Assembly (NCBI GenBank): GCA_002397465.1 | Contig: DHAP01000051.1 | Span: 104,770 to 168,769, forward strand | DNA from: Bacillales bacterium UBA4951 | Lineage (GTDB): Bacteria; Bacillota_I; Bacilli_A; RFN20; CAG-826 | DNA length: 64,000 bases | Reading direction: 5' to 3' | In this document: positions 1 to 64,000 of the stretch, piece after piece | Layout of the letters: each line of letters begins with the position of its first letter | How positions within the stretch are numbered: position 1 is the stretch's first letter | The notes under the pieces: model-generated | The model's input: only the letters and a program-made list of their open reading frames with translations | What the model was told of the DNA's origin: nothing | Databases searched by the model: none | Made by a program: the position numbers and the translations under genes

Positions 1-438
1 ATCAATCTTCTGAGCGGCGGAGGACATGCCTTTGCCGGTGGCGTCTCCATCAAAAAGAGCGATTTCGAGTCCTTCAAGAAAGAATTCATTTTCGCCGCTT
101 TGAAACATAAATTCTCTCCTGGCAAAAAGAAACTGATACCGCTGAATCTCTCAGAAGCCACGATGGAAAACGCCAATCTTGTGGCTACTTTCTCGCCTTT
201 TGGCCAGGAATGGGGAGCCCCAAGTTTCTTGCTCAGCAAACTCGACAGCAAAGAGTTCACCTATACCTCCAACGGCAAGTATCTTTCATACCGGCTTCCG
301 AATGGGGTGAGACTCTTTTCCTTCTCGATTTCCGAAGACTCTTTCATCAACGACGAGAAGGTCGATCTCGCGGTCAGCTTCTCGCCTAACGAATTTAAGG
401 GGCGGATGTATCTCGACCTCTTGGCCGAAAAAGCCTAA
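1..438 (+). CDS. recJ: Single-stranded-DNA exonuclease RecJ, C-terminal fragment (5' end outside window)
   Basis: Frame 1 is open from nt 1 (INLLSGGGHAFAGGVSIKK...). GGGHxxAxG resembles the RecJ DHHA1-domain signature. It lies directly upstream of rel, as in Bacillota recJ-relA synteny. The ORF-track start at 100 (TTG) is a window-edge artefact. Confidence 0.65.
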   Translation: MNLLSGGGHAFAGGVSIKKSDFESFKKEFIFAALKHKFSPGKKKLIPLNLSEATMENANLVATFSPFGQEWGAPSFLLSKLDSKEFTYTSNGKYLSYRLPNGVRLFSFSISEDSFINDEKVDLAVSFSPNEFKGRMYLDLLAEKA

Positions 439-498
439 AAGACTAGGCGGAGGCTTCTATTCTTAGCCTCTCTAAGCGTATAATGTGCCTATAAATAT

Positions 499-2754
499 AT
501 GGATAGCGACAACGAGAAGAAAAACAACGTCGAAGAAGCCCCCAAAAAGGTTCTTTTGCCTAATGGCGGCTACCCGATGCATTCCTTCGAACAGCTGAGG
601 GAACTTTATTTTACCTATATCAAAAACCCCAAAGACCGCCAAATGGTCGAGGACGCCTATAAATTAGCCGCCAAAAAGCATGCCGGAGTCTTAAGAAAAA
701 GCGGCGAGCCTTATATCCATCACCCCATCGAGGTGGCTTTTATTTTGGCTCAGCTTCAGTCAGGCCCGGAGACTCTCGCGGCCGGACTTTTGCATGATAC
801 CGTCGAAGACACCGACCTCACGATAGCCGACGTCAAAGCCCAATTCGGCGAAGACGTCGCCATGATCGTCGACTCCCTCACCAAGATCCAACGCATGAAG
901 CTGTCCCATCGGACTGAGCAGGATTTCGAGGCCGAGGATCACCGCAAGATCTTCTTAGGAATGGCCAAAGACGTCCGTGTCATCATCGTAAAACTTGCCG
1001 ACAGGCTCCATAACATGAGGACTTTGGAGGCTCTTTCCCCAGACCGCCAAAAGGCTTTGTCCAAAGAGACGCTCGATGTTTTCACTCCGATTGCCCATCG
1101 TCTAGGCATCTACACGATCCAAAGCGAACTTGAGGATCTTTCTTTGAAATACCTCGAGCCCGACAAATACAAAGAGATCCTTTCCTTGTTGAACGCGAGG
1201 GAGGCCAACCGCCAGGATTCCCTGAATGCCTTGAAGAAGCGTATAGCCGACATGCTTTTCGAGAAGAAAATACCTTTCAGAATCGAAAGCCGCGTCAAGA
1301 GCATTTATTCGATTTACCGCAAAATGTATCTCAAAAACTACAATTTTGATGAGATATATGACGTTTTGGCCGTCCGTATCATCACCGAGAGCGAGATGAA
1401 CTGCTACGAGATCCTTGGAATCATCCACGCGACATATAAGCCGATTCCGGGCCGTTTCAAAGACTACATTGCCATGCCTAAGCCCAATATGTACCAATCG
1501 CTCCACACGAGCATCGTTTCGGGCGATGGCAACATATACGAGGTGCAAATCAGGACCGAAGAGATGGACCAGATCGCCGAAAGCGGCATCGCGGCCCATT
1601 GGCGTTACAAAGAGGGCGAGGCCTACAACGCCAAGGAAGAGCAGCGGGACATCGAAGAAAAGCTTCACTGGTTCCGTGATTTCGTCAGCATGTCCGGCGA
1701 GCAAGAAGGGGACGCCAAAGACTACATGGAGGCCCTCTCCCAGGACATTTTCAACGCTAACGTCTACGTTTTCACGCCTTTGGGCAAGGTCATCGACCTT
1801 CCGAGTGGCGCCACGACGCTTGATTTCGCCTACAAGATTCACACAAAAGTCGGAGATTCCGCCGTCGGAGCGACGGTGAATGGGGTCCTCGTCCCTTTGA
1901 ACACAGTTTTAAAGACCGGCGATGTCTGTGAGATAAGAACCTCAAAGACCTCATTAGGCCCGAATGGTGGTTGGCTCGACATTGCCAAGACCGCCTCTGC
2001 CAAGGCCCATATCAAGAAGTTCCTCCAGAAGAAGAATTTCGATATGATGAAGGACGAACTAATAAGAAAGGGCCTCTCCAGCGCCGCCGAGAGTTTCGCC
2101 TCCCAGGGAATCGGCCAAGGAGAGATGGAGAAATACCTCAATACGCCAAAGGTTTTCAACGAATACCACGTTAACAACATGGATGAGCTTTATACGGCCA
2201 TCGCTAACAAAAAGCCCACTCCGGTCGCCATCATCGACTTCTTGCATCTCCGCAAAAAAGACACGACCATCAAGGTCGATCACCATAACAGCGATCTCGA
2301 TGACAAAAGCCCTGTCTACGTCAATGGCGGCGGCAACGTCAGAATCGAGTTGGCCAAATGCTGCACGCCGATACCTGGCGATGACATCGTCGGCTACATC
2401 ACCAAGGGCAAAGGCATCGTCGTTCATCGGGTCAATTGCCCGAACATGGCAAAGCCTGGGGCCAAAGCCCGACTGATACCGGTCTATTGGAAAGATGACC
2501 TTGGGATCTCGTCATATCCCGTCGACATTCAAGTCTACGCGAATGACCGAGTTGGCTTATTGGCTGACGTCATGGCCCACTTAGCTGGCAAAAACGTCAA
2601 TGTCAGCGACATCAAGGCCCATTTGATCAGCACGACGATGAACGATGTGGTGGATCTGAAGATATATGTCAGCGATTCAAAAACGCTCGAGGACGTCTTC
2701 GCGGATCTCAAGAGCGTCAAGGGGGTCTATGACTGTCAGAGGGTCATCCACTAA
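499..2754 (+). CDS. relA: Bifunctional (p)ppGpp synthetase/hydrolase Rel (RelA/SpoT family)
   Basis: 751 aa. HD hydrolase motif (HHPIEVA...LLHDTVEDT), synthetase core (YKPIPGRFKDYIAMPKPNMYQSLHT), TGS and C-terminal ACT-like regions. Confidence 0.95.
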   Translation: MDSDNEKKNNVEEAPKKVLLPNGGYPMHSFEQLRELYFTYIKNPKDRQMVEDAYKLAAKKHAGVLRKSGEPYIHHPIEVAFILAQLQSGPETLAAGLLHDTVEDTDLTIADVKAQFGEDVAMIVDSLTKIQRMKLSHRTEQDFEAEDHRKIFLGMAKDVRVIIVKLADRLHNMRTLEALSPDRQKALSKETLDVFTPIAHRLGIYTIQSELEDLSLKYLEPDKYKEILSLLNAREANRQDSLNALKKRIADMLFEKKIPFRIESRVKSIYSIYRKMYLKNYNFDEIYDVLAVRIITESEMNCYEILGIIHATYKPIPGRFKDYIAMPKPNMYQSLHTSIVSGDGNIYEVQIRTEEMDQIAESGIAAHWRYKEGEAYNAKEEQRDIEEKLHWFRDFVSMSGEQEGDAKDYMEALSQDIFNANVYVFTPLGKVIDLPSGATTLDFAYKIHTKVGDSAVGATVNGVLVPLNTVLKTGDVCEIRTSKTSLGPNGGWLDIAKTASAKAHIKKFLQKKNFDMMKDELIRKGLSSAAESFASQGIGQGEMEKYLNTPKVFNEYHVNNMDELYTAIANKKPTPVAIIDFLHLRKKDTTIKVDHHNSDLDDKSPVYVNGGGNVRIELAKCCTPIPGDDIVGYITKGKGIVVHRVNCPNMAKPGAKARLIPVYWKDDLGISSYPVDIQVYANDRVGLLADVMAHLAGKNVNVSDIKAHLISTTMNDVVDLKIYVSDSKTLEDVFADLKSVKGVYDCQRVIH

Positions 2755-2769
2755 AGAAGGAGAAACAAC

Positions 2770-4074
2770 ATGGAATATTCAACAATCAAAGGAACGCACG
2801 ACGTCTATGGCGAAGAAGCCAACGGAATGGAATATGTTTCCAACATCCTCAAGGCGACCGCCGAATTATACGGATATGGGGAAATAGTTACCCCGATTCT
2901 CGAATACACCGAGGTTTTCTCGAGGGGTACCGGCGAGAGCAGCGACATCGTGAGAAAAGAGATGTACACCTTCATGGACAAAGGCGACCGCAGCGTCACC
3001 ATGCGCCCTGAATTCACCGCCGGAGTCGTGAGGGCCATCGTGAGTGACAAGCTTTACGCCACCAACGACCTTCCTTTGAAGTTCTATTATTGCGGACCGG
3101 CTTTCCGTTACGAAAGGCCACAGCTCGGGAGATACCGCCAATTCAACCAGTTCGGCGTCGAGGAAGTCGGCTTAGACTCAGAAAGAGCCGATGCCGAGTG
3201 CATCATCATGGCCATGCAAGGCCTTTATATGCTCGGGTTCAAGAAGCTTTCGCTCAAGATCAACACGATAGGGGATGACGAATCGAGAAAGTCCTATCGT
3301 GAGGCTTTGAAAGGCTATTTTGCCTCTCATATCGACGAGATGTGCGATGACTGCCACGAAAGGCTCAAACTCAACCCGATGAGAATTCTCGACTGCAAGG
3401 TCGAAAACGATCAGAAGATCGCCAGCGGGGCCCCGAAGATGAATGACTATCTTTCCGATGCCTCTGACAAGCGCTTCTACAAAACGCTGAGCATCATCAA
3501 TGATTTCGGAATTGACTATGAGATAGACGATTCCTTGGTCAGAGGGCTTGATTACTATAGCGAAGTCGTCTTTGAGATCCACGCGATCAGCGATGAAGGA
3601 AAAGACTACGGCGCCATCTGCGGAGGCGGCCATTATGGCGGACTCGTCAAGCAACTAGGGGGACCTGATCTCCCCGGAGTCGGCTTCGCGATGGGCTTAG
3701 AGAGAATCTACTCGCTCATGAAAGACGATCACCTTCTTGATTCGCTTGAGAACGGGATTGACCTATACGTCATGCCAGTCGGCGAGGAAGTCCTCGATGA
3801 CGTCTTCGCTTTGACAGAGGAATGCCGTGGCTTAGGATATAGCTGCGAGACGCCTCTTAGCGCCCTCAAGATGGGCGCCATGTTCAAGAGAGCCGAAAAG
3901 AAAAACGCCAAATTCGCCTTGATAATGGGCGAGGATGAGCTTCAAAAAGGCGAAGCTCAGCTCAAAAACCTCAAAACAAAAGAACAAGTCACCATAAAAC
4001 TTGATCATCTTGAGGACGAATTGGACAAAGCCTTTGGAGAGAACGAGGAGCACCATCATCACGATGGCGAATGA
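2770..4074 (+). CDS. hisS: Histidyl-tRNA synthetase
   Basis: 434 aa class II aaRS with HisRS-typical motifs (MRPEFTAGVVR, FRYERPQLGRYRQFNQ). GAAGGAG SD upstream. Followed by aspS as in Bacillota. Confidence 0.95.
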   Translation: MEYSTIKGTHDVYGEEANGMEYVSNILKATAELYGYGEIVTPILEYTEVFSRGTGESSDIVRKEMYTFMDKGDRSVTMRPEFTAGVVRAIVSDKLYATNDLPLKFYYCGPAFRYERPQLGRYRQFNQFGVEEVGLDSERADAECIIMAMQGLYMLGFKKLSLKINTIGDDESRKSYREALKGYFASHIDEMCDDCHERLKLNPMRILDCKVENDQKIASGAPKMNDYLSDASDKRFYKTLSIINDFGIDYEIDDSLVRGLDYYSEVVFEIHAISDEGKDYGAICGGGHYGGLVKQLGGPDLPGVGFAMGLERIYSLMKDDHLLDSLENGIDLYVMPVGEEVLDDVFALTEECRGLGYSCETPLSALKMGAMFKRAEKKNAKFALIMGEDELQKGEAQLKNLKTKEQVTIKLDHLEDELDKAFGENEEHHHHDGE

Positions 4075-5810
4075 AAACCATGGAAAGAAGCAATTATTGC
4101 GGTGAGCTACGTCTAGAGGACGTTGGCAAAAAAGTTAGTTTGGTCGGATGGGTCGCCACAAGAAGAAACCTCGGTGCCATCGAGTTTATAGACTTAAGAG
4201 ACAACACGGGAATCGTCCAGCTCACGATCAAAGACTCTTCGAAAGTCCCGGATGTCAGGAGCGAATACGTCATTTCGGTCTCAGGGACCGTCAACAAGAA
4301 GGACGTCCCTAACCCAAAAATCAAAACCGGTGAGGTGGAGGTCATCGTCGAATCATTGACCCTTATCAACAAATCGGAGACGACTCCTTTCATCATCGCC
4401 GATAAAACCGACGCTTTGGAAGACACGAGACTTCAGTATCGCTATCTCGACCTCCGCCGCCCGACGATGCTCAACAATCTTCGCATCAGGGCCGAAGTCG
4501 TCCGTCTTACCCATGAGTATTTGGACAAAAACCGCTTTTTGGAAGTCGAGACGCCGATTCTTAACATCGCTACCCCAGAAGGAGCCAGGGACTATCTCGT
4601 CCCTTCGAGGCTTCATCATGGCTCATTCTACGCTTTGCCCCAATCCCCCCAGCTTTTCAAGCAGCTTTTGATGGTCGGAGGAATCGAGAGGTATTACCAG
4701 ATCGCCCGTTGTTTCCGCGATGAGGATCTTAGAGCCGACCGTCAGCCGGAATTCACCCAAATCGATGTCGAGATGTCCTTCATGGACCAAGACCAAATCC
4801 TGTCATTGGCCGAAGGCATGCTCAAAGATTATTTCAAGAATATCGTAAATTATGACTTGAAGCTTCCTTTAAGAAGGATGAATTATTGGGATGCCATGGA
4901 CAATTATGGCTCCGACAAGCCTGACACCCGCTACGAGCTTTATCTCCATGACGTGAGCGACATCCTCAAAGCCTCGAGCTTCCAGGGCTTCGCCGATGAC
5001 AAATACATCAAAGCCATCGTCATCCCGGGATACGCCAAGAAAACGAGCCGCAAAAACATCGATGAGCTCCAAGGCGAAGGCAAGAAGTTCAACCTTCATG
5101 CCATTTACTCACTGAAATTCGAAGAAGGGGCCCTCCAAGGCTCGTTCACGAAGTTCCTTGATGAAGAGACGATGAAACGCCTCATCGAGCGTCTAGGCCT
5201 CAAAGAAGACGATTTGCTTTTGTTCAGCGGATCGAAATACCGTCGCGACATCGACTTCGGCTTGGGCGCTTTAAGGACCCGCTACGCCAGAGAGATGGGT
5301 TTGATCGTTCCAGGGACCTATGACTTGCTATGGGTCGTCAACTTCCCGATGTTTGACAAAGTCGAGGGAACTGATAACCAGTACACGGCTGAGCATCACC
5401 CATTCACAAGGCCGCGCGATGAAGACCTCGCCAAACTGGACACGGATCCAGAATCGGTATTGGCCTATGCATATGACATCATCATCAACGGCTATGAGGC
5501 CGGCGGTGGAACCTTGAGAATCTACGATCACGACACCCAGTGGAAGATCTTCCGTCTTCTTGGACTCAGCGAAGAAGAAGTCGCCCATAAGTTCGGGTGG
5601 TTCATCGACGCCTTCAAGTATGGCGTTCCGCCTCATGGCGGATTTGCCCTCGGGCTTGAGAGAATCTGCATGATCCTGGCGGGCACCGACAACATCAGAG
5701 ACGTCGTTGCCTTCCCAAAGAACCTTCAGGCCACAGACCCGATGTCTCATGCTCCGACTGAGGTCAGCCAAGAAGCGCTAGACGCAGTGGCTGTCCAAAT
5801 CAAACAGTAA
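4071..5810 (+). CDS. aspS: Aspartyl-tRNA synthetase
   Basis: 579 aa. OB-fold N-terminus, class II motifs (FRDEDLRADRQPEFTQID, GGFALGLERI). The ATG overlaps the hisS TGA (ATGA). An alternative start at 4080 is possible. Confidence 0.95.
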   Translation: MKTMERSNYCGELRLEDVGKKVSLVGWVATRRNLGAIEFIDLRDNTGIVQLTIKDSSKVPDVRSEYVISVSGTVNKKDVPNPKIKTGEVEVIVESLTLINKSETTPFIIADKTDALEDTRLQYRYLDLRRPTMLNNLRIRAEVVRLTHEYLDKNRFLEVETPILNIATPEGARDYLVPSRLHHGSFYALPQSPQLFKQLLMVGGIERYYQIARCFRDEDLRADRQPEFTQIDVEMSFMDQDQILSLAEGMLKDYFKNIVNYDLKLPLRRMNYWDAMDNYGSDKPDTRYELYLHDVSDILKASSFQGFADDKYIKAIVIPGYAKKTSRKNIDELQGEGKKFNLHAIYSLKFEEGALQGSFTKFLDEETMKRLIERLGLKEDDLLLFSGSKYRRDIDFGLGALRTRYAREMGLIVPGTYDLLWVVNFPMFDKVEGTDNQYTAEHHPFTRPRDEDLAKLDTDPESVLAYAYDIIINGYEAGGGTLRIYDHDTQWKIFRLLGLSEEEVAHKFGWFIDAFKYGVPPHGGFALGLERICMILAGTDNIRDVVAFPKNLQATDPMSHAPTEVSQEALDAVAVQIKQ

Positions 5811-5812
5811 AC

Positions 5813-5832
5813 CATACTATAATTATAGTATG
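5813..5832. promoter_or_regulatory. 20-bp perfect palindrome CATACTATAATTATAGTATG containing a TATAAT on each strand, upstream of tkt
   Basis: Read directly. It lies 3 nt after the aspS stop and 48 nt before the tkt ATG. Candidate operator overlapping a -10, or a short AT-rich hairpin. Confidence 0.45.
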
Positions 5833-5879
5833 AGAAACTAATAAACCACTAAATAGCTACCAAGGAGGGTTAAGCAAAA

Positions 5880-7862
5880 ATGGAATTATTCAAGAAAGAG
5901 AATTCGCTCGACAAAGAAGCCGTTGCCGCTATTCGAAGCCTTTTGATCGACGAGATCAACAAAGCCAAGAGCGGACATCCAGGCATGGCCTTGGACATCG
6001 CGCCGGCCTTGTACGTTTTGTATAAGAACCATTTGATTGCCGACCCGAAAGATCCCAAATGGATCAACCGCGACCGTTTCGTTCTTTCAAGCGGCCACAA
6101 CTCCGCTCTTTTATACGCGATGCTCCACGTGGCTGGCTATGCCGTCAGCATGGACGACATCAAAAAGTTCCGTCAGCTCAATTCCATCACTCCAGGCCAT
6201 CCTGAAGTTGGCATGACTCCGGGCGTCGATGCGACTGCTGGGCCTTTGGGCCAAGGCGTCGCCCAGGCCGTTGGCATGGCCATGGCCGAAGAGGCCGTAA
6301 GGGCCTCTTATCCAGAAGGCGGTAAAATCATGTCCCATCGGACTTATTGCCTTTGCGGAGACGGATGCCTTGAAGAGGGCCTGAGCCAAGAAGCCATTTC
6401 CTTCGCTGGCAAACAGAAACTCGGAAAACTCATTTTGATATATGACGCCAATACATCGACCCTTGACGGGCCGACCTCCAATAGCATGGACGAAGACGTC
6501 AAAATGCGTTTTATGTCCGCACATTGGAACGTCTATGAGGTCAAAGACGGCAATGACTTAGCGGAAATCGACCATGCCATCAGCAAAGCCAAAGAGAAGA
6601 GCGATGCCCCATCCATGATCATGATTCACACGATCATCGGCTTTGGAAGCGCCCTTCAGGGATCCCATAAGACGCATGGCAACCCGCTTGGCGCCGAAGA
6701 CGGGGCCCACGCGAAATCCGTTTATGGCTTTGACTATCCCGACTTCACCATTCCTGACGAAGTCTACAAATTATTCAAAGACAGCTTTGCCGCCAGAGGA
6801 GAAAAAGCCCACGAGGAGTGGAATGCTGCTTTTGCCTCCTATGGCAAAGAACACGAGAAGGAAGCCAAGGTTTTCAAGGACGCCTTCGAAAGAAACCTCA
6901 AGGATTATCGTTTGCCGAAACCGTTGTTCGATCCTTCCACCAAAGAGGCCAGCCGTTCCACAAGCGGACGCATAGTGGCCAATCTTCCAAAGATCATCCC
7001 CTTCACCTTGGGCGGCTCGGCTGACGTGGCCGGCTCCGTCAAGACAGCGATCCCGGGCGATCCTGGATTCGACAAAGACCACAGAAACGCCAAGAACGTC
7101 AACTTCGGCATACGGGAATTTGCGATGGCTTCCATCCAAAACGGCATGCTCTTGCATGGCGGACTCGTTACATACGTCGGATGCTTCTTGATTTTCAGCG
7201 ATTACATGAAGAGCGCCATCAGGATGAGCTGCCTTGAAAAAGTTCCGGCCATCTATCTCTTCTCCCATGACTCGATCGCCGTTGGCGAAGACGGCGAGAC
7301 CCATCAGCCAATCGAGCAGCTTGCCGCCTTAAGGACGATTCCAGGCCTTAGGACCATTCGCCCAGCCGATGCCAAAGAGACGAGCGAGGCTTGGCAATTA
7401 GCCCTCGACAGCGTCTCTGAGCCGACCGCCATCATCCTTTCTAGACAAGACCTTCCGTTATTGGCTCATTCTTCCAGCGACGGCGTGGACAAAGGAGCCT
7501 ATGTCGTCTCTTCGTCCGAAAAGAAAGCCACGATCGAGCTCATTGCGACCGGAAGCGAGGTTTCTCTCGCCATCGACGTCCAGAAGCTTCTTGCCCTCAA
7601 AGGCATTGAGGCCGAAGTCGTTTCCATGCCCTGCGTCGAACTATTCGAAAAACAGAGCGAGGACTACAAGAAGTCCGTCTTGAGCCTCCCGAAGAGCCAA
7701 CGTTATTCGTTGGAGATGGCTTGCGGTGCCACTTGGTACAAATACGCCGATCACGTCATATCGCTTGACGAGTTCGGACGCAGCGCGCCAGAGGCTGATG
7801 TCATCGCCTATTTTGGCTGGACCAAAGAGGAAATCGCCAAGAGGATACTTGCCACTCTTTAA
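5880..7862 (+). CDS. tkt: Transketolase
   Basis: 660 aa. N-terminal TPP-binding signature (SGHPGMALDIAPALYVLY, GDGCLEEG). AAGGAGGG SD 8 nt upstream. Confidence 0.95.
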   Translation: MELFKKENSLDKEAVAAIRSLLIDEINKAKSGHPGMALDIAPALYVLYKNHLIADPKDPKWINRDRFVLSSGHNSALLYAMLHVAGYAVSMDDIKKFRQLNSITPGHPEVGMTPGVDATAGPLGQGVAQAVGMAMAEEAVRASYPEGGKIMSHRTYCLCGDGCLEEGLSQEAISFAGKQKLGKLILIYDANTSTLDGPTSNSMDEDVKMRFMSAHWNVYEVKDGNDLAEIDHAISKAKEKSDAPSMIMIHTIIGFGSALQGSHKTHGNPLGAEDGAHAKSVYGFDYPDFTIPDEVYKLFKDSFAARGEKAHEEWNAAFASYGKEHEKEAKVFKDAFERNLKDYRLPKPLFDPSTKEASRSTSGRIVANLPKIIPFTLGGSADVAGSVKTAIPGDPGFDKDHRNAKNVNFGIREFAMASIQNGMLLHGGLVTYVGCFLIFSDYMKSAIRMSCLEKVPAIYLFSHDSIAVGEDGETHQPIEQLAALRTIPGLRTIRPADAKETSEAWQLALDSVSEPTAIILSRQDLPLLAHSSSDGVDKGAYVVSSSEKKATIELIATGSEVSLAIDVQKLLALKGIEAEVVSMPCVELFEKQSEDYKKSVLSLPKSQRYSLEMACGATWYKYADHVISLDEFGRSAPEADVIAYFGWTKEEIAKRILATL

Positions 7863-7902
7863 TGGTGTTGCCCTTTTAGGGCGGCGAAAGTAAAATATAC
7901 GC

Positions 7903-8241
7903 ATGAAACGTGACTACTATTACCTTCATAATTACCAGTCCAAGGGCGCCATCGGCATCTCTCGCCACGCTTTTGAGACGATAGCTACCATCGCCGCCAA
8001 CCAAGTCAAAGGCGCCAGCGTCTCCACCAAAAAAGGACGTCTCTTCAATTTGGAGCATCCGGTGAAGGCCAGTTTTCGCAAAGACGGCAAGGTCGATTTC
8101 AACCTGGACGTCAACATCAAAAGCGGTGCCAACGTCAAGGATGTTTGCCTTCAGATCCAAGAAGGCGTGGCTTCGGCTATTACCATGATGTGTGAGACAG
8201 TTCCTTTCGGAATTGAAATAAAGGTGGTCTCCGTCAAATAA
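7903..8241 (+). CDS. Asp23/Gls24-family (alkaline shock protein-like) protein, YqhY-like
   Basis: 112 aa. GAIGISRHAFETIATIAANQVKG is typical of the Asp23 family. It lies upstream of nusB, as B. subtilis yqhY does. Confidence 0.7.
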   Translation: MKRDYYYLHNYQSKGAIGISRHAFETIATIAANQVKGASVSTKKGRLFNLEHPVKASFRKDGKVDFNLDVNIKSGANVKDVCLQIQEGVASAITMMCETVPFGIEIKVVSVK

Positions 8242-8256
8242 CGGAGGCCTTTTTTT
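8229..8256 (+). terminator. Hairpin (CTCCGT-6-ACGGAG) followed by a T7 run; terminator or attenuator between the Asp23-like gene and the next CDS
   Basis: The loop contains the stop codon of the upstream gene. The 3' arm overlaps the GGAGG SD of the 8257 CDS, and the T-run abuts its ATG. Confidence 0.4.
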
Positions 8257-8763
8257 ATGCCCTCTGGAACTAAGAATTCCTCAATGTTTGACAAGACGTT
8301 GGCACTTTATCAGAAGCTGTGCCTGTTTTTGCTATATCCGCCCTTGATATCTATGGTGACCTGCTTCATCGGGAGTTTCAATGATGGCTATGACTACTAT
8401 CTGAGTTTGGCCAGTGAGAGAAGCCTCATGATGTTCCTCAGAGAGAACCCCATAGGCTCTAACGTCTCCATGAGCATGCTTTTGGGTGACGTCGTCTCAA
8501 TCATCGTCTTGGCTTTGTTCGTCGTTTTGACTATCTATGCCAGCAAAGGGAAGGTTTACTGCCTTGCCATCGGGGCCGCCTTATATCTAGCCGACACCGT
8601 TTATCTATGTTTTTTGTGCGGTTCGTCCCTTCCGTATTCCATGGAAGCGGGCTCGTGGGGGCTTCAGTTTGCGCTCCATGTGATTTTCTTTCTTTTATAT
8701 GTGGCCTCTTTCTTCGTTTATGGTAAACTATTGCGTCTTCTGAAAGAAAACCGGGGACATTGA
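8257..8763 (+). CDS. Hypothetical integral membrane protein (about 4 TM segments)
   Basis: 168-aa ORF with four hydrophobic stretches and a GGAGG SD 9 nt upstream. No recognisable family. Confidence 0.5.
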   Translation: MPSGTKNSSMFDKTLALYQKLCLFLLYPPLISMVTCFIGSFNDGYDYYLSLASERSLMMFLRENPIGSNVSMSMLLGDVVSIIVLALFVVLTIYASKGKVYCLAIGAALYLADTVYLCFLCGSSLPYSMEAGSWGLQFALHVIFFLLYVASFFVYGKLLRLLKENRGH

Positions 8764-8766
8764 TCT

Positions 8767-9195
8767 ATGAAAAAAGAACTCACAAGAAACCAACTACAGG
8801 AAAAATCCCTCTTCGCCATCTACGCCATTTTGACTTATGCCGACATGAATGAGGAAGTGGACGTTAAGTCGCTTGTGAGCGGTCTTACCGAAGAAAACTA
8901 TGAGGATAGCGATCCTTATATCAAAGCCATCATCATCAATGTCATCAAACATATGGGAGAAATCATCCCAGTTTATAACAAAAACATGCGGAAATGGACT
9001 TTTGACCGACTGAACAGAGTCGAACAAGCCATTCTTTTGCTCAGCTACTGCCAATATTTCTACGTCGATAAGGACGTCGACAAAGGCGTCGTGATCGACG
9101 TTGCCGTCAAACTGGCCAAGACTTATCTTGACGCGACTGACTACAAGTTCGTCAACGCCATCTTGGACAAGGTGCTAACCCGTGAGAGTGCCTGA
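8767..9195 (+). CDS. nusB: Transcription antitermination factor NusB
   Basis: 142 aa. Size and position (Asp23-family gene, then nusB, then xseA) match the Bacillota operon. NusB-like helical sequence. Confidence 0.7.
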   Translation: MKKELTRNQLQEKSLFAIYAILTYADMNEEVDVKSLVSGLTEENYEDSDPYIKAIIINVIKHMGEIIPVYNKNMRKWTFDRLNRVEQAILLLSYCQYFYVDKDVDKGVVIDVAVKLAKTYLDATDYKFVNAILDKVLTRESA

Positions 9196-10381
9196 GTCCT
9201 CATTTTTATCGGTCACCGAGCTCAACAACCTTTTGAAGTTGAAGGTTCAAAGCGACCCATCGCTGCATAATCTCGTCGTAAAAGGCGAGATATCAAGTTG
9301 GAAAAGTTATCCTTCTGCCACATATTTCGACGTCAAAGACGAAAGAAGCGTTCTTTCGTGCCTTCTTTGGGCGAGCGAATACATCTATCTCCCCTTTGAA
9401 CCAAAAATAGGAGACGAGGTGCTTCTATACGGATACCTCGACGTATACGCCAACCGTGGCCGTTACTCGCTTATCTGCCAAAAGATCGAACTGTTTGGTC
9501 AAGGCAAAGAGCTTCTGGCCCTAGAAGCCCTGAAAAAGAAGCTTCAGAGTGAAGGCCTCTTTGACGAATCAAGGAAAAGAAGCATCCCCGAATTCCCCTC
9601 GAAAATCGGAATGATCGTTGGGAATGGAAGCGCAGCCGAGGCTGACTTGTTGAAGAATCTTCAAAGAAGATGGCCTTTATCCGATCTTTATGTCTTCCCG
9701 TCGCTTGTTCAAGGCAAAGAAGCCCCAAAGGATTTGCTGAGGGCTTTCAAACTGAGCCAAGAATATCCGCTTGATGTTCTGATCATCGCCAGGGGCGGTG
9801 GATCAAACGAAGACTTGTCGGCTTTCAATGATGAGTCATTGTGCCGCGCCGTCAGCAATAGCAAAATGCCGACAATATCTGCCATAGGCCACGAAATAGA
9901 CTTCAGCATCCTCGATTTCATCGCCGATAAACGAGTCTCAACGCCAACTGCGGCGGCTGAGATGGCCACGCCAGACGTCAACGACATCAGGCAGGAACTC
10001 GATGACTGCTTCGCCTCATTGTCATCATCGCTCATAAAGAACGTCTCTTCATGCCGTGAGAAACTTAATTCTCTATCCAACCGCCCATTCTTCAAGAATC
10101 CGGCTTCAGCCTATCATGAGAAGATTGAGAGACTGAGGGAACATGAAACAAGGCTCAACAACGCGACCGATAACGCCTTGCTTCTTAAAAAGAATGAGGT
10201 CTCATCGCTTAAAACTCATCTTGAGGCTTTGAACCCTTATAGCGTGATCAATAGGGGCTATTCCCTTACCGAGAATGAAGACGGTAAAATCATCAGTTCC
10301 GCTAAAGACGTTAAAGAAGGAGACCGACTGAGCACAAGACTCAAAGATGGTATAATCCATTCTAAGGTCTTCAAGGAGTGA
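9182..10381 (+). CDS. xseA: Exodeoxyribonuclease VII large subunit
   Basis: 399 aa. N-terminal OB fold (VVKGEISSWKSYPSATYFDVKDERSVLSCLLW) and catalytic region (IARGGGSNEDL). GTG start overlaps the nusB end, so the start is uncertain. Confidence 0.9.
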   Translation: MRVPESSFLSVTELNNLLKLKVQSDPSLHNLVVKGEISSWKSYPSATYFDVKDERSVLSCLLWASEYIYLPFEPKIGDEVLLYGYLDVYANRGRYSLICQKIELFGQGKELLALEALKKKLQSEGLFDESRKRSIPEFPSKIGMIVGNGSAAEADLLKNLQRRWPLSDLYVFPSLVQGKEAPKDLLRAFKLSQEYPLDVLIIARGGGSNEDLSAFNDESLCRAVSNSKMPTISAIGHEIDFSILDFIADKRVSTPTAAAEMATPDVNDIRQELDDCFASLSSSLIKNVSSCREKLNSLSNRPFFKNPASAYHEKIERLREHETRLNNATDNALLLKKNEVSSLKTHLEALNPYSVINRGYSLTENEDGKIISSAKDVKEGDRLSTRLKDGIIHSKVFKE

Positions 10382-10386
10382 GAAAA

Positions 10387-10593
10387 ATGACAGAGAAAAA
10401 AGAAAAGTCTTTTGAAGAAAAGCTTGCTAGGTTAAACGAGATAGTCGAAAAGGTTGAGAACGAAACCTTGCCCCTCGAGACATCTACCAAGTTATTCGAG
10501 GAGGGGAAGGGGCTCATTTCCGAGCTTGAATCCACTTTGAAGGATGCCGAGAAAAAGATCGGAAAATACAACGAGATCAAAAACGACAAATAA
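10387..10593 (+). CDS. xseB: Exodeoxyribonuclease VII small subunit
   Basis: SFEEKLARLNEIVEKVENETLPLE is typical of XseB. I prefer the ATG at 10387 (AAGGAG 8 nt upstream) over the ORF-track GTG at 10378. Confidence 0.85.
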   Translation: MTEKKEKSFEEKLARLNEIVEKVENETLPLETSTKLFEEGKGLISELESTLKDAEKKIGKYNEIKNDK

Positions 10594-10634
10594 ATTTTAT
10601 AGTGAATAATTAGTAGTTTTTAGGTTGTTCCACG

Positions 10635-12506
10635 ATGGAAGAAAAAATAGAAAGAATCGACATAAAGTCCATTAAGGACCCATCATTCGTCAAAAAAATT
10701 GGCTACAAGAGTTTAGCCATTCTTTGTCATGATATCCGCCGTGAAATCATTCAGGAAACGAGCATCTATGGCGGCCACTTGGCAAGCAACCTCGGAACCG
10801 TTGAGTTGACCGTCGCCTTGTATCGAGTTTTCGATTTCCCCAAGGACAAACTGATCTTCGACGTCGGCCATCAATGCTACACACACAAGATTCTGACCGG
10901 ACGCAGCCTAGAAGGACTTCGCCAGAAAAACGGTCCGAGCGGTTTTGAGAGAATGGACGAATCCGCTTATGATTGCTATGAAGCCGGTCATGCCGGTACT
11001 TCGCTTTCTGCCGCCGAAGGCTTTGCGATCGCCCGCGATTTAAGAGGCGAAGACTTCAATGTTGTAGCCGTCATCGGAGATTCTTCCATTGTTAACGGAC
11101 TCTCTTTTGAGGCTTTGAACAATATCGGATCAAGGAAAAACAAGATAATCGCCATTCTTAACGACAACGATATGTCAATTTCCCGACCTGTCGGCGGGCT
11201 CGGGAACTTCTTCAGAAAGATTTCGACTGATCGCTGGTACAACAAGTTCAAAAATCAGTATCGCCGTGCCCTTTATAGAACTCATGTCGGCCGTGGAATA
11301 TATGCTTTTTCGTATTATTTGAAGACTAACATCAAAACCGCTTTGGTGCCGACCACCATGTTCGACAATATGGGATTCACCTATATTGGACCAGTCGATG
11401 GCCATAACATCCAAGCGCTCGAGAAAGCTTATAGACAGGCTCAAAACACGACGAAATCAGCCGTTATCCATGTTTACACCCAAAAAGGAAAAGGCTACGA
11501 TCCAGCGGAGAAAGACGAATCGGGATATTGGCATGGCGTCTCGCCTTTTGACGTCGAGACCGGCGAGCCGACGAACCTTCATCCAGCGCTTATCAGCTGG
11601 AGCCACCTGGCTGGTGATTTAACTCATGAAGCCCTTGAGAAATGTAAAGATAGAATTCTCATCTGCCCAGCGATGATCAAAGGAAGCCATTTGGAATCAT
11701 GCTTTGCCGATTTCCCTTCTCGTTGTTTTGACGTAGGAATCTCCGAGGAGCACGCTTTGACGCTTGCTGGATCCTTGTCCATAAACGGATTCCATCCAAT
11801 CGTCGTCATTTATTCGACGTTTTTGCAAAGAGCCTATGACGAATTGCTTCATGACTGCGCCCGAATGAACACCGACGTCAGCATTTTGATCGACCGTTCC
11901 GGGCTCGTCGGAGCCGATGGTTCGACCCACATGGGGATTTACGATGAAAGCTATCTTAAATCGATTCCTGGCGTAACTCTCGCGATGCCATCGACTTTAG
12001 CGGAATTCAAATCGCTTTATCAGACTTCCTTAGAGAGCGGCCATGGCGTTTTTGCCATCCGTTATCCTCACACTTTGACTTCCGAGCTTGCTTCCATTCC
12101 AAAACTTAAATTGCCATATGGAAAGTCGAGGTTCGTCCAAATTGTAAAGAAAGAGCTCCCTTCGATTGTGGCCGTTGGGCCCAAAGGTTTGGCCTTGATG
12201 GAAAAACTCCAGGAAAACAATTTCCAAGGCGGATTGGTAAATCCTCTTTATCTCTGTCCGATCGATTCATCAATGGTCGAGTCTTTGCTTGATTCAAGAT
12301 TCGTCTATATCTACGACCCATATTCTACAAGCAACGGATTCGCCGAGTCATTGGCCGCCGAGTTGGCTCTTCATTCTTATAAAGGATGCGTTTACGTCAA
12401 GAGCATTGCCCCATGCTATGTCCATCATGCCAAAGTCGATGAACAGGAAAAAGAACTCGGAGTCGACCTCGACGGCGCCTACCAAGACGTCATTTCCAAA
12501 CTCTAG
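10635..12506 (+). CDS. dxs: 1-deoxy-D-xylulose-5-phosphate synthase
   Basis: 623 aa. GGHLASNLGTVELTVAL...FDVGHQCYTHKILTGR is the Dxs signature. It follows xseB as in B. subtilis, but no ispA lies between them. Confidence 0.95.
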   Translation: MEEKIERIDIKSIKDPSFVKKIGYKSLAILCHDIRREIIQETSIYGGHLASNLGTVELTVALYRVFDFPKDKLIFDVGHQCYTHKILTGRSLEGLRQKNGPSGFERMDESAYDCYEAGHAGTSLSAAEGFAIARDLRGEDFNVVAVIGDSSIVNGLSFEALNNIGSRKNKIIAILNDNDMSISRPVGGLGNFFRKISTDRWYNKFKNQYRRALYRTHVGRGIYAFSYYLKTNIKTALVPTTMFDNMGFTYIGPVDGHNIQALEKAYRQAQNTTKSAVIHVYTQKGKGYDPAEKDESGYWHGVSPFDVETGEPTNLHPALISWSHLAGDLTHEALEKCKDRILICPAMIKGSHLESCFADFPSRCFDVGISEEHALTLAGSLSINGFHPIVVIYSTFLQRAYDELLHDCARMNTDVSILIDRSGLVGADGSTHMGIYDESYLKSIPGVTLAMPSTLAEFKSLYQTSLESGHGVFAIRYPHTLTSELASIPKLKLPYGKSRFVQIVKKELPSIVAVGPKGLALMEKLQENNFQGGLVNPLYLCPIDSSMVESLLDSRFVYIYDPYSTSNGFAESLAAELALHSYKGCVYVKSIAPCYVHHAKVDEQEKELGVDLDGAYQDVISKL

Positions 12507-12548
12507 AAATTACTTAACATAATGGCAAAGGTCTCTTAAAATGTTTTT

Positions 12549-13739
12549 ATGAGCAAAATCATCGTGCACATCGACTTGAACGCCTTTTTTGCAACCTGTG
12601 AGCAAATCAAGCATCCGGAGTTTGTCGGCAAGCCCGTCATCGTCGCTGGACTTGGCGGACGCGGCGTCGTTTCAACGGCTTCCTACGAGGCTCGCTCCTA
12701 CGGCGTTCATTCAGCCATGCCGACCTATCAAGCCCGTGAGCTTTGTCCCCAAGGAATCTTCGTCGAAGGCGATTATCAATATTATGAAATGATGTCACGC
12801 TCATTTTTCTCCTACATCCGTTCTTTTACCTCGCTGGTCGAGGAGGCTTCTATAGATGAATGCTTCGCCGACATGAGCAAAGCCCTCGCCAAGGAGAAAG
12901 ACCCGTATGCTTTTTTCAAACGGGTTCAGGATGGGCTCTATTCCCAGATGGGGCTGAAGTGCTCCATCGGCGTGGCCCCAAATAAATTCCTTGCCAAAAT
13001 GGGGTCCGACATGAAGAAACCGATGGGCATAACGATAGTCAGAAAAAAAGACATACCTTTTTTGATTTATCCTCTCCCGATTGAATCGTTTTTCGGAATC
13101 GGCAAAAGAACCTCCCCAAAACTAAGGGAAATGGGCATCAACACGATTGGAGACCTCGCCGAGAAATTGAAGGTTGACGATCCATCGCTCCAGGAGACGC
13201 TTGGCAAATTTTACTTCACGGTCAAGGACTGGTGTTTTGGCAATGGAAGCGATGTCATCGACACTTTGCCGTTTGACCCCAAAAGCATCGGCCACAGCAT
13301 CACCTTCCCTAGCGACACCGATGATTATGAGGAGATCAAACAAGAGATATCCCTCCTTTCACACGAAGTCAGCGACGGGGCCAATCAATGCCATAAAAAA
13401 GGGAGAACCGTTCAGTTGGCGGTCAAGGACTCTTCTTTCCACACTCATGACAAATCCATATCTTTCAAAGATCTGACCTCCGACTATTCGGTGATATTTC
13501 AAAAAGCCACCGATCTCTTCGAACATAATTTCCTCGGCATGACCATAAGGCTGGTCGGTGTCACTTTGCAAAACCTCGTCGACCCCAAGGAAGAGACGGT
13601 CCAGATGAGCTTTTGGAACTTCGGAGACTACGAGAAGATGGATGAGACGAAACTCCTCGTCAACGAACTTAACAGAAAGATGAAGACGCCGTCTTTGAAA
13701 CTTGCGAATGAGGTGAAAAAGAAAAATGGAAGTAAATGA
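12549..13739 (+). CDS. dinB: DNA polymerase IV (Y-family)
   Basis: 396 aa. IVHIDLNAFFATCE...GVVSTASYEARSYGVHSAMP are Y-family palm motifs. Confidence 0.9.
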   Translation: MSKIIVHIDLNAFFATCEQIKHPEFVGKPVIVAGLGGRGVVSTASYEARSYGVHSAMPTYQARELCPQGIFVEGDYQYYEMMSRSFFSYIRSFTSLVEEASIDECFADMSKALAKEKDPYAFFKRVQDGLYSQMGLKCSIGVAPNKFLAKMGSDMKKPMGITIVRKKDIPFLIYPLPIESFFGIGKRTSPKLREMGINTIGDLAEKLKVDDPSLQETLGKFYFTVKDWCFGNGSDVIDTLPFDPKSIGHSITFPSDTDDYEEIKQEISLLSHEVSDGANQCHKKGRTVQLAVKDSSFHTHDKSISFKDLTSDYSVIFQKATDLFEHNFLGMTIRLVGVTLQNLVDPKEETVQMSFWNFGDYEKMDETKLLVNELNRKMKTPSLKLANEVKKKNGSK

Positions 13740-14607
13740 GGCCCTGATCCGTTTTTATCAATATCTGGCGGTCGAAAGAGGCGTCGAGCCTCTCACAATC
13801 ATCGACTATCAGCAAGACATGAAGATGTTTTTCAAACGTTTCCCTGAAAAGAAGGACACCTCCGATCTCCATCCTAGCGACGTTGGTGATTTCATGCGCG
13901 TGGAATCCGAGAAAGGCTATTCATCGGCCACGATCCTAAGACGTCTTTCTTCGACGAGAAGCTTCTACCAATTCCTTTCATCAGAAGGCCTGATCGACGA
14001 GGACGTTCCTGATTACGAGGGACCGCGTTCAAGCCACAAACTCCCGATCGTCCTCTCAAAAGAGGAAGTCGACGCCCTATTGGAGGCCCCGGACATGAGC
14101 AATGACGGCGGCATCAGGGACCGGGCCATGCTTGAGGTCATGTATGCCTCAGGACTTCGCGTTTCGGAACTATGCTCTTTGAAGCTAGGAGAGGTCAATC
14201 TCATAAACCATTTGTTGACCATATATGGCAAAGGCAATAAGCAACGTAGTGTTCCCCTCAGCTCTTTCGCCGGCGACTATCTTCAAAAATACCTCGATGG
14301 CCCAAGGGCCCGAAACAAAGGCCGCTCCTCGGAATATGTTTTCCTAAACAGGAACGGGAAGCCCATCAGCCGTGTCTATTTCTTCACTCAGATCAAAAAG
14401 TATGCCAAGAAGGCAGGCATTGAAACGCCCATCTCTCCGCACACCCTCAGACATTGCTTTGCGACCCACCTTCTGGAGAACGGGGCGGATCTTCGAAGCG
14501 TCCAGGAAATGCTCGGGCACAGCAAAATTGCCACGACTCAGATTTACACCCATGTCTCAAGCAAGCGGATCATGAGCGCCTATGATTTGTATAGCAAAAG
14601 AAAATGA
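13726..14607 (+). CDS. xerD: Tyrosine site-specific recombinase XerD-like
   Basis: 293 aa. N-terminal SAM-like domain, C-terminal HTLRHCFATHLLENGADLRSVQEMLGHSKIATTQIYTH (R-H-R-Y catalytic set). It precedes deoB, as B. subtilis ripX does. Confidence 0.85.
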   Translation: MEVNEALIRFYQYLAVERGVEPLTIIDYQQDMKMFFKRFPEKKDTSDLHPSDVGDFMRVESEKGYSSATILRRLSSTRSFYQFLSSEGLIDEDVPDYEGPRSSHKLPIVLSKEEVDALLEAPDMSNDGGIRDRAMLEVMYASGLRVSELCSLKLGEVNLINHLLTIYGKGNKQRSVPLSSFAGDYLQKYLDGPRARNKGRSSEYVFLNRNGKPISRVYFFTQIKKYAKKAGIETPISPHTLRHCFATHLLENGADLRSVQEMLGHSKIATTQIYTHVSSKRIMSAYDLYSKRK

Positions 14608-14646
14608 ATTAAGATATCAGGCGGTAGCAAATCCGCGAGGTCATAT

Positions 14647-15852
14647 ATGAAAAACAAATTTAAGCGTGTCTTCTTGATCGTCGCCGACTCGGCTGGAATC
14701 GGGGAAGAGCCCGATGCCGCCAAATTCGGCGATTGCGGGACTAATACCTGGGTTCACGCGGCTAGTTCCGTCGGCGGGCTCAACGTTCCGGTCATGGAGA
14801 GTTTTGGAGTCGGCGAATTGGCCGATATCCCTGGCGTGAAAGCCGTTCACGATCATCCACATGCCTTTTCGATGAGGCTTAGAGAGATGAGCAACGGCAA
14901 GGATACGATGACTGGCCATTGGGAGATGATGGGCGTTTTGACCACCAAGCCCTTTCAGACTTTCACCGACACCGGATTCCCTGATGATTTGATCAAAGAG
15001 CTCGAAAAAGAGACCGGACACAAGATCATCGGCAATTATTCCTCAAGCGGAACCGAGATTTTGAAGGTCCTTGGCGAAGAACAGATGAAAGAGAATTCTT
15101 TGATCGTCTATACTTCCGCTGACTCCGTCCTTCAGATTGCCGCTCACGAAGAGGTGACTGGAAAAGACGAGCTATACAGATGCTGCGAAATCGCCAGAAA
15201 GCTTTGCATGCGCCCCGAATGGTTCGTCGGGAGGGTTATCGCCCGTCCTTACGTCGGAACGAACAAAGACAATTTCAAGCGCATCGTTGGCGACAGAAGG
15301 GACTATGCCGTCTCTCCTAGTGCCATCACCGTCATGGATATTCTCAAAGACAATGGCTTCATGGTTTCTTGCATCGGCAAAATCAGTGATATCTTCAACG
15401 ATGTCGGTGTGGTCAAAACCGTGCATACCGTCTCAAATGAAGATGGTATGGATAAGACGATAGAACAGGTCAAAAACGACGATTTCACCGGACTTTGCTT
15501 CGTTAATCTCGTTGAATTTGACTCAGAATACGGCCATAGAAGAAATCCTGTCGGATATGCTAGGGCCCTTGAGGCTTTTGATAAGCGTCTCAAAGAGCTT
15601 TTGCCTTTAATGAAAGACGACGATTTATTGATGATCACCGCCGACCATGGCAACGATCCGACCTACAAAGGCACCGATCACACAAGGGAAAAAGTTCCTC
15701 TTTTGATCTATTCGCCATCTCTTATAAATGGCTCGTATATCGATGAGAGAGCCTCCTTCGCCGACATCGGTTCAACTATCTTGAAAGACTTTGATTTATC
15801 TCAGCCTGAAAAGATGATTGGAACCCCGATAGAAGAACTTTTCGGTAAATAA
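14647..15852 (+). CDS. deoB: Phosphopentomutase
   Basis: 401 aa. RVFLIVADSAGIGEEPDA...ITADHGNDPTYKGTDHTRE is typical of DeoB. GAGG SD upstream. Confidence 0.9.
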   Translation: MKNKFKRVFLIVADSAGIGEEPDAAKFGDCGTNTWVHAASSVGGLNVPVMESFGVGELADIPGVKAVHDHPHAFSMRLREMSNGKDTMTGHWEMMGVLTTKPFQTFTDTGFPDDLIKELEKETGHKIIGNYSSSGTEILKVLGEEQMKENSLIVYTSADSVLQIAAHEEVTGKDELYRCCEIARKLCMRPEWFVGRVIARPYVGTNKDNFKRIVGDRRDYAVSPSAITVMDILKDNGFMVSCIGKISDIFNDVGVVKTVHTVSNEDGMDKTIEQVKNDDFTGLCFVNLVEFDSEYGHRRNPVGYARALEAFDKRLKELLPLMKDDDLLMITADHGNDPTYKGTDHTREKVPLLIYSPSLINGSYIDERASFADIGSTILKDFDLSQPEKMIGTPIEELFGK

Positions 15853-15890
15853 TTATCGAAAGTTGATTTCTCGACTTTTCTTCGATGAAT

Positions 15891-15926
15891 AACCTCACCA
15901 AGTCAATTGCTTGCATGAGGTTTTCA
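15891..15926 (+). terminator. Probable deoB terminator (AACCTCA-18-TGAGGTT followed by TTTTC)
   Basis: 7-bp stem with a large loop, then a T-run, 39 nt after the deoB stop. Confidence 0.45.
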
Positions 15927-16019
15927 TTAAGCCTAGACTAAGTAAGGCTTTAGGAGAAACCCAAAGCCTCTGTCAAAAAATTGTAAAGATTTGCGGCACT
16001 CAAAATAAGGAATAAAAAC

Positions 16020-17009
16020 ATGAACAAAAAAACAATGCTGTTTGCGCCTTTGGCCTTGTTGGCCTTGGCCTCTTGCTCAGGAGGATCTTCCTCATCGGAA
16101 GCCGCCACCTCCGAAGAACCGGCTTATCAAGTCAAATGGGTGACTCCGACCGGAACCCCGACCTTGGCTTTCTACAACCAAGGAAGCAACGCCAACTGGG
16201 TGTCATCATCAACTCCGTCGACCGTCGTTGTGCCTTCCTTTCAGACCAATAACTATGACGCGATCGTCTTCGACGGCGTTTCTGGCTTGAACGTCATCAA
16301 TAAGACGGGAGCGAATTACAAACTCGCCAAATGGATCAGCGGTGGCAATTTCTACGTTGTTTCGACTACGCATACATCGACTGACAGCTTTGCGACTGGC
16401 GAAACGATTATGAGCTTCGTCCAAACCGGAAACGCCAGCCGCTCATTCCTTAAGCTAAGCAAGGACGTTTGGAATTGGAACTACGCCGACACCGACATCA
16501 CCTATCAAACAGGCGTGGCTGGCGTCGCCCAAAGCATTCTTCAGAATGGCGGCAACACAGACTATTATGTGGTGGCTGAGCCAGTTTTGACCTCTTTGAA
16601 GAGCAAATTAGGGGATAACCTCCACGTAATCTATGATCTTCAAAGCGAATGGAAGAAAGCCTATAACCAGGAAACGATTCCTGCAGCGGCTTTGTTCATC
16701 AATAATGACAGTTATTCCGCCCATAAAGACTCATTAGATACGTTCATCAGCGACACCCAAAAGAGGATGGATACCGCGATTAGCACGCCATCGACCATCA
16801 AAGCTTCTCTTGATGCCTATGGCAACGACGCGGCCGTTCAAAACAGATTCGGATTCACCTCAAGCCTGGCCGTTTCGCTTCAAAGCTCGAATAAGAATGA
16901 CTTTGGCCTTCTCAAAAGCGGAGTCATCACCGACAATAAAGCCTTCGCAAACGACTTTAACGTAACGCTCGGCGGAACCGCCTTCTCAGATTCTCTCTTC
17001 TTGGAGTAA
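16020..17009 (+). CDS. Putative lipoprotein, probable ABC-transporter substrate-binding protein
   Basis: Signal peptide with lipobox (LALASC), followed by a Ser-rich linker. It lies immediately upstream of an SsuC/TauC-type permease. Family assignment is tentative. Confidence 0.6.
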   Translation: MNKKTMLFAPLALLALASCSGGSSSSEAATSEEPAYQVKWVTPTGTPTLAFYNQGSNANWVSSSTPSTVVVPSFQTNNYDAIVFDGVSGLNVINKTGANYKLAKWISGGNFYVVSTTHTSTDSFATGETIMSFVQTGNASRSFLKLSKDVWNWNYADTDITYQTGVAGVAQSILQNGGNTDYYVVAEPVLTSLKSKLGDNLHVIYDLQSEWKKAYNQETIPAAALFINNDSYSAHKDSLDTFISDTQKRMDTAISTPSTIKASLDAYGNDAAVQNRFGFTSSLAVSLQSSNKNDFGLLKSGVITDNKAFANDFNVTLGGTAFSDSLFLE

Positions 17010-17043
17010 AATTAACCCCGGAAGGGATTCCGAAATTGTAAAG

Positions 17044-17853
17044 ATGAAAAAGAATAAGCGAACCTATTTGATCGAGACCCTTTGCTGGGTCTTAGGGTTC
17101 GCTTTTTTGATTGGCGTCTGGTATCTATGTTCGTACCTTATGTATCGCGTAGGGAACCGTTTGCTTCCTTATCCTCATGAAGTACTGGTTACGCTAGCAA
17201 AGGTCTTGTTTGATCCTAACTATGCCGCGACGACATATTCGGCCATCGGATGGACGCTTGCCCGTTTGCTGATAGGATTCACTATTTCGTTTTTGCTCGG
17301 GATGATTTTAGGGACGATAGGGGGTTTGTTCAAAAACTTCAAACGGTTCATGTCTCCGTTCGTTTCTTTTGCAAAGACTATGCCAACGGCGGCATTTGTG
17401 ATCATCTTGCTTGGAGTCTTCCTCCAATTCAGGGGTTTATCGCCTTATATACCATGCTTCTTGGTATTCATGGTTGCATTCCCGTTGATCTATGAAGCCT
17501 TCGCAAGCGGAATCGAGAACGAAGCCCCAGACGTTAAAGACGCTCTTAAGCTAGATGGCGGCGACAAAAGCCTTTCTGCCATAACCCAGGTCCTATGGCC
17601 AGACAGCGAAAGTTATATAAATTTGTCCATAGCCCAAAGCCTTGGATTATCGATGAAGGTTTCTGTCATGAGCGAGATCTTAACCAATTCGTCAACATCG
17701 CAAGGCGGAATCGGCTGGCTAATAGCTGATTCGAATCTTTATGCATCGATGAAAGAGATAATGGCTTATTCATTGATAGCCGTCTTTATGGTAGCGATAA
17801 TCGATATTCCATTATCGGTTCTAAAAAAGGAAATGAAGAAGAAATTGCAATAG
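17044..17853 (+). CDS. ABC transporter permease (binding-protein-dependent, SsuC/TauC/NitT-like)
   Basis: 269 aa, about 6 TM segments, EAA-type loop (ALKLDGGDKSLSAITQVLWPDS). No ATPase gene is adjacent. Confidence 0.8.
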   Translation: MKKNKRTYLIETLCWVLGFAFLIGVWYLCSYLMYRVGNRLLPYPHEVLVTLAKVLFDPNYAATTYSAIGWTLARLLIGFTISFLLGMILGTIGGLFKNFKRFMSPFVSFAKTMPTAAFVIILLGVFLQFRGLSPYIPCFLVFMVAFPLIYEAFASGIENEAPDVKDALKLDGGDKSLSAITQVLWPDSESYINLSIAQSLGLSMKVSVMSEILTNSSTSQGGIGWLIADSNLYASMKEIMAYSLIAVFMVAIIDIPLSVLKKEMKKKLQ

Positions 17854-17973
17854 TGACAATTTGTATAATTGTAAAGGTAGAAACCAAAGTAGTAGTAAAG
17901 AGGATCGGCCAACTGATCTAAATAAACACAAGGCCAAACAAAGACAATCATAAAGCACGAGCGATTCATAAAC

Positions 17974-17996
17974 AGGATGGTAAACCATCCTTTTTT
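17974..17996 (+). terminator. Rho-independent terminator closing the + strand gene block
   Basis: AGGATGGT-AA-ACCATCCT followed by TTTTTT. Confidence 0.8.
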
Positions 17997-18088
17997 AGAC
18001 TACGGAAAATGAAAGCCTTTGAAAGAAGAGACATGATCAGAAAATGAACATTTGAGTTTGTTAGTTGTTTATTAGTAGATTTTAAAAA

Positions 18089-18097
18089 TGTGGATAA
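18089..18097 (-). promoter_or_regulatory. Perfect DnaA-box 9-mer (TTATCCACA on the - strand)
   Basis: TGTGGATAA read on +. It lies inside TAAAAATGTGGATAACTA, which shares 15 nt with the 28.4-kb copy and 12 nt with the 27.4-kb copy. Confidence 0.5.
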
Positions 18098-18184
18098 CTA
18101 TAGAATTAATGTGCGTAAAACAAAACAAGATTTGTAATTACTATAAATAGAAATGAGCCTTATATCGATAAATATACTTCTTTT

Positions 18185-18212
18185 CGTTAACATAATGGAC
18201 ATTATTCGCAGT
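18185..18212 (-). other. dif-like XerC/XerD recombination site
   Basis: The - strand reads ACTGCGAATAA-TGTCCA-TTATGTTAACG. That is 21/28 identical to E. coli dif (GGTGCGCATAA-TGTATA-TTATGTTAAAT) and 19/28 to B. subtilis dif as I recall it. The XerD arm matches 9/11 in both. It sits at the gene-orientation switch. Confidence 0.65.
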
Positions 18213-18483
18213 CATGTAAAATATAAGAATAAGGGTCCTCCAAATACCGTTTCTTCTTCAAACTACTAACCACTTATGGCGCCTTGCTTCCCTTCGTTAC
18301 TCCTGATTTTCACGTTTTCACGATCTCGAATTTTCTTCCACCGCCCCATTAACTCGCCCTTTATCATGCCTGTTTTCTTCTTGTGCTGCATTCTCTTCTT
18401 CTCACTCTATACTCCTCTCGAAATTGAAGAATGGCATTAATTTCTTTCCTTTACAATATCAATAAACCACTTCTACATTTCAT

Positions 18484-18515
18484 AATAAAAAGCGGCGTTG
18501 TCCTAACACGCCGCT
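18484..18515 (-). terminator. Rho-independent terminator of the yqeG-rsfS operon
   Basis: AGCGGCGT-9-ACGCCGCT, with TTTTTAT following on the - strand, 19 nt after the rsfS stop. Confidence 0.8.
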
Positions 18516-18533
18516 ATTCTTTGACTGCAATAT

Positions 18534-18866
18534 TTAGTGTTTTTTCGCTTCGGCTAGAAGTTTCTCTAACGATATTTCAGCACGCTTTTCTTTAGTGAAT
18601 ATATGGACAACTACAGATCCTTCATCGACTATTACCCATCCGGATTCTGGTTTTCCTTCAATTTGCCTGATATCAATTTTGTTTTTGGCGAACGCTTGAT
18701 CCAAATCGTCGGCAAAAGCTCCTAAGGCTCTTTCGTTTGGGGCGGTCGCTATGACGTAATAGTCACTGAATGGCGTATTTTCCTTAACATCCACCACTTC
18801 GACTTCTTCGGCTTTTCTGTCTTCGAGTTCCTTAACGGCTATCTTGACTGCTTTTGGATAATTCAT
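18534..18866 (-). CDS. rsfS: Ribosomal silencing factor RsfS
   Basis: RsfS-like sequence (AVKELEDRKAEEVEVVDVKENTPFSDYYVIATA). I prefer the ATG at 18866, which has an ATGA overlap with the upstream stop and a GGAGAG SD, over the ORF-track start at 18899. Confidence 0.85.
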   Translation of the reverse strand: MNYPKAVKIAVKELEDRKAEEVEVVDVKENTPFSDYYVIATAPNERALGAFADDLDQAFAKNKIDIRQIEGKPESGWVIVDEGSVVVHIFTKEKRAEISLEKLLAEAKKH

Positions 18867-19969
18867 TTCTTTTTCTCTCCTAGATATAGACGTCGGCATT
18901 CTTCTGAAAGCGGATTGTCTTCTGTCATGCCGGCTTTCTTAAGGTATTTCGTGTTCTCCTTTAGAACATAGATGAAACCAATGTAATAGTTTTTTAAGCA
19001 CCTGGCTATCATTTTCGACGAATCATAGCCTCTGGATGGCTCGATCTTGTCGCTTTCGTAGATGATTTTCGTCAATGGAGGCATATGGGCTTTGCCAGTG
19101 CAATGGTACTTGATTGCATCCAATATGTCTTCTTCCTGAACTCCAAATTCCTTTTTAGCGAGGTAGCATCCAGTGAATTGATGAAAACACCAATCAGGAT
19201 AACCTGTGTATTCGGAGAAGTTCTCCTCCATTATCTTTTTGGTGGATGCGGCATCTAGGTGCTTTCCTAAATCATGGAGCAATCCGGCGATATAGGCGTG
19301 TTCCGGATTAAGGATATCGTTTCGTTTGGCAATCGCGTAAGCCAGATGAGCGACGCTGAGACTATGAACCAGGCGTTTTCCGCTCACAAACTTCGTGAGC
19401 TTCTCCATATAGTAAAGGCGATGGCTTTCAATATAGTCGAGGACTTTGGATGGGACATCGATGCTTTTAAGCTCTCTGACGGATGTCGAGGAAACGCTTC
19501 CTGATCCCCCATAGTTCAAGGGAATCATGTGAAAGCGGTCGGCTATGGCTTTGTCGATTTTGACATCTGGTCGCTCGACATAAACGACTTGGGCGCAGGA
19601 AGCTATCTCGGCTGGGTTTTGCCATTTGTCAAATTGGTTGGCCTGATCGGCCCCAATGAGCAAATACAGTTGATGATTCGGGTATTTGTCCTGGAAATGA
19701 TGGATGGTGTCTATCGAATAGTTCACTTCTGAATCGGAATTGATTTCAAAAAGATCGATTGAGAAATCAGCGCTGCCATTCTCTTCTAAGGCAAGCTTAA
19801 GCATTGCCAAACGGTCATCAGGGCTGGCGGAAGGCTCCTTCCACCTCGGGGATTTGGCCGGAACGAAAACGACCTCCGCGTTCAGCCTTAGGGACGCAGC
19901 CCTGGCTAGACGGAGATGTCCGTTGTGGACCGGGTCAAATGAGCCGCCGTAGATGACAATCTTTTCCAT
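18863..19969 (-). CDS. nadD: Fusion protein: nicotinate-nucleotide adenylyltransferase NadD + HD-domain YqeK
   Basis: N-terminus has GGSFDPVHNGHL (the nucleotidyltransferase HxGH motif). C-terminus has LVHSLSVAHL...GLLHDLGK (the YqeK-type HD domain). It is one uninterrupted 368-aa ORF. Confidence 0.85.
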   Translation of the reverse strand: MEKIVIYGGSFDPVHNGHLRLARAASLRLNAEVVFVPAKSPRWKEPSASPDDRLAMLKLALEENGSADFSIDLFEINSDSEVNYSIDTIHHFQDKYPNHQLYLLIGADQANQFDKWQNPAEIASCAQVVYVERPDVKIDKAIADRFHMIPLNYGGSGSVSSTSVRELKSIDVPSKVLDYIESHRLYYMEKLTKFVSGKRLVHSLSVAHLAYAIAKRNDILNPEHAYIAGLLHDLGKHLDAASTKKIMEENFSEYTGYPDWCFHQFTGCYLAKKEFGVQEEDILDAIKYHCTGKAHMPPLTKIIYESDKIEPSRGYDSSKMIARCLKNYYIGFIYVLKENTKYLKKAGMTEDNPLSEECRRLYLGEKKK

Positions 19970-19970
19970 A

Positions 19971-20261
19971 TCAATACAAAACTATGGAGGGGTTCTTTTC
20001 CCTTGCCTTGTAAATGACGATGATGTGGCCGATGATCTGAACTAATTCACTCTTGGTTTTCTTGGTGATGTCATCGGACAATTCTTTGATGTCCTCATTC
20101 GAGTTGGCCAAGACTTTCACCTTGATGAGCTCATGGGCTTTAAGGGCGTTGCTGACGCTTTGGACGAGAGTCTCATCGACTTCGCCCTTCCCGATGTTCA
20201 CGGATGGCTCAAGATTATTGGCCAGTCCTTTTAATAATGCTTTGTTTTTTGGTGTTAACAT
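19971..20261 (-). CDS. yhbY: RNA-binding protein YhbY (CRM domain)
   Basis: 96 aa. LKGLANNLEPSVNIGKGEVDETLVQSV...HELIKVKV is typical of YhbY/YqeI. It occupies the operon position between yqeH and nadD. Confidence 0.8.
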   Translation of the reverse strand: MLTPKNKALLKGLANNLEPSVNIGKGEVDETLVQSVSNALKAHELIKVKVLANSNEDIKELSDDITKKTKSELVQIIGHIIVIYKAREKNPSIVLY

Positions 20262-21418
20262 TTTATTTTCACTTTCGCCCTTGAGGCATAGGCTCCGATT
20301 CCTTTCGGAACGTATATTCTAAACGTTTGTTTGTCGCCTTGGAAATTAATCCATCCGAGTCCGGCGATGCCGATGTCCCTGCTTCCTTCTTCCTCAACAG
20401 CGATATCAAAGACGTCGAAGTCCGTCAACTTTGAGGCGATGATGTTCGAACTTGGGCTCAGAGCGCCGCTTTCAAGGCACTTGACGAAATATTCGTCCAT
20501 GTCTTTTCTCTCCCCGACTTTCTTAAGGGAGACGTCCGATGAGAAGAAACAGTTGATTTGGCAATGCTTCTTTTCCTCATAGCCTATGAGATCTATTCTC
20601 GCTAGGCCTCCGATGAAGATTGAATCGTCTTTGTGAAGAATGATCTTTCTCAGACGAATCGGCTCGGATGGGAATATCTGCTTTTGCAAGGTGAAGTCGG
20701 CTTTTCCCATGAAGGAATTGTCGATTCCGGTCCCTGGGGTGTCATAGATCATCGACGAGGAGTCCAATGGTATCTGCATGGTGCGAAGATTGGTTCCCGG
20801 ATAATTGCCTGTGACGATGCTTCTAAGGGAGTTATTCGTGAAACCATGCAAGAAACTCGAAAGGAAGAATGACTTTCCGCTTCCGGAGGCTCCGATGATG
20901 TAGACGTCATGCCTTCTTCGTTTTTCCTCTAGTAGTTTGTAGATGTCTTTCATGTCGCTGACTGAATGGAGCGACATCAAGACGACATCATCTTTGACTA
21001 CTTTTAATCCAGCCACACGGCAACGATGCGCCACATATTCTTTTAGATCATCGTCATTGGCTTCTTCTGGCATCAAATCGCGCTTATTGGCGATGACCAT
21101 GATGGGAAGGCGCTGAATGAGACTTGTGAGTTTGGAGTTGAATGAGCATTCGAAGGAAAAGAGGTCAAGGAGATAGACGATCGTGGCCTCGGTGGCTTGG
21201 GCGTCTAAAAGCATCGTGAGGAAATCGTTGGAGACCGAAGCCTCTTGCGGAGCGATGTTGTAACGGGCCTCGTTGTAGCATTTCTCGCAGAAGAGTATCT
21301 CGTTCAGCGGCGCTTCAGAAAGAATCTCCTGGCTGATGTAGCCTTCTTTGCCCTTCTTCTTGTCTTGAAGAACGGCGCCACAGTTGTAGCAGCGTCTCAC
21401 GACGTTCATCTTGCTCAT
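20255..21418 (-). CDS. yqeH: Ribosome-biogenesis GTPase YqeH (circularly permuted)
   Basis: N-terminal CxxC...CxxC zinc knuckle. G4 (NKRDL) precedes G1 (GASGSGKS). The ATG at 21418 has a GGGAGG SD and an ATGA overlap with the yqeG stop. Confidence 0.85.
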   Translation of the reverse strand: MSKMNVVRRCYNCGAVLQDKKKGKEGYISQEILSEAPLNEILFCEKCYNEARYNIAPQEASVSNDFLTMLLDAQATEATIVYLLDLFSFECSFNSKLTSLIQRLPIMVIANKRDLMPEEANDDDLKEYVAHRCRVAGLKVVKDDVVLMSLHSVSDMKDIYKLLEEKRRRHDVYIIGASGSGKSFFLSSFLHGFTNNSLRSIVTGNYPGTNLRTMQIPLDSSSMIYDTPGTGIDNSFMGKADFTLQKQIFPSEPIRLRKIILHKDDSIFIGGLARIDLIGYEEKKHCQINCFFSSDVSLKKVGERKDMDEYFVKCLESGALSPSSNIIASKLTDFDVFDIAVEEEGSRDIGIAGLGWINFQGDKQTFRIYVPKGIGAYASRAKVKIKC

Positions 21419-21939
21419 AAGATTTCCTCCCATGGCTTGGCAAGCCCCTTTTCGACGATCTCGCGGCGTTTTCTTTTCTCAAACATCCGATTGAACGAAG
21501 TGTAAGGCGGATCGACCTCGCTGACTGGCTTGGTCAGGATCACTCTGATGCCGGCTCCGTTTCCAGAGATGACATCGGTCATTATCTGATCGCCGACCAT
21601 CAGCGTCTCGCTGATTGGAAAGCCCTCTTTTTTGATGAGCTTTTTCAGTTTGAATGAGAAAGGCTTCAATAATCCCGATAAGGCTTCTACGCCGAGTTCT
21701 TTGGCGTAGCGGCGCACTCTTTTCGAGGTGTTGTTGGAGGCTATGTAGAACTTGATGCCCCTTTCCTTCAACGATTTCACGTAAGCGATCGTCCGTGAAG
21801 AAGGGTCTGGCGTCTTGTAGGAATCAAGGGTGTTATCAAGGTCGCAAAGCAGATACTTGACCCCGATTCGCACAAAGAAGTCCGGACTGATAGAGAAGAT
21901 GTTCTCGGCCAAAGCGAAGGGGACATATCTCTTATTCAT
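21415..21939 (-). CDS. yqeG: HAD-IIIA family phosphatase YqeG
   Basis: 174 aa. LLCDLDNTL (the HAD motif I) and VGDQIMTDV. First gene of the yqeG-yqeH operon. Confidence 0.8.
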   Translation of the reverse strand: MNKRYVPFALAENIFSISPDFFVRIGVKYLLCDLDNTLDSYKTPDPSSRTIAYVKSLKERGIKFYIASNNTSKRVRRYAKELGVEALSGLLKPFSFKLKKLIKKEGFPISETLMVGDQIMTDVISGNGAGIRVILTKPVSEVDPPYTSFNRMFEKRKRREIVEKGLAKPWEEIL

Positions 21940-21974
21940 AATAATAGTCTACGATACCCGTGACAAACAGGCAC

Positions 21975-24578
21975 TCACTTTTTCTCATCTGAGGGGTCAA
22001 CGTCAAAGAGCGAGATCTGTTCAAAGGAATTTTCCTTTTCAGCTTCTTCTTGCTCTTTCGGCTCTTCTTTTACAGGCGGAGCGAAAGACGGGGTCGAGGA
22101 GTTGATGAGCAAAGTGTCTTCTTCGCTCACTTCCGCGATTCTCGCTTTGAAAGGGAAAGACTCAGGACGTTTGACGTATTTCTCCATCGGAGTCAGATAG
22201 AAATCCTGGAAAGTGACATCGATTCTGCTGGCGTCCTCAAGCACGGCATCATAGCTGAACGGGGCGGCCTTGTCGCCGATCTTCCCGACGTAAACGAGCC
22301 TATGCGGTTCCTTCTGAAACATGTTGAAGATGACCGTGGCCTTTGAAAGCCTTTGGCTTCTCTCGATATGCGATGTGTCAAAGACTCTGGTGGCTCCACG
22401 GTTGGTGATAAGGGCGATCTTGCTCTTCTCATCGGGCAAGAAACTAAGCAAGCCAGCGCATTCGCTGCCTTTGAAGCTGGCGGCTTTGATGCCTCCGGTC
22501 TTCGGATTGGTGACGATGATCTCATTCTCGTTATAGAAGACGGCCTTGCCATCGACGGAAGCGAGGAAGAGATCGCTGTTGCCGCTTGTCTCGGCGATGG
22601 AGACCAACTCATCGTCATTGACGAGTTTGAGGGCGCAGATCGGTTTGCTTCTTCTCACGACGGGGAAACTGGAGAGATTGATACGCTTGATAAGACCTTT
22701 TTTGCTCAAAAGGGCGACGTAGAGGTCATTTCTGAAATTCGAGACCACAAAGCCACCGATGAGTTTTTCCTCAGGGGCAATCGCAACCAAGAGGTTGGCG
22801 TGGAAGCCTTCGTCGTTCCACTTCGTCTCTTTGACTTCGTTGACGGGTATATAGAGATAATTCCCGCGATTTGTGAACAAAAGAAGGAAATCGGTCGTCG
22901 AGCAAAGGACATTGAAAACGAATGCGTCCCCTGATTTGATACCAGGTTTGGCCCCGTTTTGTCCACCAGAGCCTTTCCAGCTCTTGACGCTCGAACGTTT
23001 GATGTATCCGTCTCTCGTCCCAACCACATAAACGTCTTCTTGGGCGATGAGGGCGCGCTTATCGATTTGAGTGTTGGCTTGGGCTTCCTCGGCCGGTCGA
23101 ATCTCGGTGAGACGCTTCCCAGAATACTGTTTGGCTATGGCGTTGAGGTCAGCGATGATGAGGTCTTCCCTCAGTGACTGTTCTTTCAAGAGCCCTTCAA
23201 GGATCTTTATTTCAGCCTCCAAGGCTTCTTTTTCTTTTTCCAAGATCGTGACATCGGTATGTGAAAGCTTATAAAGAGGCATCATGACGATGGCCTCAGA
23301 CTGTTCTGGGGTAAAGCCGTATTTGCTCTGAAGGTTGATTTTGGAATCAGCCTTGTCTTTTGAGGCTTTGATGACCTGAATGACTTCGTCAAGGATCGAC
23401 TGGGCTTTGATCAAGCCAGTGACGATCGAAAGACGGGCTTTGTCTTTGGAAAAGCGATAATTGCTTCTTCTTGTGATGACATCGAGCTGATGCTGGATGT
23501 AGCAATCGCAATAAGTGATAAGGTCCATCGAACGAGGATGCCCATCGACGATGGCCATCATGTTCGCGGTGTAATTGGTCTGAAGCGGGGTCTTGCTCAT
23601 CAAATAAGCCAAGATAGCTTCCGGCTTCGCATCGTCTTTGAGGTCTATTGCGATCCTCAGTCCGTCTCTATCGGTTTCATCCCTGACCTCGTCGATGCCG
23701 GGAATCGTCTTGTCATGCCTAATTTTGTCGATTGATTTTACGAGTTCGGATTTGTTGACCTGGTAAGGGATCTCGCGAACGATTATCTGGGTGGTGCCAT
23801 CTTCGTTGACGCTGATTTCGGTCCGGCTGGCGACGGTTACGCGGCCATGTCCTGTCCTATAGATGTCCTTAAGTCCTTCCGACTCATAGATGATGCCGCC
23901 AGTCGGGAAATCCGGGCCTGGGACGTAACGAATGAGATCATCGACGTCGCAAGAAGGATGTTTGATCCTGTAAGTGATGGCTTGGGTTATCTCTTTGAGG
24001 TTATGAGGCGGGATCGAGGTCGCGATGCCGACGGCGATTCCTTCGCTGCCATTGCATAAAAGATTCGGGAAACGGGCTGGCAGAACCTCAGGCTCTTTCA
24101 ACGTGTCATCGAAAGTGAGGTTCATTTTGACCGTGTCTTCATCGATGTCACGCAAAAGCTCGTTTGACAAAGAAGAGAGTCTGGCTTCGGTGTAACGATA
24201 GGCGGCTGGGCCGTCTCCGTCGATTGATCCGTTGTTGCCCTGGAAGTCGATCAATGGGTATCTATACGCCCAGTTTTGGGACATATGGACAAGAGCTAAG
24301 TAAATCGAAGAGTCGCCGTGTGGGTGGTATTTGCCCATGACGTCGCCGACGATGTGGGCGCATTTCTTGGTTGGCTTGTCGATGGTGTTTCCGGTATTCC
24401 ACATATCGAAAAGAATGCGGCGTTGAACCGGCTTGAGCCCATCTCTGGCATCAGGGATGGCGCGGTCTTGGATGACGTCTCTTGCGTATGAGGCATATTT
24501 GTCGCCCATGATCGTATCGAGGGTGTCGATCTCGATGTTCTCTTTGATTGGGGTTATGTTCTTTTCTTTCTTCGCCAT
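21975..24578 (-). CDS. parC: DNA topoisomerase IV subunit A (type IIA, GyrA/ParC family)
   Basis: 867 aa. Active-site region (AAYRYTEARL) and beta-pinwheel C-terminal domain. Called ParC rather than GyrA because of the plsY-parE-parC arrangement typical of Bacillota. Confidence 0.8.
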   Translation of the reverse strand: MAKKEKNITPIKENIEIDTLDTIMGDKYASYARDVIQDRAIPDARDGLKPVQRRILFDMWNTGNTIDKPTKKCAHIVGDVMGKYHPHGDSSIYLALVHMSQNWAYRYPLIDFQGNNGSIDGDGPAAYRYTEARLSSLSNELLRDIDEDTVKMNLTFDDTLKEPEVLPARFPNLLCNGSEGIAVGIATSIPPHNLKEITQAITYRIKHPSCDVDDLIRYVPGPDFPTGGIIYESEGLKDIYRTGHGRVTVASRTEISVNEDGTTQIIVREIPYQVNKSELVKSIDKIRHDKTIPGIDEVRDETDRDGLRIAIDLKDDAKPEAILAYLMSKTPLQTNYTANMMAIVDGHPRSMDLITYCDCYIQHQLDVITRRSNYRFSKDKARLSIVTGLIKAQSILDEVIQVIKASKDKADSKINLQSKYGFTPEQSEAIVMMPLYKLSHTDVTILEKEKEALEAEIKILEGLLKEQSLREDLIIADLNAIAKQYSGKRLTEIRPAEEAQANTQIDKRALIAQEDVYVVGTRDGYIKRSSVKSWKGSGGQNGAKPGIKSGDAFVFNVLCSTTDFLLLFTNRGNYLYIPVNEVKETKWNDEGFHANLLVAIAPEEKLIGGFVVSNFRNDLYVALLSKKGLIKRINLSSFPVVRRSKPICALKLVNDDELVSIAETSGNSDLFLASVDGKAVFYNENEIIVTNPKTGGIKAASFKGSECAGLLSFLPDEKSKIALITNRGATRVFDTSHIERSQRLSKATVIFNMFQKEPHRLVYVGKIGDKAAPFSYDAVLEDASRIDVTFQDFYLTPMEKYVKRPESFPFKARIAEVSEEDTLLINSSTPSFAPPVKEEPKEQEEAEKENSFEQISLFDVDPSDEKK

Positions 24579-24580
24579 CG

Positions 24581-26530
24581 TTATTTGTCCTTAAGCTGAT
24601 CTTCAAAGGTGTCGACCAAGTCGAAATCGACGTTCTCTTGGATCCAGTTCCATCTTTGGGATGAGTCTTTGCCCATCAAGACGCTGATACGCTTCTCCAC
24701 CACCAACGGGTCGTCAATTTTCACGCGAAGGAGGACACGGCTCTTTTTGTTCATGGTCGTGGCCGCCAATTGATCGGCGTTCATTTCGCCAAGTCCTTTA
24801 TAACGGTTGATGCCGTACCCGGGCCCGATTTTCTCTTTGGCGGGGTTGAGGTCTTCTTCCCTCCAGCAATAGACATGCTGTTTGGGGTCGCTCTTACGAT
24901 AAACCCTATATAAAGGCGGCTGAGCGATGTAGACCATGCCTTTGTCGATCAAAGGCTTCATGTAGTTATAAAAGAAAGTCAGCAAAAGAGTCTGAATGTG
25001 TGAGCCATCGGTATCAGCATCGGTCATGATGATGATCTTGCCATAATGGCTTTCCTCGACGTCGAAGTCCTGTCCGACCCCGGCTCCGATTGTTTGGATG
25101 AGCGTGCTCATCTCAAGGTTCTCAATCATGCGCTGCATGCTGACGGTATCGGTGTTCAAAGGCTTGCCACGAAGCGGCAAAATAGCCTGATGGAGTCTGT
25201 CTCTGCCAGTCTTGGCAGAACCACCGGCGGAATCGCCCTCGACGATGAAGAGCTCGTTTTCTTTGTAGTCCTTGCTTTGGGCGGCGGCCAATTTGTCGGA
25301 AATCATCAAGTCGACTTTCTTGGTCTTGTTGCCCCTGGCCGCCTCTTTGGCTTTTCTGGCGGCTTCACGCGCGTCTTTGGAAGCTTGGCATTTATGGATG
25401 ATGTCCAAAGCAAAGTCTTTGTGCTCGTTTAGATAATATGAGAGATAAGAATCGAGGATGTTTCCGACAACCGGGCCGGCTTCAGGGCTTCCGAGCTTTC
25501 CTTTGGTCTGGCCTTCGTATTCAAGTTTGTCTTCAGGGATCTTCACGGAAATGATGGCAGTCAGGCCTTCACGGATGTCGGCGCCGTCTATCGACTGATT
25601 CGGTTTGATGACTTCATTGAGCAGCGCCCAGTTGTTAAGGCATTTGGTCAAGGCGCCTTTAAAACCGACCTCGTGGGTGCCGCCATCAGCGGTCCTCACG
25701 TCGTTGGCGTAGCTATAGATGTTTTCGTTGTAGTCGCTATTGCACCAGGCCATGGCGATTTCGACTTGGATAGAGTTAAGCTTGTCGCTGAAATCGATGA
25801 TCTCGCCGATCGGAGTCTTGTTTTGAATCATGCTGGCCACGTATTCGCGAAGGCCATGCTCAGTGTAGAACTCATGGGAGTTCCCGGTGTTTTCGTCTTT
25901 CAGGATGAAATGGACGCCGGTGAGAAGATAGCTCTTCTCTTCCAGGCGGTTATAAATGGTGTCCCAAGAGAATTTGACGTTGGGGAAAATCTTCGGATCG
26001 GGTTTGAAACGAACAGTGGTTCCGTGCTTTTTGGTGTTTCCCAAAACGGTAAGCGGAGTTTCAAGCGCCCCACCGTTATGGAACTTTATTTCATAGGCCT
26101 TGCCTTCACGGTAAACAGTGACGGAAAGGCTCTCCGACAAAGCATTGGTTACCGTGGCGCCGACGCCATGAAGACCAGCTGAGGTCTGATATATCTTGCT
26201 GTTGAACTTTCCGCCTGAATGCAAGGTGGTGTAAATGAGCTGGACTGCTGGGACTTTGAGCTTTGGATGGATGTCGACAGGAACGCCACGCCCCTCATCT
26301 TCGACCTGAATAGATCCGTCTTTGAACATCGTGACGGTGATTTTGTCTCCGAATCCGTTGACGGCTTCGTCGACCGCGTTATCGACTATTTCCCAAACCA
26401 AATGGTGAAGGCCAGTAAGGTTTGTGCTGCCGATGTACATGCCAGGGCGTTTTCTGACGCCTTCGAGTTCGCTTAAAACCTCGATGTCTTTGGCTGTGTA
26501 GTTCTCTTCTGCTTGCTCAATGTCTATCAT
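24581..26530 (-). CDS. parE: DNA topoisomerase IV subunit B (GyrB/ParE family)
   Basis: 649 aa. GHKL ATPase (GLHHLVWEIVDNAVDE), TOPRIM (EGDSAGGSA...PLRGK). Divergent from plsY. Confidence 0.85.
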   Translation of the reverse strand: MIDIEQAEENYTAKDIEVLSELEGVRKRPGMYIGSTNLTGLHHLVWEIVDNAVDEAVNGFGDKITVTMFKDGSIQVEDEGRGVPVDIHPKLKVPAVQLIYTTLHSGGKFNSKIYQTSAGLHGVGATVTNALSESLSVTVYREGKAYEIKFHNGGALETPLTVLGNTKKHGTTVRFKPDPKIFPNVKFSWDTIYNRLEEKSYLLTGVHFILKDENTGNSHEFYTEHGLREYVASMIQNKTPIGEIIDFSDKLNSIQVEIAMAWCNSDYNENIYSYANDVRTADGGTHEVGFKGALTKCLNNWALLNEVIKPNQSIDGADIREGLTAIISVKIPEDKLEYEGQTKGKLGSPEAGPVVGNILDSYLSYYLNEHKDFALDIIHKCQASKDAREAARKAKEAARGNKTKKVDLMISDKLAAAQSKDYKENELFIVEGDSAGGSAKTGRDRLHQAILPLRGKPLNTDTVSMQRMIENLEMSTLIQTIGAGVGQDFDVEESHYGKIIIMTDADTDGSHIQTLLLTFFYNYMKPLIDKGMVYIAQPPLYRVYRKSDPKQHVYCWREEDLNPAKEKIGPGYGINRYKGLGEMNADQLAATTMNKKSRVLLRVKIDDPLVVEKRISVLMGKDSSQRWNWIQENVDFDLVDTFEDQLKDK

Positions 26531-26562
26531 GATTTGTTGGGGTTGGTTCTATTCGGTTTGTA

Positions 26563-26571
26563 ATTATAACA
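26563..26571 (-). promoter_or_regulatory. Extended -10 element (TGTTATAAT) of a probable parE-parC promoter
   Basis: Read on the - strand, 32 nt upstream of the parE ATG. It lies inside the inverted repeat GTTTGT-N7-ACAAAC (26556-26574). No SD in the leader. Confidence 0.45.
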
Positions 26572-26594
26572 AACTTGGATTGAAAAACGTAGCG

Positions 26595-26611
26595 CTATTA
26601 TACGATAATAG
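26595..26611. repeat. Inverted repeat CTATTAT-ACG-ATAATAG in the parE/plsY divergent region
   Basis: 7-bp perfect arms. It overlaps a GATAAT that has a TTGAAA 18 nt upstream, a plausible plsY promoter. Candidate operator. Confidence 0.4.
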
Positions 26612-26637
26612 AAGCCTGAAATCGAAGGAATATCTCC

Positions 26638-27366
26638 ATGAACCCAATTGTAGGAAACATTCTCGTTGCGGTAAGCTGCTTTCTTTTTGGTTACCTTATC
26701 GGTGGGATTCCGAATGGCGTGATCATCGGACGGATATTTTTCGGCAAAGATCCTAGAGATTATGGGAGCCACAATTCAGGCGGCACCAATTCAGGCCGTG
26801 TTTTCGGCAAATGGATAGGTTTTCTCGTCATCTTTCTCGACATGATGAAGGCGGTAATAGCTTTCTATGCCGTCTGGGCTGTCATTCGTTTCTCGTCGCT
26901 TCAAACCACTACGCCTTTATGGGATGACGGAGTGTTCTATATTTGGCTGACGGGCCTCGGTGTTTCAGTCGGCCATTGCTGGTCTCCTTATCTCAATTTC
27001 AAAGGTGGCAAGACCGTGGCTTGTTTCATGGGTTTGGTCGGCGGAACTTCCTGGCTTGGCTTCATCGTTTGCTGCTTATCGTTCTTCCCGTTCCTCTTCC
27101 AAAAGAAAATCGTCTCCCGCTCGTCTTTATTCTCTGGGGCGATCATCGTGGCTTTCGAATGGGTGATGTATCTCATCGTTGCTTTGAGCGGATGGGATGG
27201 GACCATCCTGATGTGGAACTTTGGGGCTGGAGGCGGCCTCTTCTTTGGCTGGGAAAGCGCAAGCGTCGTCACAGCAGTCTACCTTATTATGGTTTTAAGA
27301 CATTCCCAGAATATCAAACGCCTCAAGGCCGGAACCGAGTCAAAACTTGACTGGAGTGGTAAATAA
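26638..27366 (+). CDS. plsY: Glycerol-3-phosphate acyltransferase PlsY
   Basis: 242 aa polytopic membrane protein. GSHNSGGTNSGRVFGKW matches the PlsY SGNxGxTN motif region. Confidence 0.9.
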   Translation: MNPIVGNILVAVSCFLFGYLIGGIPNGVIIGRIFFGKDPRDYGSHNSGGTNSGRVFGKWIGFLVIFLDMMKAVIAFYAVWAVIRFSSLQTTTPLWDDGVFYIWLTGLGVSVGHCWSPYLNFKGGKTVACFMGLVGGTSWLGFIVCCLSFFPFLFQKKIVSRSSLFSGAIIVAFEWVMYLIVALSGWDGTILMWNFGAGGGLFFGWESASVVTAVYLIMVLRHSQNIKRLKAGTESKLDWSGK

Positions 27367-27396
27367 TTAGTAGTTATTTGTAACATTATTTTCGAC

Positions 27397-27405
27397 TGTG
27401 GATAA
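27397..27405 (-). promoter_or_regulatory. Perfect DnaA-box 9-mer (TTATCCACA on the - strand)
   Basis: TGTGGATAACTA read on +, in the AT-rich convergent gap between plsY and the yneF-like gene. Confidence 0.5.
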
Positions 27406-27515
27406 CTAGATAAATCAAAATTATATGACATTTTAATTCGATGATGCCTATGTTTTTGATTGACGTTTTTGTAATTGTCCGTTCAATTCTCTAAAATTGA
27501 CGTAAAAATTATCCC

Positions 27516-27544
27516 AATAAAAAAGCCCTCGATTTGGAGGGCTT
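27516..27544 (-). terminator. Rho-independent terminator of the efp/yneF-like unit
   Basis: AAGCCCTC-GATTTG-GAGGGCTT, with TTTTTTATT following on the - strand. Confidence 0.75.
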
Positions 27545-27570
27545 ATAAACTTGTTAAGGCAGCACTGCTG

Positions 27571-27792
27571 CTACATGTTTTTCTTCATCGAATTCATGAC
27601 GGCACGGATTTGAGCCTCTGATGGCTTACGCCCCATTTGGCTGAACATCGCACGGATCATGGCTTCATTGACTGGAGGGTTCTTTTCCATCTCTCTCTTC
27701 ATAAGAGCTCTCGCTCCGAAGAATCCGATGGCTAAGCCAGCGATAAGACAAAGAATTAGATAGAGGACAAATTGCCAAACCTCGATGGTCAT
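27571..27792 (-). CDS. Small membrane protein, UPF0154 (YneF-like)
   Basis: 73 aa. One N-terminal TM segment, then KNPPVNEAMIRAMFSQMGRKPSEAQI, closely resembling B. subtilis YneF as I recall it. Confidence 0.8.
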   Translation of the reverse strand: MTIEVWQFVLYLILCLIAGLAIGFFGARALMKREMEKNPPVNEAMIRAMFSQMGRKPSEAQIRAVMNSMKKNM

Positions 27793-27794
27793 GG

Positions 27795-28352
27795 TTAGGC
27801 CCTCTTATCGTATTTGCCTGTCGTGGTGTCCACTAAGACTTTTTCACCAGCGTTGATGAAGAGCGGAATTCTGATCTTGAGTCCAGTTTCCAAGGTGGCA
27901 TCTTTCGATCCGCCGTTTGTGACTGTGTCTCCACGGACACCAGGTTCGCACTCGGTGACGGTCAAGGCAACTTTGGCTGGAAGCTCGACTCCGAGGATCT
28001 CATCTTCATACGAGACGATGATGACCTCACAGTTCGGGGCGAGATATGGAATCTCGTGAACAAGGTTCTGCTTCGGAAGCTCGACTTGATCGTATGTTTT
28101 CGGATCCATAAAGACCAAAGTGGTTCCTGAATCATAGAGATACTGCATGGTTCTCTTTGTAATCGAAACGATTTGAACATCGTACCCACTGTTACGGGCT
28201 ATCTCGATGACGGCACCGGTGCGGATGTTCTTAACTTTGACTTTGGCCACCATCTTACGCATGGCGGTCTTGTTGAGCAAAATATCAAGGACTTGATACA
28301 GGGTATCCTCGTCTTCAAAGTAATTGCCCGGGCGTAATTCTGTAACGTTCAT
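27795..28352 (-). CDS. efp: Elongation factor P
   Basis: 185 aa. Typical EF-P N-terminus (ELRPGNYFEDEDTLYQVLD...KVKVKNIRTG). AAGGAG SD upstream. Confidence 0.95.
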   Translation of the reverse strand: MNVTELRPGNYFEDEDTLYQVLDILLNKTAMRKMVAKVKVKNIRTGAVIEIARNSGYDVQIVSITKRTMQYLYDSGTTLVFMDPKTYDQVELPKQNLVHEIPYLAPNCEVIIVSYEDEILGVELPAKVALTVTECEPGVRGDTVTNGGSKDATLETGLKIRIPLFINAGEKVLVDTTTGKYDKRA

Positions 28353-28405
28353 ACTTAAAAATCTCCTTTACTACGCGGTTGGTATTCTATACCAATGCCG
28401 CTTGA

Positions 28406-28414
28406 TTATCCACA
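28406..28414 (+). promoter_or_regulatory. Perfect DnaA-box 9-mer (TTATCCACA) upstream of efp
   Basis: The - strand reads TAAAAATGTGGATAA, identical over 15 nt to the 18.09-kb copy. It lies next to the palindrome TGGTAT-TCT-ATACCA (28379-28393). Confidence 0.5.
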
Positions 28415-28493
28415 TTTTTAGGCCTTCAAGTCCGATGGGCGCTTAAAAAACGGCCATTTGCCGCTTCCGAGTCTCAATAAAGTCGATGGACTA

Positions 28494-29117
28494 TCAATGA
28501 AAGGCTTCGTTGTAGGCTAACTCGTTTCCAATCGTCGTCGCTTCGCCATGTCCCGGGTAGACTTTGGTGGAAATCGGGAGTTTGGCAAGTTTTCGTAACG
28601 AGGAATCGATGGTTCTGTTGCTTCCTCCAGGGAGGTCGCTTCTTCCGATTCCTAGATGGAACAAAGTGTCTCCGGAGAAAAGGACGTGCTCATCTTCAAG
28701 ATAGTAGCAAACGCTTCCCGGAGTATGAAAGGGAGTCGCTATGACTTTGAAAATGTATTTTCCGAGTTTGACTTCATCCTCATCGTCGAACTCATATTGG
28801 TTAAGACCGCCTAAAACAATCGGCTGGTCCTCATTTTTCGAGAGATTCAATTCTGGGTCTGAAAGATATTCGGAGTCGGCTTCGGAAATAAAAACCGGAG
28901 CCTGGTGGGTCAAACTCATCAAGCCTCCGATGTGATCATAATGGCCGTGCGTGATCAAATAGGCTAAGCAACGCTTATGATGCTTTTCGATGTAGTTATC
29001 CAAGGAAGAGTTCTTGTTGTATCCAGGATCCACCACAATGCAAGAATCGCCTTCTTCTCCGATGACATAGGTATTGCATTCCTCGCCGCCGTGGTAGAGT
29101 TTGGCAATCTTGATCAT
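28494..29117 (-). CDS. MBL-fold metallo-hydrolase (YqgX/hydroxyacylglutathione hydrolase-like)
   Basis: 207 aa. HxHxDH motif (ITHGHYDHIGG) and a downstream His/Asp ligand pattern. Confidence 0.8.
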   Translation of the reverse strand: MIKIAKLYHGGEECNTYVIGEEGDSCIVVDPGYNKNSSLDNYIEKHHKRCLAYLITHGHYDHIGGLMSLTHQAPVFISEADSEYLSDPELNLSKNEDQPIVLGGLNQYEFDDEDEVKLGKYIFKVIATPFHTPGSVCYYLEDEHVLFSGDTLFHLGIGRSDLPGGSNRTIDSSLRKLAKLPISTKVYPGHGEATTIGNELAYNEAFH

Positions 29118-29121
29118 CAGG

Positions 29122-29148
29122 AATAAAAAAATAAGGCCGAAGCCTTAT
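29122..29148 (-). terminator. Hairpin plus T-run directly after rpmG
   Basis: ATAAGGC-CGAA-GCCTTAT overlaps the rpmG stop, and TTTTTTTATT follows on the - strand. The T-run ends only 5 nt before the MBL-hydrolase ATG, so it may act as an attenuator rather than a full stop. Confidence 0.55.
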
Positions 29149-29306
29149 TTAGCCTCCTTATGGAGCGTCATCTTGTTGCAGCGTGGGCAGAACTTCATGA
29201 TTTCCATTTTGTTAGGATGCGACTTCTTGTTGCGGGTGGAGATGTAATTCTGTTCGCCGCAGATAGAGCACTTTAAGGTAATGTTATCGCGTTTGGATTT
29301 GGCCAT
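29145..29306 (-). CDS. rpmG: 50S ribosomal protein L33
   Basis: 53-aa ORF below the ORF-track cutoff, translated by hand: MAKSKRDNITLKCSICGEQNYISTRNKKSHPNKMEIMKFCPRCNKMTLHKEAK. It has the CxxC...CxxC zinc ribbon typical of L33. Confidence 0.9.
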   Translation of the reverse strand: MAKSKRDNITLKCSICGEQNYISTRNKKSHPNKMEIMKFCPRCNKMTLHKEAK

Positions 29307-29389
29307 TGTTTTTCACACTTCTTTCTTTTAGCGGTTGTAATCCTAGCATAGACTCCGCCAATTATCTACAAGAATTCGTGGAAATGCGT

Positions 29390-29395
29390 TAAAAT
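29390..29395 (+). promoter_or_regulatory. -10-like hexamer TAAAAT 9 nt upstream of the ispG ATG (candidate leaderless promoter)
   Basis: GCGTTAAAATgcttttcatATG. There is no SD between the hexamer and the start. Confidence 0.4.
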
Positions 29396-29404
29396 GCTTT
29401 TCAT

Positions 29405-30457
29405 ATGAAGCAAAGAGAAACGACACGTAGTGTCGCCTTGGGGCAGTTAAGCCTTGGGGGCAATGACCATGTCTACGTCCAGAGCATGTGCAATATCAAG
29501 ACATCCCGTTATGAGGAAGTGAGCGAGCAAATCAATCGCTGTGCTGCCCTAGGAGCCGAGATTATGCGCGTTTCCGTTTTGGATTTCGAAGATGCCGCCG
29601 CAATAAAAGAGATAAAGAAGAGAACGTCGATTCCCCTTGTGGCCGACATTCATATCGACCATCGCTTGGCTTTAGCAAGCCTTGAATCCGGCGTCGATGC
29701 CATTAGGATCAACCCCGGAAACATCGGCGACATCCAAAAAATCAAGGAAGTTGTCGAAGCCTGCAAACTCGCTCACGCGCCCATCAGAATAGGCGTCAAC
29801 TCCGGAAGCCTTGATAAGTCCGTCTACTATGGCAAGGATTTGATCAAAGGCGAGTATCTTTTCGAATCAGCTGAGAAACATGTGAAGATTCTTGAGAGCC
29901 TTGATTTCCATGACATCGTCATCTCCTTGAAAGGCTCTTCAGTCGAAGAGACCATTGAGGCTTATCGCTTGGCCGCCAAACGCTTCCCCTATCCGCTTCA
30001 TCTCGGCATTACCGAGGCTGGGCCGAAGGATATTGGACTAATCCGCTCGGCTGCCGGGCTTTCGCCGCTGCTTTTGGATGGCATAGGGAACACGATTCGC
30101 ATTTCCTTGAGCGATGAGCCTGAGGAAGAGATAAAAGCCTGCAACCGACTTCTTCATGATCTCGACCTGAAGAAAGATTATCCGACTTTCATTTCCTGCC
30201 CAACATGCGGGCGTACGCAAGTAAATCTCATTCCTTTGGCCAAGAAAGTCCTCATCTACCTAGAAGAAAACCACATTAACAAGACCGTGGCCATCATGGG
30301 TTGCATCGTCAACGGGCCTGGCGAAGCGAGACACGCCGATTTGGGCGCGGCCGGCGGAAAAGGCTGCTGGGCCATTTTCAAAAAAGGCGAAGTCATCAAA
30401 ACCGTTGATGAGAAAGATGTTTATCTTACCCTTGTCGAAGAAATCAACAAGTTATAG
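29405..30457 (+). CDS. ispG: 4-hydroxy-3-methylbut-2-enyl diphosphate synthase (IspG/GcpE)
   Basis: 350 aa. TIM-barrel N-terminus (VQSMCNIKT) and C-terminal Fe-S Cys motif (CPTCGRT...GCIVNGPGE). Confidence 0.9.
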   Translation: MKQRETTRSVALGQLSLGGNDHVYVQSMCNIKTSRYEEVSEQINRCAALGAEIMRVSVLDFEDAAAIKEIKKRTSIPLVADIHIDHRLALASLESGVDAIRINPGNIGDIQKIKEVVEACKLAHAPIRIGVNSGSLDKSVYYGKDLIKGEYLFESAEKHVKILESLDFHDIVISLKGSSVEETIEAYRLAAKRFPYPLHLGITEAGPKDIGLIRSAAGLSPLLLDGIGNTIRISLSDEPEEEIKACNRLLHDLDLKKDYPTFISCPTCGRTQVNLIPLAKKVLIYLEENHINKTVAIMGCIVNGPGEARHADLGAAGGKGCWAIFKKGEVIKTVDEKDVYLTLVEEINKL

Positions 30458-31342
30458 CTTTTCTCTCCAGCCATCGACGTATTTTCCAGAAACAAGCATC
30501 TCTATTTCCTTTTTATATGGGTATTTCTCACCGACCATCGGGGTCTCCAAAATTTTGGGGATGCTCGAAAAGCGTTTTTCGTGGGCCCATCTTGAAAGGG
30601 TTTCGAATCCAATCGTCCCGTAGCCAATGTTCTCGTGGCGGTCTTTTCCGGATCCCATCACGTTTTTGGAGTCGTTAAGATGAATCACCTTAAGCTTATC
30701 CAATCCGATGAGTGAATCGAACTTCTTCACTAAAGAGTCGATGTCGCTGACGTCGTATCCGGCGTCGTTAAGATGACAAGTGTCAAGGCAAACGCCGATT
30801 CTGTCTTGCTTTTTTATGCGGGAGACGATTTCTGATATTTCTTCTAAGCTTCTCCCAAGCTCATTGCCTTTCCCAGCCATCGATTCGAGGCAGATGGTCA
30901 CTCCGCCGTTATCGCTATCCAATACTTCGTTTATTGCCGAAGCACATGTCTCGATGCCTTCTTCAGGGCTTGCCCCGAGAGTGGATCCAGGATGCAAGAC
31001 AAGCAACGAGAGGCCGAAGTCCTTCACTCTTGTCAGTTCGCTTCCCAAAAACCGTTTCCCAAGTTCATAGACATCAGGGTTTTTGGAGTTTGATAGATTG
31101 ATGATGTATGGCGCATGGACAACGATGGTAGACAAGTCCATGCCATGTTCCTTGCAAAAAGAAGTCCCCTCTTTGATCTTCATTATCGAGGTCGGAAGCC
31201 GTCTGTTGTTCTGAGGGGCTCCTGTGTAGAACATGAAAGAAGATTCGTTGAATGAGGCGGCCTGTTCAGCGCCCGCAAGAAAATAGTCAGGAGCCTTCAG
31301 GGAAATATGCGAACCAATCAGAATCTTTTCGTCATTCGTCAT
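30452..31342 (-). CDS. nfo: Endonuclease IV
   Basis: IGSHISLKAPDYFLAGAEQA...VVHAPYIINL...CLDTCHLNDAGYD are Nfo metal-ligand motifs. The start is set at the ATG at 31342 (MTNDEKILIGSH). The longer ORF-track version runs into the helicase gene. Confidence 0.9.
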   Translation of the reverse strand: MTNDEKILIGSHISLKAPDYFLAGAEQAASFNESSFMFYTGAPQNNRRLPTSIMKIKEGTSFCKEHGMDLSTIVVHAPYIINLSNSKNPDVYELGKRFLGSELTRVKDFGLSLLVLHPGSTLGASPEEGIETCASAINEVLDSDNGGVTICLESMAGKGNELGRSLEEISEIVSRIKKQDRIGVCLDTCHLNDAGYDVSDIDSLVKKFDSLIGLDKLKVIHLNDSKNVMGSGKDRHENIGYGTIGFETLSRWAHEKRFSSIPKILETPMVGEKYPYKKEIEMLVSGKYVDGWREKL

Positions 31343-32702
31343 TTTGCTTTTTGTTTTTGGCTTTCCACTCTTTGTCGAGTTCCTTGCGGATCGATTTTTG
31401 AATAGCTTTCCGACGGTATTTTCTTTTAACTTTGTCGATGGCGAACTGTCTCTTTTTCTTATACATAGGTTCGACATGGGGGCGTCTTGACTGGGCTTTG
31501 GCGATGAGGATTTCTTTTCTCTCCTCTTCGGGCAATTCTTTCTTCTTGGTGAGTTTGCTCTTTTTCTCCAAGCCAACCGGATCAGGCTCTAAAGCGCCAT
31601 TCTTGAGATTGAAGAAGTCAAACTTGGCGCCTTCTGCCATAAGCTGCTCTGGGCGTTCCTCGGTGTCGGAGTTATAAAAGACCCAAGAATCGCCGCTTTT
31701 GCCGAATCGACCAGTCCTTCCGGCTCTATGGAAATAGAAATCGGAATCGCTTGGTAGGTCCACTGAAACAACGTCGGAAACATCGGCGATATCTATTCCG
31801 CGCGAAAGCAAGTCACTGCAGACGATTATCTGATAACGGTTTGCTTTAATGTCGCGAATGGCTTTTTTACGCGAACGATCATCGAGGTCGCCTGAGAAAT
31901 ACAAAGCCGATATGTTGTTGTCTTGAAGATACTTGTGAAGTTCGCCAACCGTTTCTTTCTTTGTTGCGAAAACAAGGCAAAGATAAGGCTTTCTCCAATT
32001 CAAGAACTGAACCAAGGCGTTACCCATTCCTACATGTTTTATATTGACTAGATGGTGAGAAACTTTCGAAGAAGTCTGAACTTTGTCGCTTTCGAACTCA
32101 AAATCGCTTCTGACGAATTTCCGGAGTTCGTCTTTGAGGTTTTGCTTTAGGGTAGCCGAGAAAACCATCGTCTGAGGATCTTTCAAGACGGCGAATATGG
32201 ATTCGATGTCCTCGAAGTATCCTAAGTCCAAAAGCATATCGGCCTCATCCAAAACGACGCGTTTGACGTTTTGAAGGCCAAATTTGGCTTTGTCGATGAG
32301 GATGTCTTTCATACGTCCAGGCGTCCCGATGATTATTTGCGGAGGTTCAACCGAGCCTTCCTCGTTTTGGCTGACATTGCTCTCAGATGAGTAAAGCCTG
32401 ATTTTCAAATGAGGATAAAAAGGAACAAAAGCCCTGGCAAAATCGAAGATTTGCCTTGCTAGTTCTCGTGTCGGAGCGATTATCAACGACTGGGGGCGGT
32501 TAAGCTCTGTATCGGTTTTTTCGATGATAGGGATCAAATAGGCATGGGTCTTGCCACTGCCAGTCTCTGATTGAGCCAATAAAGAAACGCCACGGAGGGC
32601 TTTTGGAATCACCGCCGTTTGGACTGGTGAAGGTTCGACGTATCCCTGCTTCTTGAGAGCGGAGACCATTTGCTTTGATAAAGAAAATCCACTGAAACTC
32701 AT
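31332..32702 (-). CDS. DEAD-box ATP-dependent RNA helicase (CshB-like)
   Basis: Q motif (SPVQ), AQSETGSGKT, DEAD, SAT and HRAGRTGR motifs, with a basic C-terminal tail. The ATG at 32702 (MSFSGFSLSKQ) is preferred over the ORF-track TTG at 32735. Confidence 0.9.
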   Translation of the reverse strand: MSFSGFSLSKQMVSALKKQGYVEPSPVQTAVIPKALRGVSLLAQSETGSGKTHAYLIPIIEKTDTELNRPQSLIIAPTRELARQIFDFARAFVPFYPHLKIRLYSSESNVSQNEEGSVEPPQIIIGTPGRMKDILIDKAKFGLQNVKRVVLDEADMLLDLGYFEDIESIFAVLKDPQTMVFSATLKQNLKDELRKFVRSDFEFESDKVQTSSKVSHHLVNIKHVGMGNALVQFLNWRKPYLCLVFATKKETVGELHKYLQDNNISALYFSGDLDDRSRKKAIRDIKANRYQIIVCSDLLSRGIDIADVSDVVSVDLPSDSDFYFHRAGRTGRFGKSGDSWVFYNSDTEERPEQLMAEGAKFDFFNLKNGALEPDPVGLEKKSKLTKKKELPEEERKEILIAKAQSRRPHVEPMYKKKRQFAIDKVKRKYRRKAIQKSIRKELDKEWKAKNKKQNDE

Positions 32703-32711
32703 AATGCCGAC

Positions 32712-32717
32712 ATTATA
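32712..32717 (-). promoter_or_regulatory. TATAAT 9 nt upstream of the DEAD-box helicase ATG (candidate leaderless promoter)
   Basis: The - strand reads TATAATgtcggcattATG, with no SD. Confidence 0.4.
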
Positions 32718-32751
32718 GAGAATTTTCGCTTCCAATTCATCTTGTTCGCGT

Positions 32752-32757
32752 GATAAT
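32752..32757 (+). promoter_or_regulatory. GATAAT 9 nt upstream of the ispH ATG (candidate leaderless promoter)
   Basis: GTGATAATtattaaaatATG. The 9-nt gap is entirely A/T and has no SD. Confidence 0.4.
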
Positions 32758-32766
32758 TATTAAAAT

Positions 32767-33657
32767 ATGGAAACAATAGTCGTCAACCCACATGGTTTTT
32801 GTGAAGGGGTCGTCAAAGCTATCGCTTTAGCTAAAAAAGCAAAGAGAGAACACCCGAACGAAGAAATTCACGTAATTGGGATGCTCGTTCACAATGAAGA
32901 AGTGACGAAGAAGCTCGCAAACGAAGGACTAATTTTCCATGACGAGAAAGAGAAACCGCTTTTTGATCAATTGTCTTCTTTGAAGGATGGCTCAGTCATC
33001 GTTTTCGCGGCCCATGGGCACGAACCAAGACTGGATAAGCTAGCCAAAGAAAAAAACATGACCATCTATGACGCTACTTGTGAGTTTGTCAATTCGAACG
33101 CCAAATCGATCAAAGACGAGATTAGCAAAGGCCATGAAGTCATCTATATCGGCAAGGAAGGCCACGCCGAAAGCGTAGGCGCCATCGGGATAGATTCCAA
33201 AAAGGTATTCTTATGCGACCCATCGAAGGAGAACACTTTCTGGCACAGCATCAAAGATCCTTCTCCGGCCGTTGTAAGTCAAACGACGATGGACTTGGCC
33301 GATTTGTATTTCGCCAAGAAGGCCCTTTCCGTCCTTTTTCCCAAAGCCAGATTCAAAGACGAAAGATGCTTTGCTACAAAAAAGAGACAAGAGGCCTTAT
33401 ACAAAGTTGGCGAAGATGTCGACGTTTTCGTTATTCTTGGCTCCTGCACAAGCAACAACACCATGAAGCTCTGCTCAATTGCCAAAGACAATTTCCCGAA
33501 AGCCGATGTCTACAGGATCAACTCCATGGAAGAGCTCAAAGCCGTCAAACTTGAAGGAAAAAAGAGAGTGGCACTAGCCAGCGGAGCTTCCACTTCGCCA
33601 GAATTCTTCAACAAAGTAAACGACTATTTGAGAAAATACAAAGCTTCCAACAAATAG
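32767..33657 (+). CDS. ispH: 4-hydroxy-3-methylbut-2-enyl diphosphate reductase (IspH/LytB)
   Basis: 296 aa. HGFCEGVVKAI..., AHGH... and SQTT... are LytB-conserved blocks. Confidence 0.9.
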   Translation: METIVVNPHGFCEGVVKAIALAKKAKREHPNEEIHVIGMLVHNEEVTKKLANEGLIFHDEKEKPLFDQLSSLKDGSVIVFAAHGHEPRLDKLAKEKNMTIYDATCEFVNSNAKSIKDEISKGHEVIYIGKEGHAESVGAIGIDSKKVFLCDPSKENTFWHSIKDPSPAVVSQTTMDLADLYFAKKALSVLFPKARFKDERCFATKKRQEALYKVGEDVDVFVILGSCTSNNTMKLCSIAKDNFPKADVYRINSMEELKAVKLEGKKRVALASGASTSPEFFNKVNDYLRKYKASNK

Positions 33658-33796
33658 AAAATCTGATTGCGTATAGTTCGTAGCAATTTAATAATTAGTA
33701 TATTTATAGTAATACTATTGTTGTGGATTTATTCGATTAAATCACACTATATTATGAATTGCATGAAAGTGATTCCGATAAGGTGATTGCGGAAGA

Positions 33797-34465
33797 TTAT
33801 CCGTTAACCACTTCTTCTATATCCGACAGTTCTTGTTTTAGAAGCGTAATCCCCTTGGCTTCAGGTTCTTTTTCGATGAGGCCCCTAAGGAGGGCTTTTC
33901 TTTTCTTAAGGAAATCGATCCATTCGGACGTTCTTTTTTGCAAAAGAATTGGCCCAAAGGATAGCTCCTGTTCGCTATAGCCACCATCTTTAGTCCCTTT
34001 TTCGAAAAGGATGATTGTATATGGCTTCCCGGAATCGTATAAAAAGGTTTCGTCTTTAATGAAAAATCCGAGTTCACATATGGCTTTTCTGACTAATGGG
34101 ATGTCTGTGTGGGCATCTATTATCAATCTTTCGACGCCATCGAGTTTATCCTTTCCGTCGTTTAAAATTCTAACGATTAAAGAACCACCCATTCCGGCGA
34201 TGATGATGGTGTCTATGTCTTCCTTCATTTGGCTTATGCCGTCGCTGAGGGAAAGCGAGCACCTATTTAGCAAAGAAGCGGCCGTTACCGCTGCTTCCAT
34301 GCGCTTATAGGGCCCTATTTTGTTCTCAACGGCCTGACATTCATCCGCCAAGCCGTTGGACAAAAGATATATTGGAACTTCGGCATGATCGCTTCCGACG
34401 TCTAAAACGCGTGATCCCTTTTTGACATAAGAAACCACCGCCAAAAGACGTTTGGAAAGGATCAT
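33797..34465 (-). CDS. trmK: tRNA (adenine22-N1)-methyltransferase TrmK
   Basis: 222 aa. [32 protein letters not shown] is the TrmK/YqfN SAM-binding N-terminus. It lies downstream of sigA, as in B. subtilis. Confidence 0.8.
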
Positions 34466-35490
34466 TTTTTCAGAGCCTTCTTCATTTTTGCGAGTGCGGT
34501 ATCCCTGATTTGCCTGATTCTTTCCCTAGACAAATCGTATTCCATGCCAACATCTTCCAATGACCTTTGGGTTTTGTCTTTGATGCCGTAAATTTCCATG
34601 ATTACGTTTCTTTCGCGCTCATTAAGAACGGCCAAGCCTCTGGCTACGGTCCTCATGTTGTCTTCGACTTCCACTCCCTTTGTCGGGTCATCACCGTTGG
34701 GATCTCTCACCAAGTCGATGTACTCGTCTTCGTCTTTATCGCCTACCGGTGCGTTTAATGACGTTGTTGATGTCGGCAAACAAGCGTAATAACGGATGTC
34801 CTCCACGTTTAAGTTAGGGATGGCGTCCGCTACTTCCTCGTCTGTGGCTTCACGGCCGTATTGCTGGGCCAGTTCGTGCCTGGTGCGATTGATTTTGGAA
34901 AGCATCTCGCTCACATGAAGCGGGATTCTGATGTTCCTCGATTGGTCGGCGATGGCTCTCGTAATGGCTTGTTTTATCCACCACATGGCGTAAGTGGAAA
35001 ACTTAAATCCTTTTCTGTAGTCGAATTTCTCAGCCGCTCTGGCCAAGCCCATGTTGCCTTCTTGGATCAAGTCCTGAAGGGGCACGTTGACGTTGTTATA
35101 GCGTTTAGCGGCCGAAACAACTAATCTCAAATTGGAATTAATGAGCTCGTTTTTGGCTTCGTTGTCACCTTCGAGAATTCTTTTTCCTAGAGCTGCTTCC
35201 TGCTCCTTGGTTAGAAGCGGATATTGCCCCATTTGAGACAAATACAGTTTCAAAGAATCGCTGCAGCCAACTGAATCTGGCTTAGCGAGAATTTGGTTTT
35301 CTTTGTCGACTATTTGAAAACCTTCTTTTTCAAGCTTGGCAATCAACGCTTCGTATTCTTCTTCGCTTAAAACGAAATCGTCTGCCGCGTCAAGCAGTTG
35401 AGACTGGTCTATCGGGCTGGTTTTCCCTTTTGCTAGAAAGAAATCTAGGGCGGCTTTCAAGCCAATCTGCTGAGCGTGGTTTTTCTTCAT
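34462..35490 (-). CDS. Second sigma-70 family factor with regions 1.2-4.2 (rpoD paralog)
   Basis: 342 aa. Region 2 ([49 protein letters not shown]) and region 4.2 ([19 protein letters not shown]) align closely with the adjacent rpoD. ATGA overlap with trmK. Confidence 0.85.
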
Positions 35491-35498
35491 GGTGTTTG

Positions 35499-36905
35499 TT
35501 ATCTGTCCTTGTGAGTATCAGGACCGCTTGTGTAGAGGGTGTCGCGATAATCGCCTAATTTTTTGGCTCTTGTCGGATGACGTAACTTACGTATGGCTTT
35601 GGCTTCGATTTGACGAATGCGCTCACGTGTGACGCCAAATTCCTTTCCAACCTCTTCAAGCGTTCTTGGGCGATTGTCATCTAGTCCATATCGCAAACGT
35701 AAGACTCTCTCCTCACGATCGGTCAAGTCCTTCATGATATCATACAACTCATCTTTTAAAAGGGACTTAGTCGTATATTCTTCCGGTGACTGGGCTTCTT
35801 TGTCCTCTATGAAGTCCCCAAGATGAGAATCATCTTCCTCGCCGATTGGGGTCTCTAGTGAAACTGGCTCAAGGGCAATACGTTGAATCTCGCGAATTCT
35901 TTCCGGGGAGAGCGCGCCTTCCATTTTGACGGATATCTCTTCGGCGGTTGGCTCACGTCCGAGTTCCTGGACCAACTGTCTTTGGACTCTTGTCATCTTG
36001 TTGATCGTTTCGACCATATGAACCGGGATTCGGATGGTTCTGGCTTGGTCGGCGATGGCGCGGGTAATGGCCTGTCTGATCCACCATGTGGCATAAGTAG
36101 AGAACTTGAATCCTTTGGTGTAATCGAATTTTTCAACGGCTTTGATCAAGCCCATGTTGCCTTCTTGGATGAGATCGAGGAAGTGCATTCCCCTGCCGAC
36201 ATAGTGTTTGGCGATTGAAATGACCAAACGCAAATTGGCGGTGATCAGCTGGTTCTTGGAATTTTGACCTTCGTCGATACGGTATTGGGCATCACGGATG
36301 GCTTGGATATCGCCTTTTTTCTTGGCGGCCTCCAAATCTTTCTTGGCTTCTTCCCCATCGGCGATGCTCTTGGCGAGCTCGGTTTCTTGCTTGGCAGTCA
36401 AAAGACTGACCTTGCCGATTTCGAGAAGGTACATCTTCACGGAGTCGTTGACTTTGACGTCTCCTGACTGAATCTTTGAGAATTCGTCGATGTTGGCGAG
36501 CTTTTCTTTTTCTTCGTCATCATCCCCGTCATCATCTATCGCGTCTTCTTCGACTTCCTTGGAAGCCTTAAGAATCTCTTCTTCGCTCTTCGGAGCCTCT
36601 TCTGGCGCTTCTTCCTCTTCTTTGCTCACGACTTTGATGTCGTTCTCTTTGAAGAAATCGATGAGTTTCTCGAAATCGTCTTCCGAAAGATCGAGCTTGC
36701 TCGTGGCTTCCATGACATCCTCTTGAAGGATGGATCCGGACGTTTTTCCTTTTTTCAGGAATTGTTTCTTAATGGCTTCTAGGCTCTTGATGAGCTCGTT
36801 TTCCTCATCTTCCGGCGAGTAGTCCTCGTTTAAAGCCTCATCGACCTCACTCTCGATTTTCTTTTTGCTAAGTTTTGTCGTGTTTTTCTTTTCTTTCTTT
36901 TCCAT
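35499..36905 (-). CDS. rpoD: RNA polymerase primary sigma factor
   Basis: 468 aa. Acidic N-terminal region and canonical region 2-4 ([48 protein letters not shown]). Downstream of dnaG. Confidence 0.95.
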
Positions 36906-36928
36906 AACTTTTTCCTTTGATTAAGAGC

Positions 36929-38755
36929 TCAATTGCTCTTCTTGTTGGCTTTCTCTTTGATTCGTCTTGCGTTTTTCCGCTTGATGTAATCGCTGATTAT
37001 CTTGGCCTTTTCGGAATCGCTTTCCCCCGAAAGCGCCTTCCTTGTCGTGTCATCGTCATAGAGCCGTTCTTTTTCTTCTTTTATGGCAACGGCACAGTCA
37101 TCCAGGGCCTTTATCGAATAAGGCGGATGATAGTTGTCTTCGCAGATACTGCTGACTTTGCTTTCCAGTTCGTCGGCATTCTCAGCCCCGCTGCTCGCTA
37201 TGTCGCCTAGTAGAGACGAAATGTTGATCGGCTCTTTTCTTTTCTCGACGTAATCGGTGATGTAGTTGGCGATGGAGTTGTAGAGAGGATAATAGAACGA
37301 ATCGATGGTCTTCTCGAAGTATTTGACCGCATCCATGCTTTCAAGCATGTAATAGAGGACTTCTCTTTCCGCGATCAACAAACGCTTCAAGACTCTTTGC
37401 TCAGGATGCAATCGCTCGAATTCTATCTGATCGCCGTATGTCGTCTCTTCCCGGCTAAGATCAGCGTTCCCTCCTTTGTTGATTTGCTCACGGATGGCTT
37501 TTATCTCGTAGCCCGTGGCATTGGAGAGCTTTACGATATAGTTGTCACGGTCGATCCCAGCCTCAATGTTTCGCAAGTACGGTATGAAATACATCATTAC
37601 CTTGCGTTTTTCTTCTGGGCTATCGAGCTTTTTGACGTTGGTGTAATAATCGATTTGGAAATCGAAGGCATCGACGAGATGCCCCATGCTCTCTTTGAGC
37701 GCGTCAGGGCCGCTTTCCTGCAAGATATCGTCAGGGTCACGTAAATCTCCCGGATTGGAGACCAAACGGAACGAGAGGCCCGCTCTATTGAGTTGTGTGA
37801 CCATCTTCATCATGCCCGTCTGCCCTGGGGCGTCGCCGTCAAGGCATAGCCTGATCTCGCAGTTGAGCCTTCTGAGCATCATTATCTGTTCGCTAGAGAG
37901 GGAGGTTCCCATCAAGGCGACGGCTGATTTGATGCCAGCCTTGTCTAGGGCCATGACGTCCATAAAGCCTTCGAGGATATAAATATATCCGTCGTGATGA
38001 GCGCTTTCCTTGGCGCTGTGGTAGTTATAAATGACGTTGCTCTTATGAAAGATCGGGGTTTCTGGCGAATTGACGTATTTGCTGCTTCCGTCATCGGCAA
38101 GCCTTCGGGCCGAAAATCCGATCACCTGCCCATTGCTGTTCTTAAGCGGGAAGATAAGCCTTCCGGCGTTATTGTCACTGGTGCCAACGGACTTTGCTAA
38201 AGCAATGCCGATGTCCTCAATGGACTTAAGCGAATGGCCTTTGGCTTGAAGATACTGAACCGTCTTAGCTCCGTCTTTCGGGGCGTATCCGATGTTGAAC
38301 TTGGCCACTTCGTCCGATGATATGTGCCTTTTTTCCAAGTAGTCTTTGGCAATTTTGCCTTCTTCGATGGAGAGGGCGTACTGATAATATTTCTCTAGAT
38401 CGTTAATGCAATCATAAAGAGGCTTGATCGAGGGATCGATGTGAACGCGATAAGCGTCCTTTTGGAGTCTCTCGTCGTGGAAGCCGATGATATCGGCAAC
38501 TTTCCGAACGGCTTCTTCGAAGGATATCTTCTCGTATTTTTCAACGAAGGTGATGGCGTTGCCACCAGTCCCACACACAAAACATTTGAAAATCTGCTTT
38601 TCTTTCGAGATGTTGAGAGAAGGATTTTTGTCATCATGGAAAGGGCATACGGCCATGTAGCTGCGCCCTTTTTTGATAACGGGAATATAAGAAGAAATGA
38701 CAGTGACGATGTCAGCGGCTTTTAAGATTGAATCAATCAAATCTCTTGAGTACAT
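36929..38755 (-). CDS. dnaG: DNA primase
   Basis: 608 aa. Zinc-binding CPFHDDKNPSLNIS...FKCFVCGTGG and TOPRIM (YILEGFMDV, DGDAPG). Confidence 0.95.
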   Translation of the reverse strand: MYSRDLIDSILKAADIVTVISSYIPVIKKGRSYMAVCPFHDDKNPSLNISKEKQIFKCFVCGTGGNAITFVEKYEKISFEEAVRKVADIIGFHDERLQKDAYRVHIDPSIKPLYDCINDLEKYYQYALSIEEGKIAKDYLEKRHISSDEVAKFNIGYAPKDGAKTVQYLQAKGHSLKSIEDIGIALAKSVGTSDNNAGRLIFPLKNSNGQVIGFSARRLADDGSSKYVNSPETPIFHKSNVIYNYHSAKESAHHDGYIYILEGFMDVMALDKAGIKSAVALMGTSLSSEQIMMLRRLNCEIRLCLDGDAPGQTGMMKMVTQLNRAGLSFRLVSNPGDLRDPDDILQESGPDALKESMGHLVDAFDFQIDYYTNVKKLDSPEEKRKVMMYFIPYLRNIEAGIDRDNYIVKLSNATGYEIKAIREQINKGGNADLSREETTYGDQIEFERLHPEQRVLKRLLIAEREVLYYMLESMDAVKYFEKTIDSFYYPLYNSIANYITDYVEKRKEPINISSLLGDIASSGAENADELESKVSSICEDNYHPPYSIKALDDCAVAIKEEKERLYDDDTTRKALSGESDSEKAKIISDYIKRKNARRIKEKANKKSN

Positions 38756-38776
38756 TGCATCGTCTCCTTTCTTTTT

Positions 38777-38790
38777 ATATCTTAAGATAT
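38777..38790. promoter_or_regulatory. 14-bp perfect palindrome ATATCTTAAGATAT upstream of dnaG
   Basis: Read directly, 22 nt upstream of the dnaG ATG. It overlaps a TATAAA on the - strand. Candidate operator or promoter element. Confidence 0.35.
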
Positions 38791-38824
38791 AATATCTACT
38801 AATTTATAACTGTTTTTATCCTAA

Positions 38825-40204
38825 TCAATAGAAGCACTTAACTGTGAAATAGTTGACGAGCTCAGTGATTGGAAGGCGGATTTGTTTCATCGTGTCGCGA
38901 TCTCTGATGGTGACTGATTGATCCTCGGCCGTGTTGAAGTCGATGGTTACGCAATATGGCGTGCCGATCTCATCTTGTCTTCTGTATCTCTTACCGATGG
39001 AGCCGGTCGAATCGCTCGTGCAAGAGAAATGCTGGTTGAGGATGGAAAGAACCTCGTTGGACTTTTCCTCAAGTTTCTTGCTTAATGGCAAGATGGCGAT
39101 TTTGTAAGGCGCCAACGATGGTAATAGGTGCATAACAACTCTGGTGTCGCCGCCTTCGAGCGTTTCCTCGTCATAAGCGTCCACCATCGTCATAAGCATC
39201 AACCTGTCTAAGCCCATCGAAGGCTCGATGACATATGGGAGATATTTCTCGTTAGTCTCGGGGTCGAAATAAGTCATATCCTCTTTGCTATATTCCTGAT
39301 GGCGTTTTAAATCGTAGTCAGTTCTATCGGCTACGCCGAGGATTTCTCCCCATCCAATGCTCGGAAAATCGTATTCGACGTCGGTCGTTGCTTTGCTATA
39401 GAAGGCTAACTCAGCTGGCTCGTGATCGCGGAAACGAAGGTTTTCGGCTTTCGGTCCCAAGCTTTCGACGAAACGAAGACAGTAGTCCTTCCAATACTTG
39501 AACCAATCCAAATCGGTTCCAGGCTTGCAGAAGAATTCCATTTCCATCTGGGTGAACTCTCTGGTACGGAAAGTGAAATTCCCAGGAGTGATCTCGTTTC
39601 TAAAGCTCTTGCCGACATTGCAAATGCCGAATGGGAGCTTCTTTCTGGCTGCTCTTTGAACGTTTTTGAAGTTAACGAAGACGCCTTGGGCGGTTTCTGG
39701 GCGAAGATAAACTTGACTAGATGTGTCTTCCGTCACGCCGATGTGGGTTTTGAACATCATGTTAAATTTGCGGATTGGAGTGAAATCGCTCTTTCCGCAA
39801 ACCGGGCACACCATCTTGTGAGTCTTGATGAAATCATCCATGTCTTCGAATGTCATGTTGTCGACATCGACATCCGGATATTGGCTTTTGATAAGGTCGT
39901 CTGCTCTATGTCTGGCTTTGCAGGCTTTGCAGTCGATCATCGGATCGTTGAAAGTCGAAACGTGGCCTGTCGCTTCCCAAACCTTCGGATTCATCAAAAT
40001 AGCAGCGTCTAGCCCAAGGTTGGTCGGAGACTCTTGAACGAATTTCTTCCACCACGCCTCTTGGATGTTCTTTTTAAGTTCGGCGCCTAATGGACCATAA
40101 TCCCAGCTATTTGAAAGCCCACCATATATTTGCGAGCCAGGAAACACGTATCCTGTGAGTTGTAAATGCGAAGTAATCTTGTCAAAATCGAACTTGCTGG
40201 CCAT
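38825..40204 (-). CDS. glyQS: Glycyl-tRNA synthetase (single-chain, alpha2 type)
   Basis: 459 aa. FPGSQIYGGLSNSWDYGPLGAELKKNI and class II motifs. AAGGAG SD upstream. Confidence 0.95.
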   Translation of the reverse strand: MASKFDFDKITSHLQLTGYVFPGSQIYGGLSNSWDYGPLGAELKKNIQEAWWKKFVQESPTNLGLDAAILMNPKVWEATGHVSTFNDPMIDCKACKARHRADDLIKSQYPDVDVDNMTFEDMDDFIKTHKMVCPVCGKSDFTPIRKFNMMFKTHIGVTEDTSSQVYLRPETAQGVFVNFKNVQRAARKKLPFGICNVGKSFRNEITPGNFTFRTREFTQMEMEFFCKPGTDLDWFKYWKDYCLRFVESLGPKAENLRFRDHEPAELAFYSKATTDVEYDFPSIGWGEILGVADRTDYDLKRHQEYSKEDMTYFDPETNEKYLPYVIEPSMGLDRLMLMTMVDAYDEETLEGGDTRVVMHLLPSLAPYKIAILPLSKKLEEKSNEVLSILNQHFSCTSDSTGSIGKRYRRQDEIGTPYCVTIDFNTAEDQSVTIRDRDTMKQIRLPITELVNYFTVKCFY

Positions 40205-40235
40205 ATGTAAAGGCTCCTTTGTTGGTAAATAAAAT

Positions 40236-40252
40236 CTTTCTCATAGAGAAAG
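40236..40252 (-). promoter_or_regulatory. 7-bp hairpin (CTTTCTC-ATA-GAGAAAG) followed by a U-rich tract, in the glyQS 5' leader
   Basis: It lies between the putative promoter (40261-40288) and the SD. On the - strand it is followed by ATTTTATTT. Confidence 0.4.
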
Positions 40253-40260
40253 CCTCATAT

Positions 40261-40288
40261 AGTTTAGTTTTAAAGCCCCTTGCGTCAA
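40261..40288 (-). promoter_or_regulatory. Putative sigma-A-type promoter of glyQS (TTGACG-16-TAAACT)
   Basis: Hexamers read on the - strand. The leader is only about 50 nt. Confidence 0.45.
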
Positions 40289-40308
40289 CCGCTTTTAAGT
40301 GTACTTTG

Positions 40309-41040
40309 TCAAGACCTCATAAGAAGGAAAAGGCTTTTTAATTCAACGCCCGTCAAATCATTCAAATAACGCGACAAAGACGAGATGAGGTCGAGGTTTT
40401 CCTTCTTTTCGAAGGAGACTCTTTCAAAGTCTTCCAAACCGCTTTTGAATACGTAACGGATTATTTTTAGTTCCCTTGGTGAAAGCTGCTTCCCGCCTTC
40501 TGAGAGATCGTCTTTGCAAACAAAGCCGCCTTCCGAATATGAGATGCCGGCTATATCCGTCTTTTTCTGGCAATACACGCATTCGTCGACATCGAGTCCA
40601 TATCCGCATATTTTCAGCAAATGAGCGATGTAAAGCGATGATGCGCTTAACGGGTCGAAGCCATTCGCTATCGCTTCTAAGGCCCTCTTGAGCCAAGGAA
40701 AGCTCGCTTTGCCTTCATCGTCTTGAACGAGCTTGTGGCTGAGTTCAGCGATAAAAGAGAAGCATGCCAGCCTTTCGAGAGAATCCTTGCCGTCTACTGA
40801 AGTTAGGTTCTCGGCCTCTTTCAATGTATAAGAACCGTTCTTTCCTTCTGACAAGGAGAATTTTGAAAAGGCCAAAAGAGTGCACGAGGACGCAAGTTTG
40901 CTCGTTGGTTTGTTCACGCCGTGGGCCAAAAAGGACATTAGACCGTTTTCGGTGAGAACCTTAACCATCGCATCGCTTTCTTTGAAAGGCGACAAATGGA
41001 TGACATACCCTTCGAAATTAAGAATTTTTGGGTTCGCCAT
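40309..41040 (-). CDS. recO: DNA repair protein RecO
   Basis: 243 aa. N-terminal OB fold (EGYVIHLSPFKESDAMVKVLTENG) and Cys-containing zinc motif (CVYC...C). Position era-recO-glyQS. Confidence 0.8.
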   Translation of the reverse strand: MANPKILNFEGYVIHLSPFKESDAMVKVLTENGLMSFLAHGVNKPTSKLASSCTLLAFSKFSLSEGKNGSYTLKEAENLTSVDGKDSLERLACFSFIAELSHKLVQDDEGKASFPWLKRALEAIANGFDPLSASSLYIAHLLKICGYGLDVDECVYCQKKTDIAGISYSEGGFVCKDDLSEGGKQLSPRELKIIRYVFKSGLEDFERVSFEKKENLDLISSLSRYLNDLTGVELKSLFLLMRS

Positions 41041-41905
41041 ATCCTAGTTTTTTAAGCTTGTTTGGGTCGTTTCTCCAGTTTGGAGCAACTTCTACTTCCG
41101 CGACCAAAGTCACGTGTTTATGCCACATTCTTTCTAGCTCATGGCGGGCTGACATGCTTATTTTCTTGATCATTTGCCCACCTTTCCCGATGATGATGGC
41201 TTTTTGATTGGGCTTTTCGCAGTATATCGTGGCTTTGATCATCACCTGGGAGTCTTCTTCATCATATTCGTCTAATCCAACCGCACATTGATGCGGAACT
41301 TCTTCCTTCAAAAAATGAAGGAGTTCTTGTCTGATGACCTCTTTAGCCATGAATGAGTGGTCTTTGTCGGAAACATAATCGTTGGGGAAATAAGCCGGCC
41401 CTTCGGAAAAAGTCGAAGCCACCGCATCTTTGATGTCTTTGAGCCCAAAGTTCGTCAATGCGGAAATTTGGATTTGATGATACTTCGGGAAGGCTGAACT
41501 GTAATGCTCAACGACTTTTTCCATCGTTGGGGCGTTGGCCAAATCAATTTTGTTAAGAAGCAAAAACACTGGTTTGTCGATTTTGATCGAATTCAAGATT
41601 TTGTCGTCGATGGAAAAATCTGAGACCGAGCAATCGACCATGTAGAGTAGACAATCAACGTCGGAAAGACTTTTTTTGGCGTTTCTCACCATCTCTTTGT
41701 CCAAGACGAGACTTCCATCGAAAAGCCCCGGGGTATCGATGAAAACGATTTGAAGGTCCTTCTCGTTATAAACGCCCATGATGTCATCGCGAGTCGTCTG
41801 TGATTTTTGGGTGACGATTGAAATCTTTTTGCTAAGCAAAGCGTTGATCAACGTGCTTTTGCCAACGTTCGGCCGGCCTAAAATTGCTGCGAATCCGCTT
41901 TTCAT
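41018..41905 (-). CDS. era: GTPase Era
   Basis: 295 aa. G1 (GRPNVGKST), DTPG, NKID, and a C-terminal KH domain. Confidence 0.95.
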   Translation of the reverse strand: MKSGFAAILGRPNVGKSTLINALLSKKISIVTQKSQTTRDDIMGVYNEKDLQIVFIDTPGLFDGSLVLDKEMVRNAKKSLSDVDCLLYMVDCSVSDFSIDDKILNSIKIDKPVFLLLNKIDLANAPTMEKVVEHYSSAFPKYHQIQISALTNFGLKDIKDAVASTFSEGPAYFPNDYVSDKDHSFMAKEVIRQELLHFLKEEVPHQCAVGLDEYDEEDSQVMIKATIYCEKPNQKAIIIGKGGQMIKKISMSARHELERMWHKHVTLVAEVEVAPNWRNDPNKLKKLGYGEPKNS

Positions 41906-42300
41906 AAGTCATCTCCGCTAAAGGCGAAAGGAAGAAGCTCTTTGACGTTCGTTTCTTTGACGTCTCCCTTAAGATTGGCCATGTAGATAGGCGCATCATC
42001 TGGAAAAAGCTCGCTCAAGACTTGTCGGCAAGCACCACATGGCGAAGTCGGCTCATCGGTGTCAGCGATTAACGCCATGGCCACGAAGTCTTCTTTTGTT
42101 TTTCCGTCCATGTAGGCATTGTATACGGCGTTTCTCTCGGCGCACATGCAAAGAGAATATGAGGAGTTCTCGATGTTCGCGCCGACATAGACGCTTCCAT
42201 CTTTGCATTCTATCGCGGCTCCTACCGCAAAATGGGAATATGGCGAATAAGAGAGCTCACGGGCTTCTTTCGCACAGTCGATCAGTTCAGTTTTGTCCAT
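41902..42300 (-). CDS. cdd: Cytidine deaminase
   Basis: 132 aa. Zinc ligand motifs CAERNA and PCGACRQ. Confidence 0.9.
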   Translation of the reverse strand: MDKTELIDCAKEARELSYSPYSHFAVGAAIECKDGSVYVGANIENSSYSLCMCAERNAVYNAYMDGKTKEDFVAMALIADTDEPTSPCGACRQVLSELFPDDAPIYMANLKGDVKETNVKELLPFAFSGDDL

Positions 42301-42778
42301 TTTCTTTACCTGCCATTTCTAATATTTTGTCTTGCAAAGGAAACATTATTTCCTCGTCTTCTTTTTTCATATGGTCGTATCCGAGTAGATGAAGCAAACC
42401 ATGGACGAAGAGGAAACTCAGCTCTCTTTCTTCGCTATTCCCGATTTCCTTGGCTTGCCTTTGAGCCTGCGGCAGACAAATGAGAATCTCGCCAAGCATC
42501 TTTGTCACGCCTTTGGAGACGATGGCGTCTTTTGGATCCTTGTCGTCGTTGAAGGCGAAGCTTATGACATCCGTGACCCTGTCGACATGGCGATAATCAC
42601 GGTTTATCTCGTGAATCGTCTCATCGTCGACCAGAGAAACGTCTACTTCGTAGTCCACTTTGATGTCCAGCAAGGAAAAAGCGACCTTTGCTAAATACGT
42701 GTACCTTGACTCGAGATAATCGTAAGACTTGCCAAAGGGCGAAATGAAATCAATTTCCATGTGTGATAACTTTATCAC
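42287..42778 (-). CDS. ybeY: rRNA maturation endoribonuclease YbeY
   Basis: 163 aa. HGLLHLLGYDH metal-binding motif. Confidence 0.9.
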   Translation of the reverse strand: MIKLSHMEIDFISPFGKSYDYLESRYTYLAKVAFSLLDIKVDYEVDVSLVDDETIHEINRDYRHVDRVTDVISFAFNDDKDPKDAIVSKGVTKMLGEILICLPQAQRQAKEIGNSEERELSFLFVHGLLHLLGYDHMKKEDEEIMFPLQDKILEMAGKENGQN

Positions 42779-42800
42779 AAAGAAGGTTATTTACGATATA

Positions 42801-43997
42801 TCACTGCTCGTTTTTCTGAAAATATTCGAGGAAATAATCATATTCGCTTTCCATGGTGTCGTGGTTTTGGAAAAACGAATAGATTTCGCGTAAAGCCCCT
42901 CCTATCGCATAGATGCCAAAGAAATGGAATAAATAATAGTTGAGGGACATATCGCCGCTGTAAAAGGTCGGTATGAGGGCTAACGCCAATAGGACGGCGA
43001 AATAGATAGCTTGGCCATAGGAGAAATAATCACCCAAGCGATAACCTTCCTGGTTAATCTCTTTGATGAGTCTTTCTTTGGTCTCTTTGACTTCTTTTGA
43101 GGCAAACAATGACTTTTCCTTCCATTCCAAGGCCTTTTTCTTCCCTCTTAGCGTTTGCGAATAAAAGAAAGCTTCCAGGAAAAGATAGCAGGCCAGGCCG
43201 CCGATCGATGCCAAAAAGGCCAGATTGTTGACTCCGAGCAAGAGGGACAAAGAGACAAAAAACAGAAATGATGAAAAAAGCGACAAATGGTTTAGAAACC
43301 AACCTTTTTTATAGGCGTAATAATGCTCGTAGTTTTTTCGAAGTCTCTTCTCATCATCATCATAAATGCCATGAAGCCACTTCTTGTCGAAGCATTTCAT
43401 CGCTCTGACCGCGAAGAGACGTTTAAGTATCTCGAAGACCAAAGCCGTGCTGAATAAGATGATCGTGTACAGGAAATTTCCTTGGTAGTCCACGAAATAG
43501 AAACCGGCATAAAGGGCCGCTTGGCTCAATAGGCCAAAACCCAATGCCGCCACACGCTCTATCTCACCGCCCTGCCTTCTTTTCCTAGCTTCGCATTTCG
43601 TCTTCACGTAACTTGTCACCTCCCCATAAATCCCGTTCCAATAAGTGATCAGATTACTGATCTTCTTCCAACATTTTCCCTCGCTAGGATCGAAGACTTC
43701 GACATAAGAGCCGAATTTCCTTCTGAGCAAAACCATGTGGGAGTTCCTTTCGTCTCCCTGAAGAATAAGGATTGGCCAGTTGTCGTTTTTGAACAGAAGC
43801 TCTTTGTCCTTCACTCTTTTGAAGGTAAGCTCAAGGCCCTCCTTCTCACCGGCTTCCGTTAAAGCCTTGAGGCTATAAGGCGGATGCCCGTCGAGCGTCA
43901 GATAGCGGTAGTCTTTTTTGTGGCTTAGGCAAACCAAAAGCATTCTGAGGCAGGCTAAGCCGCACCCTTCTTCGTCACCTTGATAAATGTTTCTCAT
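42801..43997 (-). CDS. Peptidase C39-like domain fused to a polytopic membrane domain, with no ABC ATPase domain
   Basis: The N-terminus has a C39 pattern: Q6, C12 (GCGLACLRML), H87 (SHMVLL), D103 (VFDPSEG). About 6 hydrophobic segments follow. The ORF ends at 398 aa with no Walker motifs. Confidence 0.6.
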   Translation of the reverse strand: MRNIYQGDEEGCGLACLRMLLVCLSHKKDYRYLTLDGHPPYSLKALTEAGEKEGLELTFKRVKDKELLFKNDNWPILILQGDERNSHMVLLRRKFGSYVEVFDPSEGKCWKKISNLITYWNGIYGEVTSYVKTKCEARKRRQGGEIERVAALGFGLLSQAALYAGFYFVDYQGNFLYTIILFSTALVFEILKRLFAVRAMKCFDKKWLHGIYDDDEKRLRKNYEHYYAYKKGWFLNHLSLFSSFLFFVSLSLLLGVNNLAFLASIGGLACYLFLEAFFYSQTLRGKKKALEWKEKSLFASKEVKETKERLIKEINQEGYRLGDYFSYGQAIYFAVLLALALIPTFYSGDMSLNYYLFHFFGIYAIGGALREIYSFFQNHDTMESEYDYFLEYFQKNEQ

Positions 43998-44043
43998 ACA
44001 CCTGCTTTTAGAAAGCTAAAAGAGGCTTCTGCCCAAAAGGATG

Positions 44044-44069
44044 AAAAAAGCCTTGGCTTTCGCCAAGGC
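44044..44069 (-). terminator. Rho-independent terminator of rpsU
   Basis: GCCTTGGC-TTTC-GCCAAGGC, with TTTTTT following on the - strand. Confidence 0.85.
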
Positions 44070-44082
44070 ATTTATTTGTGGA

Positions 44083-44259
44083 TTACCACTTTTTCCTACG
44101 AGCCATCTCGGATTTCATTTTTCTCTTGAGGTTCGTTTTTAGGTAGCACTCGCGTTTTCTTGATTCGAGAAGGACGCCGCTTTTATTAACGCTTCTTTTG
44201 AAGCGTCTCATCGCATCGTCGATGGTCTCGCCATCACGAAGCACGGTTTTGATTGCCAT
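44083..44259 (-). CDS. rpsU: 30S ribosomal protein S21
   Basis: 58-aa ORF below the ORF-track cutoff, translated by hand: [58 protein letters not shown]. This is a typical S21 sequence. Confidence 0.9.
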
Positions 44260-44358
44260 TAATTAATTCACCTTCTCTCCGAAATTTCAGCGTGTTTATT
44301 CTATCGCCTACGTCAGAAAAAGCAATGTATTTCGACACTTCTTCAGCCTCGGCAACGA

Positions 44359-44367
44359 TGATATGAT
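44359..44367 (+). promoter_or_regulatory. Extended -10 (TGATATGAT) 6 nt upstream of the glycosyltransferase ATG (candidate leaderless promoter)
   Basis: gaTGaTATGATactcctATG, with no SD. Confidence 0.45.
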
Positions 44368-44373
44368 ACTCCT

Positions 44374-45339
44374 ATGCCATATAAATACGAAGTTTCAGTC
44401 ATCATGCCGGCCTACAATTCGGCAAAAACCATCGGCCGGGCCTTGAAAAGCTTGTTGGAAGAACAAGATTTTGCCCTTCCTTACGAAGTCATTATCGAAT
44501 TGGATCCGAGCAAGGACGACACGCTTGCTATCGCCAAAAGCTTTCAGGCAAAGCATCCTGAACTCACTATAGACGCCCCGGAGACCAGAATGGGCATCGG
44601 CAAATCACGTTTTGAAGGGCTCATGAAAGTCCAAGGCAAATACTTTTATTTCATGGATGCCGATGATTACTTAAGCAAGGACTGCCTTTCGTCTTTATAC
44701 AAAGGCATCGAGGAAAGCGGAGCGGATTGCTTCAACTGCTCTTTTTATTGGATCGATTCCTCGAAAGGGAAAACCCGGAGGTTTATGTTCGCAAGAAACG
44801 CCGTTTTGAACCATAAACAGGCATTTATGGCCTATTTCAATGATGCTTCGATGAGAGGGTTTTGCTGGAGCAAAATCTATTCAAGCGAGATTCTTAAGAA
44901 AAGACCGCTCCTTTGCCTAGGCGCCCCTTTGGACAGCCAATTCGAGGATGCCGTCCTCAATTGCTCTTTGCTCCACTTCTCCAATAAAGTCGCCATGAGC
45001 AAGAAAGCCCTCTATTACTACGACCATAGCCAAGGCGAATCCGCCATGAGCAGCAAAAGGAACAATCGCGCCTTCCGCCATGTGGTCGTTTTTGCCCTTG
45101 AAAGGTATTATTTGGAACAAGTCGCCGATTCAGAAGCCCTTTCCGCCTTCAAACATCGGCTTTTCAGAAGCTATCTCTCGATCCGCTACGATCTATCCCT
45201 CGACAAGAAGAGCGGAGCTGACAAAGCCTATGTCTCAAAAGTCAAAAAATGTTTCTCGCTCTTAAAAAACATGTCAGTTCCTCTTAAAAAAGAGGGAAGT
45301 TTCTTCGAGGAAGACGCCAACGGGGCGTGGAAAGACTAA
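44374..45339 (+). CDS. Family 2 glycosyltransferase
   Basis: 321 aa. VSVIMPAYNSAKTIGRALKSLL...FMDADDY is the GT-A/GT2 N-terminal signature with a DxD motif. Confidence 0.85.
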   Translation: MPYKYEVSVIMPAYNSAKTIGRALKSLLEEQDFALPYEVIIELDPSKDDTLAIAKSFQAKHPELTIDAPETRMGIGKSRFEGLMKVQGKYFYFMDADDYLSKDCLSSLYKGIEESGADCFNCSFYWIDSSKGKTRRFMFARNAVLNHKQAFMAYFNDASMRGFCWSKIYSSEILKKRPLLCLGAPLDSQFEDAVLNCSLLHFSNKVAMSKKALYYYDHSQGESAMSSKRNNRAFRHVVVFALERYYLEQVADSEALSAFKHRLFRSYLSIRYDLSLDKKSGADKAYVSKVKKCFSLLKNMSVPLKKEGSFFEEDANGAWKD

Positions 45340-45340
45340 C

Positions 45341-45370
45341 AAAAAAAGCGGCAATGCCGCTTTTGATTTG
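45341..45370. terminator. Bidirectional rho-independent terminator between the GT2 gene and deoC
   Basis: AAAGCGGC-AAT-GCCGCTTT, flanked by an A-run upstream and a T-run downstream. Confidence 0.8.
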
Positions 45371-45383
45371 TTTGATGAACTCT

Positions 45384-46028
45384 TTATTTTTCGTTCATGA
45401 TCGCGACTGAATGCGAGCAGCCGATTCTGTTGGCGCCAGCCGCCAATAGTTCAAGCATTTGCTGCTTGTTATGGATGCCGCCGGCCGCTTTCACGCCCAT
45501 CAAAGGCCCGACTGTCTCTCTCATGAGGGCAACGTCTTCGACTGTAGCTCCGCCGCTTCCGAAACCGGTTGAGGTTTTTACGAAATCAGCGCCGGCCGCT
45601 TTGGCGGCTTTGCAAGAATAGACGATTTCGTTTTTGGTCAGATAGCAATTTTCCAAGATGACTTTGAGGGTCTTCTCACCGATGGCCGCTTTGACCTGAC
45701 GGATCTCTTTCTCGACGAATTTGAAATCATGTTCTTTAGCCATGGCGATGTTTTGGACCATGTCCACTTCATCAGCCCCTAGGCTGACGGCGTTCTTGGC
45801 TTCAAAAGCCTTTGCTTTCGGTGTCATCTGCCCAAGCGGGAAACCGATGACCGTGCAGACTTTGACGTCACTGCCCTCGAGGAGCTTTTTGCAAACCGGC
45901 ACGTAGAAAGGATTAACGCAGACGGTCATGAAGTCGTATTCTTTGGCCTCTTGGCAAAGTTTTGTGATGTCGTCTAAGGTAGCATCTGCTTTCAAGCAAG
46001 TGTGGTCGAAGAATTTGTTGTATTTCAT
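45384..46028 (-). CDS. deoC: Deoxyribose-phosphate aldolase
   Basis: 214 aa. FDHTCLKADAT...VCVNP...FVKTSTGF (Schiff-base Lys region). Confidence 0.9.
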   Translation of the reverse strand: MKYNKFFDHTCLKADATLDDITKLCQEAKEYDFMTVCVNPFYVPVCKKLLEGSDVKVCTVIGFPLGQMTPKAKAFEAKNAVSLGADEVDMVQNIAMAKEHDFKFVEKEIRQVKAAIGEKTLKVILENCYLTKNEIVYSCKAAKAAGADFVKTSTGFGSGGATVEDVALMRETVGPLMGVKAAGGIHNKQQMLELLAAGANRIGCSHSVAIMNEK

Positions 46029-46080
46029 TTCTATACAAGCCTCCCGATTATCATAATCTAGTTTCTAGCCTAGTGGAAGA

Positions 46081-46104
46081 AACAAAAAGCACCCGAAGGT
46101 GCTT
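46081..46104 (-). terminator. Rho-independent terminator of rpmF
   Basis: AAGCACC-CGAA-GGTGCTT, with TTTTTGTT following on the - strand. Confidence 0.8.
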
Positions 46105-46119
46105 GTTTTGTCGTTATCC

Positions 46120-46314
46120 TTATTTCTTCTCGGATTTGTTCGCGTGGTGAATGACTTCTTTTCCGTCATAGTAACCACAGACTGGGCAAACGTGATGACT
46201 TTCGACCATCGCTCCGCAGTGTGGGCAGCTGACAAGGCCGGTCACATTGAGTTTGAAATGGGTTCTCCTTAACCTTTTGGCGGTTTTGGATGTTCTTCTG
46301 AAAGGTACTGCCAT
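46120..46314 (-). CDS. rpmF: 50S ribosomal protein L32
   Basis: 64 aa. [19 protein letters not shown]...CPHCG...CPVCG is typical of L32. AAGGAG SD upstream. Confidence 0.9.
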
Positions 46315-46343
46315 GAATTTCTCCTTAATTTTTCGACTTCATA

Positions 46344-46371
46344 ATTATAGAGGCGCGAGTCCCTAAGTCAA
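46344..46371 (-). promoter_or_regulatory. Sigma-A-type promoter of rpmF (TTGACT-16-TATAAT)
   Basis: Hexamers read on the - strand, about 30 nt upstream of the rpmF ATG. Confidence 0.6.
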
Positions 46372-46451
46372 TGAAACGTTAGACAATGTCAAAATAACTA
46401 AATAATTAGTCGAATACATCTATGATATTATTACACAAAAAGTCGCACTTT

Positions 46452-47732
46452 TCAGTCCGCTGCGCTCTCTTTGTCGTAGATGACGTCCAATATCTCGCCA
46501 TGAAGTTTCCGCTTGGAGGCTACTTTGACCAAAAGATAGTTTGCCGTATGCCCATAGCATAAGGAGTTTCTCTCATCGAAATCTTCGAACAGGACTTCCA
46601 TTTTTTTGCCATAGAACCTCTCTTCGTAAGCTTGGCGTAGCTCATTTGAAAGGTCCAAGAGCTCGTGAACTCTTTTCTCTTTCACTTCCGGGGAGGTGTC
46701 TTTCAAGGTATACGAATACGTCCCTTCGCGCGGCGAATATGGGAAAACATGGATTTCGCTGAACTTGGCTTTTTTGCAAAAATCCATCGTCTCCTGCCAC
46801 TCCTTGTCACTCTCCAAAGGGAATCCCACGATGACATCGGTCGTTATGGCAATGTCAGGCCTTATGGCTCTGACTTTTGAGAGAGTCAAAAGGAATGACG
46901 GCGTGTCATAATGCCGTTTCATCCTTTGAAGGACCGTTGGCGAGCCCGACTGAAGAGGAAGGTGAAGATGATCGACTATCTGAGGGAAATCCCTCAGCAG
47001 ATCGAGGAATTTATCGTCTATTTCGCTTTCTTCCAAAGAAGAGATCCTCAGCCTTTTGAGCTTTGGGCAGGCCAAAAGAATGTCTTTCAGCAAATCAGCC
47101 AGGCGATACGAGCCATCCCCAAGGTCCTTCCCATACATTCCGATATGGATGCCGCTGATAATGAGCTCTTTGTAGCCGGCTTCAGAAAGCCTTTTGGCTT
47201 CGGCGATGGTCTCGTCTTTGTCCCTTGAACGTGAGTTCCCTCTTAAAAAAGGGATCAAACAATAGGAGCAAAAGTTATCACAGCCATCTTGAATCTTCAG
47301 ATAGGCCCTGGCGTTTTCGGAGAGGGCCATCTGACCCATCTCCTCATATTTCTCATGGCGGTTGTTTTTCTCGACGTCTTTGATTTTCTTTCCGTCTTTC
47401 CTAAATGAGTCCACAAAGCCCAAAATCTTGCTCCTATCGGATGTCCCCACCACGATATCGGCTCCCATGCTCAAAGCCTCATCGGCATGAAGCTCGCTGT
47501 AGCAGCCCATCACGGCGATGACGGCCTTCGGGGCCAGCCTTCTCATCTTTCTTATGTGCTGGCGCGATTTTTGGTCGGCTTTCCCAGTCACGGAACAGGT
47601 ATTGATGACAATCAAAGAAGCCTCTTCAGGCCCATTGGCTTCCTCATCGCCCCTTTCCAAAAGGCTTTTCCTGAGGGCGTCGTTTTCGTATGAGTTGACC
47701 TTGCAGCCTAAAGAAAACAAATAAAACAGCAT
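46452..47732 (-). CDS. mtaB: tRNA methylthiotransferase MtaB (MiaB-like radical SAM)
   Basis: 426 aa. UPF0004 N-domain (GCKVNSYE), radical-SAM CxxxCxxC (CDNFCSYC), TRAM C-terminus. Same position as B. subtilis yqeV. Confidence 0.8.
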   Translation of the reverse strand: MLFYLFSLGCKVNSYENDALRKSLLERGDEEANGPEEASLIVINTCSVTGKADQKSRQHIRKMRRLAPKAVIAVMGCYSELHADEALSMGADIVVGTSDRSKILGFVDSFRKDGKKIKDVEKNNRHEKYEEMGQMALSENARAYLKIQDGCDNFCSYCLIPFLRGNSRSRDKDETIAEAKRLSEAGYKELIISGIHIGMYGKDLGDGSYRLADLLKDILLACPKLKRLRISSLEESEIDDKFLDLLRDFPQIVDHLHLPLQSGSPTVLQRMKRHYDTPSFLLTLSKVRAIRPDIAITTDVIVGFPLESDKEWQETMDFCKKAKFSEIHVFPYSPREGTYSYTLKDTSPEVKEKRVHELLDLSNELRQAYEERFYGKKMEVLFEDFDERNSLCYGHTANYLLVKVASKRKLHGEILDVIYDKESAAD

Positions 47733-47735
47733 CGC

Positions 47736-48542
47736 TTACTCCTCCGTTGTCAGTTTCTTCTCTTTCTTTTCCTCGAATTTGATCTCTTTTCCGGCGATCT
47801 TGTGGATCAAGGAACTGGAGATGAGGTTTCCGCTCAATAAGGCGTTCAGCATTTTGCGCCTGTCGTTTTCGTAGTAGGCTTCCGCCACCGCCTCAATGCG
47901 TGGAACCATGTGGGTTTTGGTCGGTTTGACGAGTTCTTTGTCGAAGAAACAGATCTTGGCGTCAAGCCTTCCCTGATCGTTGATGAAATACAGGCTTTCG
48001 GCGTCATAGTTGTAGCAGGCAAGGCTCTTCTCTTTTCTCATGATCGGCACAAGCCTTGTGAAATATGAATCATAAATAGCGTTCCCGTAATAATCGAAAG
48101 GGTCGATGGAGGCGGCCTGATATTCATTGATCAGACGGTTGAACGGAGGCAAAGAGAGCTTTTCGAAGTCCCCGGCGTAGATGTTGTTGAAGACCTCTGG
48201 GAAAAGGGGGACGTAGACTTTTTTGCCGTCAAAGAGGAGATAGGGAAGTCCGCTCATCGCGCTTTCCATGTACTCTTCAAGCGGAAGGGTGTCCTCCTTA
48301 TGGCCTTCCTTAAGGGATTTGGCTTTGGCGAAATAGGCTTTCTCAATGGCCATTTTGTTGAGGAGGGACCTCAGGATTATGTTCGAGCGGACCGTCATGA
48401 AAGAATCGGTTGGATGCATGTAGGGCTTCCATAGTTCAAATGAGCTTAGAAGGTAGACGTGCTCAGCGAAAAAGTAGGCCTCTCCCGATGTCGAGAAAGG
48501 CGTTTTTTCCTGATTGGCCTCTAATTCCTCATAAAGGCTCAT
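47736..48542 (-). CDS. Hypothetical protein (268 aa, soluble)
   Basis: ATGA overlap with the rsmE stop and 3 nt from the mtaB ATG, so it is translationally embedded in the operon. I recognise no family motif. Confidence 0.5.
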   Translation of the reverse strand: MSLYEELEANQEKTPFSTSGEAYFFAEHVYLLSSFELWKPYMHPTDSFMTVRSNIILRSLLNKMAIEKAYFAKAKSLKEGHKEDTLPLEEYMESAMSGLPYLLFDGKKVYVPLFPEVFNNIYAGDFEKLSLPPFNRLINEYQAASIDPFDYYGNAIYDSYFTRLVPIMRKEKSLACYNYDAESLYFINDQGRLDAKICFFDKELVKPTKTHMVPRIEAVAEAYYENDRRKMLNALLSGNLISSSLIHKIAGKEIKFEEKKEKKLTTEE

Positions 48543-49264
48543 CGATGGCCCTCGACTTCATAGGAAAAGACGGAGGCCGCGTAGATGGAGGCGGTCTCGG
48601 CCCGCAAGATCCTTCGGCCCAAAGAAACGAACCTGAATCCTTTTTCCTCGGCCATTTCGGCTTCTATGGGCGTGAATCCGCCCTCAGGCCCGATGAGGAT
48701 CAAAACTTTCATTCCGGGTTTGACGTCTTTCAAGGCTTCCCTTAAGGAGGCGACGTCATCGCTTTTGTTCTCATAGGCGAATAATTTGAGGTCGGCTTCG
48801 ACGTCGAGGATCTTGGTAAACGAATGGATGTGGTGAATCTCTGGGAGGCGGCTCCTCTTCGATTGCTCGCAGGCCCCTTTCACGATTTTCTCGGATCTTT
48901 GGTACTTTTTCTCTTTGTCCGACAAGCCATTCGGCCTCACGATGGTCCGGCTTGAGACGTATGGATAAAAAGAAGAGACCCCTAATTCGGTCCCTTTTTC
49001 GTAGACCATCTCATCGTTTCCGTGCTTCAGCAAGGCGAATCCAAGCAAAAGGGAAACAGGCAATTCGCATTCTCTTTTCTTCTCCTCGACGACATTGATC
49101 GTCAAAGGATCCAAGGAAGCCACGACGCATTGATAAACGTTGCTGCCATCGGCGACTTCGATGTTCTCTCCGACTTCGGCCCTCATGACATCGACGAGAT
49201 GATGGGCGTCATTGTTCGAAAGGAGAGCCTTATCCCCCACGATCGTCGCGAAGTAACGTTGCAT
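48539..49264 (-). CDS. rsmE: 16S rRNA (uracil1498-N3)-methyltransferase RsmE
   Basis: 241 aa. MQRYF... N-terminus with a PUA-like domain, and the C-terminal SPOUT motif (LIGPEGGFTPIE). Confidence 0.85.
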   Translation of the reverse strand: MQRYFATIVGDKALLSNNDAHHLVDVMRAEVGENIEVADGSNVYQCVVASLDPLTINVVEEKKRECELPVSLLLGFALLKHGNDEMVYEKGTELGVSSFYPYVSSRTIVRPNGLSDKEKKYQRSEKIVKGACEQSKRSRLPEIHHIHSFTKILDVEADLKLFAYENKSDDVASLREALKDVKPGMKVLILIGPEGGFTPIEAEMAEEKGFRFVSLGRRILRAETASIYAASVFSYEVEGHR

Positions 49265-49283
49265 AAGAGCCTCCTAAATTAAT

Positions 49284-49724
49284 TTATCTGAGGAATTCGC
49301 CGTTCGAGTCTTTGGCGGAATCGTTTTTGAATATCTTGGCGCTATAAGAGGCGAAGCCGACCCAATCGAAGCCAAAGGCGATGAGGAAGGCGAAGTAATT
49401 GTTCAGATCATTGACGTTGTAATAAAGGATGAAGCCGCCGCCGATGGTGATCAAAAGCGTGATAAGTATCGAGAGGAGGCCTTTTTTCCAGAATCCGAGG
49501 TAAAACTGATCGATGCCAGCCCAGCCGAGGCCCATGCACAAAAAACCAGCCGTTTTTTTGGACTTGCTCTTATAGAGCTTGTAGTCGCCGGTGACGGGAT
49601 CGACGAACTGGGTCATGTCCTTCGTTTGATAGTTGGCGTCAATCGGGTGTTCGCATCCGCAATAAGGGCAGACGTCATTATCGAATTTGCTGATTTCCCG
49701 ATGGCAATTACGGCATTGTGGCAT
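49284..49724 (-). CDS. Zinc-ribbon + TM2-domain membrane protein
   Basis: 146 aa. N-terminal CxxC...CxxC (CRNC...CPYC) followed by a TM2-like block (GLGWAGIDQFYLGFWKKGLLSIL). Confidence 0.65.
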   Translation of the reverse strand: MPQCRNCHREISKFDNDVCPYCGCEHPIDANYQTKDMTQFVDPVTGDYKLYKSKSKKTAGFLCMGLGWAGIDQFYLGFWKKGLLSILITLLITIGGGFILYYNVNDLNNYFAFLIAFGFDWVGFASYSAKIFKNDSAKDSNGEFLR

Positions 49725-49835
49725 AACGATTATTTAGTGTATACCAATTTGGTAATGGTAACACCATTAACCTCCTCTAATTTCTCTTAAGGCTTCTACT
49801 AATAGACTTTAGCATAAATCGGCGACTTTCTCCTA

Positions 49836-49860
49836 GAGAAAAGGGGGCGTTTGGCCCCCT
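49836..49860 (-). terminator. Rho-independent terminator after dnaJ
   Basis: GGGGGC-5-GCCCCC, with TTTTCTC following on the - strand, 15 nt after the dnaJ stop. Confidence 0.7.
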
Positions 49861-49874
49861 ATATCGACATATCC

Positions 49875-51029
49875 CTATTTTTTGAAGTGATTCTTCCACC
49901 ACTTGTTATCCTTTTTGGCAGCTTCCTGCTTCTGGAATTCCTTGAGGAGGTCCTTCTCGCTTTGGCTGAGATTCGTCGGCGTCGTGACTTTGACGTGGAT
50001 GTACTCGTCTCCTGGTTTTCCGCCGCGGAGATCCTTCACGCCTTTCCCGCGCAGTTTGAGGATTTGGTCTGGCTGGGTCCCGCTTGGGACGTCAACCGTC
50101 ACCTCTCCATAAACCGTCGGAACGTCGATCGATGAGCCTAAGGCGCAGTCGACAAACGAGAGAGGGACATCGATGTGGATGTCGTTGCCATCACGTTTGA
50201 AGACGTTATGGTTCTGAACCTGGACTTCGATATACAAATCGCCGTTCGGGCCGCCATTCGCGCCTCTTCCGCCTTTTCCTTGGACCCTGACCTGCTGGCC
50301 GTTATTGATGCCGGCCGGAATGTTCACTGAAATGTCACGGTGGACTCTCGAATAGCCGCTTCCGCCGCAAAGATGGCACTTTTTGGTGACTATTTTGCCG
50401 CTTCCGTGGCAGCGAGGGCATGGCCCTTCGCTTTCCATCATGCCGAAAATCGTCTGCTGTCTGGTTCTGACGTAGCCGCTGCCGCCGCAATCTGGGCAGG
50501 TGTCGATGTCACTAGGGCTATCAGCCCCGGTGCCATGGCAGTTCTCACATGGTTCGTCATAAGTGAGAGGGATCGTTATCTTCCTCCCGTTTATGGCATC
50601 CATGAAGTCTATCTTGATGCGGTAAAGGGTATCGTCTCCTTTGCTAGGAGAGCCATCATCGCCCCGTCGTCTACTACGCCCCGCTCCGCCACCGCCGAAA
50701 AATGACTGGAAGATGTCATTGAGATCGACATCCCCAAAACCTTCGCTGGAGAATCCTCCGCCCGAGAACGGATTGCCCGCTCCGCCGGTCGAGGAGCCTT
50801 GTTGGAAGGCAGCCATGCCAAATTGATCGTATTGGCGACGTTTGGCGTCGTCGTACAAGACGTCATAAGCTTCTTGTATCTCTTCGAATTTCTTCGGAGC
50901 GTCTGGGCTTTTGTTCAAATCAGGGTGATATTGTTTGGCAAGTTTTCGATAGGCGCTCTTGATCTCGTCTTTAGTGGCGGTCTTGGCAACGCCCAGCACT
51001 TCGTAATAATCCCTTTTGGTCTCGGCCAT
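49875..51029 (-). CDS. dnaJ: Molecular chaperone DnaJ
   Basis: J domain (DYYEVLGV...HPD), G/F region, and four CxxCxGxG zinc repeats. The ATG at 51029 has a GGAGG SD. The ORF-track start at 51047 is probably too early. Confidence 0.95.
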
Positions 51030-51044
51030 AAGCACTCCTCCTTT

Positions 51045-51081
51045 CAAAAAAAGTCAGGGGCGCCCCGAAATCGGGACGCCC
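51045..51081 (-). terminator. Long GC-rich hairpin plus T-run between dnaK and dnaJ (probable partial terminator or attenuator)
   Basis: 11-bp stem with one mismatch (GGGCGCCCCGA/TCGGGACGCCC). On the - strand TGACTTTTTTTG follows. Confidence 0.55.
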
Positions 51082-51092
51082 TAGAATGATGA

Positions 51093-52946
51093 TTAGTTCT
51101 TCTTGTCGGTGAAATCGGCATCGACAACGTCGTCTGGGCCTTCTTTGCCTTCAGTTTTCCCTTCGTTGGCATTCGGGGTTGGACCACCGGCCTGTTCGTT
51201 TCCTTGTGGTTGCTGATAGTTGGCAGACTGGGCTTTGGCGGCCGCGTCTTCGAGCTTCCCGACGATCTCGCGGAGCTTATCAGTGTTGTTGGACTGAATG
51301 GCGCCTTGAGCCTCATCACGGAGTTCGGTGAGCTGTTTCTTCGTCGCCTCATCGAGAGTCGAGCCTTTTTCGGTCAGGACCTGGTTGATCTCGTCAACAT
51401 AGGTCTGGGCCTTGTTCTTGATCTCGATGTCGTCTTTTCTCTTCTGGTCGGCGGCTTTGTTGTCCTCAGCCTCTTTGACCATGCGGTCGATATCCGACTT
51501 CGAGAGGCCGTTGCTGCCAGAGATGGTGATGTCTTGGCTTAAGCCAGAATCAAGATCCTTGGCGCTGACCTTAACGATGCCGTTGACGTCGATTGAGAAG
51601 GTGACTTCGATCCTCGGCTGTCCACGTCTTGCCGGCTTGATGCCAGAAAGGGTGAAATGACCTAAGAGTTTGTTGTCGTGGGCCATCTGACGTTCGCCTT
51701 GGTAAACCATGATGTCGACGGCTGGCTGATTGTCCTCAGCGGTCGAGAACACCTGGCTCTTGGTGGTCGGGATGGTCGTATTTCTTGGAATGAGCGGAGT
51801 CATGACGCCGCCGAGGGTTTCAATGCCCAAGGTGAGCGGGGTGACGTCGAGAAGGACGACATCCTTGACTTCGCCGGCGATGACGCCGCCTTGAATGGCA
51901 GCGCCGATGGAGACGGCCTCATCAGGGTTGACTGAGAGGTTGATCTCGTGGCCGGAAACTTTCTTGACGAGTTCCTGGACGGCTGGCATACGAATCGAGC
52001 CGCCGATCATGAGAATGTCGCCAAGATCGTTGTAGTTGAGTTTGGCATCCGCCATGGCTTTTTCCATTGGCGTCTTGCATCTTTCAAGAAGGTTCTTGGT
52101 CAAATCCTGGAATTTGGCGCGGCTGAGCTTTCCTTCCCAGCTGATAGGACCGTTGCTTCCCATGCCGATGAACGGAAGGGAGATAGTAGTCTCAAGTGAG
52201 CTTGAGAGCTCGATCTTGGCTTTTTCGGCGGCGTCGATGAAACGCTGCTGGGCCATCTTGTCGGTCAAATCGCTGCCGGTGTCAATCTGAATCTGGGCAT
52301 GAATCCAATCAGCGACGGCTTTGTCCCAGTCATCGCCTCCTAGACGAGTGTCACCAGAGGTGGCGAGAACCTGGAAGGTCCCGTCGCCGATATCGAGGAT
52401 CGAAACATCGAGAGTGCCACCGCCAAGGTCAAAGACCAAGACTTTCTCACTCTTTTTGGTGTCTAGTCCATAAGCGAGGCATGAAGCTGTCGGCTCGTTG
52501 ATGATACGGACCACGTCGAGTCCGGCGATGGTGCCGGCATCCTTGGTGGCCTGACGCTGAGCGTCATTGAAGTAAGCCGGAACGGTGATGACGGCCTTTT
52601 TGACGGGCGATCCAATGCTCTTTTCGGCATAGGCTTTCATATAAGCCAAGACCTTGGCCGAGATTTCCTGCGGCGTGAAGTCCTTGTTGAGGCATCCGAC
52701 ATGGAATTTGAAAGAATCGCCCATATGACGTTTGGCGCTTCTCACGGTGTCGGGGTTGGTGATCATCTGACGCTTGGCGGCGTTGCCGACGATTTCCTCA
52801 CCATCGGCTTTGAATGCGACCACGCTTGGGGTCGTCTGGGTGCCTTCTGGGTTCGGGATGACTTTGACTTTCCCGTCGGCCTGTAGGTAGCTGATGACGC
52901 TGTTGGTAGTTCCTAAATCGATGCCAACTATGATTTCTTTTGCCAT
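51093..52946 (-). CDS. dnaK: Molecular chaperone DnaK (Hsp70)
   Basis: 617 aa. [20 protein letters not shown] and other canonical Hsp70 motifs. Confidence 0.97.
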
Positions 52947-52961
52947 AAATTTATTTCTCCT

Positions 52962-53573
52962 TTAGGCCTTTTTGGCCTCAGTAGCATTTTTATCGTCCGC
53001 TTGTTCGACTTTCTTTTTGCTGACCAGCACCATGACCGGGCGGATCAGACGGTCATGAAGCTTGTAGCCTTTCGAGTAGACTTGAAGGACCTTTCCTTCT
53101 TCGTCTCCTTCTTTGACTTCGACCGCGTGCATATAGCTGGGGTCGAAGGCATCCCCGATTTTCGGGAGTATCTCCACCACGCCTTCATTTTTAAGGGTGG
53201 CTTGGATCTGATTGTAGATATAGGAGAAGCCTTGCTGATAGTTCTTGGCTTCCTCGCTGTTGGGTTTGGCCTCAAGGGCGATGTAGAAGCTGTCTAAGGC
53301 AGGTAGGAGGTTCTCCAAGAAGCCGACGCTTCGGTAGCGAAGGGCTTCGCGGTGATCCTCTTCAAGGCTCTTGCGGAGGTTTTGGGTGTCGGCTAATTCC
53401 ATGTAGTAGGAATTCTTCCACTTGGCGGCTTCCTCTTGGGCTTTCTTGAGTTCTTCTTCTAACTTTGCCCCCTCGTTCGGTATTTCCTTGCCGGGACTTG
53501 GGTTGGCTGCTTGGTCTTCTTTTTTCATTTCTTCTTGCTGACCTTGCTTTGTTTCTTTAACGGTGTCTGACAT
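52962..53573 (-). CDS. grpE: Nucleotide exchange factor GrpE
   Basis: 203 aa. GrpE coiled-coil and C-terminal beta domain (FDPSYMHAV). An AAAGGAGG SD lies 6 nt before the ATG at 53573. The start overlaps the hrcA 3' end by 49 nt. Confidence 0.9.
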   Translation of the reverse strand: MSDTVKETKQGQQEEMKKEDQAANPSPGKEIPNEGAKLEEELKKAQEEAAKWKNSYYMELADTQNLRKSLEEDHREALRYRSVGFLENLLPALDSFYIALEAKPNSEEAKNYQQGFSYIYNQIQATLKNEGVVEILPKIGDAFDPSYMHAVEVKEGDEEGKVLQVYSKGYKLHDRLIRPVMVLVSKKKVEQADDKNATEAKKA

Positions 53574-54613
53574 GCTTTTCCTCCTTTAAGTATCGTGCGA
53601 CTGGCGAAGTACTCGTCGAGGGCATTGGCGAAGTACTTGAGAGTCGAGACGACTTTCTCATAATCCATTCGCGAAGGTCCTAGGACCGTAAGGCTTGCGC
53701 TGGGCTCCCCAGGGAGTTTCAACTCCGTGGAAACGATGGCAAGATCCTCAAGCCCCTCCTTTTTCGTGCCTATATGGACGCTGACTCCGGAGCCCACGTT
53801 CTTGGGGGCGGATTCGCACAAAGCTTTCTTCATCTTCTCAGGATCGTCTAGTAATGACAGCAACTGTCTAAGCTTTTCGGCGTCATTGGCGAACTCAGGC
53901 TGATTGTAGAGGGCATCTTTGCCATACATGTCGAGCCTTTCGGTCGCAAACTTCGCGAAGGCTTCGAGGATGGCGTCATAGATGACTTCCTGCCCCACCA
54001 CGTAATCGGTGAGAGCCGGACGCATCGCTTCCATTTTGCTGACTACCCCGGCGATCGGGGTTCCAGTGAGCCTGGCGTTCAACATGCTTACGGTCTTCAC
54101 GACCTCCTCGACGGGGATTGTGGGATCGACGATGAACGTCTTGTTTTCGACATAGCCTTTGTCTGTCACGAAGACCGCCGTGGCGGTCGTCGATGACAGA
54201 GGGATAATCTGAACCGATACAAGCTTTTCCTCGTTGATGCTGCTTCCGAGGACGACGGAGGCGAGGTTGGTCATATGAGAGAGAATCTCACAGCTTTCCT
54301 TCATGACCTCTTCGACGGATTTCGTTTTCTCGCCAAGGATGTTTTGCAAGGCGTTCTTGGCGTTTTCATCAACTGGGGCCTCCCTAAGATGGGAGACGTA
54401 ATATTGATAGCCTTTTTCCGATGGGACACGCCCGGATGAGGTATGGGTCTTTTCGAGATATCCATCCTGCTCCAAGGCATTCATCTCATTGCGGATCGTA
54501 GCGCTTGAGACTTCAAGCTTGTAGACCTCTTGAAGGGTCTTACTGCCGACCGGTTCGGCCGTTTTGATGAAATGTTCGACGATCAGCTTAAGGATTTCAT
54601 CACGTCTTGTCAT
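53525..54613 (-). CDS. hrcA: Heat-inducible transcription repressor HrcA
   Basis: 362 aa. N-terminal wHTH (ILKLIVEHFIKTAEPVGSKTLQE). First gene of hrcA-grpE-dnaK-dnaJ, preceded by CIRCE elements. Confidence 0.9.
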   Translation of the reverse strand: MTRRDEILKLIVEHFIKTAEPVGSKTLQEVYKLEVSSATIRNEMNALEQDGYLEKTHTSSGRVPSEKGYQYYVSHLREAPVDENAKNALQNILGEKTKSVEEVMKESCEILSHMTNLASVVLGSSINEEKLVSVQIIPLSSTTATAVFVTDKGYVENKTFIVDPTIPVEEVVKTVSMLNARLTGTPIAGVVSKMEAMRPALTDYVVGQEVIYDAILEAFAKFATERLDMYGKDALYNQPEFANDAEKLRQLLSLLDDPEKMKKALCESAPKNVGSGVSVHIGTKKEGLEDLAIVSTELKLPGEPSASLTVLGPSRMDYEKVVSTLKYFANALDEYFASRTILKGGKACQTPLKKQSKVSKKK

Positions 54614-54630
54614 TTCTTTTGCCTCCTCGT

Positions 54631-54657
54631 TTAGCAGTCCCTTTCCTTAGGTGCTAG
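54631..54657 (-). promoter_or_regulatory. Degenerate second CIRCE-like inverted repeat (CTAGCACCT-N9-GACTGCTAA)
   Basis: It lies downstream of the -10 in the hrcA leader. 14 of 18 arm positions match TTAGCACTC-N9-GAGTGCTAA. Confidence 0.55.
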
Positions 54658-54661
54658 CACC

Positions 54662-54689
54662 ATTATAATAGCGGGATTAGCACTGTCAA
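54662..54689 (-). promoter_or_regulatory. Sigma-A-type promoter of the hrcA operon (TTGACA-16-TATAAT)
   Basis: Both hexamers are perfect on the - strand. The -35 lies inside the CIRCE-1 spacer. Confidence 0.7.
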
Positions 54690-54703
54690 CATCAAAGTGC
54701 TAA
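54677..54703 (-). promoter_or_regulatory. CIRCE operator (TTAGCACTT-N9-CAGTGCTAA)
   Basis: 16 of 18 arm positions match the CIRCE consensus TTAGCACTC-N9-GAGTGCTAA. It overlaps the hrcA promoter. Confidence 0.85.
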
Positions 54704-54710
54704 ATACATG

Positions 54711-54732
54711 AAAAAAGCCGTCCCAGCGGCTT
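54711..54732 (-). terminator. Rho-independent terminator after the RDD-family gene
   Basis: AAGCCG-6-CGGCTT, with TTTTTT following on the - strand. Confidence 0.65.
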
Positions 54733-54748
54733 CTATTGGTTAAAAATT

Positions 54749-55162
54749 CTAGGCTCTTGTGTCGATGACGTTGGTGTTGGTCATCCTATCGAAAACGCTT
54801 CGTTCGGTGTGGTTTGATAGCATATAGACCGAATTGATGATGTCCATGGCCATGGCCCCGACCAAAAGACTCTTCAAGAGACTTTCGGTGAAACCGAGAC
54901 GATTTCCGCTCGGATGGCTAACTTTGATGCCAAATATGAGGTTTCCGACGGTTCTTCCGTTGCTGATCCAAAGAAAAAGCGTGTTGAAGATCACGAAGAA
55001 GAAATAGGAGACCAGAATTGAGAGAAGCACTGATAGATAAGCTGAGAAATCAGGGCCCAATAAAGAGACGAAAAGCCAGATGGCGAGGCCAAGGACGCAG
55101 TACGAGATGGCTTTGTCGACAAGCCAGCCCCCGATTCTTTTCTCATAGCGAGCGATATTCAT
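54749..55162 (-). CDS. RDD-family membrane protein
   Basis: RIGGWLVDKAI..., NGRTVGNLIFGIKV... and FDRMTNTNV fit the RDD-domain pattern. The start is uncertain: ATG at 55162, or the ORF-track TTG at 55180. Confidence 0.6.
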   Translation of the reverse strand: MNIARYEKRIGGWLVDKAISYCVLGLAIWLFVSLLGPDFSAYLSVLLSILVSYFFFVIFNTLFLWISNGRTVGNLIFGIKVSHPSGNRLGFTESLLKSLLVGAMAMDIINSVYMLSNHTERSVFDRMTNTNVIDTRA

Positions 55163-55166
55163 ATAT

Positions 55167-56267
55167 CTAATATAGCGCAAGGAGGAGCCTGTCTAAAAGA
55201 AGAATACCTTTGTCGGTCGCCTTAAATGAATCGGGGCCGAATACCGCCAAGCCTTCCTGAAGCGGCTTTTTCAAAGCCTCGTGGTAACGCTCAGCGAACT
55301 CAAAACCGAACCTTTCTTTGAATGATTTGAGCGAAAAGCCCTCTTCGAGGCGGAGATTGGTGAGGAAATAATCCTCAAGTTCGCCCTTTTCATCGAGGAC
55401 ATCCTTGCTCCCTTCTCTTCCCCCTTTTAGATATGAATCAAGGTTTTTTGTGTTGGTGTAACGGGTTTTGCCAAGATAACCTGAGGCCCCTAAACCAGCC
55501 CCATAGTATTGTTCGTCTTTCCAATAGACGAGGTTGTGTCGGCTTTTCTTGCCGTTTCTGGCGAAATTGCTGACTTCGTAACGGTCGTAACCGGCTTCGC
55601 GGAGCCTCTTGAGGATCAGCTCATATTGACCACCGGCCAGATTCTGATCCATCTCCTGGACTTTGTGCGAATAAAAATAAGTGCCTGGGGAGACGCTCAG
55701 ACAGTAAGTCGAGAGATGATCGACGTCCAGGGAGAGCAAAGAATCGATGTCTTTAGCCAAGGTGGCGTCGCTTTCATTAGGAAGTCCGTATATCAAATCG
55801 CATGAAATATTGTCGAATCCGGCTTTCTTCGCGTCCTCGACGGAACGTTTGGCCATCAAAAAGTCGTGCTTCCGCCCCATGAAAGCCAAAAGGGCGGGGT
55901 CGGAAGACTGGACTCCGATCGAAAGGCGATTGACCCCGCATTTCTTGATCAATAAGAGTTTTTCGAGGCTCAGGCTCTCAGGATTGCCTTCGAGGTCGAA
56001 CTCCCCACCTTCTTTTAGATAAGGATAAAGGAAAGAAAGAAGGGACTCCAAAAGAGATGAAGGCAAACAGCTCGGTGTCCCACCGCCGACGTAAATCGTG
56101 TTCAACGATCCCTTGCTTATGTTGAAAGAAAGGATCTCTTTCTCTAGTTGCTGGACATAAGGAAAAGCCCACTTCTCTTCGAAGAGGACCTTTGAAAAAT
56201 CGCAATATCGGCAAATATGCTCACAAAACGGGATGTGAACATATAGAGATTCAGCTTGGCTTTTCAC
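55167..56267 (-). CDS. hemW: Radical SAM heme chaperone HemW (HemN-like, oxygen-independent coproporphyrinogen oxidase family)
   Basis: 366 aa. LYVHIPFCEHICRYCDF (CxxxCxxC) and a HemN C-terminal domain. It occupies the B. subtilis hemN position between lepA and hrcA. Confidence 0.85.
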   Translation of the reverse strand: MKSQAESLYVHIPFCEHICRYCDFSKVLFEEKWAFPYVQQLEKEILSFNISKGSLNTIYVGGGTPSCLPSSLLESLLSFLYPYLKEGGEFDLEGNPESLSLEKLLLIKKCGVNRLSIGVQSSDPALLAFMGRKHDFLMAKRSVEDAKKAGFDNISCDLIYGLPNESDATLAKDIDSLLSLDVDHLSTYCLSVSPGTYFYSHKVQEMDQNLAGGQYELILKRLREAGYDRYEVSNFARNGKKSRHNLVYWKDEQYYGAGLGASGYLGKTRYTNTKNLDSYLKGGREGSKDVLDEKGELEDYFLTNLRLEEGFSLKSFKERFGFEFAERYHEALKKPLQEGLAVFGPDSFKATDKGILLLDRLLLALY

Positions 56268-56698
56268 TTCTTTTTGGAGTCGGATTCCTTGTCTTCGTCT
56301 TTGTCGAAGACCGCGGCTTCTTCCGGATGGGCTTTGGCGTATTCTTCCATGGCCTTGAGGGCTGCTTCGTCCTCAATCGGCCGGGTCGATCTATTCACTT
56401 CTTCTTTGACGATGTCCTGTTCGGCTGGTTTGTCGGTGATTTTCTCGCTCTTTTTCTCAAGTTCTTTGGAGGCTTCCTCCATCTTGGCTTGGGTTTCGGG
56501 GTCGACGTCCTGAACCATTCTCTTGACTTCTTCTTCCGCTATTTCCTTGTCGGTTTTCGGTTTGTCATGGCTTTGGAACGGCTTGACGTACTTCTTGAGA
56601 AGGATGACGGCCAAGACGATGGCACCGAAAATCAGCAAAAGCATCAAAATGATGAAGACAGGATTCTGGGTGAAGGAAGCGAATATTGTGGTAATCAT
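56264..56698 (-). CDS. Hypothetical single-pass membrane protein with a highly acidic, Lys/Glu-rich tail
   Basis: 144 aa. One N-terminal TM segment (VFIILMLLLIFGAIVLAVILL). ATGA overlaps at both ends (56695-56698 and 56264-56267). Confidence 0.5.
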   Translation of the reverse strand: MITTIFASFTQNPVFIILMLLLIFGAIVLAVILLKKYVKPFQSHDKPKTDKEIAEEEVKRMVQDVDPETQAKMEEASKELEKKSEKITDKPAEQDIVKEEVNRSTRPIEDEAALKAMEEYAKAHPEEAAVFDKDEDKESDSKKK

Positions 56699-58395
56699 TG
56701 ATTATCTCCTTTGCGGACAGGCGTATAGACGAACTTGTTCTTGACCTGCAGCTTGTTATAGTAATGCTCCGCGGCCAATTTATCCATAGATGTGCGGGCT
56801 GTTTCGTAAGCACAGCGTGTGAATTTCTTAAACTGTTGGATCGAGTAGTAACGCCCGACCGTGCAGTGATTGGCCAAGAACGAGGCTTGGTTTTTGTTCA
56901 AATTGGGGTTCGTTTCAAGCAAATATTGGATATATTCTTTGATTTCCTTGTCGTTGAACTGGTTTTCGGGGAGCTCGATGGAACGCTCCGCACTGCTATT
57001 AGCTTCCATTTCCTCAGTGGTGATGATTTTTACCTTCTGGGTCTTTGAAGCCTCTTTGACTTTCGGGGTTTCTGTTTCCGGAGCCACATCCCGCTCTTGG
57101 GAGCTTTCCATAGGAGCTGGGGCTTGCTCAACCGGCTCAGTCTCTTTGACGGGCTCGCTTCTTTCAACTGGGGCTTCTTCGGCCGGCTTAGCTTCTTCTT
57201 CCTCAGTCTTCTCAGGTTCGGGGGATGGAGCTTCTTCGTTATTCTCGAAAAGAGGAGGTTCTTTGGCGATTGGCTTCACGAAAGCCGGCTCCTCGTTTTT
57301 CTCCGATGGAGACTCGCTAGATTCGCTTGTCGCGGCGAATAAGTCTATCTGGACTTCATCGGGCTTCTTTTCGCTTAAGCGTCTTTCTTCTTCGGAAATC
57401 TGATGGAATTCAGGGCGGTAGGTATCGATCTTGATGGTCTTGACGCCTTCATTAAGGCTTTCAATGAGAGGGTCAAGGATGCCTAAGCAATAGAACAGCA
57501 AATAAGTAAGATCGCCGCTTCTTTGAGCCTCAAGGGTGTATTGCCTAAGCTTCGGGGTCTTGACGAATAACTGCTCAAGAGGGAGCAAGAAGGCCTCTTT
57601 GCCCATGTCGCCTTTGGAATATAAAGCCTTGGAGGCTAAGGAAGCCACTTCGATGTTGGCTTTCTCAAAAGGCTTCACGTAGTCAAAATAATAGAGGGTG
57701 AAGACCGCTTTGATGAAATAGGCCTCTTGGCTCGAATTAAGCCAGGAAAGGAACTCGCCCATCAAGGTCTCGATGAAAGCGTTGGGAGCGAATTCATAAT
57801 CGGGGTTATACATGTAACGGGCTTTTTCAGCCGAATTGTCGAAATCAAAGTTGCGGTAAAAGGAGGTAAGCTCACCCGAAGAGAGACATTTCGAAAGAGC
57901 CTCACCCAAGAAGTCCTCATCGACTTTGAGACCATTCGCGTTGTCCAAATAGTACTTAAGTGAGGTGAAATAGTCGATGACAGGCTTGTGGAAAGGGTTG
58001 TTTTCCTGATAGGTCCCGTTGAGGAGAGCCTTAAGGGAAAGCTCGCTCATCTGGGTGTTTTCGATGCTGGAGATCGCCTTCAAAGACGAGAGGAGGCAAA
58101 GCCTTTTGGCTTGTCCTTCTTCTTTGAGATCCATGATGCGTTTGATGGTCTGAATAAAGCGGTCAGCCTTCATCTCAAAAGAGGTGATCCTGGTCCTGAT
58201 CGCATCATCGTATGTATAAAAGAACTGGCGGTTTGTTATGGTCCTAAAAGGCAGAAGGACCTGATATTTTGCGCGGTATTCGACGATATCGTTCCAATAG
58301 CCGTCGATCAAAGACGTCCGCATGGCGCTTTGGACTTCGCTTTTGCTGAAGTATTGCTCATCTGTATAGAGCCGTGCCCATTCTTTTTCACTCAT
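56695..58395 (-). CDS. Fic-family-like protein with a degenerate active-site motif, a long acidic/Pro-rich linker and a C-terminal wHTH-like domain
   Basis: 566 aa. A Fic_N-like SSIEN block (AISSIENTQMSELSLKALLNG). The position of HPFx(D/E)GNGR reads KPFEKANIEV. Roughly 110 aa of E/P/K-rich low complexity follow. The family call is by eye only. Confidence 0.45.
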   Translation of the reverse strand: MSEKEWARLYTDEQYFSKSEVQSAMRTSLIDGYWNDIVEYRAKYQVLLPFRTITNRQFFYTYDDAIRTRITSFEMKADRFIQTIKRIMDLKEEGQAKRLCLLSSLKAISSIENTQMSELSLKALLNGTYQENNPFHKPVIDYFTSLKYYLDNANGLKVDEDFLGEALSKCLSSGELTSFYRNFDFDNSAEKARYMYNPDYEFAPNAFIETLMGEFLSWLNSSQEAYFIKAVFTLYYFDYVKPFEKANIEVASLASKALYSKGDMGKEAFLLPLEQLFVKTPKLRQYTLEAQRSGDLTYLLFYCLGILDPLIESLNEGVKTIKIDTYRPEFHQISEEERRLSEKKPDEVQIDLFAATSESSESPSEKNEEPAFVKPIAKEPPLFENNEEAPSPEPEKTEEEEAKPAEEAPVERSEPVKETEPVEQAPAPMESSQERDVAPETETPKVKEASKTQKVKIITTEEMEANSSAERSIELPENQFNDKEIKEYIQYLLETNPNLNKNQASFLANHCTVGRYYSIQQFKKFTRCAYETARTSMDKLAAEHYYNKLQVKNKFVYTPVRKGDNQ

Positions 58396-58403
58396 TTGAC
58401 TTT

Positions 58404-58409
58404 AGTATA
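58404..58409 (-). promoter_or_regulatory. TATACT 8 nt upstream of the Fic-like gene ATG, with TTGTAG 17 nt upstream (candidate leaderless promoter)
   Basis: The - strand reads TTGTAG-17-TATACTaaagtcaaATG, with no SD. Confidence 0.45.
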
Positions 58410-58486
58410 AATCGTGGTTGAGGCACCTACAAGCCCTATCACTAAAAAACTACTAACGAAATTGAATAATCTTAGTCTTGGTGGGT

Positions 58487-60304
58487 CTATTTATCGTCAT
58501 CGCCCAGTGACAGCAATGCCATGAAAGCCTCTTGTGGGACGTCCACCGACCCGATGGCTTTCATTCTCTTCTTGCCCTCTTTTTGCTTTTCGAGGAGCTT
58601 TTTCTTTCTTGAGATGTCGCCGCCATAGCATTTGGCCAAGACGTCTTTGCGCATCGACTTGATGTCGGCTCTTGCCACCACTTTGCCGTTTATGGCCGCC
58701 TGGACTGGCACTTCAAACTGCTGGGCTGGGATTATTTTCTTGAGGCGGCTCACGATGGTGATGCCTCTTTTGTAAGCATCCGGACGATAAACGACAGAGC
58801 TTAAAGCGTCGATGACGTCGCCATTCAAAAGGATGTCCATCTTGGAAAGCTCCGAGGCCCGATACTCATCGAGCTGATAATCCAAGGAAGCGTAGCCTTT
58901 CGTGGCGCTCTTCAAGGAATCGAAGAAGTTGAAGATTATCTCCGAAAGAGGGAGATAGTATTTGACGATTTGTCTGGTGTCATCGAAATAAACGAGGTCT
59001 TGGTAGACGCCTCTTCTTTCTTGGCAAAGCTTCATGACGGCCCCGACGTATTCCTTTGGGGTCATTATCGAAGCGTCCACGAAAGGCTCTTCGATGGCCT
59101 TGATTTTCGAGGGATCAGGCATTTCCGAAGGATTGTCGAGAGTGATGGTCTCGCCCGAGGTGAGCTCCACTTTGTACTTGACCGATGGAGCGGTCAAAAT
59201 GAGGTTGAGATTATATTCTCTTTCGAGTCTTTCCTGAACGACATCCATATGGAGCAAGCCAAGGAATCCGACACGGAAGCCAAAGCCCAAAGCCTGTGAG
59301 CTTTCCGGCTCATAAGTCAAGGAGGCATCGTTCAAAGACAGCTTTTCAAGAGCGTCCTTCAATTCACCGTATTTCTGCGATTCAACTGGGTATAAACCAC
59401 AATAAACCATCGGGTTTATCTTGCGATAGCCCGGAAGAGGCTCTTTGGCGGGGTTCTCAGATTGGGTGATGGTCTCGCCAGGGAAGACGTCTTTGATGTC
59501 TTTGATCGTCGCGGTCAGGTATCCGACCTCTCCGCAATCCAATCTCTTGGTGCTAAGTTCCTTTGGCGTCCTGATGCCGACTTCGGTGACCGTGTATTCT
59601 TTGTTGGCCTGCATGAGGCGGATTCTGTCGCCCACTTTGACGGAACCGTTTTTGATTCTGATCAAAACGACGACCCCACGGTATGAATCGTAATATGAAT
59701 CGAATATCAAAGCCTGAAGAGGGGCTTCGGGATCGCCTTCTGGAGGCGGGACGAGTTCCACTACTTTTTGGAGCATGTCCTGAACGCCTTGGCCGGTTTT
59801 GGCCGACACCAAGCAGCAATCGGCGGTCGAGATGCCGATTTTGTCCTGGACTTCTTCCTTGGCTAACTCTGGCATGGCGGAAGGAAGATCGATTTTGTTG
59901 ATGACCGGAATGATCATGAGGTCATTGTCGACGGCAAGATAAACGTTGGCCAAGGTTTGGGCCTGGACGCCTTGGGTGGCATCAACCACGAGCAAAGCGC
60001 CTTCGCAAGCCGCCAAGCTCCTGGAGACTTCGTAAGTAAAGTCGACGTGCCCCGGAGTATCGATAAGGTTGAAAATAAAGGTCTCACCTGTCTTTTCGTA
60101 TTTATAAGTCACGGTGACGGCGTTGAGTTTGATCGTGATGCCCCTCTCTCTTTCGAGGTCCATCGAGTCGAGCATCTGCTCCTTGATCTCTCTTTTGCTG
60201 ACAGCCCCGGTATCTTCGAGAATGCGGTCGCAAAGAGTGCTCTTACCGTGGTCGATATGAGCTATGACGGAGAAGTTACGGATGTGTTTTTGATCAAATG
60301 GCAT
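58487..60304 (-). CDS. lepA: Translation elongation factor 4 (LepA)
   Basis: 605 aa. [25 protein letters not shown], and the LepA-specific C-terminal domain. Confidence 0.97.
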
Positions 60305-60356
60305 AAATTCGCATAGCGATTATAAACTAAGTGGGCCCGTGCGCCTATAGAAAACT

Positions 60357-62753
60357 CTACGATTCTTTGGCTTTTTTTACGCTTCTGGTTCGTTTTAAAG
60401 TCGGCTTGTCATTTTTGTAAAACTCCGCCAGCACCGTTTTGACGTCATCGGGGCATGTGGCCACCTCATAACCTTTCCAGGCTCTTGAGAAAAGATCGCG
60501 GTATTCGTTCATCATATAACGGTCATCGATAAGCAAGGCCGCTCCCCTGTCATTCTCGCTTCTTATGAGACGCCCGACCGCCTGCATGACTTTGTTCATG
60601 CCCGGATTCATATAGGCATATTCGTAGCCATGATGGTTGACGCTTTGGAAGTAGGATTTGATCAGTTCTCTTTCGTGGCAGATCTGAGGGAGCCCTATCC
60701 CGACGACAGCCACGCCGATCAAGCGGTCGGCCTGTAAGTCAATCCCTTCGCTGAACGAGCCGCCGATGATGAGCAAACCGATTGTCGTTTTGGTCGGATT
60801 AGTGAGGAATCTCGAGAGGAATAGGCATTTTTCGTCATCATTCATATCCCTTTCTTGAACATAGACATCGGCATCGGGGAACGTTAGTTCGGGGAGGATG
60901 TTCTCAAGGTATTCATAGGAAGGGAAATAGATGAAATAATTGCCCAGTTTCGAAGAGACGAAACTCTCTAAGTATTTGGCGGTCTCCTTGTAGGTCTTGG
61001 CCCGGTCCTTGTATCTAGTCGAGACCAAGGGGGCCAAAATGAGATCGAAGTTCTCCTTCGGGAACGGAGAGGGAAGCAAAAGATAGGGGGCGTCGTGGTT
61101 TTGGATTATGGCGTCCATGTAATAAGCGATCGGCGAGAGGGTGGCTGAGAAGATGATGCGTCCCTTCACAAGATTCAATGAGGACGAGAGCATCCTTGAG
61201 GGATCCAAGCAGAAGAGATGAAGGACGTAATCCGTCCCCTCCCTTTGGCCGAATAAGGCGGTATCGGAAGCGAAGTTCTCGTTCAGGAAAAGAAAGCGAT
61301 GGGCTTCCCTGGATAGGTCTTTATAGACTTCGCTGAGTTTCGGGTGGGCGGTTTTGTTGAGGGAAAGGGAAGCCTTTTGGAGGGAGTTCAAGGACGAGAT
61401 AACGCTTTTTGGGACCTCAGTGAAGCTTGTGAGAGACTCATTGCCACTCAAATCAAAGGCCCGAAGGCTCTTTTCGAGCTTTCCGATGGCATTCTTCAGC
61501 TTGGGGTTCTTGAAATGCGAAAGGCTCTTTTTGGCCATGCGGCATTTTTCAGCGCTTAAAGAGGCTGAATACATGTCACGGCCCCTGTCGATGAGGTTAT
61601 GGGCCTCGTCTATGAGAACGAGATATTCCGAGGGATCGGCGTCTTCCCCGAAGAAACGCTGCAAATACACGAGCGGGTCGAAGAAATAGTTATAGTCGCA
61701 GATTATCACGTCGCAATACAAAGAAAGATCAAGCTGAAGCTCAAAGGGGCACATCGCATGATGGATGGCCAAATCTTTGACGTATTCTGGGTTCAGACGT
61801 TCGCCGCTTCTAAGAACCTCAGTCAGGACTTTTCGGATTTTCGTGTAATAGTCTTTGGCAAAATGACATTCTTCGGGATTGCAGGCGCTGCCGGAAGAAA
61901 GGCACATCTTATCTTTGGAGGTCAGCATGATGTCGCGAGCGCAAAGGCCTTTCTCGTAAAGCCGCCCCATCGCCTCGTAAGCGGCGATTCGGCCGCTGGT
62001 CTTGGCGGTCAGATAAAAAATCTTTTTGTTTGTGCTGTCGCCAAAAGCCTTGATTGAGGGATATAAGGCCGACATGGTCTTGCCAATCCCCGTCGGGGCC
62101 TCGCAGAAGAAGGTACCTCCGTTTTTGGCCACCGAATAGCAATACTTGGCCATCTCGCGTTGGCCATCGCGGAATTTCTGAAACGGGAACGGCAGAGTTA
62201 CGGCACTCTTGTTCCTTTTGGCCTCATGTTTGAATTCCTCGCCATAAAAATCTAGATACTCATTAAGGTATCCGTAAATCTTTTTCTCGAGTTCATCGAA
62301 CTCATAAACCTTTTCGTGGCGCGATTGCTCATCTTTGATTTGAGAGATGTAGGTTAGGCGAATGCCAATCTTTTGAAGATTGTTCTCTTTGGCATACATG
62401 TAGGCATAGCATTCGGCTTGCCCTAAATGCCAATCTTTTTGCTGGTTGTAGAAATCCTCAACTGGGATCACGGTGCTTTTGATCTCGTCGACGATTGGAA
62501 AAGGCCCGCCGACGATAATGCCATCAGTCCTTCCTTCTAGGGAGATGGTCGCTTCTTTTAGCGTGAAAGTCTCTTTTAATGGAACCTCGGAAAGGTATTC
62601 ATGCCCCTGCTTCGCCTGGAACGAGGCGTGGATCTTGCTCCCCAAAAGCATGGTGTCTTGGTTGTAAATACGGTTATCGATGTCGCCCCTTCTAAGTAAA
62701 AAGTCCACCAGTTGATGGACTGATAAACTTATGAACCGTTTCTTTGCCGCCAT
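60357..62753 (-). CDS. DinG/XPD-family Fe-S helicase with an N-terminal PD-(D/E)XK (RecB/Cas4-like) nuclease domain
   Basis: 798 aa. N-terminus: E...D (EGRTDGI)...ExK (VDEIKS)...QxxxY (QAECYAY). Helicase: Walker A (APTGIGKT), four Cys (C-x8-C-x4-C...C), DEAH (LIDEAHNL), and C-terminal helicase motifs (GSFSEGID, QAVGRLIR). Confidence 0.75.
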   Translation of the reverse strand: MAAKKRFISLSVHQLVDFLLRRGDIDNRIYNQDTMLLGSKIHASFQAKQGHEYLSEVPLKETFTLKEATISLEGRTDGIIVGGPFPIVDEIKSTVIPVEDFYNQQKDWHLGQAECYAYMYAKENNLQKIGIRLTYISQIKDEQSRHEKVYEFDELEKKIYGYLNEYLDFYGEEFKHEAKRNKSAVTLPFPFQKFRDGQREMAKYCYSVAKNGGTFFCEAPTGIGKTMSALYPSIKAFGDSTNKKIFYLTAKTSGRIAAYEAMGRLYEKGLCARDIMLTSKDKMCLSSGSACNPEECHFAKDYYTKIRKVLTEVLRSGERLNPEYVKDLAIHHAMCPFELQLDLSLYCDVIICDYNYFFDPLVYLQRFFGEDADPSEYLVLIDEAHNLIDRGRDMYSASLSAEKCRMAKKSLSHFKNPKLKNAIGKLEKSLRAFDLSGNESLTSFTEVPKSVISSLNSLQKASLSLNKTAHPKLSEVYKDLSREAHRFLFLNENFASDTALFGQREGTDYVLHLFCLDPSRMLSSSLNLVKGRIIFSATLSPIAYYMDAIIQNHDAPYLLLPSPFPKENFDLILAPLVSTRYKDRAKTYKETAKYLESFVSSKLGNYFIYFPSYEYLENILPELTFPDADVYVQERDMNDDEKCLFLSRFLTNPTKTTIGLLIIGGSFSEGIDLQADRLIGVAVVGIGLPQICHERELIKSYFQSVNHHGYEYAYMNPGMNKVMQAVGRLIRSENDRGAALLIDDRYMMNEYRDLFSRAWKGYEVATCPDDVKTVLAEFYKNDKPTLKRTRSVKKAKES

Positions 62754-62759
62754 GAAGAC

Positions 62760-62765
62760 ATTATA
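62760..62765 (-). promoter_or_regulatory. TATAAT 6 nt upstream of the DinG-like helicase ATG, fused to the T-tract of the fmt terminator
   Basis: The - strand reads ...GGCGCCTTTTTTCTTTATAATgtcttcATG. No SD and no recognisable -35. Confidence 0.35.
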
Positions 62766-62766
62766 A

Positions 62767-62792
62767 AGAAAAAAGGCGCCATCGCGGCGCCT
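62767..62792 (-). terminator. Rho-independent terminator after fmt
   Basis: AGGCGCC-ATCGC-GGCGCCT, with TTTTTTCTTT following on the - strand. Confidence 0.8.
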
Positions 62793-62808
62793 AATGTTCG
62801 AAAAGTCG

Positions 62809-63753
62809 CTATTCCATCAAAATATGGTCGGATAGATGGGCTCCGTTGATGAATGAAGAGGCGTCCATTTTCTTCTTGCCCTCTAGCTGAACGACGTCCA
62901 AAGAGAGCATCCCATCATAGAATTGGACGAGAAGTTTCTTTTTGTCAGGAACCACCTCGCCGACGGCTCTGATGACTTTCTTGTTTTCGATATGGCATTT
63001 ATATACTTTTAATTTCTTGCCTTCCAAAAGGAGATACGCTCCCGGTTCTTCGCTAAGTCCCCTAACGTAGTTAAAAGCGCCTCTGACTGATAGATAAAGC
63101 GGCAAATGCTCATCTTCTGGTTTTATTTTCGCGGCGATGGTCACGTCTTTTTCTTTTTGTTCTTCGCCTTTGAGCTCGCCGTTCGCGTACTTAAGGAGGT
63201 CGCGGCTGACCAACGCCTTGCCGGCTTCGGCCATCTTTTTGCATAAAGAAGTGTAATTGTCTTCGTCTTCTATTTTGATTTTCTCGATGTCGTAGGCCAC
63301 GCCGGCATCCATGGCGGCCACCATTTCCATAAGGGTGCATCCTGTCTCATCATCGCCAGCCATGATCGATCTTTGAATCGGGGCGGCTCCACGATATTTC
63401 GGCAGGATTGAGCCATGAAGATTGATGTTGCCGACTTTGGCGAGGTCGAGAAGCCCCTGGGGGATTATCTGACCATAAGCCATCGTCAGCAAAACGTCAT
63501 AACCGAGTGTTTTGGCGAATTCGAAATCCAGTCTGATTTTATGGGGCTGAAAAACCGGGATTCCATGGGCCAAGGCGACTTTTTTAGTTGGCACCGCCTC
63601 TTTATGTTTGTCGCGTCCGACTTCTTTGTCCTCTTGGCAGACCAGCCCGACCACGTCAAAACCTTCTTGGATGACGTGCTCAAGAATCTCGCCCGACATT
63701 TCCGGCGTCCCCATAAAAAGGACCTTAACATCATGATTGCTTTGGTATTTCAT
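62809..63753 (-). CDS. fmt: Methionyl-tRNA formyltransferase
   Basis: 314 aa. INLHGSILPKYRGAAPIQ is the Fmt formyltransferase signature. Confidence 0.93.
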   Translation of the reverse strand: MKYQSNHDVKVLFMGTPEMSGEILEHVIQEGFDVVGLVCQEDKEVGRDKHKEAVPTKKVALAHGIPVFQPHKIRLDFEFAKTLGYDVLLTMAYGQIIPQGLLDLAKVGNINLHGSILPKYRGAAPIQRSIMAGDDETGCTLMEMVAAMDAGVAYDIEKIKIEDEDNYTSLCKKMAEAGKALVSRDLLKYANGELKGEEQKEKDVTIAAKIKPEDEHLPLYLSVRGAFNYVRGLSEEPGAYLLLEGKKLKVYKCHIENKKVIRAVGEVVPDKKKLLVQFYDGMLSLDVVQLEGKKKMDASSFINGAHLSDHILME

Positions 63754-63828
63754 GTCTCTTTATCATCTTAGTTTACTAAGCGCCTCGTTGGTGTCTAAAT
63801 TATACCGCACCGAAAAGAGGCGATTGCA

Positions 63829-64000
63829 ATGATTTATGAACATATGAGCTCCCTTATAGGAAATACCCCGATACTCCATTTGGAGAAAGTCGGCGGGAAT
63901 GACATCTACGTCAAATTGGAGATGTTCAATCCTTCGGGCAGCGTAAAGGATCGAGTCGCTTTGATGATGATCGATGACCTTTTATCCTCAGGGAAATTGT
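63829..64000 (+). CDS. cysK: Cysteine synthase / O-acetylserine sulfhydrylase family protein, N-terminal fragment (3' end outside window)
   Basis: Hand translation: MIYEHMSSLIGNTPILHLEKVGGNDIYVKLEMFNPSGSVKDRVALMMIDDLLSSGKL. NPxGSVKDR contains the PLP-binding Lys. AAGAGG SD 9 nt upstream. Confidence 0.75.
   Translation, partial: MIYEHMSSLIGNTPILHLEKVGGNDIYVKLEMFNPSGSVKDRVALMMIDDLLSSGKL

Follow-up and report, generated by a model that had tools for sequence, protein, structure and literature searches.

The closest described counterparts of the locus analysed here are E. coli dif/XerC-XerD/FtsK and B. subtilis dif/CodV-RipX, in which the site is 28 bp long and has an 11-6-11 layout. Le Bourgeois et al. 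recognised dif sites by three criteria, namely similarity to B. subtilis dif, presence in one copy and location at the terminus (PMC1914069). In finished genomes of Firmicutes and Proteobacteria, the distance between dif and the switch in strand bias was 0–1.39% of the genome length (1 sd) and in no case exceeded 3% (PMC3025954), a limit of ≤3% that holds for 97 Firmicutes. Thus, a real dif at an orientation switch is the expected signature of a terminus. In two other systems, XerS/difSL of streptococci and lactococci and XerH/difH of Campylobacter and Helicobacter, the recombinase gene is linked to the terminus dif; their dif sites depart from the usual form (difSL has 31 bp) and lie immediately upstream of the gene for a recombinase of ~355 aa that is markedly unlike XerCD (PMC1914069, PMC5357621).

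Here, we analysed a stretch of 64,000 nt (hereafter, the window) from an uncultured member of the Bacilli living in the gut or in fermenters. Its largest noncoding gap very probably marks where replication of the chromosome ends. Like the classical dif/XerCD systems, the locus carries a 28-bp site, present once wherever it was searched for, at a point where two gene blocks turn to face each other; it also encodes a XerD-type recombinase of the usual length (293 aa), and the consensus of the site among related genomes agreed with the E. coli and B. subtilis sites at 23–24 of 28 positions. Taking the dif site together with the convergent gene-strand bias, we infer with a probability of about 85% that the terminus region of the chromosome falls within the window; the forks would then meet near the site, roughly opposite oriC. 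The preliminary description of this DNA had named convergence plus dif as the signature of a terminus. Both elements were recovered, and the terminus itself follows from them with the probability just given. A dif at the terminus is an ordinary feature, expected of any circular bacterial chromosome.

The gap in question (positions 17854–18533) is 680 bp long and is, as had been claimed, the largest noncoding gap in the window, the second largest being 376 bp. Its GC content is 34% compared to 48% for the window, with a stretch of 28% GC at positions 18000–18240. Rho-independent terminators had been reported to face inward on both sides of the gap, and both hairpins folded well. The first, at the end of the left block on the + strand (17974–17996), consists of a hairpin at 17974–17991 followed by a T-run and was recovered by a terminator scan (dG -10.4 kcal/mol, z -3.6). 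The second, after rsfS at the end of the right block on the - strand (18484–18515), has an 8-bp GC stem followed by a T-run (dG -15.5 kcal/mol, z -3.8) and was missed by the scan solely because its loop is 9 nt long. Between this terminator and the dif site lies a 270-bp spacer (18213–18483) that is 70% pyrimidine on the + strand and holds only short open reading frames, of 41 aa (-) and 54 aa (+). The spacing between rsfS and dif was 54–78 bp in five relatives and 245–351 bp, similar to that in the window, in four others. No Rfam family reached its gathering score anywhere in the 64-kb window; in and around the gap nothing was significant, a sub-threshold match at 18476–18561 having an E-value of 0.69 and a score of 19 bits where the gathering score is 64. 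Promoter-like hexamers were about as frequent in the gap as chance predicts (4 vs 3.5 expected).

Genes on both sides of the gap were predominantly transcribed toward it. All 16 CDS of the left block (positions 1–17853) are on the + strand, in the order recJ', relA, hisS, aspS, tkt, two hypothetical genes, nusB, xseA, xseB, dxs, dinB, xerD and deoB, followed at the gap-proximal end by genes for a 329-aa protein and an ABC permease, also on the + strand. An open reading frame placed on the - strand at 10371–10589 by a greedy gene caller was discarded as a false call over xseB, which shares its strand with xseA. In the right block (18534–64000, ~46 kb), 41 of 46 genes are on the - strand and so face the gap. 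According to the ORF listing and family scans, the gap end of this block comprises rsfS, a nadD-yqeK fusion, yhbY, yqeH, yqeG, parC and parE; farther out lie nfo, a DEAD-box helicase gene, trmK, two sigma-70 genes (sigA twice), dnaG and glyS, and the block also holds dnaK, grpE, hrcA, hemW, lepA, a DinG-like helicase gene and fmt. Both counts agreed with those given in the preliminary description, and the same five exceptions on the + strand were recovered: plsY (26638–27366), ispG (29405–30457), ispH (32767–33657), a GT2 gene (44374–45339) and the 5' end of cysK, which starts at ~63.8 kb and runs off the window edge. The association between the side of the gap and the coding strand was strong for the counts within the window (Fisher p = 7e-11).

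Co-orientation continued outside the window. On the left arm, at least 10 kb of adjoining sequence from the window's species added 7 further + strand genes (those for an amylase and a GT2 protein, obg, ruvA, ruvB, the gene for a 918-aa protein, and recJ), giving 23/23 genes over 27.8 kb. On the right arm, an anti-oriented four-gene cluster (cysK and genes for a hexapeptide-repeat (Hexapep) protein and an AMP-dependent ligase, then rpsT) is followed by genes that are co-oriented again. Co-orientation thus extends for no less than 27.8 kb to the left of the gap and no less than 46 kb to its right. The window's species is represented by contigs of ≤176 kb. The preliminary description had named a misassembly junction as an outcome that would overturn its reading. 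We found the identical junction in the independent assemblies ERZ724026 and ERZ922857 and the left block in three further assemblies of the window's species, and the convergent arrangement was also present in ~30 related genomes; the junction is not a product of misassembly.

The dif site itself lies on the - strand at positions 18185–18212 and reads 5'-ACTGCGAATAA-TGTCCA-TTATGTTAACG-3' over 28 bp. Two 11-bp arms, imperfectly inverted, surround a 6-bp centre: a putative XerC arm (18212–18202, -), the central region TGTCCA (18201–18196, -) and a putative XerD arm (18195–18185, -). The site matched E. coli dif at 21/28 positions and B. subtilis dif at 19/28, the two reference strings being confirmed in Kono et al. 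2011 (PMC3025954). The clade consensus, ACTTCGCATAATGTnnATTATGTTAACT, came closer, with 24/28 matches to E. coli dif and 23/28 to B. subtilis dif by hand count. When searched at ≤3 mismatches, this consensus had one match in the 64-kb window and 0 in 100 shuffles of it, and the second-best 28-mer in the window differed at 10 positions. What had been put forward as a dif-like site was thus a canonical, clade-conserved dif with a single match in the window. With respect to the properties listed by Le Bourgeois et al., the site resembled B. subtilis dif, was present once in the window and once in each of the 37 genomes described below, and lay at the terminus in the gene-orientation sense only. 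Overall, we consider it almost certain that the 28-mer at 18185–18212 is the chromosomal dif, and Xer recombination is predicted to take place there.

Relatives were retrieved from the GTDB representative genomes through alignment of nadD-yqeK homologues (n = 10, species-level). An exact search of the GTDB representatives with the window's own 28-mer gave 0 matches, and a single-protein search for relatives gave matches of 25–31% identity and none closer; the flanking proteins of the ten relatives were mostly 40–60% identical to those of the window. In all ten, a 28-mer with 4–6 mismatches to that of the window was situated in the same orientation just downstream of rsfS or, where the rsfS ORF was not recovered, of nadD-yqeK. 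The next-best 28-mer of each relative's locus (6.5–21 kb) had 9–12 mismatches. An alignment of the 11 genomes showed these 28 bp as the sole conserved block in otherwise scrambled intergenic DNA, with the invariant columns falling exactly on the inner arm bases (...ATAA / TTAT...).

An exact scan of all GTDB representatives with the clade consensus returned 37 genomes with one copy each, including a contig of 1.48 Mb. Of these, 22 were from the window's clade (GC 27–58%), and in most of them dif again separated nadD-yqeK/rsfS from deoB-xerD, although a few of the 8-kb pieces covered one flank only. The other 15 were from Proteobacteria, Gemmatimonadetes, Myxococcota, Planctomycetia, an Enterococcus and others and had unrelated flanks, as expected of a near-universal dif consensus. 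In total, ~30 species-level relatives carried a near-identical 28-mer at the same place, amid flanking DNA that was not conserved. Their gene order was parE, parC, yqeG, yqeH, yhbY, nadD-yqeK and rsfS leading to dif on one arm and, on the opposite arm, tkt, nusB, xseBA, dxs, dinB, xerD and deoB (then the 329-aa protein and the ABC permease), and both arms read toward dif in every relative examined. The clade's records are labelled 'Bacilli bacterium', 'Candidatus Enteromonas', 'Ca. Alloenteromonas', 'uncultured Mollicutes' and 'uncultured Erysipelotrichaceae'.

This conservation bears on the simplest alternative, in which the gap is a local junction between convergent operons and the 28-mer a chance or non-Xer palindrome unrelated to replication. 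Convergent operon pairs with terminators are common, and the window shows just 16 genes to the left of the gap. However, this left block grew to 23/23 genes when it was followed outward, the shuffles yielded no match, the 28-mer was kept in ~30 species amid scrambled flanks, and it was single-copy in genomes of several phyla. The shuffles and the cross-species conservation effectively refute a chance or non-Xer origin of the 28-mer, and we regard the local-junction account as a whole as highly improbable.

Comparable reasoning applies to the possibility that the 28-mer is the site of a Xer-exploiting mobile element (IMEX) or a cer/psi-type site of a plasmid or chromid. The genes directly beside dif did vary between relatives, with ~5.5 kb of extra genes in one (L010) and one extra gene each in two others (L008 and L016). 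Against such an element, however, the inserts were flanked by no second degenerate dif (the best second match having 9–12 mismatches), the neighbours are core housekeeping genes (aminoacyl-tRNA synthetase genes, dnaK, dnaG, sigA and parCE), and the junction was syntenic throughout the clade. We thus give this explanation very little credence and retain the chromosomal dif as the preferred reading.

The preliminary description had suggested that the chromosome arrangement is specific to the lineage. We found no dif near the nadD orthologue of L018 (Anaerorhabdus), the single nearest outgroup checked. Since the junction was kept in the clade and absent beside nadD of this one outgroup, the placement indeed looks lineage-specific. 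Both blocks probably correspond to genes of one and the same B. subtilis replichore (2.45–2.82 Mb). The arrangement rsfS, dif, and then the transporter genes, deoB and xerD facing it from the other side is ancestral and stable in this clade of small-genome, uncultured Bacilli. It provides an anchor for the chromosome map of a lineage known from fragmented metagenome bins, and the 28-mer with its rsfS and deoB-xerD context can serve as a marker by which the contig with the terminus is recognised in any clade member.

The recombinase gene noted earlier at 3.6 kb from dif (13726–14607, +) ends 3578 bp from the site, with three genes between. Its 293-aa product scored 325 bits with the XerD model TIGR02225 (cut-off 329.6) and 289 bits with the XerC model. 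The best match in the PDB was E. coli XerD (1A0P, E = 7e-53, nearly end-to-end), and the C-terminal HxxR, LGH and YTH motifs were identical between the two proteins in the alignment; the match to XerH (5JJV) was far weaker (7.8e-23). These results confirmed the assignment as XerD-type. No XerC or FtsK/SpoIIIE was found in the annotated parts of the 64-kb window. In those relatives whose fetched locus reaches the gene, the distance from xerD to dif was 1.7–9 kb, mostly 2–4.7 kb. This differs from B. subtilis, where ripX is several hundred kb from dif. The linkage of the recombinase gene to the terminus dif is shared with the XerS/difSL and XerH/difH systems; unlike those modules, the window has a classical 28-mer and a XerD-type protein of 293 aa, with deoB and the transporter genes between gene and site. 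A module of the XerS/difSL or XerH/difH type was rejected on these grounds (28-mer, 293 aa, 3.6 kb apart with three genes between). In B. subtilis, ripX also lies beside drm, the deoB orthologue, and because of this xerD-deoB pairing the linkage looks like preserved synteny that abuts dif rather than a XerS-like cis module. The short distance from xerD to dif therefore does not count as separate evidence for a terminus. A less likely reading would attribute the linkage to a cis-acting module in these reduced genomes.

GC skew had been recommended as a check of the terminus reading. On the + strand, the skew was negative to the left of the gap and positive to the right, and its cumulative curve had a minimum at 18–19 kb. 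The anticipated change of sign at the gap was therefore present; its polarity (- to +) did not fit, since a minimum is the textbook polarity of an origin and the opposite of that of a classical terminus. However, the skew at third codon positions was about -0.2 to -0.4 on the coding strand of every gene (C3>G3), including four complete anti-oriented genes, and at 4-fold degenerate sites it was -0.408 in co-oriented vs -0.413 in anti-oriented genes. Because the two classes were equal, the skew tracks the orientation of transcription and not replication, and the flip at the gap is a codon-usage effect. No replication-linked compositional signal was detected at 4-fold sites in the window; among relatives, the 4-fold skew was higher for co-oriented genes in 5 genomes and for anti-oriented genes in 3, a difference that was not significant. 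Raw GC skew follows the coding strand and was rejected as an uninformative test for the terminus.

Across the clade, the sign of the skew followed genomic GC content. In relatives with 31–38% GC, the strand reading toward dif was G-rich on both arms, which is the classical terminus polarity, and in relatives with 48–53% GC the sign was inverted; the gene arrangement was the same throughout. The presumed leading strand is C-rich in the higher-GC members, among them the window's species, because of their preference for C-ending codons combined with a strong gene-strand bias. Calls of origin and terminus from GC skew, and growth-rate estimates using them, would here label the terminus as the origin. 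Of the known FtsK/SpoIIIE guide motifs (KOPS/SRS), GAGAAGGG and GGGNAGGG were too rare to be informative, at 0–1 occurrences per arm. The motif GAAGAAG was skewed 53:10 toward dif; it follows the coding strand and was rejected as independent evidence.

Taken at face value, the skew minimum, the AT-rich stretch at 18000–18240 and a perfect DnaA box (TTATCCACA, 18089–18097) that is conserved in relatives would suggest that the gap is a replication origin or an origin-like DnaA-binding region. The genes, however, converge on the gap, so that essential genes, among them dnaK, parCE and those for aminoacyl-tRNA synthetases, would be head-on to replication. The skew sign follows the coding strand even in anti-oriented genes and reverses in low-GC relatives of the same arrangement, and the site is a canonical dif. 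Of the features that identify oriC (a cluster of DnaA boxes, dnaA/dnaN and diverging genes), none was found: the DnaA box is single, and neither dnaA nor dnaN is in the window. We consider the probability of an origin negligible.

Under the terminus reading, which we prefer, the gap contains the chromosome's dif, the 28-bp target of Xer tyrosine recombinases that resolve dimers at division, these being the XerD encoded 3.6 kb away and presumably a XerC/CodV homologue encoded elsewhere. The dif would mark the meeting of the two replichores, and with genes co-oriented with their fork, both blocks would be transcribed toward dif, each ending in its own terminator. A related view accepts dif as real and places the meeting point of the forks some distance off, owing to unequal replichores or to termination that is not fixed. 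Kono et al. place termination near, rather than at, dif (PMC3025954), which is consistent with such an offset, as is the lack of a detectable replication-linked skew in the window. Similarly, dif lies at ~298.5 kb, or 20%, of the relative's contig JAKVOO010000001.1 (1,481,977 bp), the start point of which is arbitrary. Against an offset, gene-strand bias flipped exactly at dif in every relative, and the offset of ≤3% seen in finished genomes would amount to ≤45 kb of ~1.5 Mb, about the size of the window. An offset meeting point is therefore unlikely in our estimation, and we favour a terminus at or close to the gap.

Close to dif, the gap also contains a DnaA-box and heptad module (18061–18097, -) that was aligned in 11/11 genomes. 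It comprises the perfect sequence match to the DnaA box (18089–18097, -) followed by tandem heptads of the form CTACTAA-N4-CAACTAA (18061–18078, -). In each of the 11 genomes, this element was located on the far side of the XerD arm at a distance of 85–160 bp, in the conserved form of a DnaA-box-like GTTWTCCACA and then tandem CTACTAA heptads with an 11-bp period. The perfect TTATCCACA box was also present in five relatives, each time as the sole perfect box of the locus. Seven-bp direct repeats with a 4-bp A/T spacer are the architecture of tandem sites for winged-helix or response-regulator proteins. A tentative and rather doubtful suggestion is that the module is an accessory of the clade's terminus, serving as a platform for DnaA or a protein of the winged-helix/response-regulator type; a protein bound there could control Xer recombination, fork arrest or the organisation of the terminus. 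The alternative is a regulatory motif of general occurrence between genes, of which the module would be one more copy.

In sequence, the TACTAA heptads may resemble the ...ATGTACTAAAT... core of the Ter sites in the B. subtilis Ter/RTP fork trap, which are likewise short protein-binding sites in the terminus region; the repeat period is 11 bp here vs ~16 bp in B. subtilis Ter. A Ter-like fork trap was rejected as the main reading of the repeats. They were widespread in intergenic DNA and of mixed orientation on both arms, including intergenic regions far from dif, and this mixed orientation and spread make them a poor fit to a polar fork trap. The heptad-pair motif had 8 matches in the window vs 0.11 expected, and 36 of its 38 matches across the 11 loci were intergenic. 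Because the motif recurs in other intergenic regions, the module is not specific to the terminus. Syntenic occurrences were located upstream of each of the genes dxs and yqeG, and a further one at the plsY 3' end; beside the heptads at the plsY site in the window, a perfect DnaA box was again present, 24 bp away.

Compared across the window and 10 relatives, the DNA adjoining dif carried a composite element, a DnaA-box-like element followed by a tandem CTACTAA-N4-CTACTAA (window 18061-18097, - strand), that was kept in 11 of 11 aligned genomes at 85-160 bp past the XerD arm of dif. Its DnaA-box-like part matched TTATCCACA perfectly in the window as well as in five relatives. Among the relatives' loci, the composite was located at 11799-11858 in L006, 11849-11942 in L008, 3081-3119 in L010, 5129-5164 in L011, 11240-11277 in L012, 11782-11838 in L016 and 11630-11667 in L017. 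L008 and L009 additionally had a second heptad pair, inverted, on the rsfS side of dif.

The tandem heptad, (C/T)TACTAA with an 11-bp period, also occurred away from dif, nearly always in intergenic DNA (36 of 38 matches across 11 loci). The window held 8 matches vs 0.11 expected, including those at 5835-5863, 10599-10627, 27356-27373, 33695-33712 and 58439-58456. Its positions were syntenic: one at the plsY 3' end, the others preceding tkt, dxs, yqeG and a gene of 566 aa. The motif probably represents either a promoter element or the site of a regulator shared across the clade. Perfect DnaA boxes numbered three in the window, all of them intergenic, where about 0.5 per 64 kb would be expected by chance (our rough estimate from box length and window size). 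Two of these, at 27397-27405 (-) and 28406-28414 (+), bracketed the UPF0154-efp pair, and a pair of TACTAA heptads lay 24 bp away from the former, giving the same composite as beside dif.

Gene content directly adjoining dif on the deoB/xerD side differed among relatives: L010 carried a 5.5-kb insert of four genes (3387-8974), and single extra genes were present in L008 (11951-12685), L016 (11841-12506) and L017 (12907-13665). Insertion of an IMEX as the source of these genes was disfavoured, since none of the four inserts was flanked by a duplicated dif; variable genes at this position are consistent with ordinary plasticity near a terminus. On the other side, the spacer from dif to the rsfS terminator (window 18213-18483; 270 bp, 70% pyrimidine on the + strand) had no significant match in Rfam and contained only short ORFs, one of 41 aa, basic (-), and one of 54 aa (+). 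This dif-rsfS spacer measured 54-78 bp in five relatives and 245-351 bp, resembling that of the window, in four others.

The strand reading toward dif was C-rich over the whole window, in which C-ending codons exceeded G-ending codons and GC skew at 4-fold sites was about -0.41. Across the clade (relatives L006-L017), the sign of arm-level skew followed genomic GC, being classical in relatives with 31-38% GC and inverted in those with 48-53% GC. Origin or terminus calling from GC skew would mislabel the dif locus.

Elsewhere in the window, nadD (NaMN adenylyltransferase) and yqeK (Ap4A hydrolase, HD domain) formed a single fused 368-aa protein (18863-19969, -), a fusion present throughout the homologues returned, which numbered in the hundreds (554 with E ≤ 1e-20; full-length matches of 364-376 aa). 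Directly downstream of dnaG were two tandem sigma-70-family genes, of 342 aa (34462-35490, -) and 468 aa (35499-36905, -), both encoding proteins with regions 1.2, 2, 3 and 4. In one assembly of the window's species, an NCBI bin (L086; GCA_002483615.1, DLIF01000034.1), obg, recJ, aspS and a 918-aa gene appeared as short fragments, probably because that bin contains frameshifts or errors in its sequence; all were intact in three other assemblies (L087-L089).

Follow-up and report, generated by a model that had tools for sequence, protein, structure and literature searches.

A 28-bp element in the gap at which two converging gene arrays meet is most probably the dif site of this chromosome, the sequence at which Xer recombinases would resolve chromosome dimers at the replication terminus. 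The reading of this element as a dif-like site, proposed in an earlier note made from the DNA, was supported by its architecture, by conservation that is confined to the 28 bp, by its position, and by a nearby XerD protein that is catalytically intact. (Here, the window is the whole 64-kb stretch of DNA that was analyzed.) The site is very probably an ordinary example of a well-known kind of dif, found in a poorly studied lineage, with the biology that would be expected of it. It would fix the inferred replication terminus and the dimer resolution site for a widespread group of uncultured Bacilli with small genomes, whose MAGs from rumen, gut, and digesters are variously labelled Bacilli, Erysipelotrichaceae, Ca. 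Enteromonas, Coprobacillus, or Mollicutes. The consensus derived for this clade should be useful for orienting and checking MAG assemblies and for replichore-aware analyses, and the site itself is a natural target for marker excision or integration tools.

The 28-mer has the 11-6-11 architecture of a dif core site

Direct reading of the - strand gave ACTGCGAATAATGTCCATTATGTTAACG, which divides into two 11-bp arms and a 6-bp center as ACTGCGAATAA TGTCCA TTATGTTAACG (Table 1) and is the sequence that the earlier note had placed there. The identities that it had listed were reproduced on recomputation: 21/28 to E. coli dif (arms, 8/11 and 9/11; center, 4/6), the sequence of which is given by Carnoy and Roten (PMC2731167), and 19/28 to B. 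subtilis dif (right arm, 9/11), the sequence of which appears verbatim in Kono et al. (PMC3025954). The inner palindrome ATAA-N6-TTAT was seen to be intact, as had been claimed. Five of the six pairs between positions 7 to 12 and positions 17 to 22 form, and the published pairing criterion for dif is more than four pairs (PMC3025954). The right arm matches the clade consensus at 10 of 11 positions and is nearly invariant among the 24 aligned sites described below. A role of the TGTCCA center in strand exchange is predicted from the XerCD-dif paradigm. The sole within-species polymorphism inside the site is at position 7 of the left arm (18206), which is A or G between strains and which is also the variable arm position across the clade.

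TABLE 1 Coordinates, within the window, of the candidate dif site and associated features
Feature	Position	Strand	Remarks
dif core site (candidate), 11-6-11	18185..18212	-	PWM score, 32.6 bits; clade consensus, 25/28; ODN3, 22/28
Left (XerC-type) arm ACTGCGAATAA	18202..18212	-	9/11 to clade consensus ACTTCGCATAA; 9/11 to XerC arm of ODN3
Central region TGTCCA	18196..18201	-	6 bp between arms; predicted strand exchange region
Right (XerD-type) arm TTATGTTAACG	18185..18195	-	9/11 to XerD arms of E. coli, B. subtilis, and ODN3
xerD ortholog, 293-aa tyrosine recombinase	13726..14607	+	TIGR02225 XerD, 325 bits (cutoff, 329.6)
Noncoding gap where converging gene arrays meet	17854..18533		680 bp; inferred replication terminus
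Intrinsic terminator closing left-arm genes	17974..17996	+	7-bp stem AGGATGG/CCATCCT, then TTTTTT
Intrinsic terminator after rsfS, closing right-arm genes	~18481..18515	-	Stem GCGGCGUG/ACGCCGC, then UUUUUAUUAU

The match is far beyond chance and the site is single-copy in the DNA examined

We first asked whether intergenic DNA this AT-rich could have yielded the likeness to the classical sites by chance. The 21/28 identity to E. coli dif exceeded the maximum (20) reached in 200 random windows and is by itself not decisive at genome scale, while the 19/28 identity to B. subtilis dif is unexceptional, at least 19 matches being reached in 34 of 200 random windows (17%). A stronger test used a position weight matrix (PWM), which was built from 16 distinct sites, all of other species; the species were picked through homology of the recombinase protein and not through a DNA pattern. 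With this PWM, the site scored 32.6 bits; the runner-up position in the 64-kb window scored 6.4, and none of 12 random genomes of 1.63 Mb gave a score above 18.9. The 28-mer is far beyond chance. This score, together with an orthologous site that is kept in dozens of species while its flanks are not, refuted the chance reading, to which we assign a negligible probability.

Copy number was examined in the window, in related loci, and in a genome collection, and the site was single-copy in all of this DNA. Each 20-kb relative locus held one site (runner-up, 13.3 bits or less). A scan of the genome collection with a degenerate pattern yielded at least 119 loci, with one match per contig among the matches listed. 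Neither allele of the exact 28-mer had a further copy in the collection. Multiple equal copies had been named beforehand as evidence against a dif site; the exact 28-mer was unique in the window and in the genome collection searched. Separately, two related loci (L014, 13818 to 13845; L015, 9233 to 9260) contain a second, inverted, partial dif-like sequence, GATTATGTTAACC, which consists of an exact XerD arm and a degenerate left arm and is located inside an ABC permease gene, ~900 bp from the real site.

The site is intergenic and lies where gene orientation flips

The + strand genes of the window end at 17853 and the - strand genes start at 18534. To the left of the site, 14 of 14 genes are on the + strand (recJ', relA, hisS, aspS, tkt, nusB, xseAB, dxs, dinB, xerD, deoB, and genes for a lipoprotein and an ABC permease); to the right, 37 of 41 (about 90%) are on the - strand, including rsfS, nadD-yqeK, yhbY, yqeH, yqeG, parC, parE, efp, dnaG, sigA, era, recO, dnaK/dnaJ, lepA, and fmt. 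The gene content of the window is housekeeping only. The three positional features that the earlier note had described, a noncoding site, facing terminators, and a flip of gene orientation, were all borne out. No ORF of at least 40 aa was found across the site. The + strand terminator, 120 bp past the stop codon of the ABC permease gene, and the - strand terminator (-16.6 kcal/mol; z = -3.15) flank the 28-mer and face it. The site was intergenic and exactly at the switch from + to - strand genes both in the window and in 20 of 20 relatives examined.

A conserved, imperfectly palindromic intergenic element at a terminus, overlapped on the - strand by a weak promoter-like match, could instead be bound by some other protein, either as an operator for the flanking operons or as a Ter-like fork arrest sequence, and resemble dif only outwardly. 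However, the flanking genes end rather than start at the site, and the terminators face it. The distance from the site to the neighboring gene ranges from 24 to 1,518 bp among relatives, which would be unexpected for an operator. Moreover, both 11-bp arms match experimentally defined XerC/XerD arms of other phyla at 9 to 10 of 11 positions. We consider such a site for another protein to be very improbable.

Several other signals in the window were considered and set aside. A perfect DnaA box, TTATCCACA, is present at 18089 to 18097 (- strand), ~90 bp from dif, but an origin reading was rejected because it is a single box at a point where genes converge; the whole window holds three perfect DnaA boxes, which are unclustered. 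The KOPS/SRS motifs GAGAAGGG and GGGNAGGG were too rare in the window to serve as evidence of a terminus. The L. lactis KOPS motif GAAGAAG occurred 53 times pointing toward the site and 10 times pointing away from it, a count confounded by the purine bias of the coding strand. A search of the window against Rfam gave no match. Elsewhere on the right arm, two tandem genes of the sigma-70 family (342 and 468 aa) were observed at 34462 to 36905, downstream of dnaG.

Raw GC skew is inverted by codon usage

The earlier note had proposed that a true dif should coincide with the GC skew shift point. The sign of the skew does switch at the site, as proposed, but its direction, - and then +, is the reverse of that at a textbook terminus. 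The skew at 4-fold sites was -0.40 to -0.43 (~-0.41) and was equal in co-oriented genes and in the four head-on genes; therefore, the raw skew merely tracks the gene strand. Third codon positions on the coding strand are rich in C, with a strong preference for C-ending over G-ending codons, and because these codons make the coding (hence leading) strand C-rich, the raw skew is inverted. This analysis by codon position ruled out raw GC skew as a test of the terminus in either direction. In intergenic DNA (4.9 kb only), the skew was +0.046 to the left of the site and -0.051 to its right, as at a textbook terminus, and in lower-GC relatives the raw skew runs from + to - across the sites (e.g., +0.17/-0.20 in L026). 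A GC skew check would mislead in this species, and C-biased codon usage can give raw GC skew the wrong direction.

Conservation in relatives is confined to the 28 bp

MAGs of uncultured Bacilli, sampled from rumen, gut, and digesters, encode relatives of the recombinase at 42 to 68% identity. A dif-like 28-mer was present downstream of the recombinase gene in 23 of 26 related loci, at a distance of 0.15 to 4.5 kb and on the other strand, an orientation shared with the window; the remaining three loci are short contigs. In the collection scan, among the matches listed, a Xer ortholog was found in the same 8-kb block at at least 45 loci, with a window-like arrangement in 44 of 45. The same scan also recovered the dif sites of Xanthomonadales, Acinetobacter, and other classical XerC/XerD organisms.

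Twenty-four sites with 30-nt flanks, from genomes whose Xer proteins are only 42 to 68% identical, were aligned for information content. The 28 bp contained 1.60 bits per column, compared with 0.53 to 0.55 in the flanks. The arms ACTTCGCATAAT and TTATGTTAAC were nearly invariant while most spacer positions varied, and the resulting clade consensus is ACTTCGCATAAT-NNCYN-TTATGTTAAC. Judged from this alignment, the element shows the pattern typical of a recombinase core site, with conserved arms and a variable spacer.

Gene order was conserved across the clade on both sides of the site, as xseA-dxs-dinB-xerD-(deoB-lipoprotein-permease)-dif-rsfS-nadD-yhbY-yqeH-yqeG-parC-parE, with one to three unrelated genes between xerD and dif in many genomes. 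As far as gene order indicates, the terminus region of this clade is unusually stable. Many assemblies represent the species of the window itself, one of them a single record of 1.63 Mb (GCA_022482565.1). We also observed that xerD, dif, and parC-parE (topoisomerase IV) are located within ~8 to 12 kb of each other, at 13726 to 26530 in the window and in L002 to L026, with both dif flanks conserved clade-wide. The idea that deoB directly after xerD is the classical Bacilli order was dropped, as this order was not found in Anoxybacillus, Priestia, or other loci.

A XerD ortholog is encoded near the site

The protein encoded 3.6 kb upstream of the site scored highest with the XerD model (Table 1); its scores with other models were 289 bits for XerC, 129.6 for XerS (cutoff, 267), and 226.7 for archaeal XerA (cutoff, 220). 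The best solved structure was E. coli XerD 1A0P (E = 7e-53), compared with 5e-39 for archaeal XerA and 8e-23 for XerH, and the residues of the catalytic R-K-H-R-H-Y hexad all aligned with those of 1A0P. A XerS/XerH-type system with a different site had been named beforehand as grounds for doubt; what was found is a 28-mer with a 6-bp center and a 293-aa protein of XerD type. A protein database search with the recombinase returned, at 60% identity or more, orthologs only. Among structures, chain 14 of PDB 9i5v (401 aa), which is labelled "Ribosome-associated translation inhibitor RaiA," gave a full-length Xer match (E = 1e-41); this label looks wrong, or else the chain is a fusion.

The arrangement raises the question of a partner. 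In the 23 plus at least 44 relatives, the site is downstream of xerD in a fixed orientation at 0.15 to 7 kb, and no second Xer gene was found in the 64-kb window or, by tblastn, within 10 kb of xerD in 26 relatives. Both results would fit a dif that is served by the neighboring XerD-type recombinase alone, that is, a single-recombinase system with its gene in cis and a canonical 28-bp site. A review deems xer-dif adjacency a possible hallmark of single-recombinase systems and notes that RipX, the XerD protein of B. subtilis, is capable of binding both half-sites in vitro (PMC5357621), and Kono et al. place xerD usually near the origin and not near dif (PMC3025954). In addition, many Mollicutes lack XerC and XerD (PMC10507103), and the window protein is above the cutoff of the archaeal XerA model. 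However, gene order beyond the site is conserved to the same extent, so the adjacency of xerD and dif needs no special explanation, and the argument that a xer-dif module implies a single recombinase was rejected on this ground. The same difference between the left and right arms recurs in all species, and the arms match the respective XerC and XerD arms of organisms that use two recombinases; a wide distribution and an ancestral origin in Firmicutes have been inferred for XerC and XerD (PMC8136486); and the search for a second Xer gene covered ~4% of the genome. On balance, service by XerD alone appears unlikely.

With two recombinases, as we prefer, dimer resolution would proceed as follows. 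Homologous recombination would join sister chromosomes into a dimer, and the two copies of the site would meet at the closing septum, presumably through a translocase of the FtsK/SpoIIIE type (no FtsK/SpoIIIE gene was found in the 64-kb window). The XerD ortholog would bind the right arm, TTATGTTAACG, and the left arm, ACTGCGAATAA, would be bound by a partner, most likely a XerC/CodV-type paralog encoded elsewhere and less likely a second XerD. Strand exchange across the 6-bp TGTCCA would then restore two monomers. Binding, cleavage, the identity of the partner, and dependence on a translocase are predicted here by analogy with the Xer family.

Comparison with known Xer systems

The XerC/XerD-dif system of E. 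coli and the CodV/RipX-dif system of B. subtilis have the same 11-6-11 architecture and a nearly identical XerD arm, TTATGTTAA; like theirs, the site described here is intergenic and probably at the convergence of replichores, and it is single-copy in the DNA examined and accompanied by a XerD ortholog with a full catalytic hexad. The left arm and the center account for the differences from these two dif sequences (21/28 and 19/28 overall). Unlike in the classical systems, xerD is 3.6 kb from the site, whereas xerD genes as a rule lie close to the origin (PMC3025954); neither the 64-kb window nor the loci of relatives yielded a partner XerC/CodV; and the raw GC skew around the site has its sign reversed by codon usage.

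The closest experimentally bound sequence is the A. baumannii dif/pdif oligonucleotide ODN3 (ACTTCGTATAATCGCCATTATGTTAAAT; PMC7399989), which is identical to the window site at 22 of 28 positions and to the clade consensus at 24 of 28, with 10/11 in each arm. ODN3 is bound cooperatively by purified XerC and XerD (PMC7399989). Acinetobacter belongs to a different phylum and has many copies of the sequence on plasmids, where they flank resistance modules, in contrast to the one chromosomal copy found here at the probable terminus.

XerS/difSL of Streptococci and Lactococci and XerH/difH of Helicobacter and Campylobacter resemble the present case in that the recombinase gene is linked clade-wide to the site, which here is at the probable terminus. 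Their sites are atypical (~31 bp or longer, with an enlarged center and weak similarity to canonical dif), whereas a canonical 28-mer with a 6-bp center is found here. XerS and XerH are ~356 to 362 aa in length, and the window recombinase, at 293 aa, is of XerD type, with 130 bits against a cutoff of 267 for XerS and a structure match of 8e-23 for XerH against 7e-53 for XerD. In contrast to those modules, in which the gene directly adjoins the site, 0.15 to 7 kb separates the two here, and synteny extends equally over both flanks. The archaeal XerA/dif system likewise has a canonical-looking 28-bp dif that sometimes adjoins the recombinase gene, and the window protein is above the XerA cutoff; however, the organism here is bacterial, the XerD model scores far higher (325 bits), and the closest structure is E. 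coli XerD.

Dif-like 28-mers were also observed in other settings. In three unrelated taxa, Acetobacterium wieringae (L132), a Bacteroidales MAG (L133), and a Bryobacteraceae MAG (L145), a canonical sequence of this kind adjoins two tandem Xer-like genes, whose products are 27 to 31% identical to the window XerD; these may represent mobile elements or pairs of recombinases linked to dif. Among IMG/VR viral contigs, 52 (L223 to L274) carried canonical dif-like 28-mers, most of which have the proteobacterial TTATGTTAAAT arm. None of these contigs carried homologs of window genes, and none was related to the clade; their sites fit Xer-exploiting elements or prophage-host junctions. Two contigs (L176 and L197) of the Lentisphaeria MAG JAFTUS01 share a near-identical dif-like site, ACTTCGCATAATATCAATTATGTTAT, and could be two replicons, an integrated element, or the result of misbinning.

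A diverged tract between strains begins close to the site

Assemblies of the species fell into two haplotypes, A (the window, L202, L203, and L206) and B (L200, L201, L204, L205, L207, L208, and the 1.63-Mb record). Outside one tract, A and B differ at 0.106% of positions (22 differences in 20.8 kb); within the tract, from 18206 to 32565 (14.4 kb), there are 357 differences (2.4%). The tract opens with a SNP at 18206, the seventh position of the XerC arm, which lies 5 bp from the center; the 349 bp to the left of this SNP, including the XerD arm and the dif center, contain no differences. The spacing of tract SNPs has a median of 21 nt, with only 3 of 356 gaps reaching 300 nt. Given the SNP-free 349 bp and the dense SNPs of the tract, the left end of the tract therefore lies within ~150 bp of the dif center. 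The probability that a random endpoint would be that close to dif in the 36 kb compared is roughly 1 to 2%, for what is one event, common to all type B assemblies; all other pairs of loci are too diverged for a repeat of this comparison.

The tract could reflect coincidence, terminal recombination, or a Xer reaction (integration or the resolution of a heterodimer) with one subsequent homologous crossover. It is conceivable, if rather doubtful, that dif here acts as a portal for the exchange of chromosomal DNA between strains. A portal of this kind would involve either Xer integration of a foreign, dif-bearing circular fragment or resolution of a heterodimer of two diverged chromosomes, in each case with one homologous crossover ~14 kb away.

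Between dif and rsfS, the segment from 18345 to 18446 is hypervariable, with 20 SNPs in 100 bp between A and B (~8 times the tract average). This patch overlaps a Lys/Arg-rich ORF of 41 aa (18266 to 18391, - strand) that is open in both alleles.
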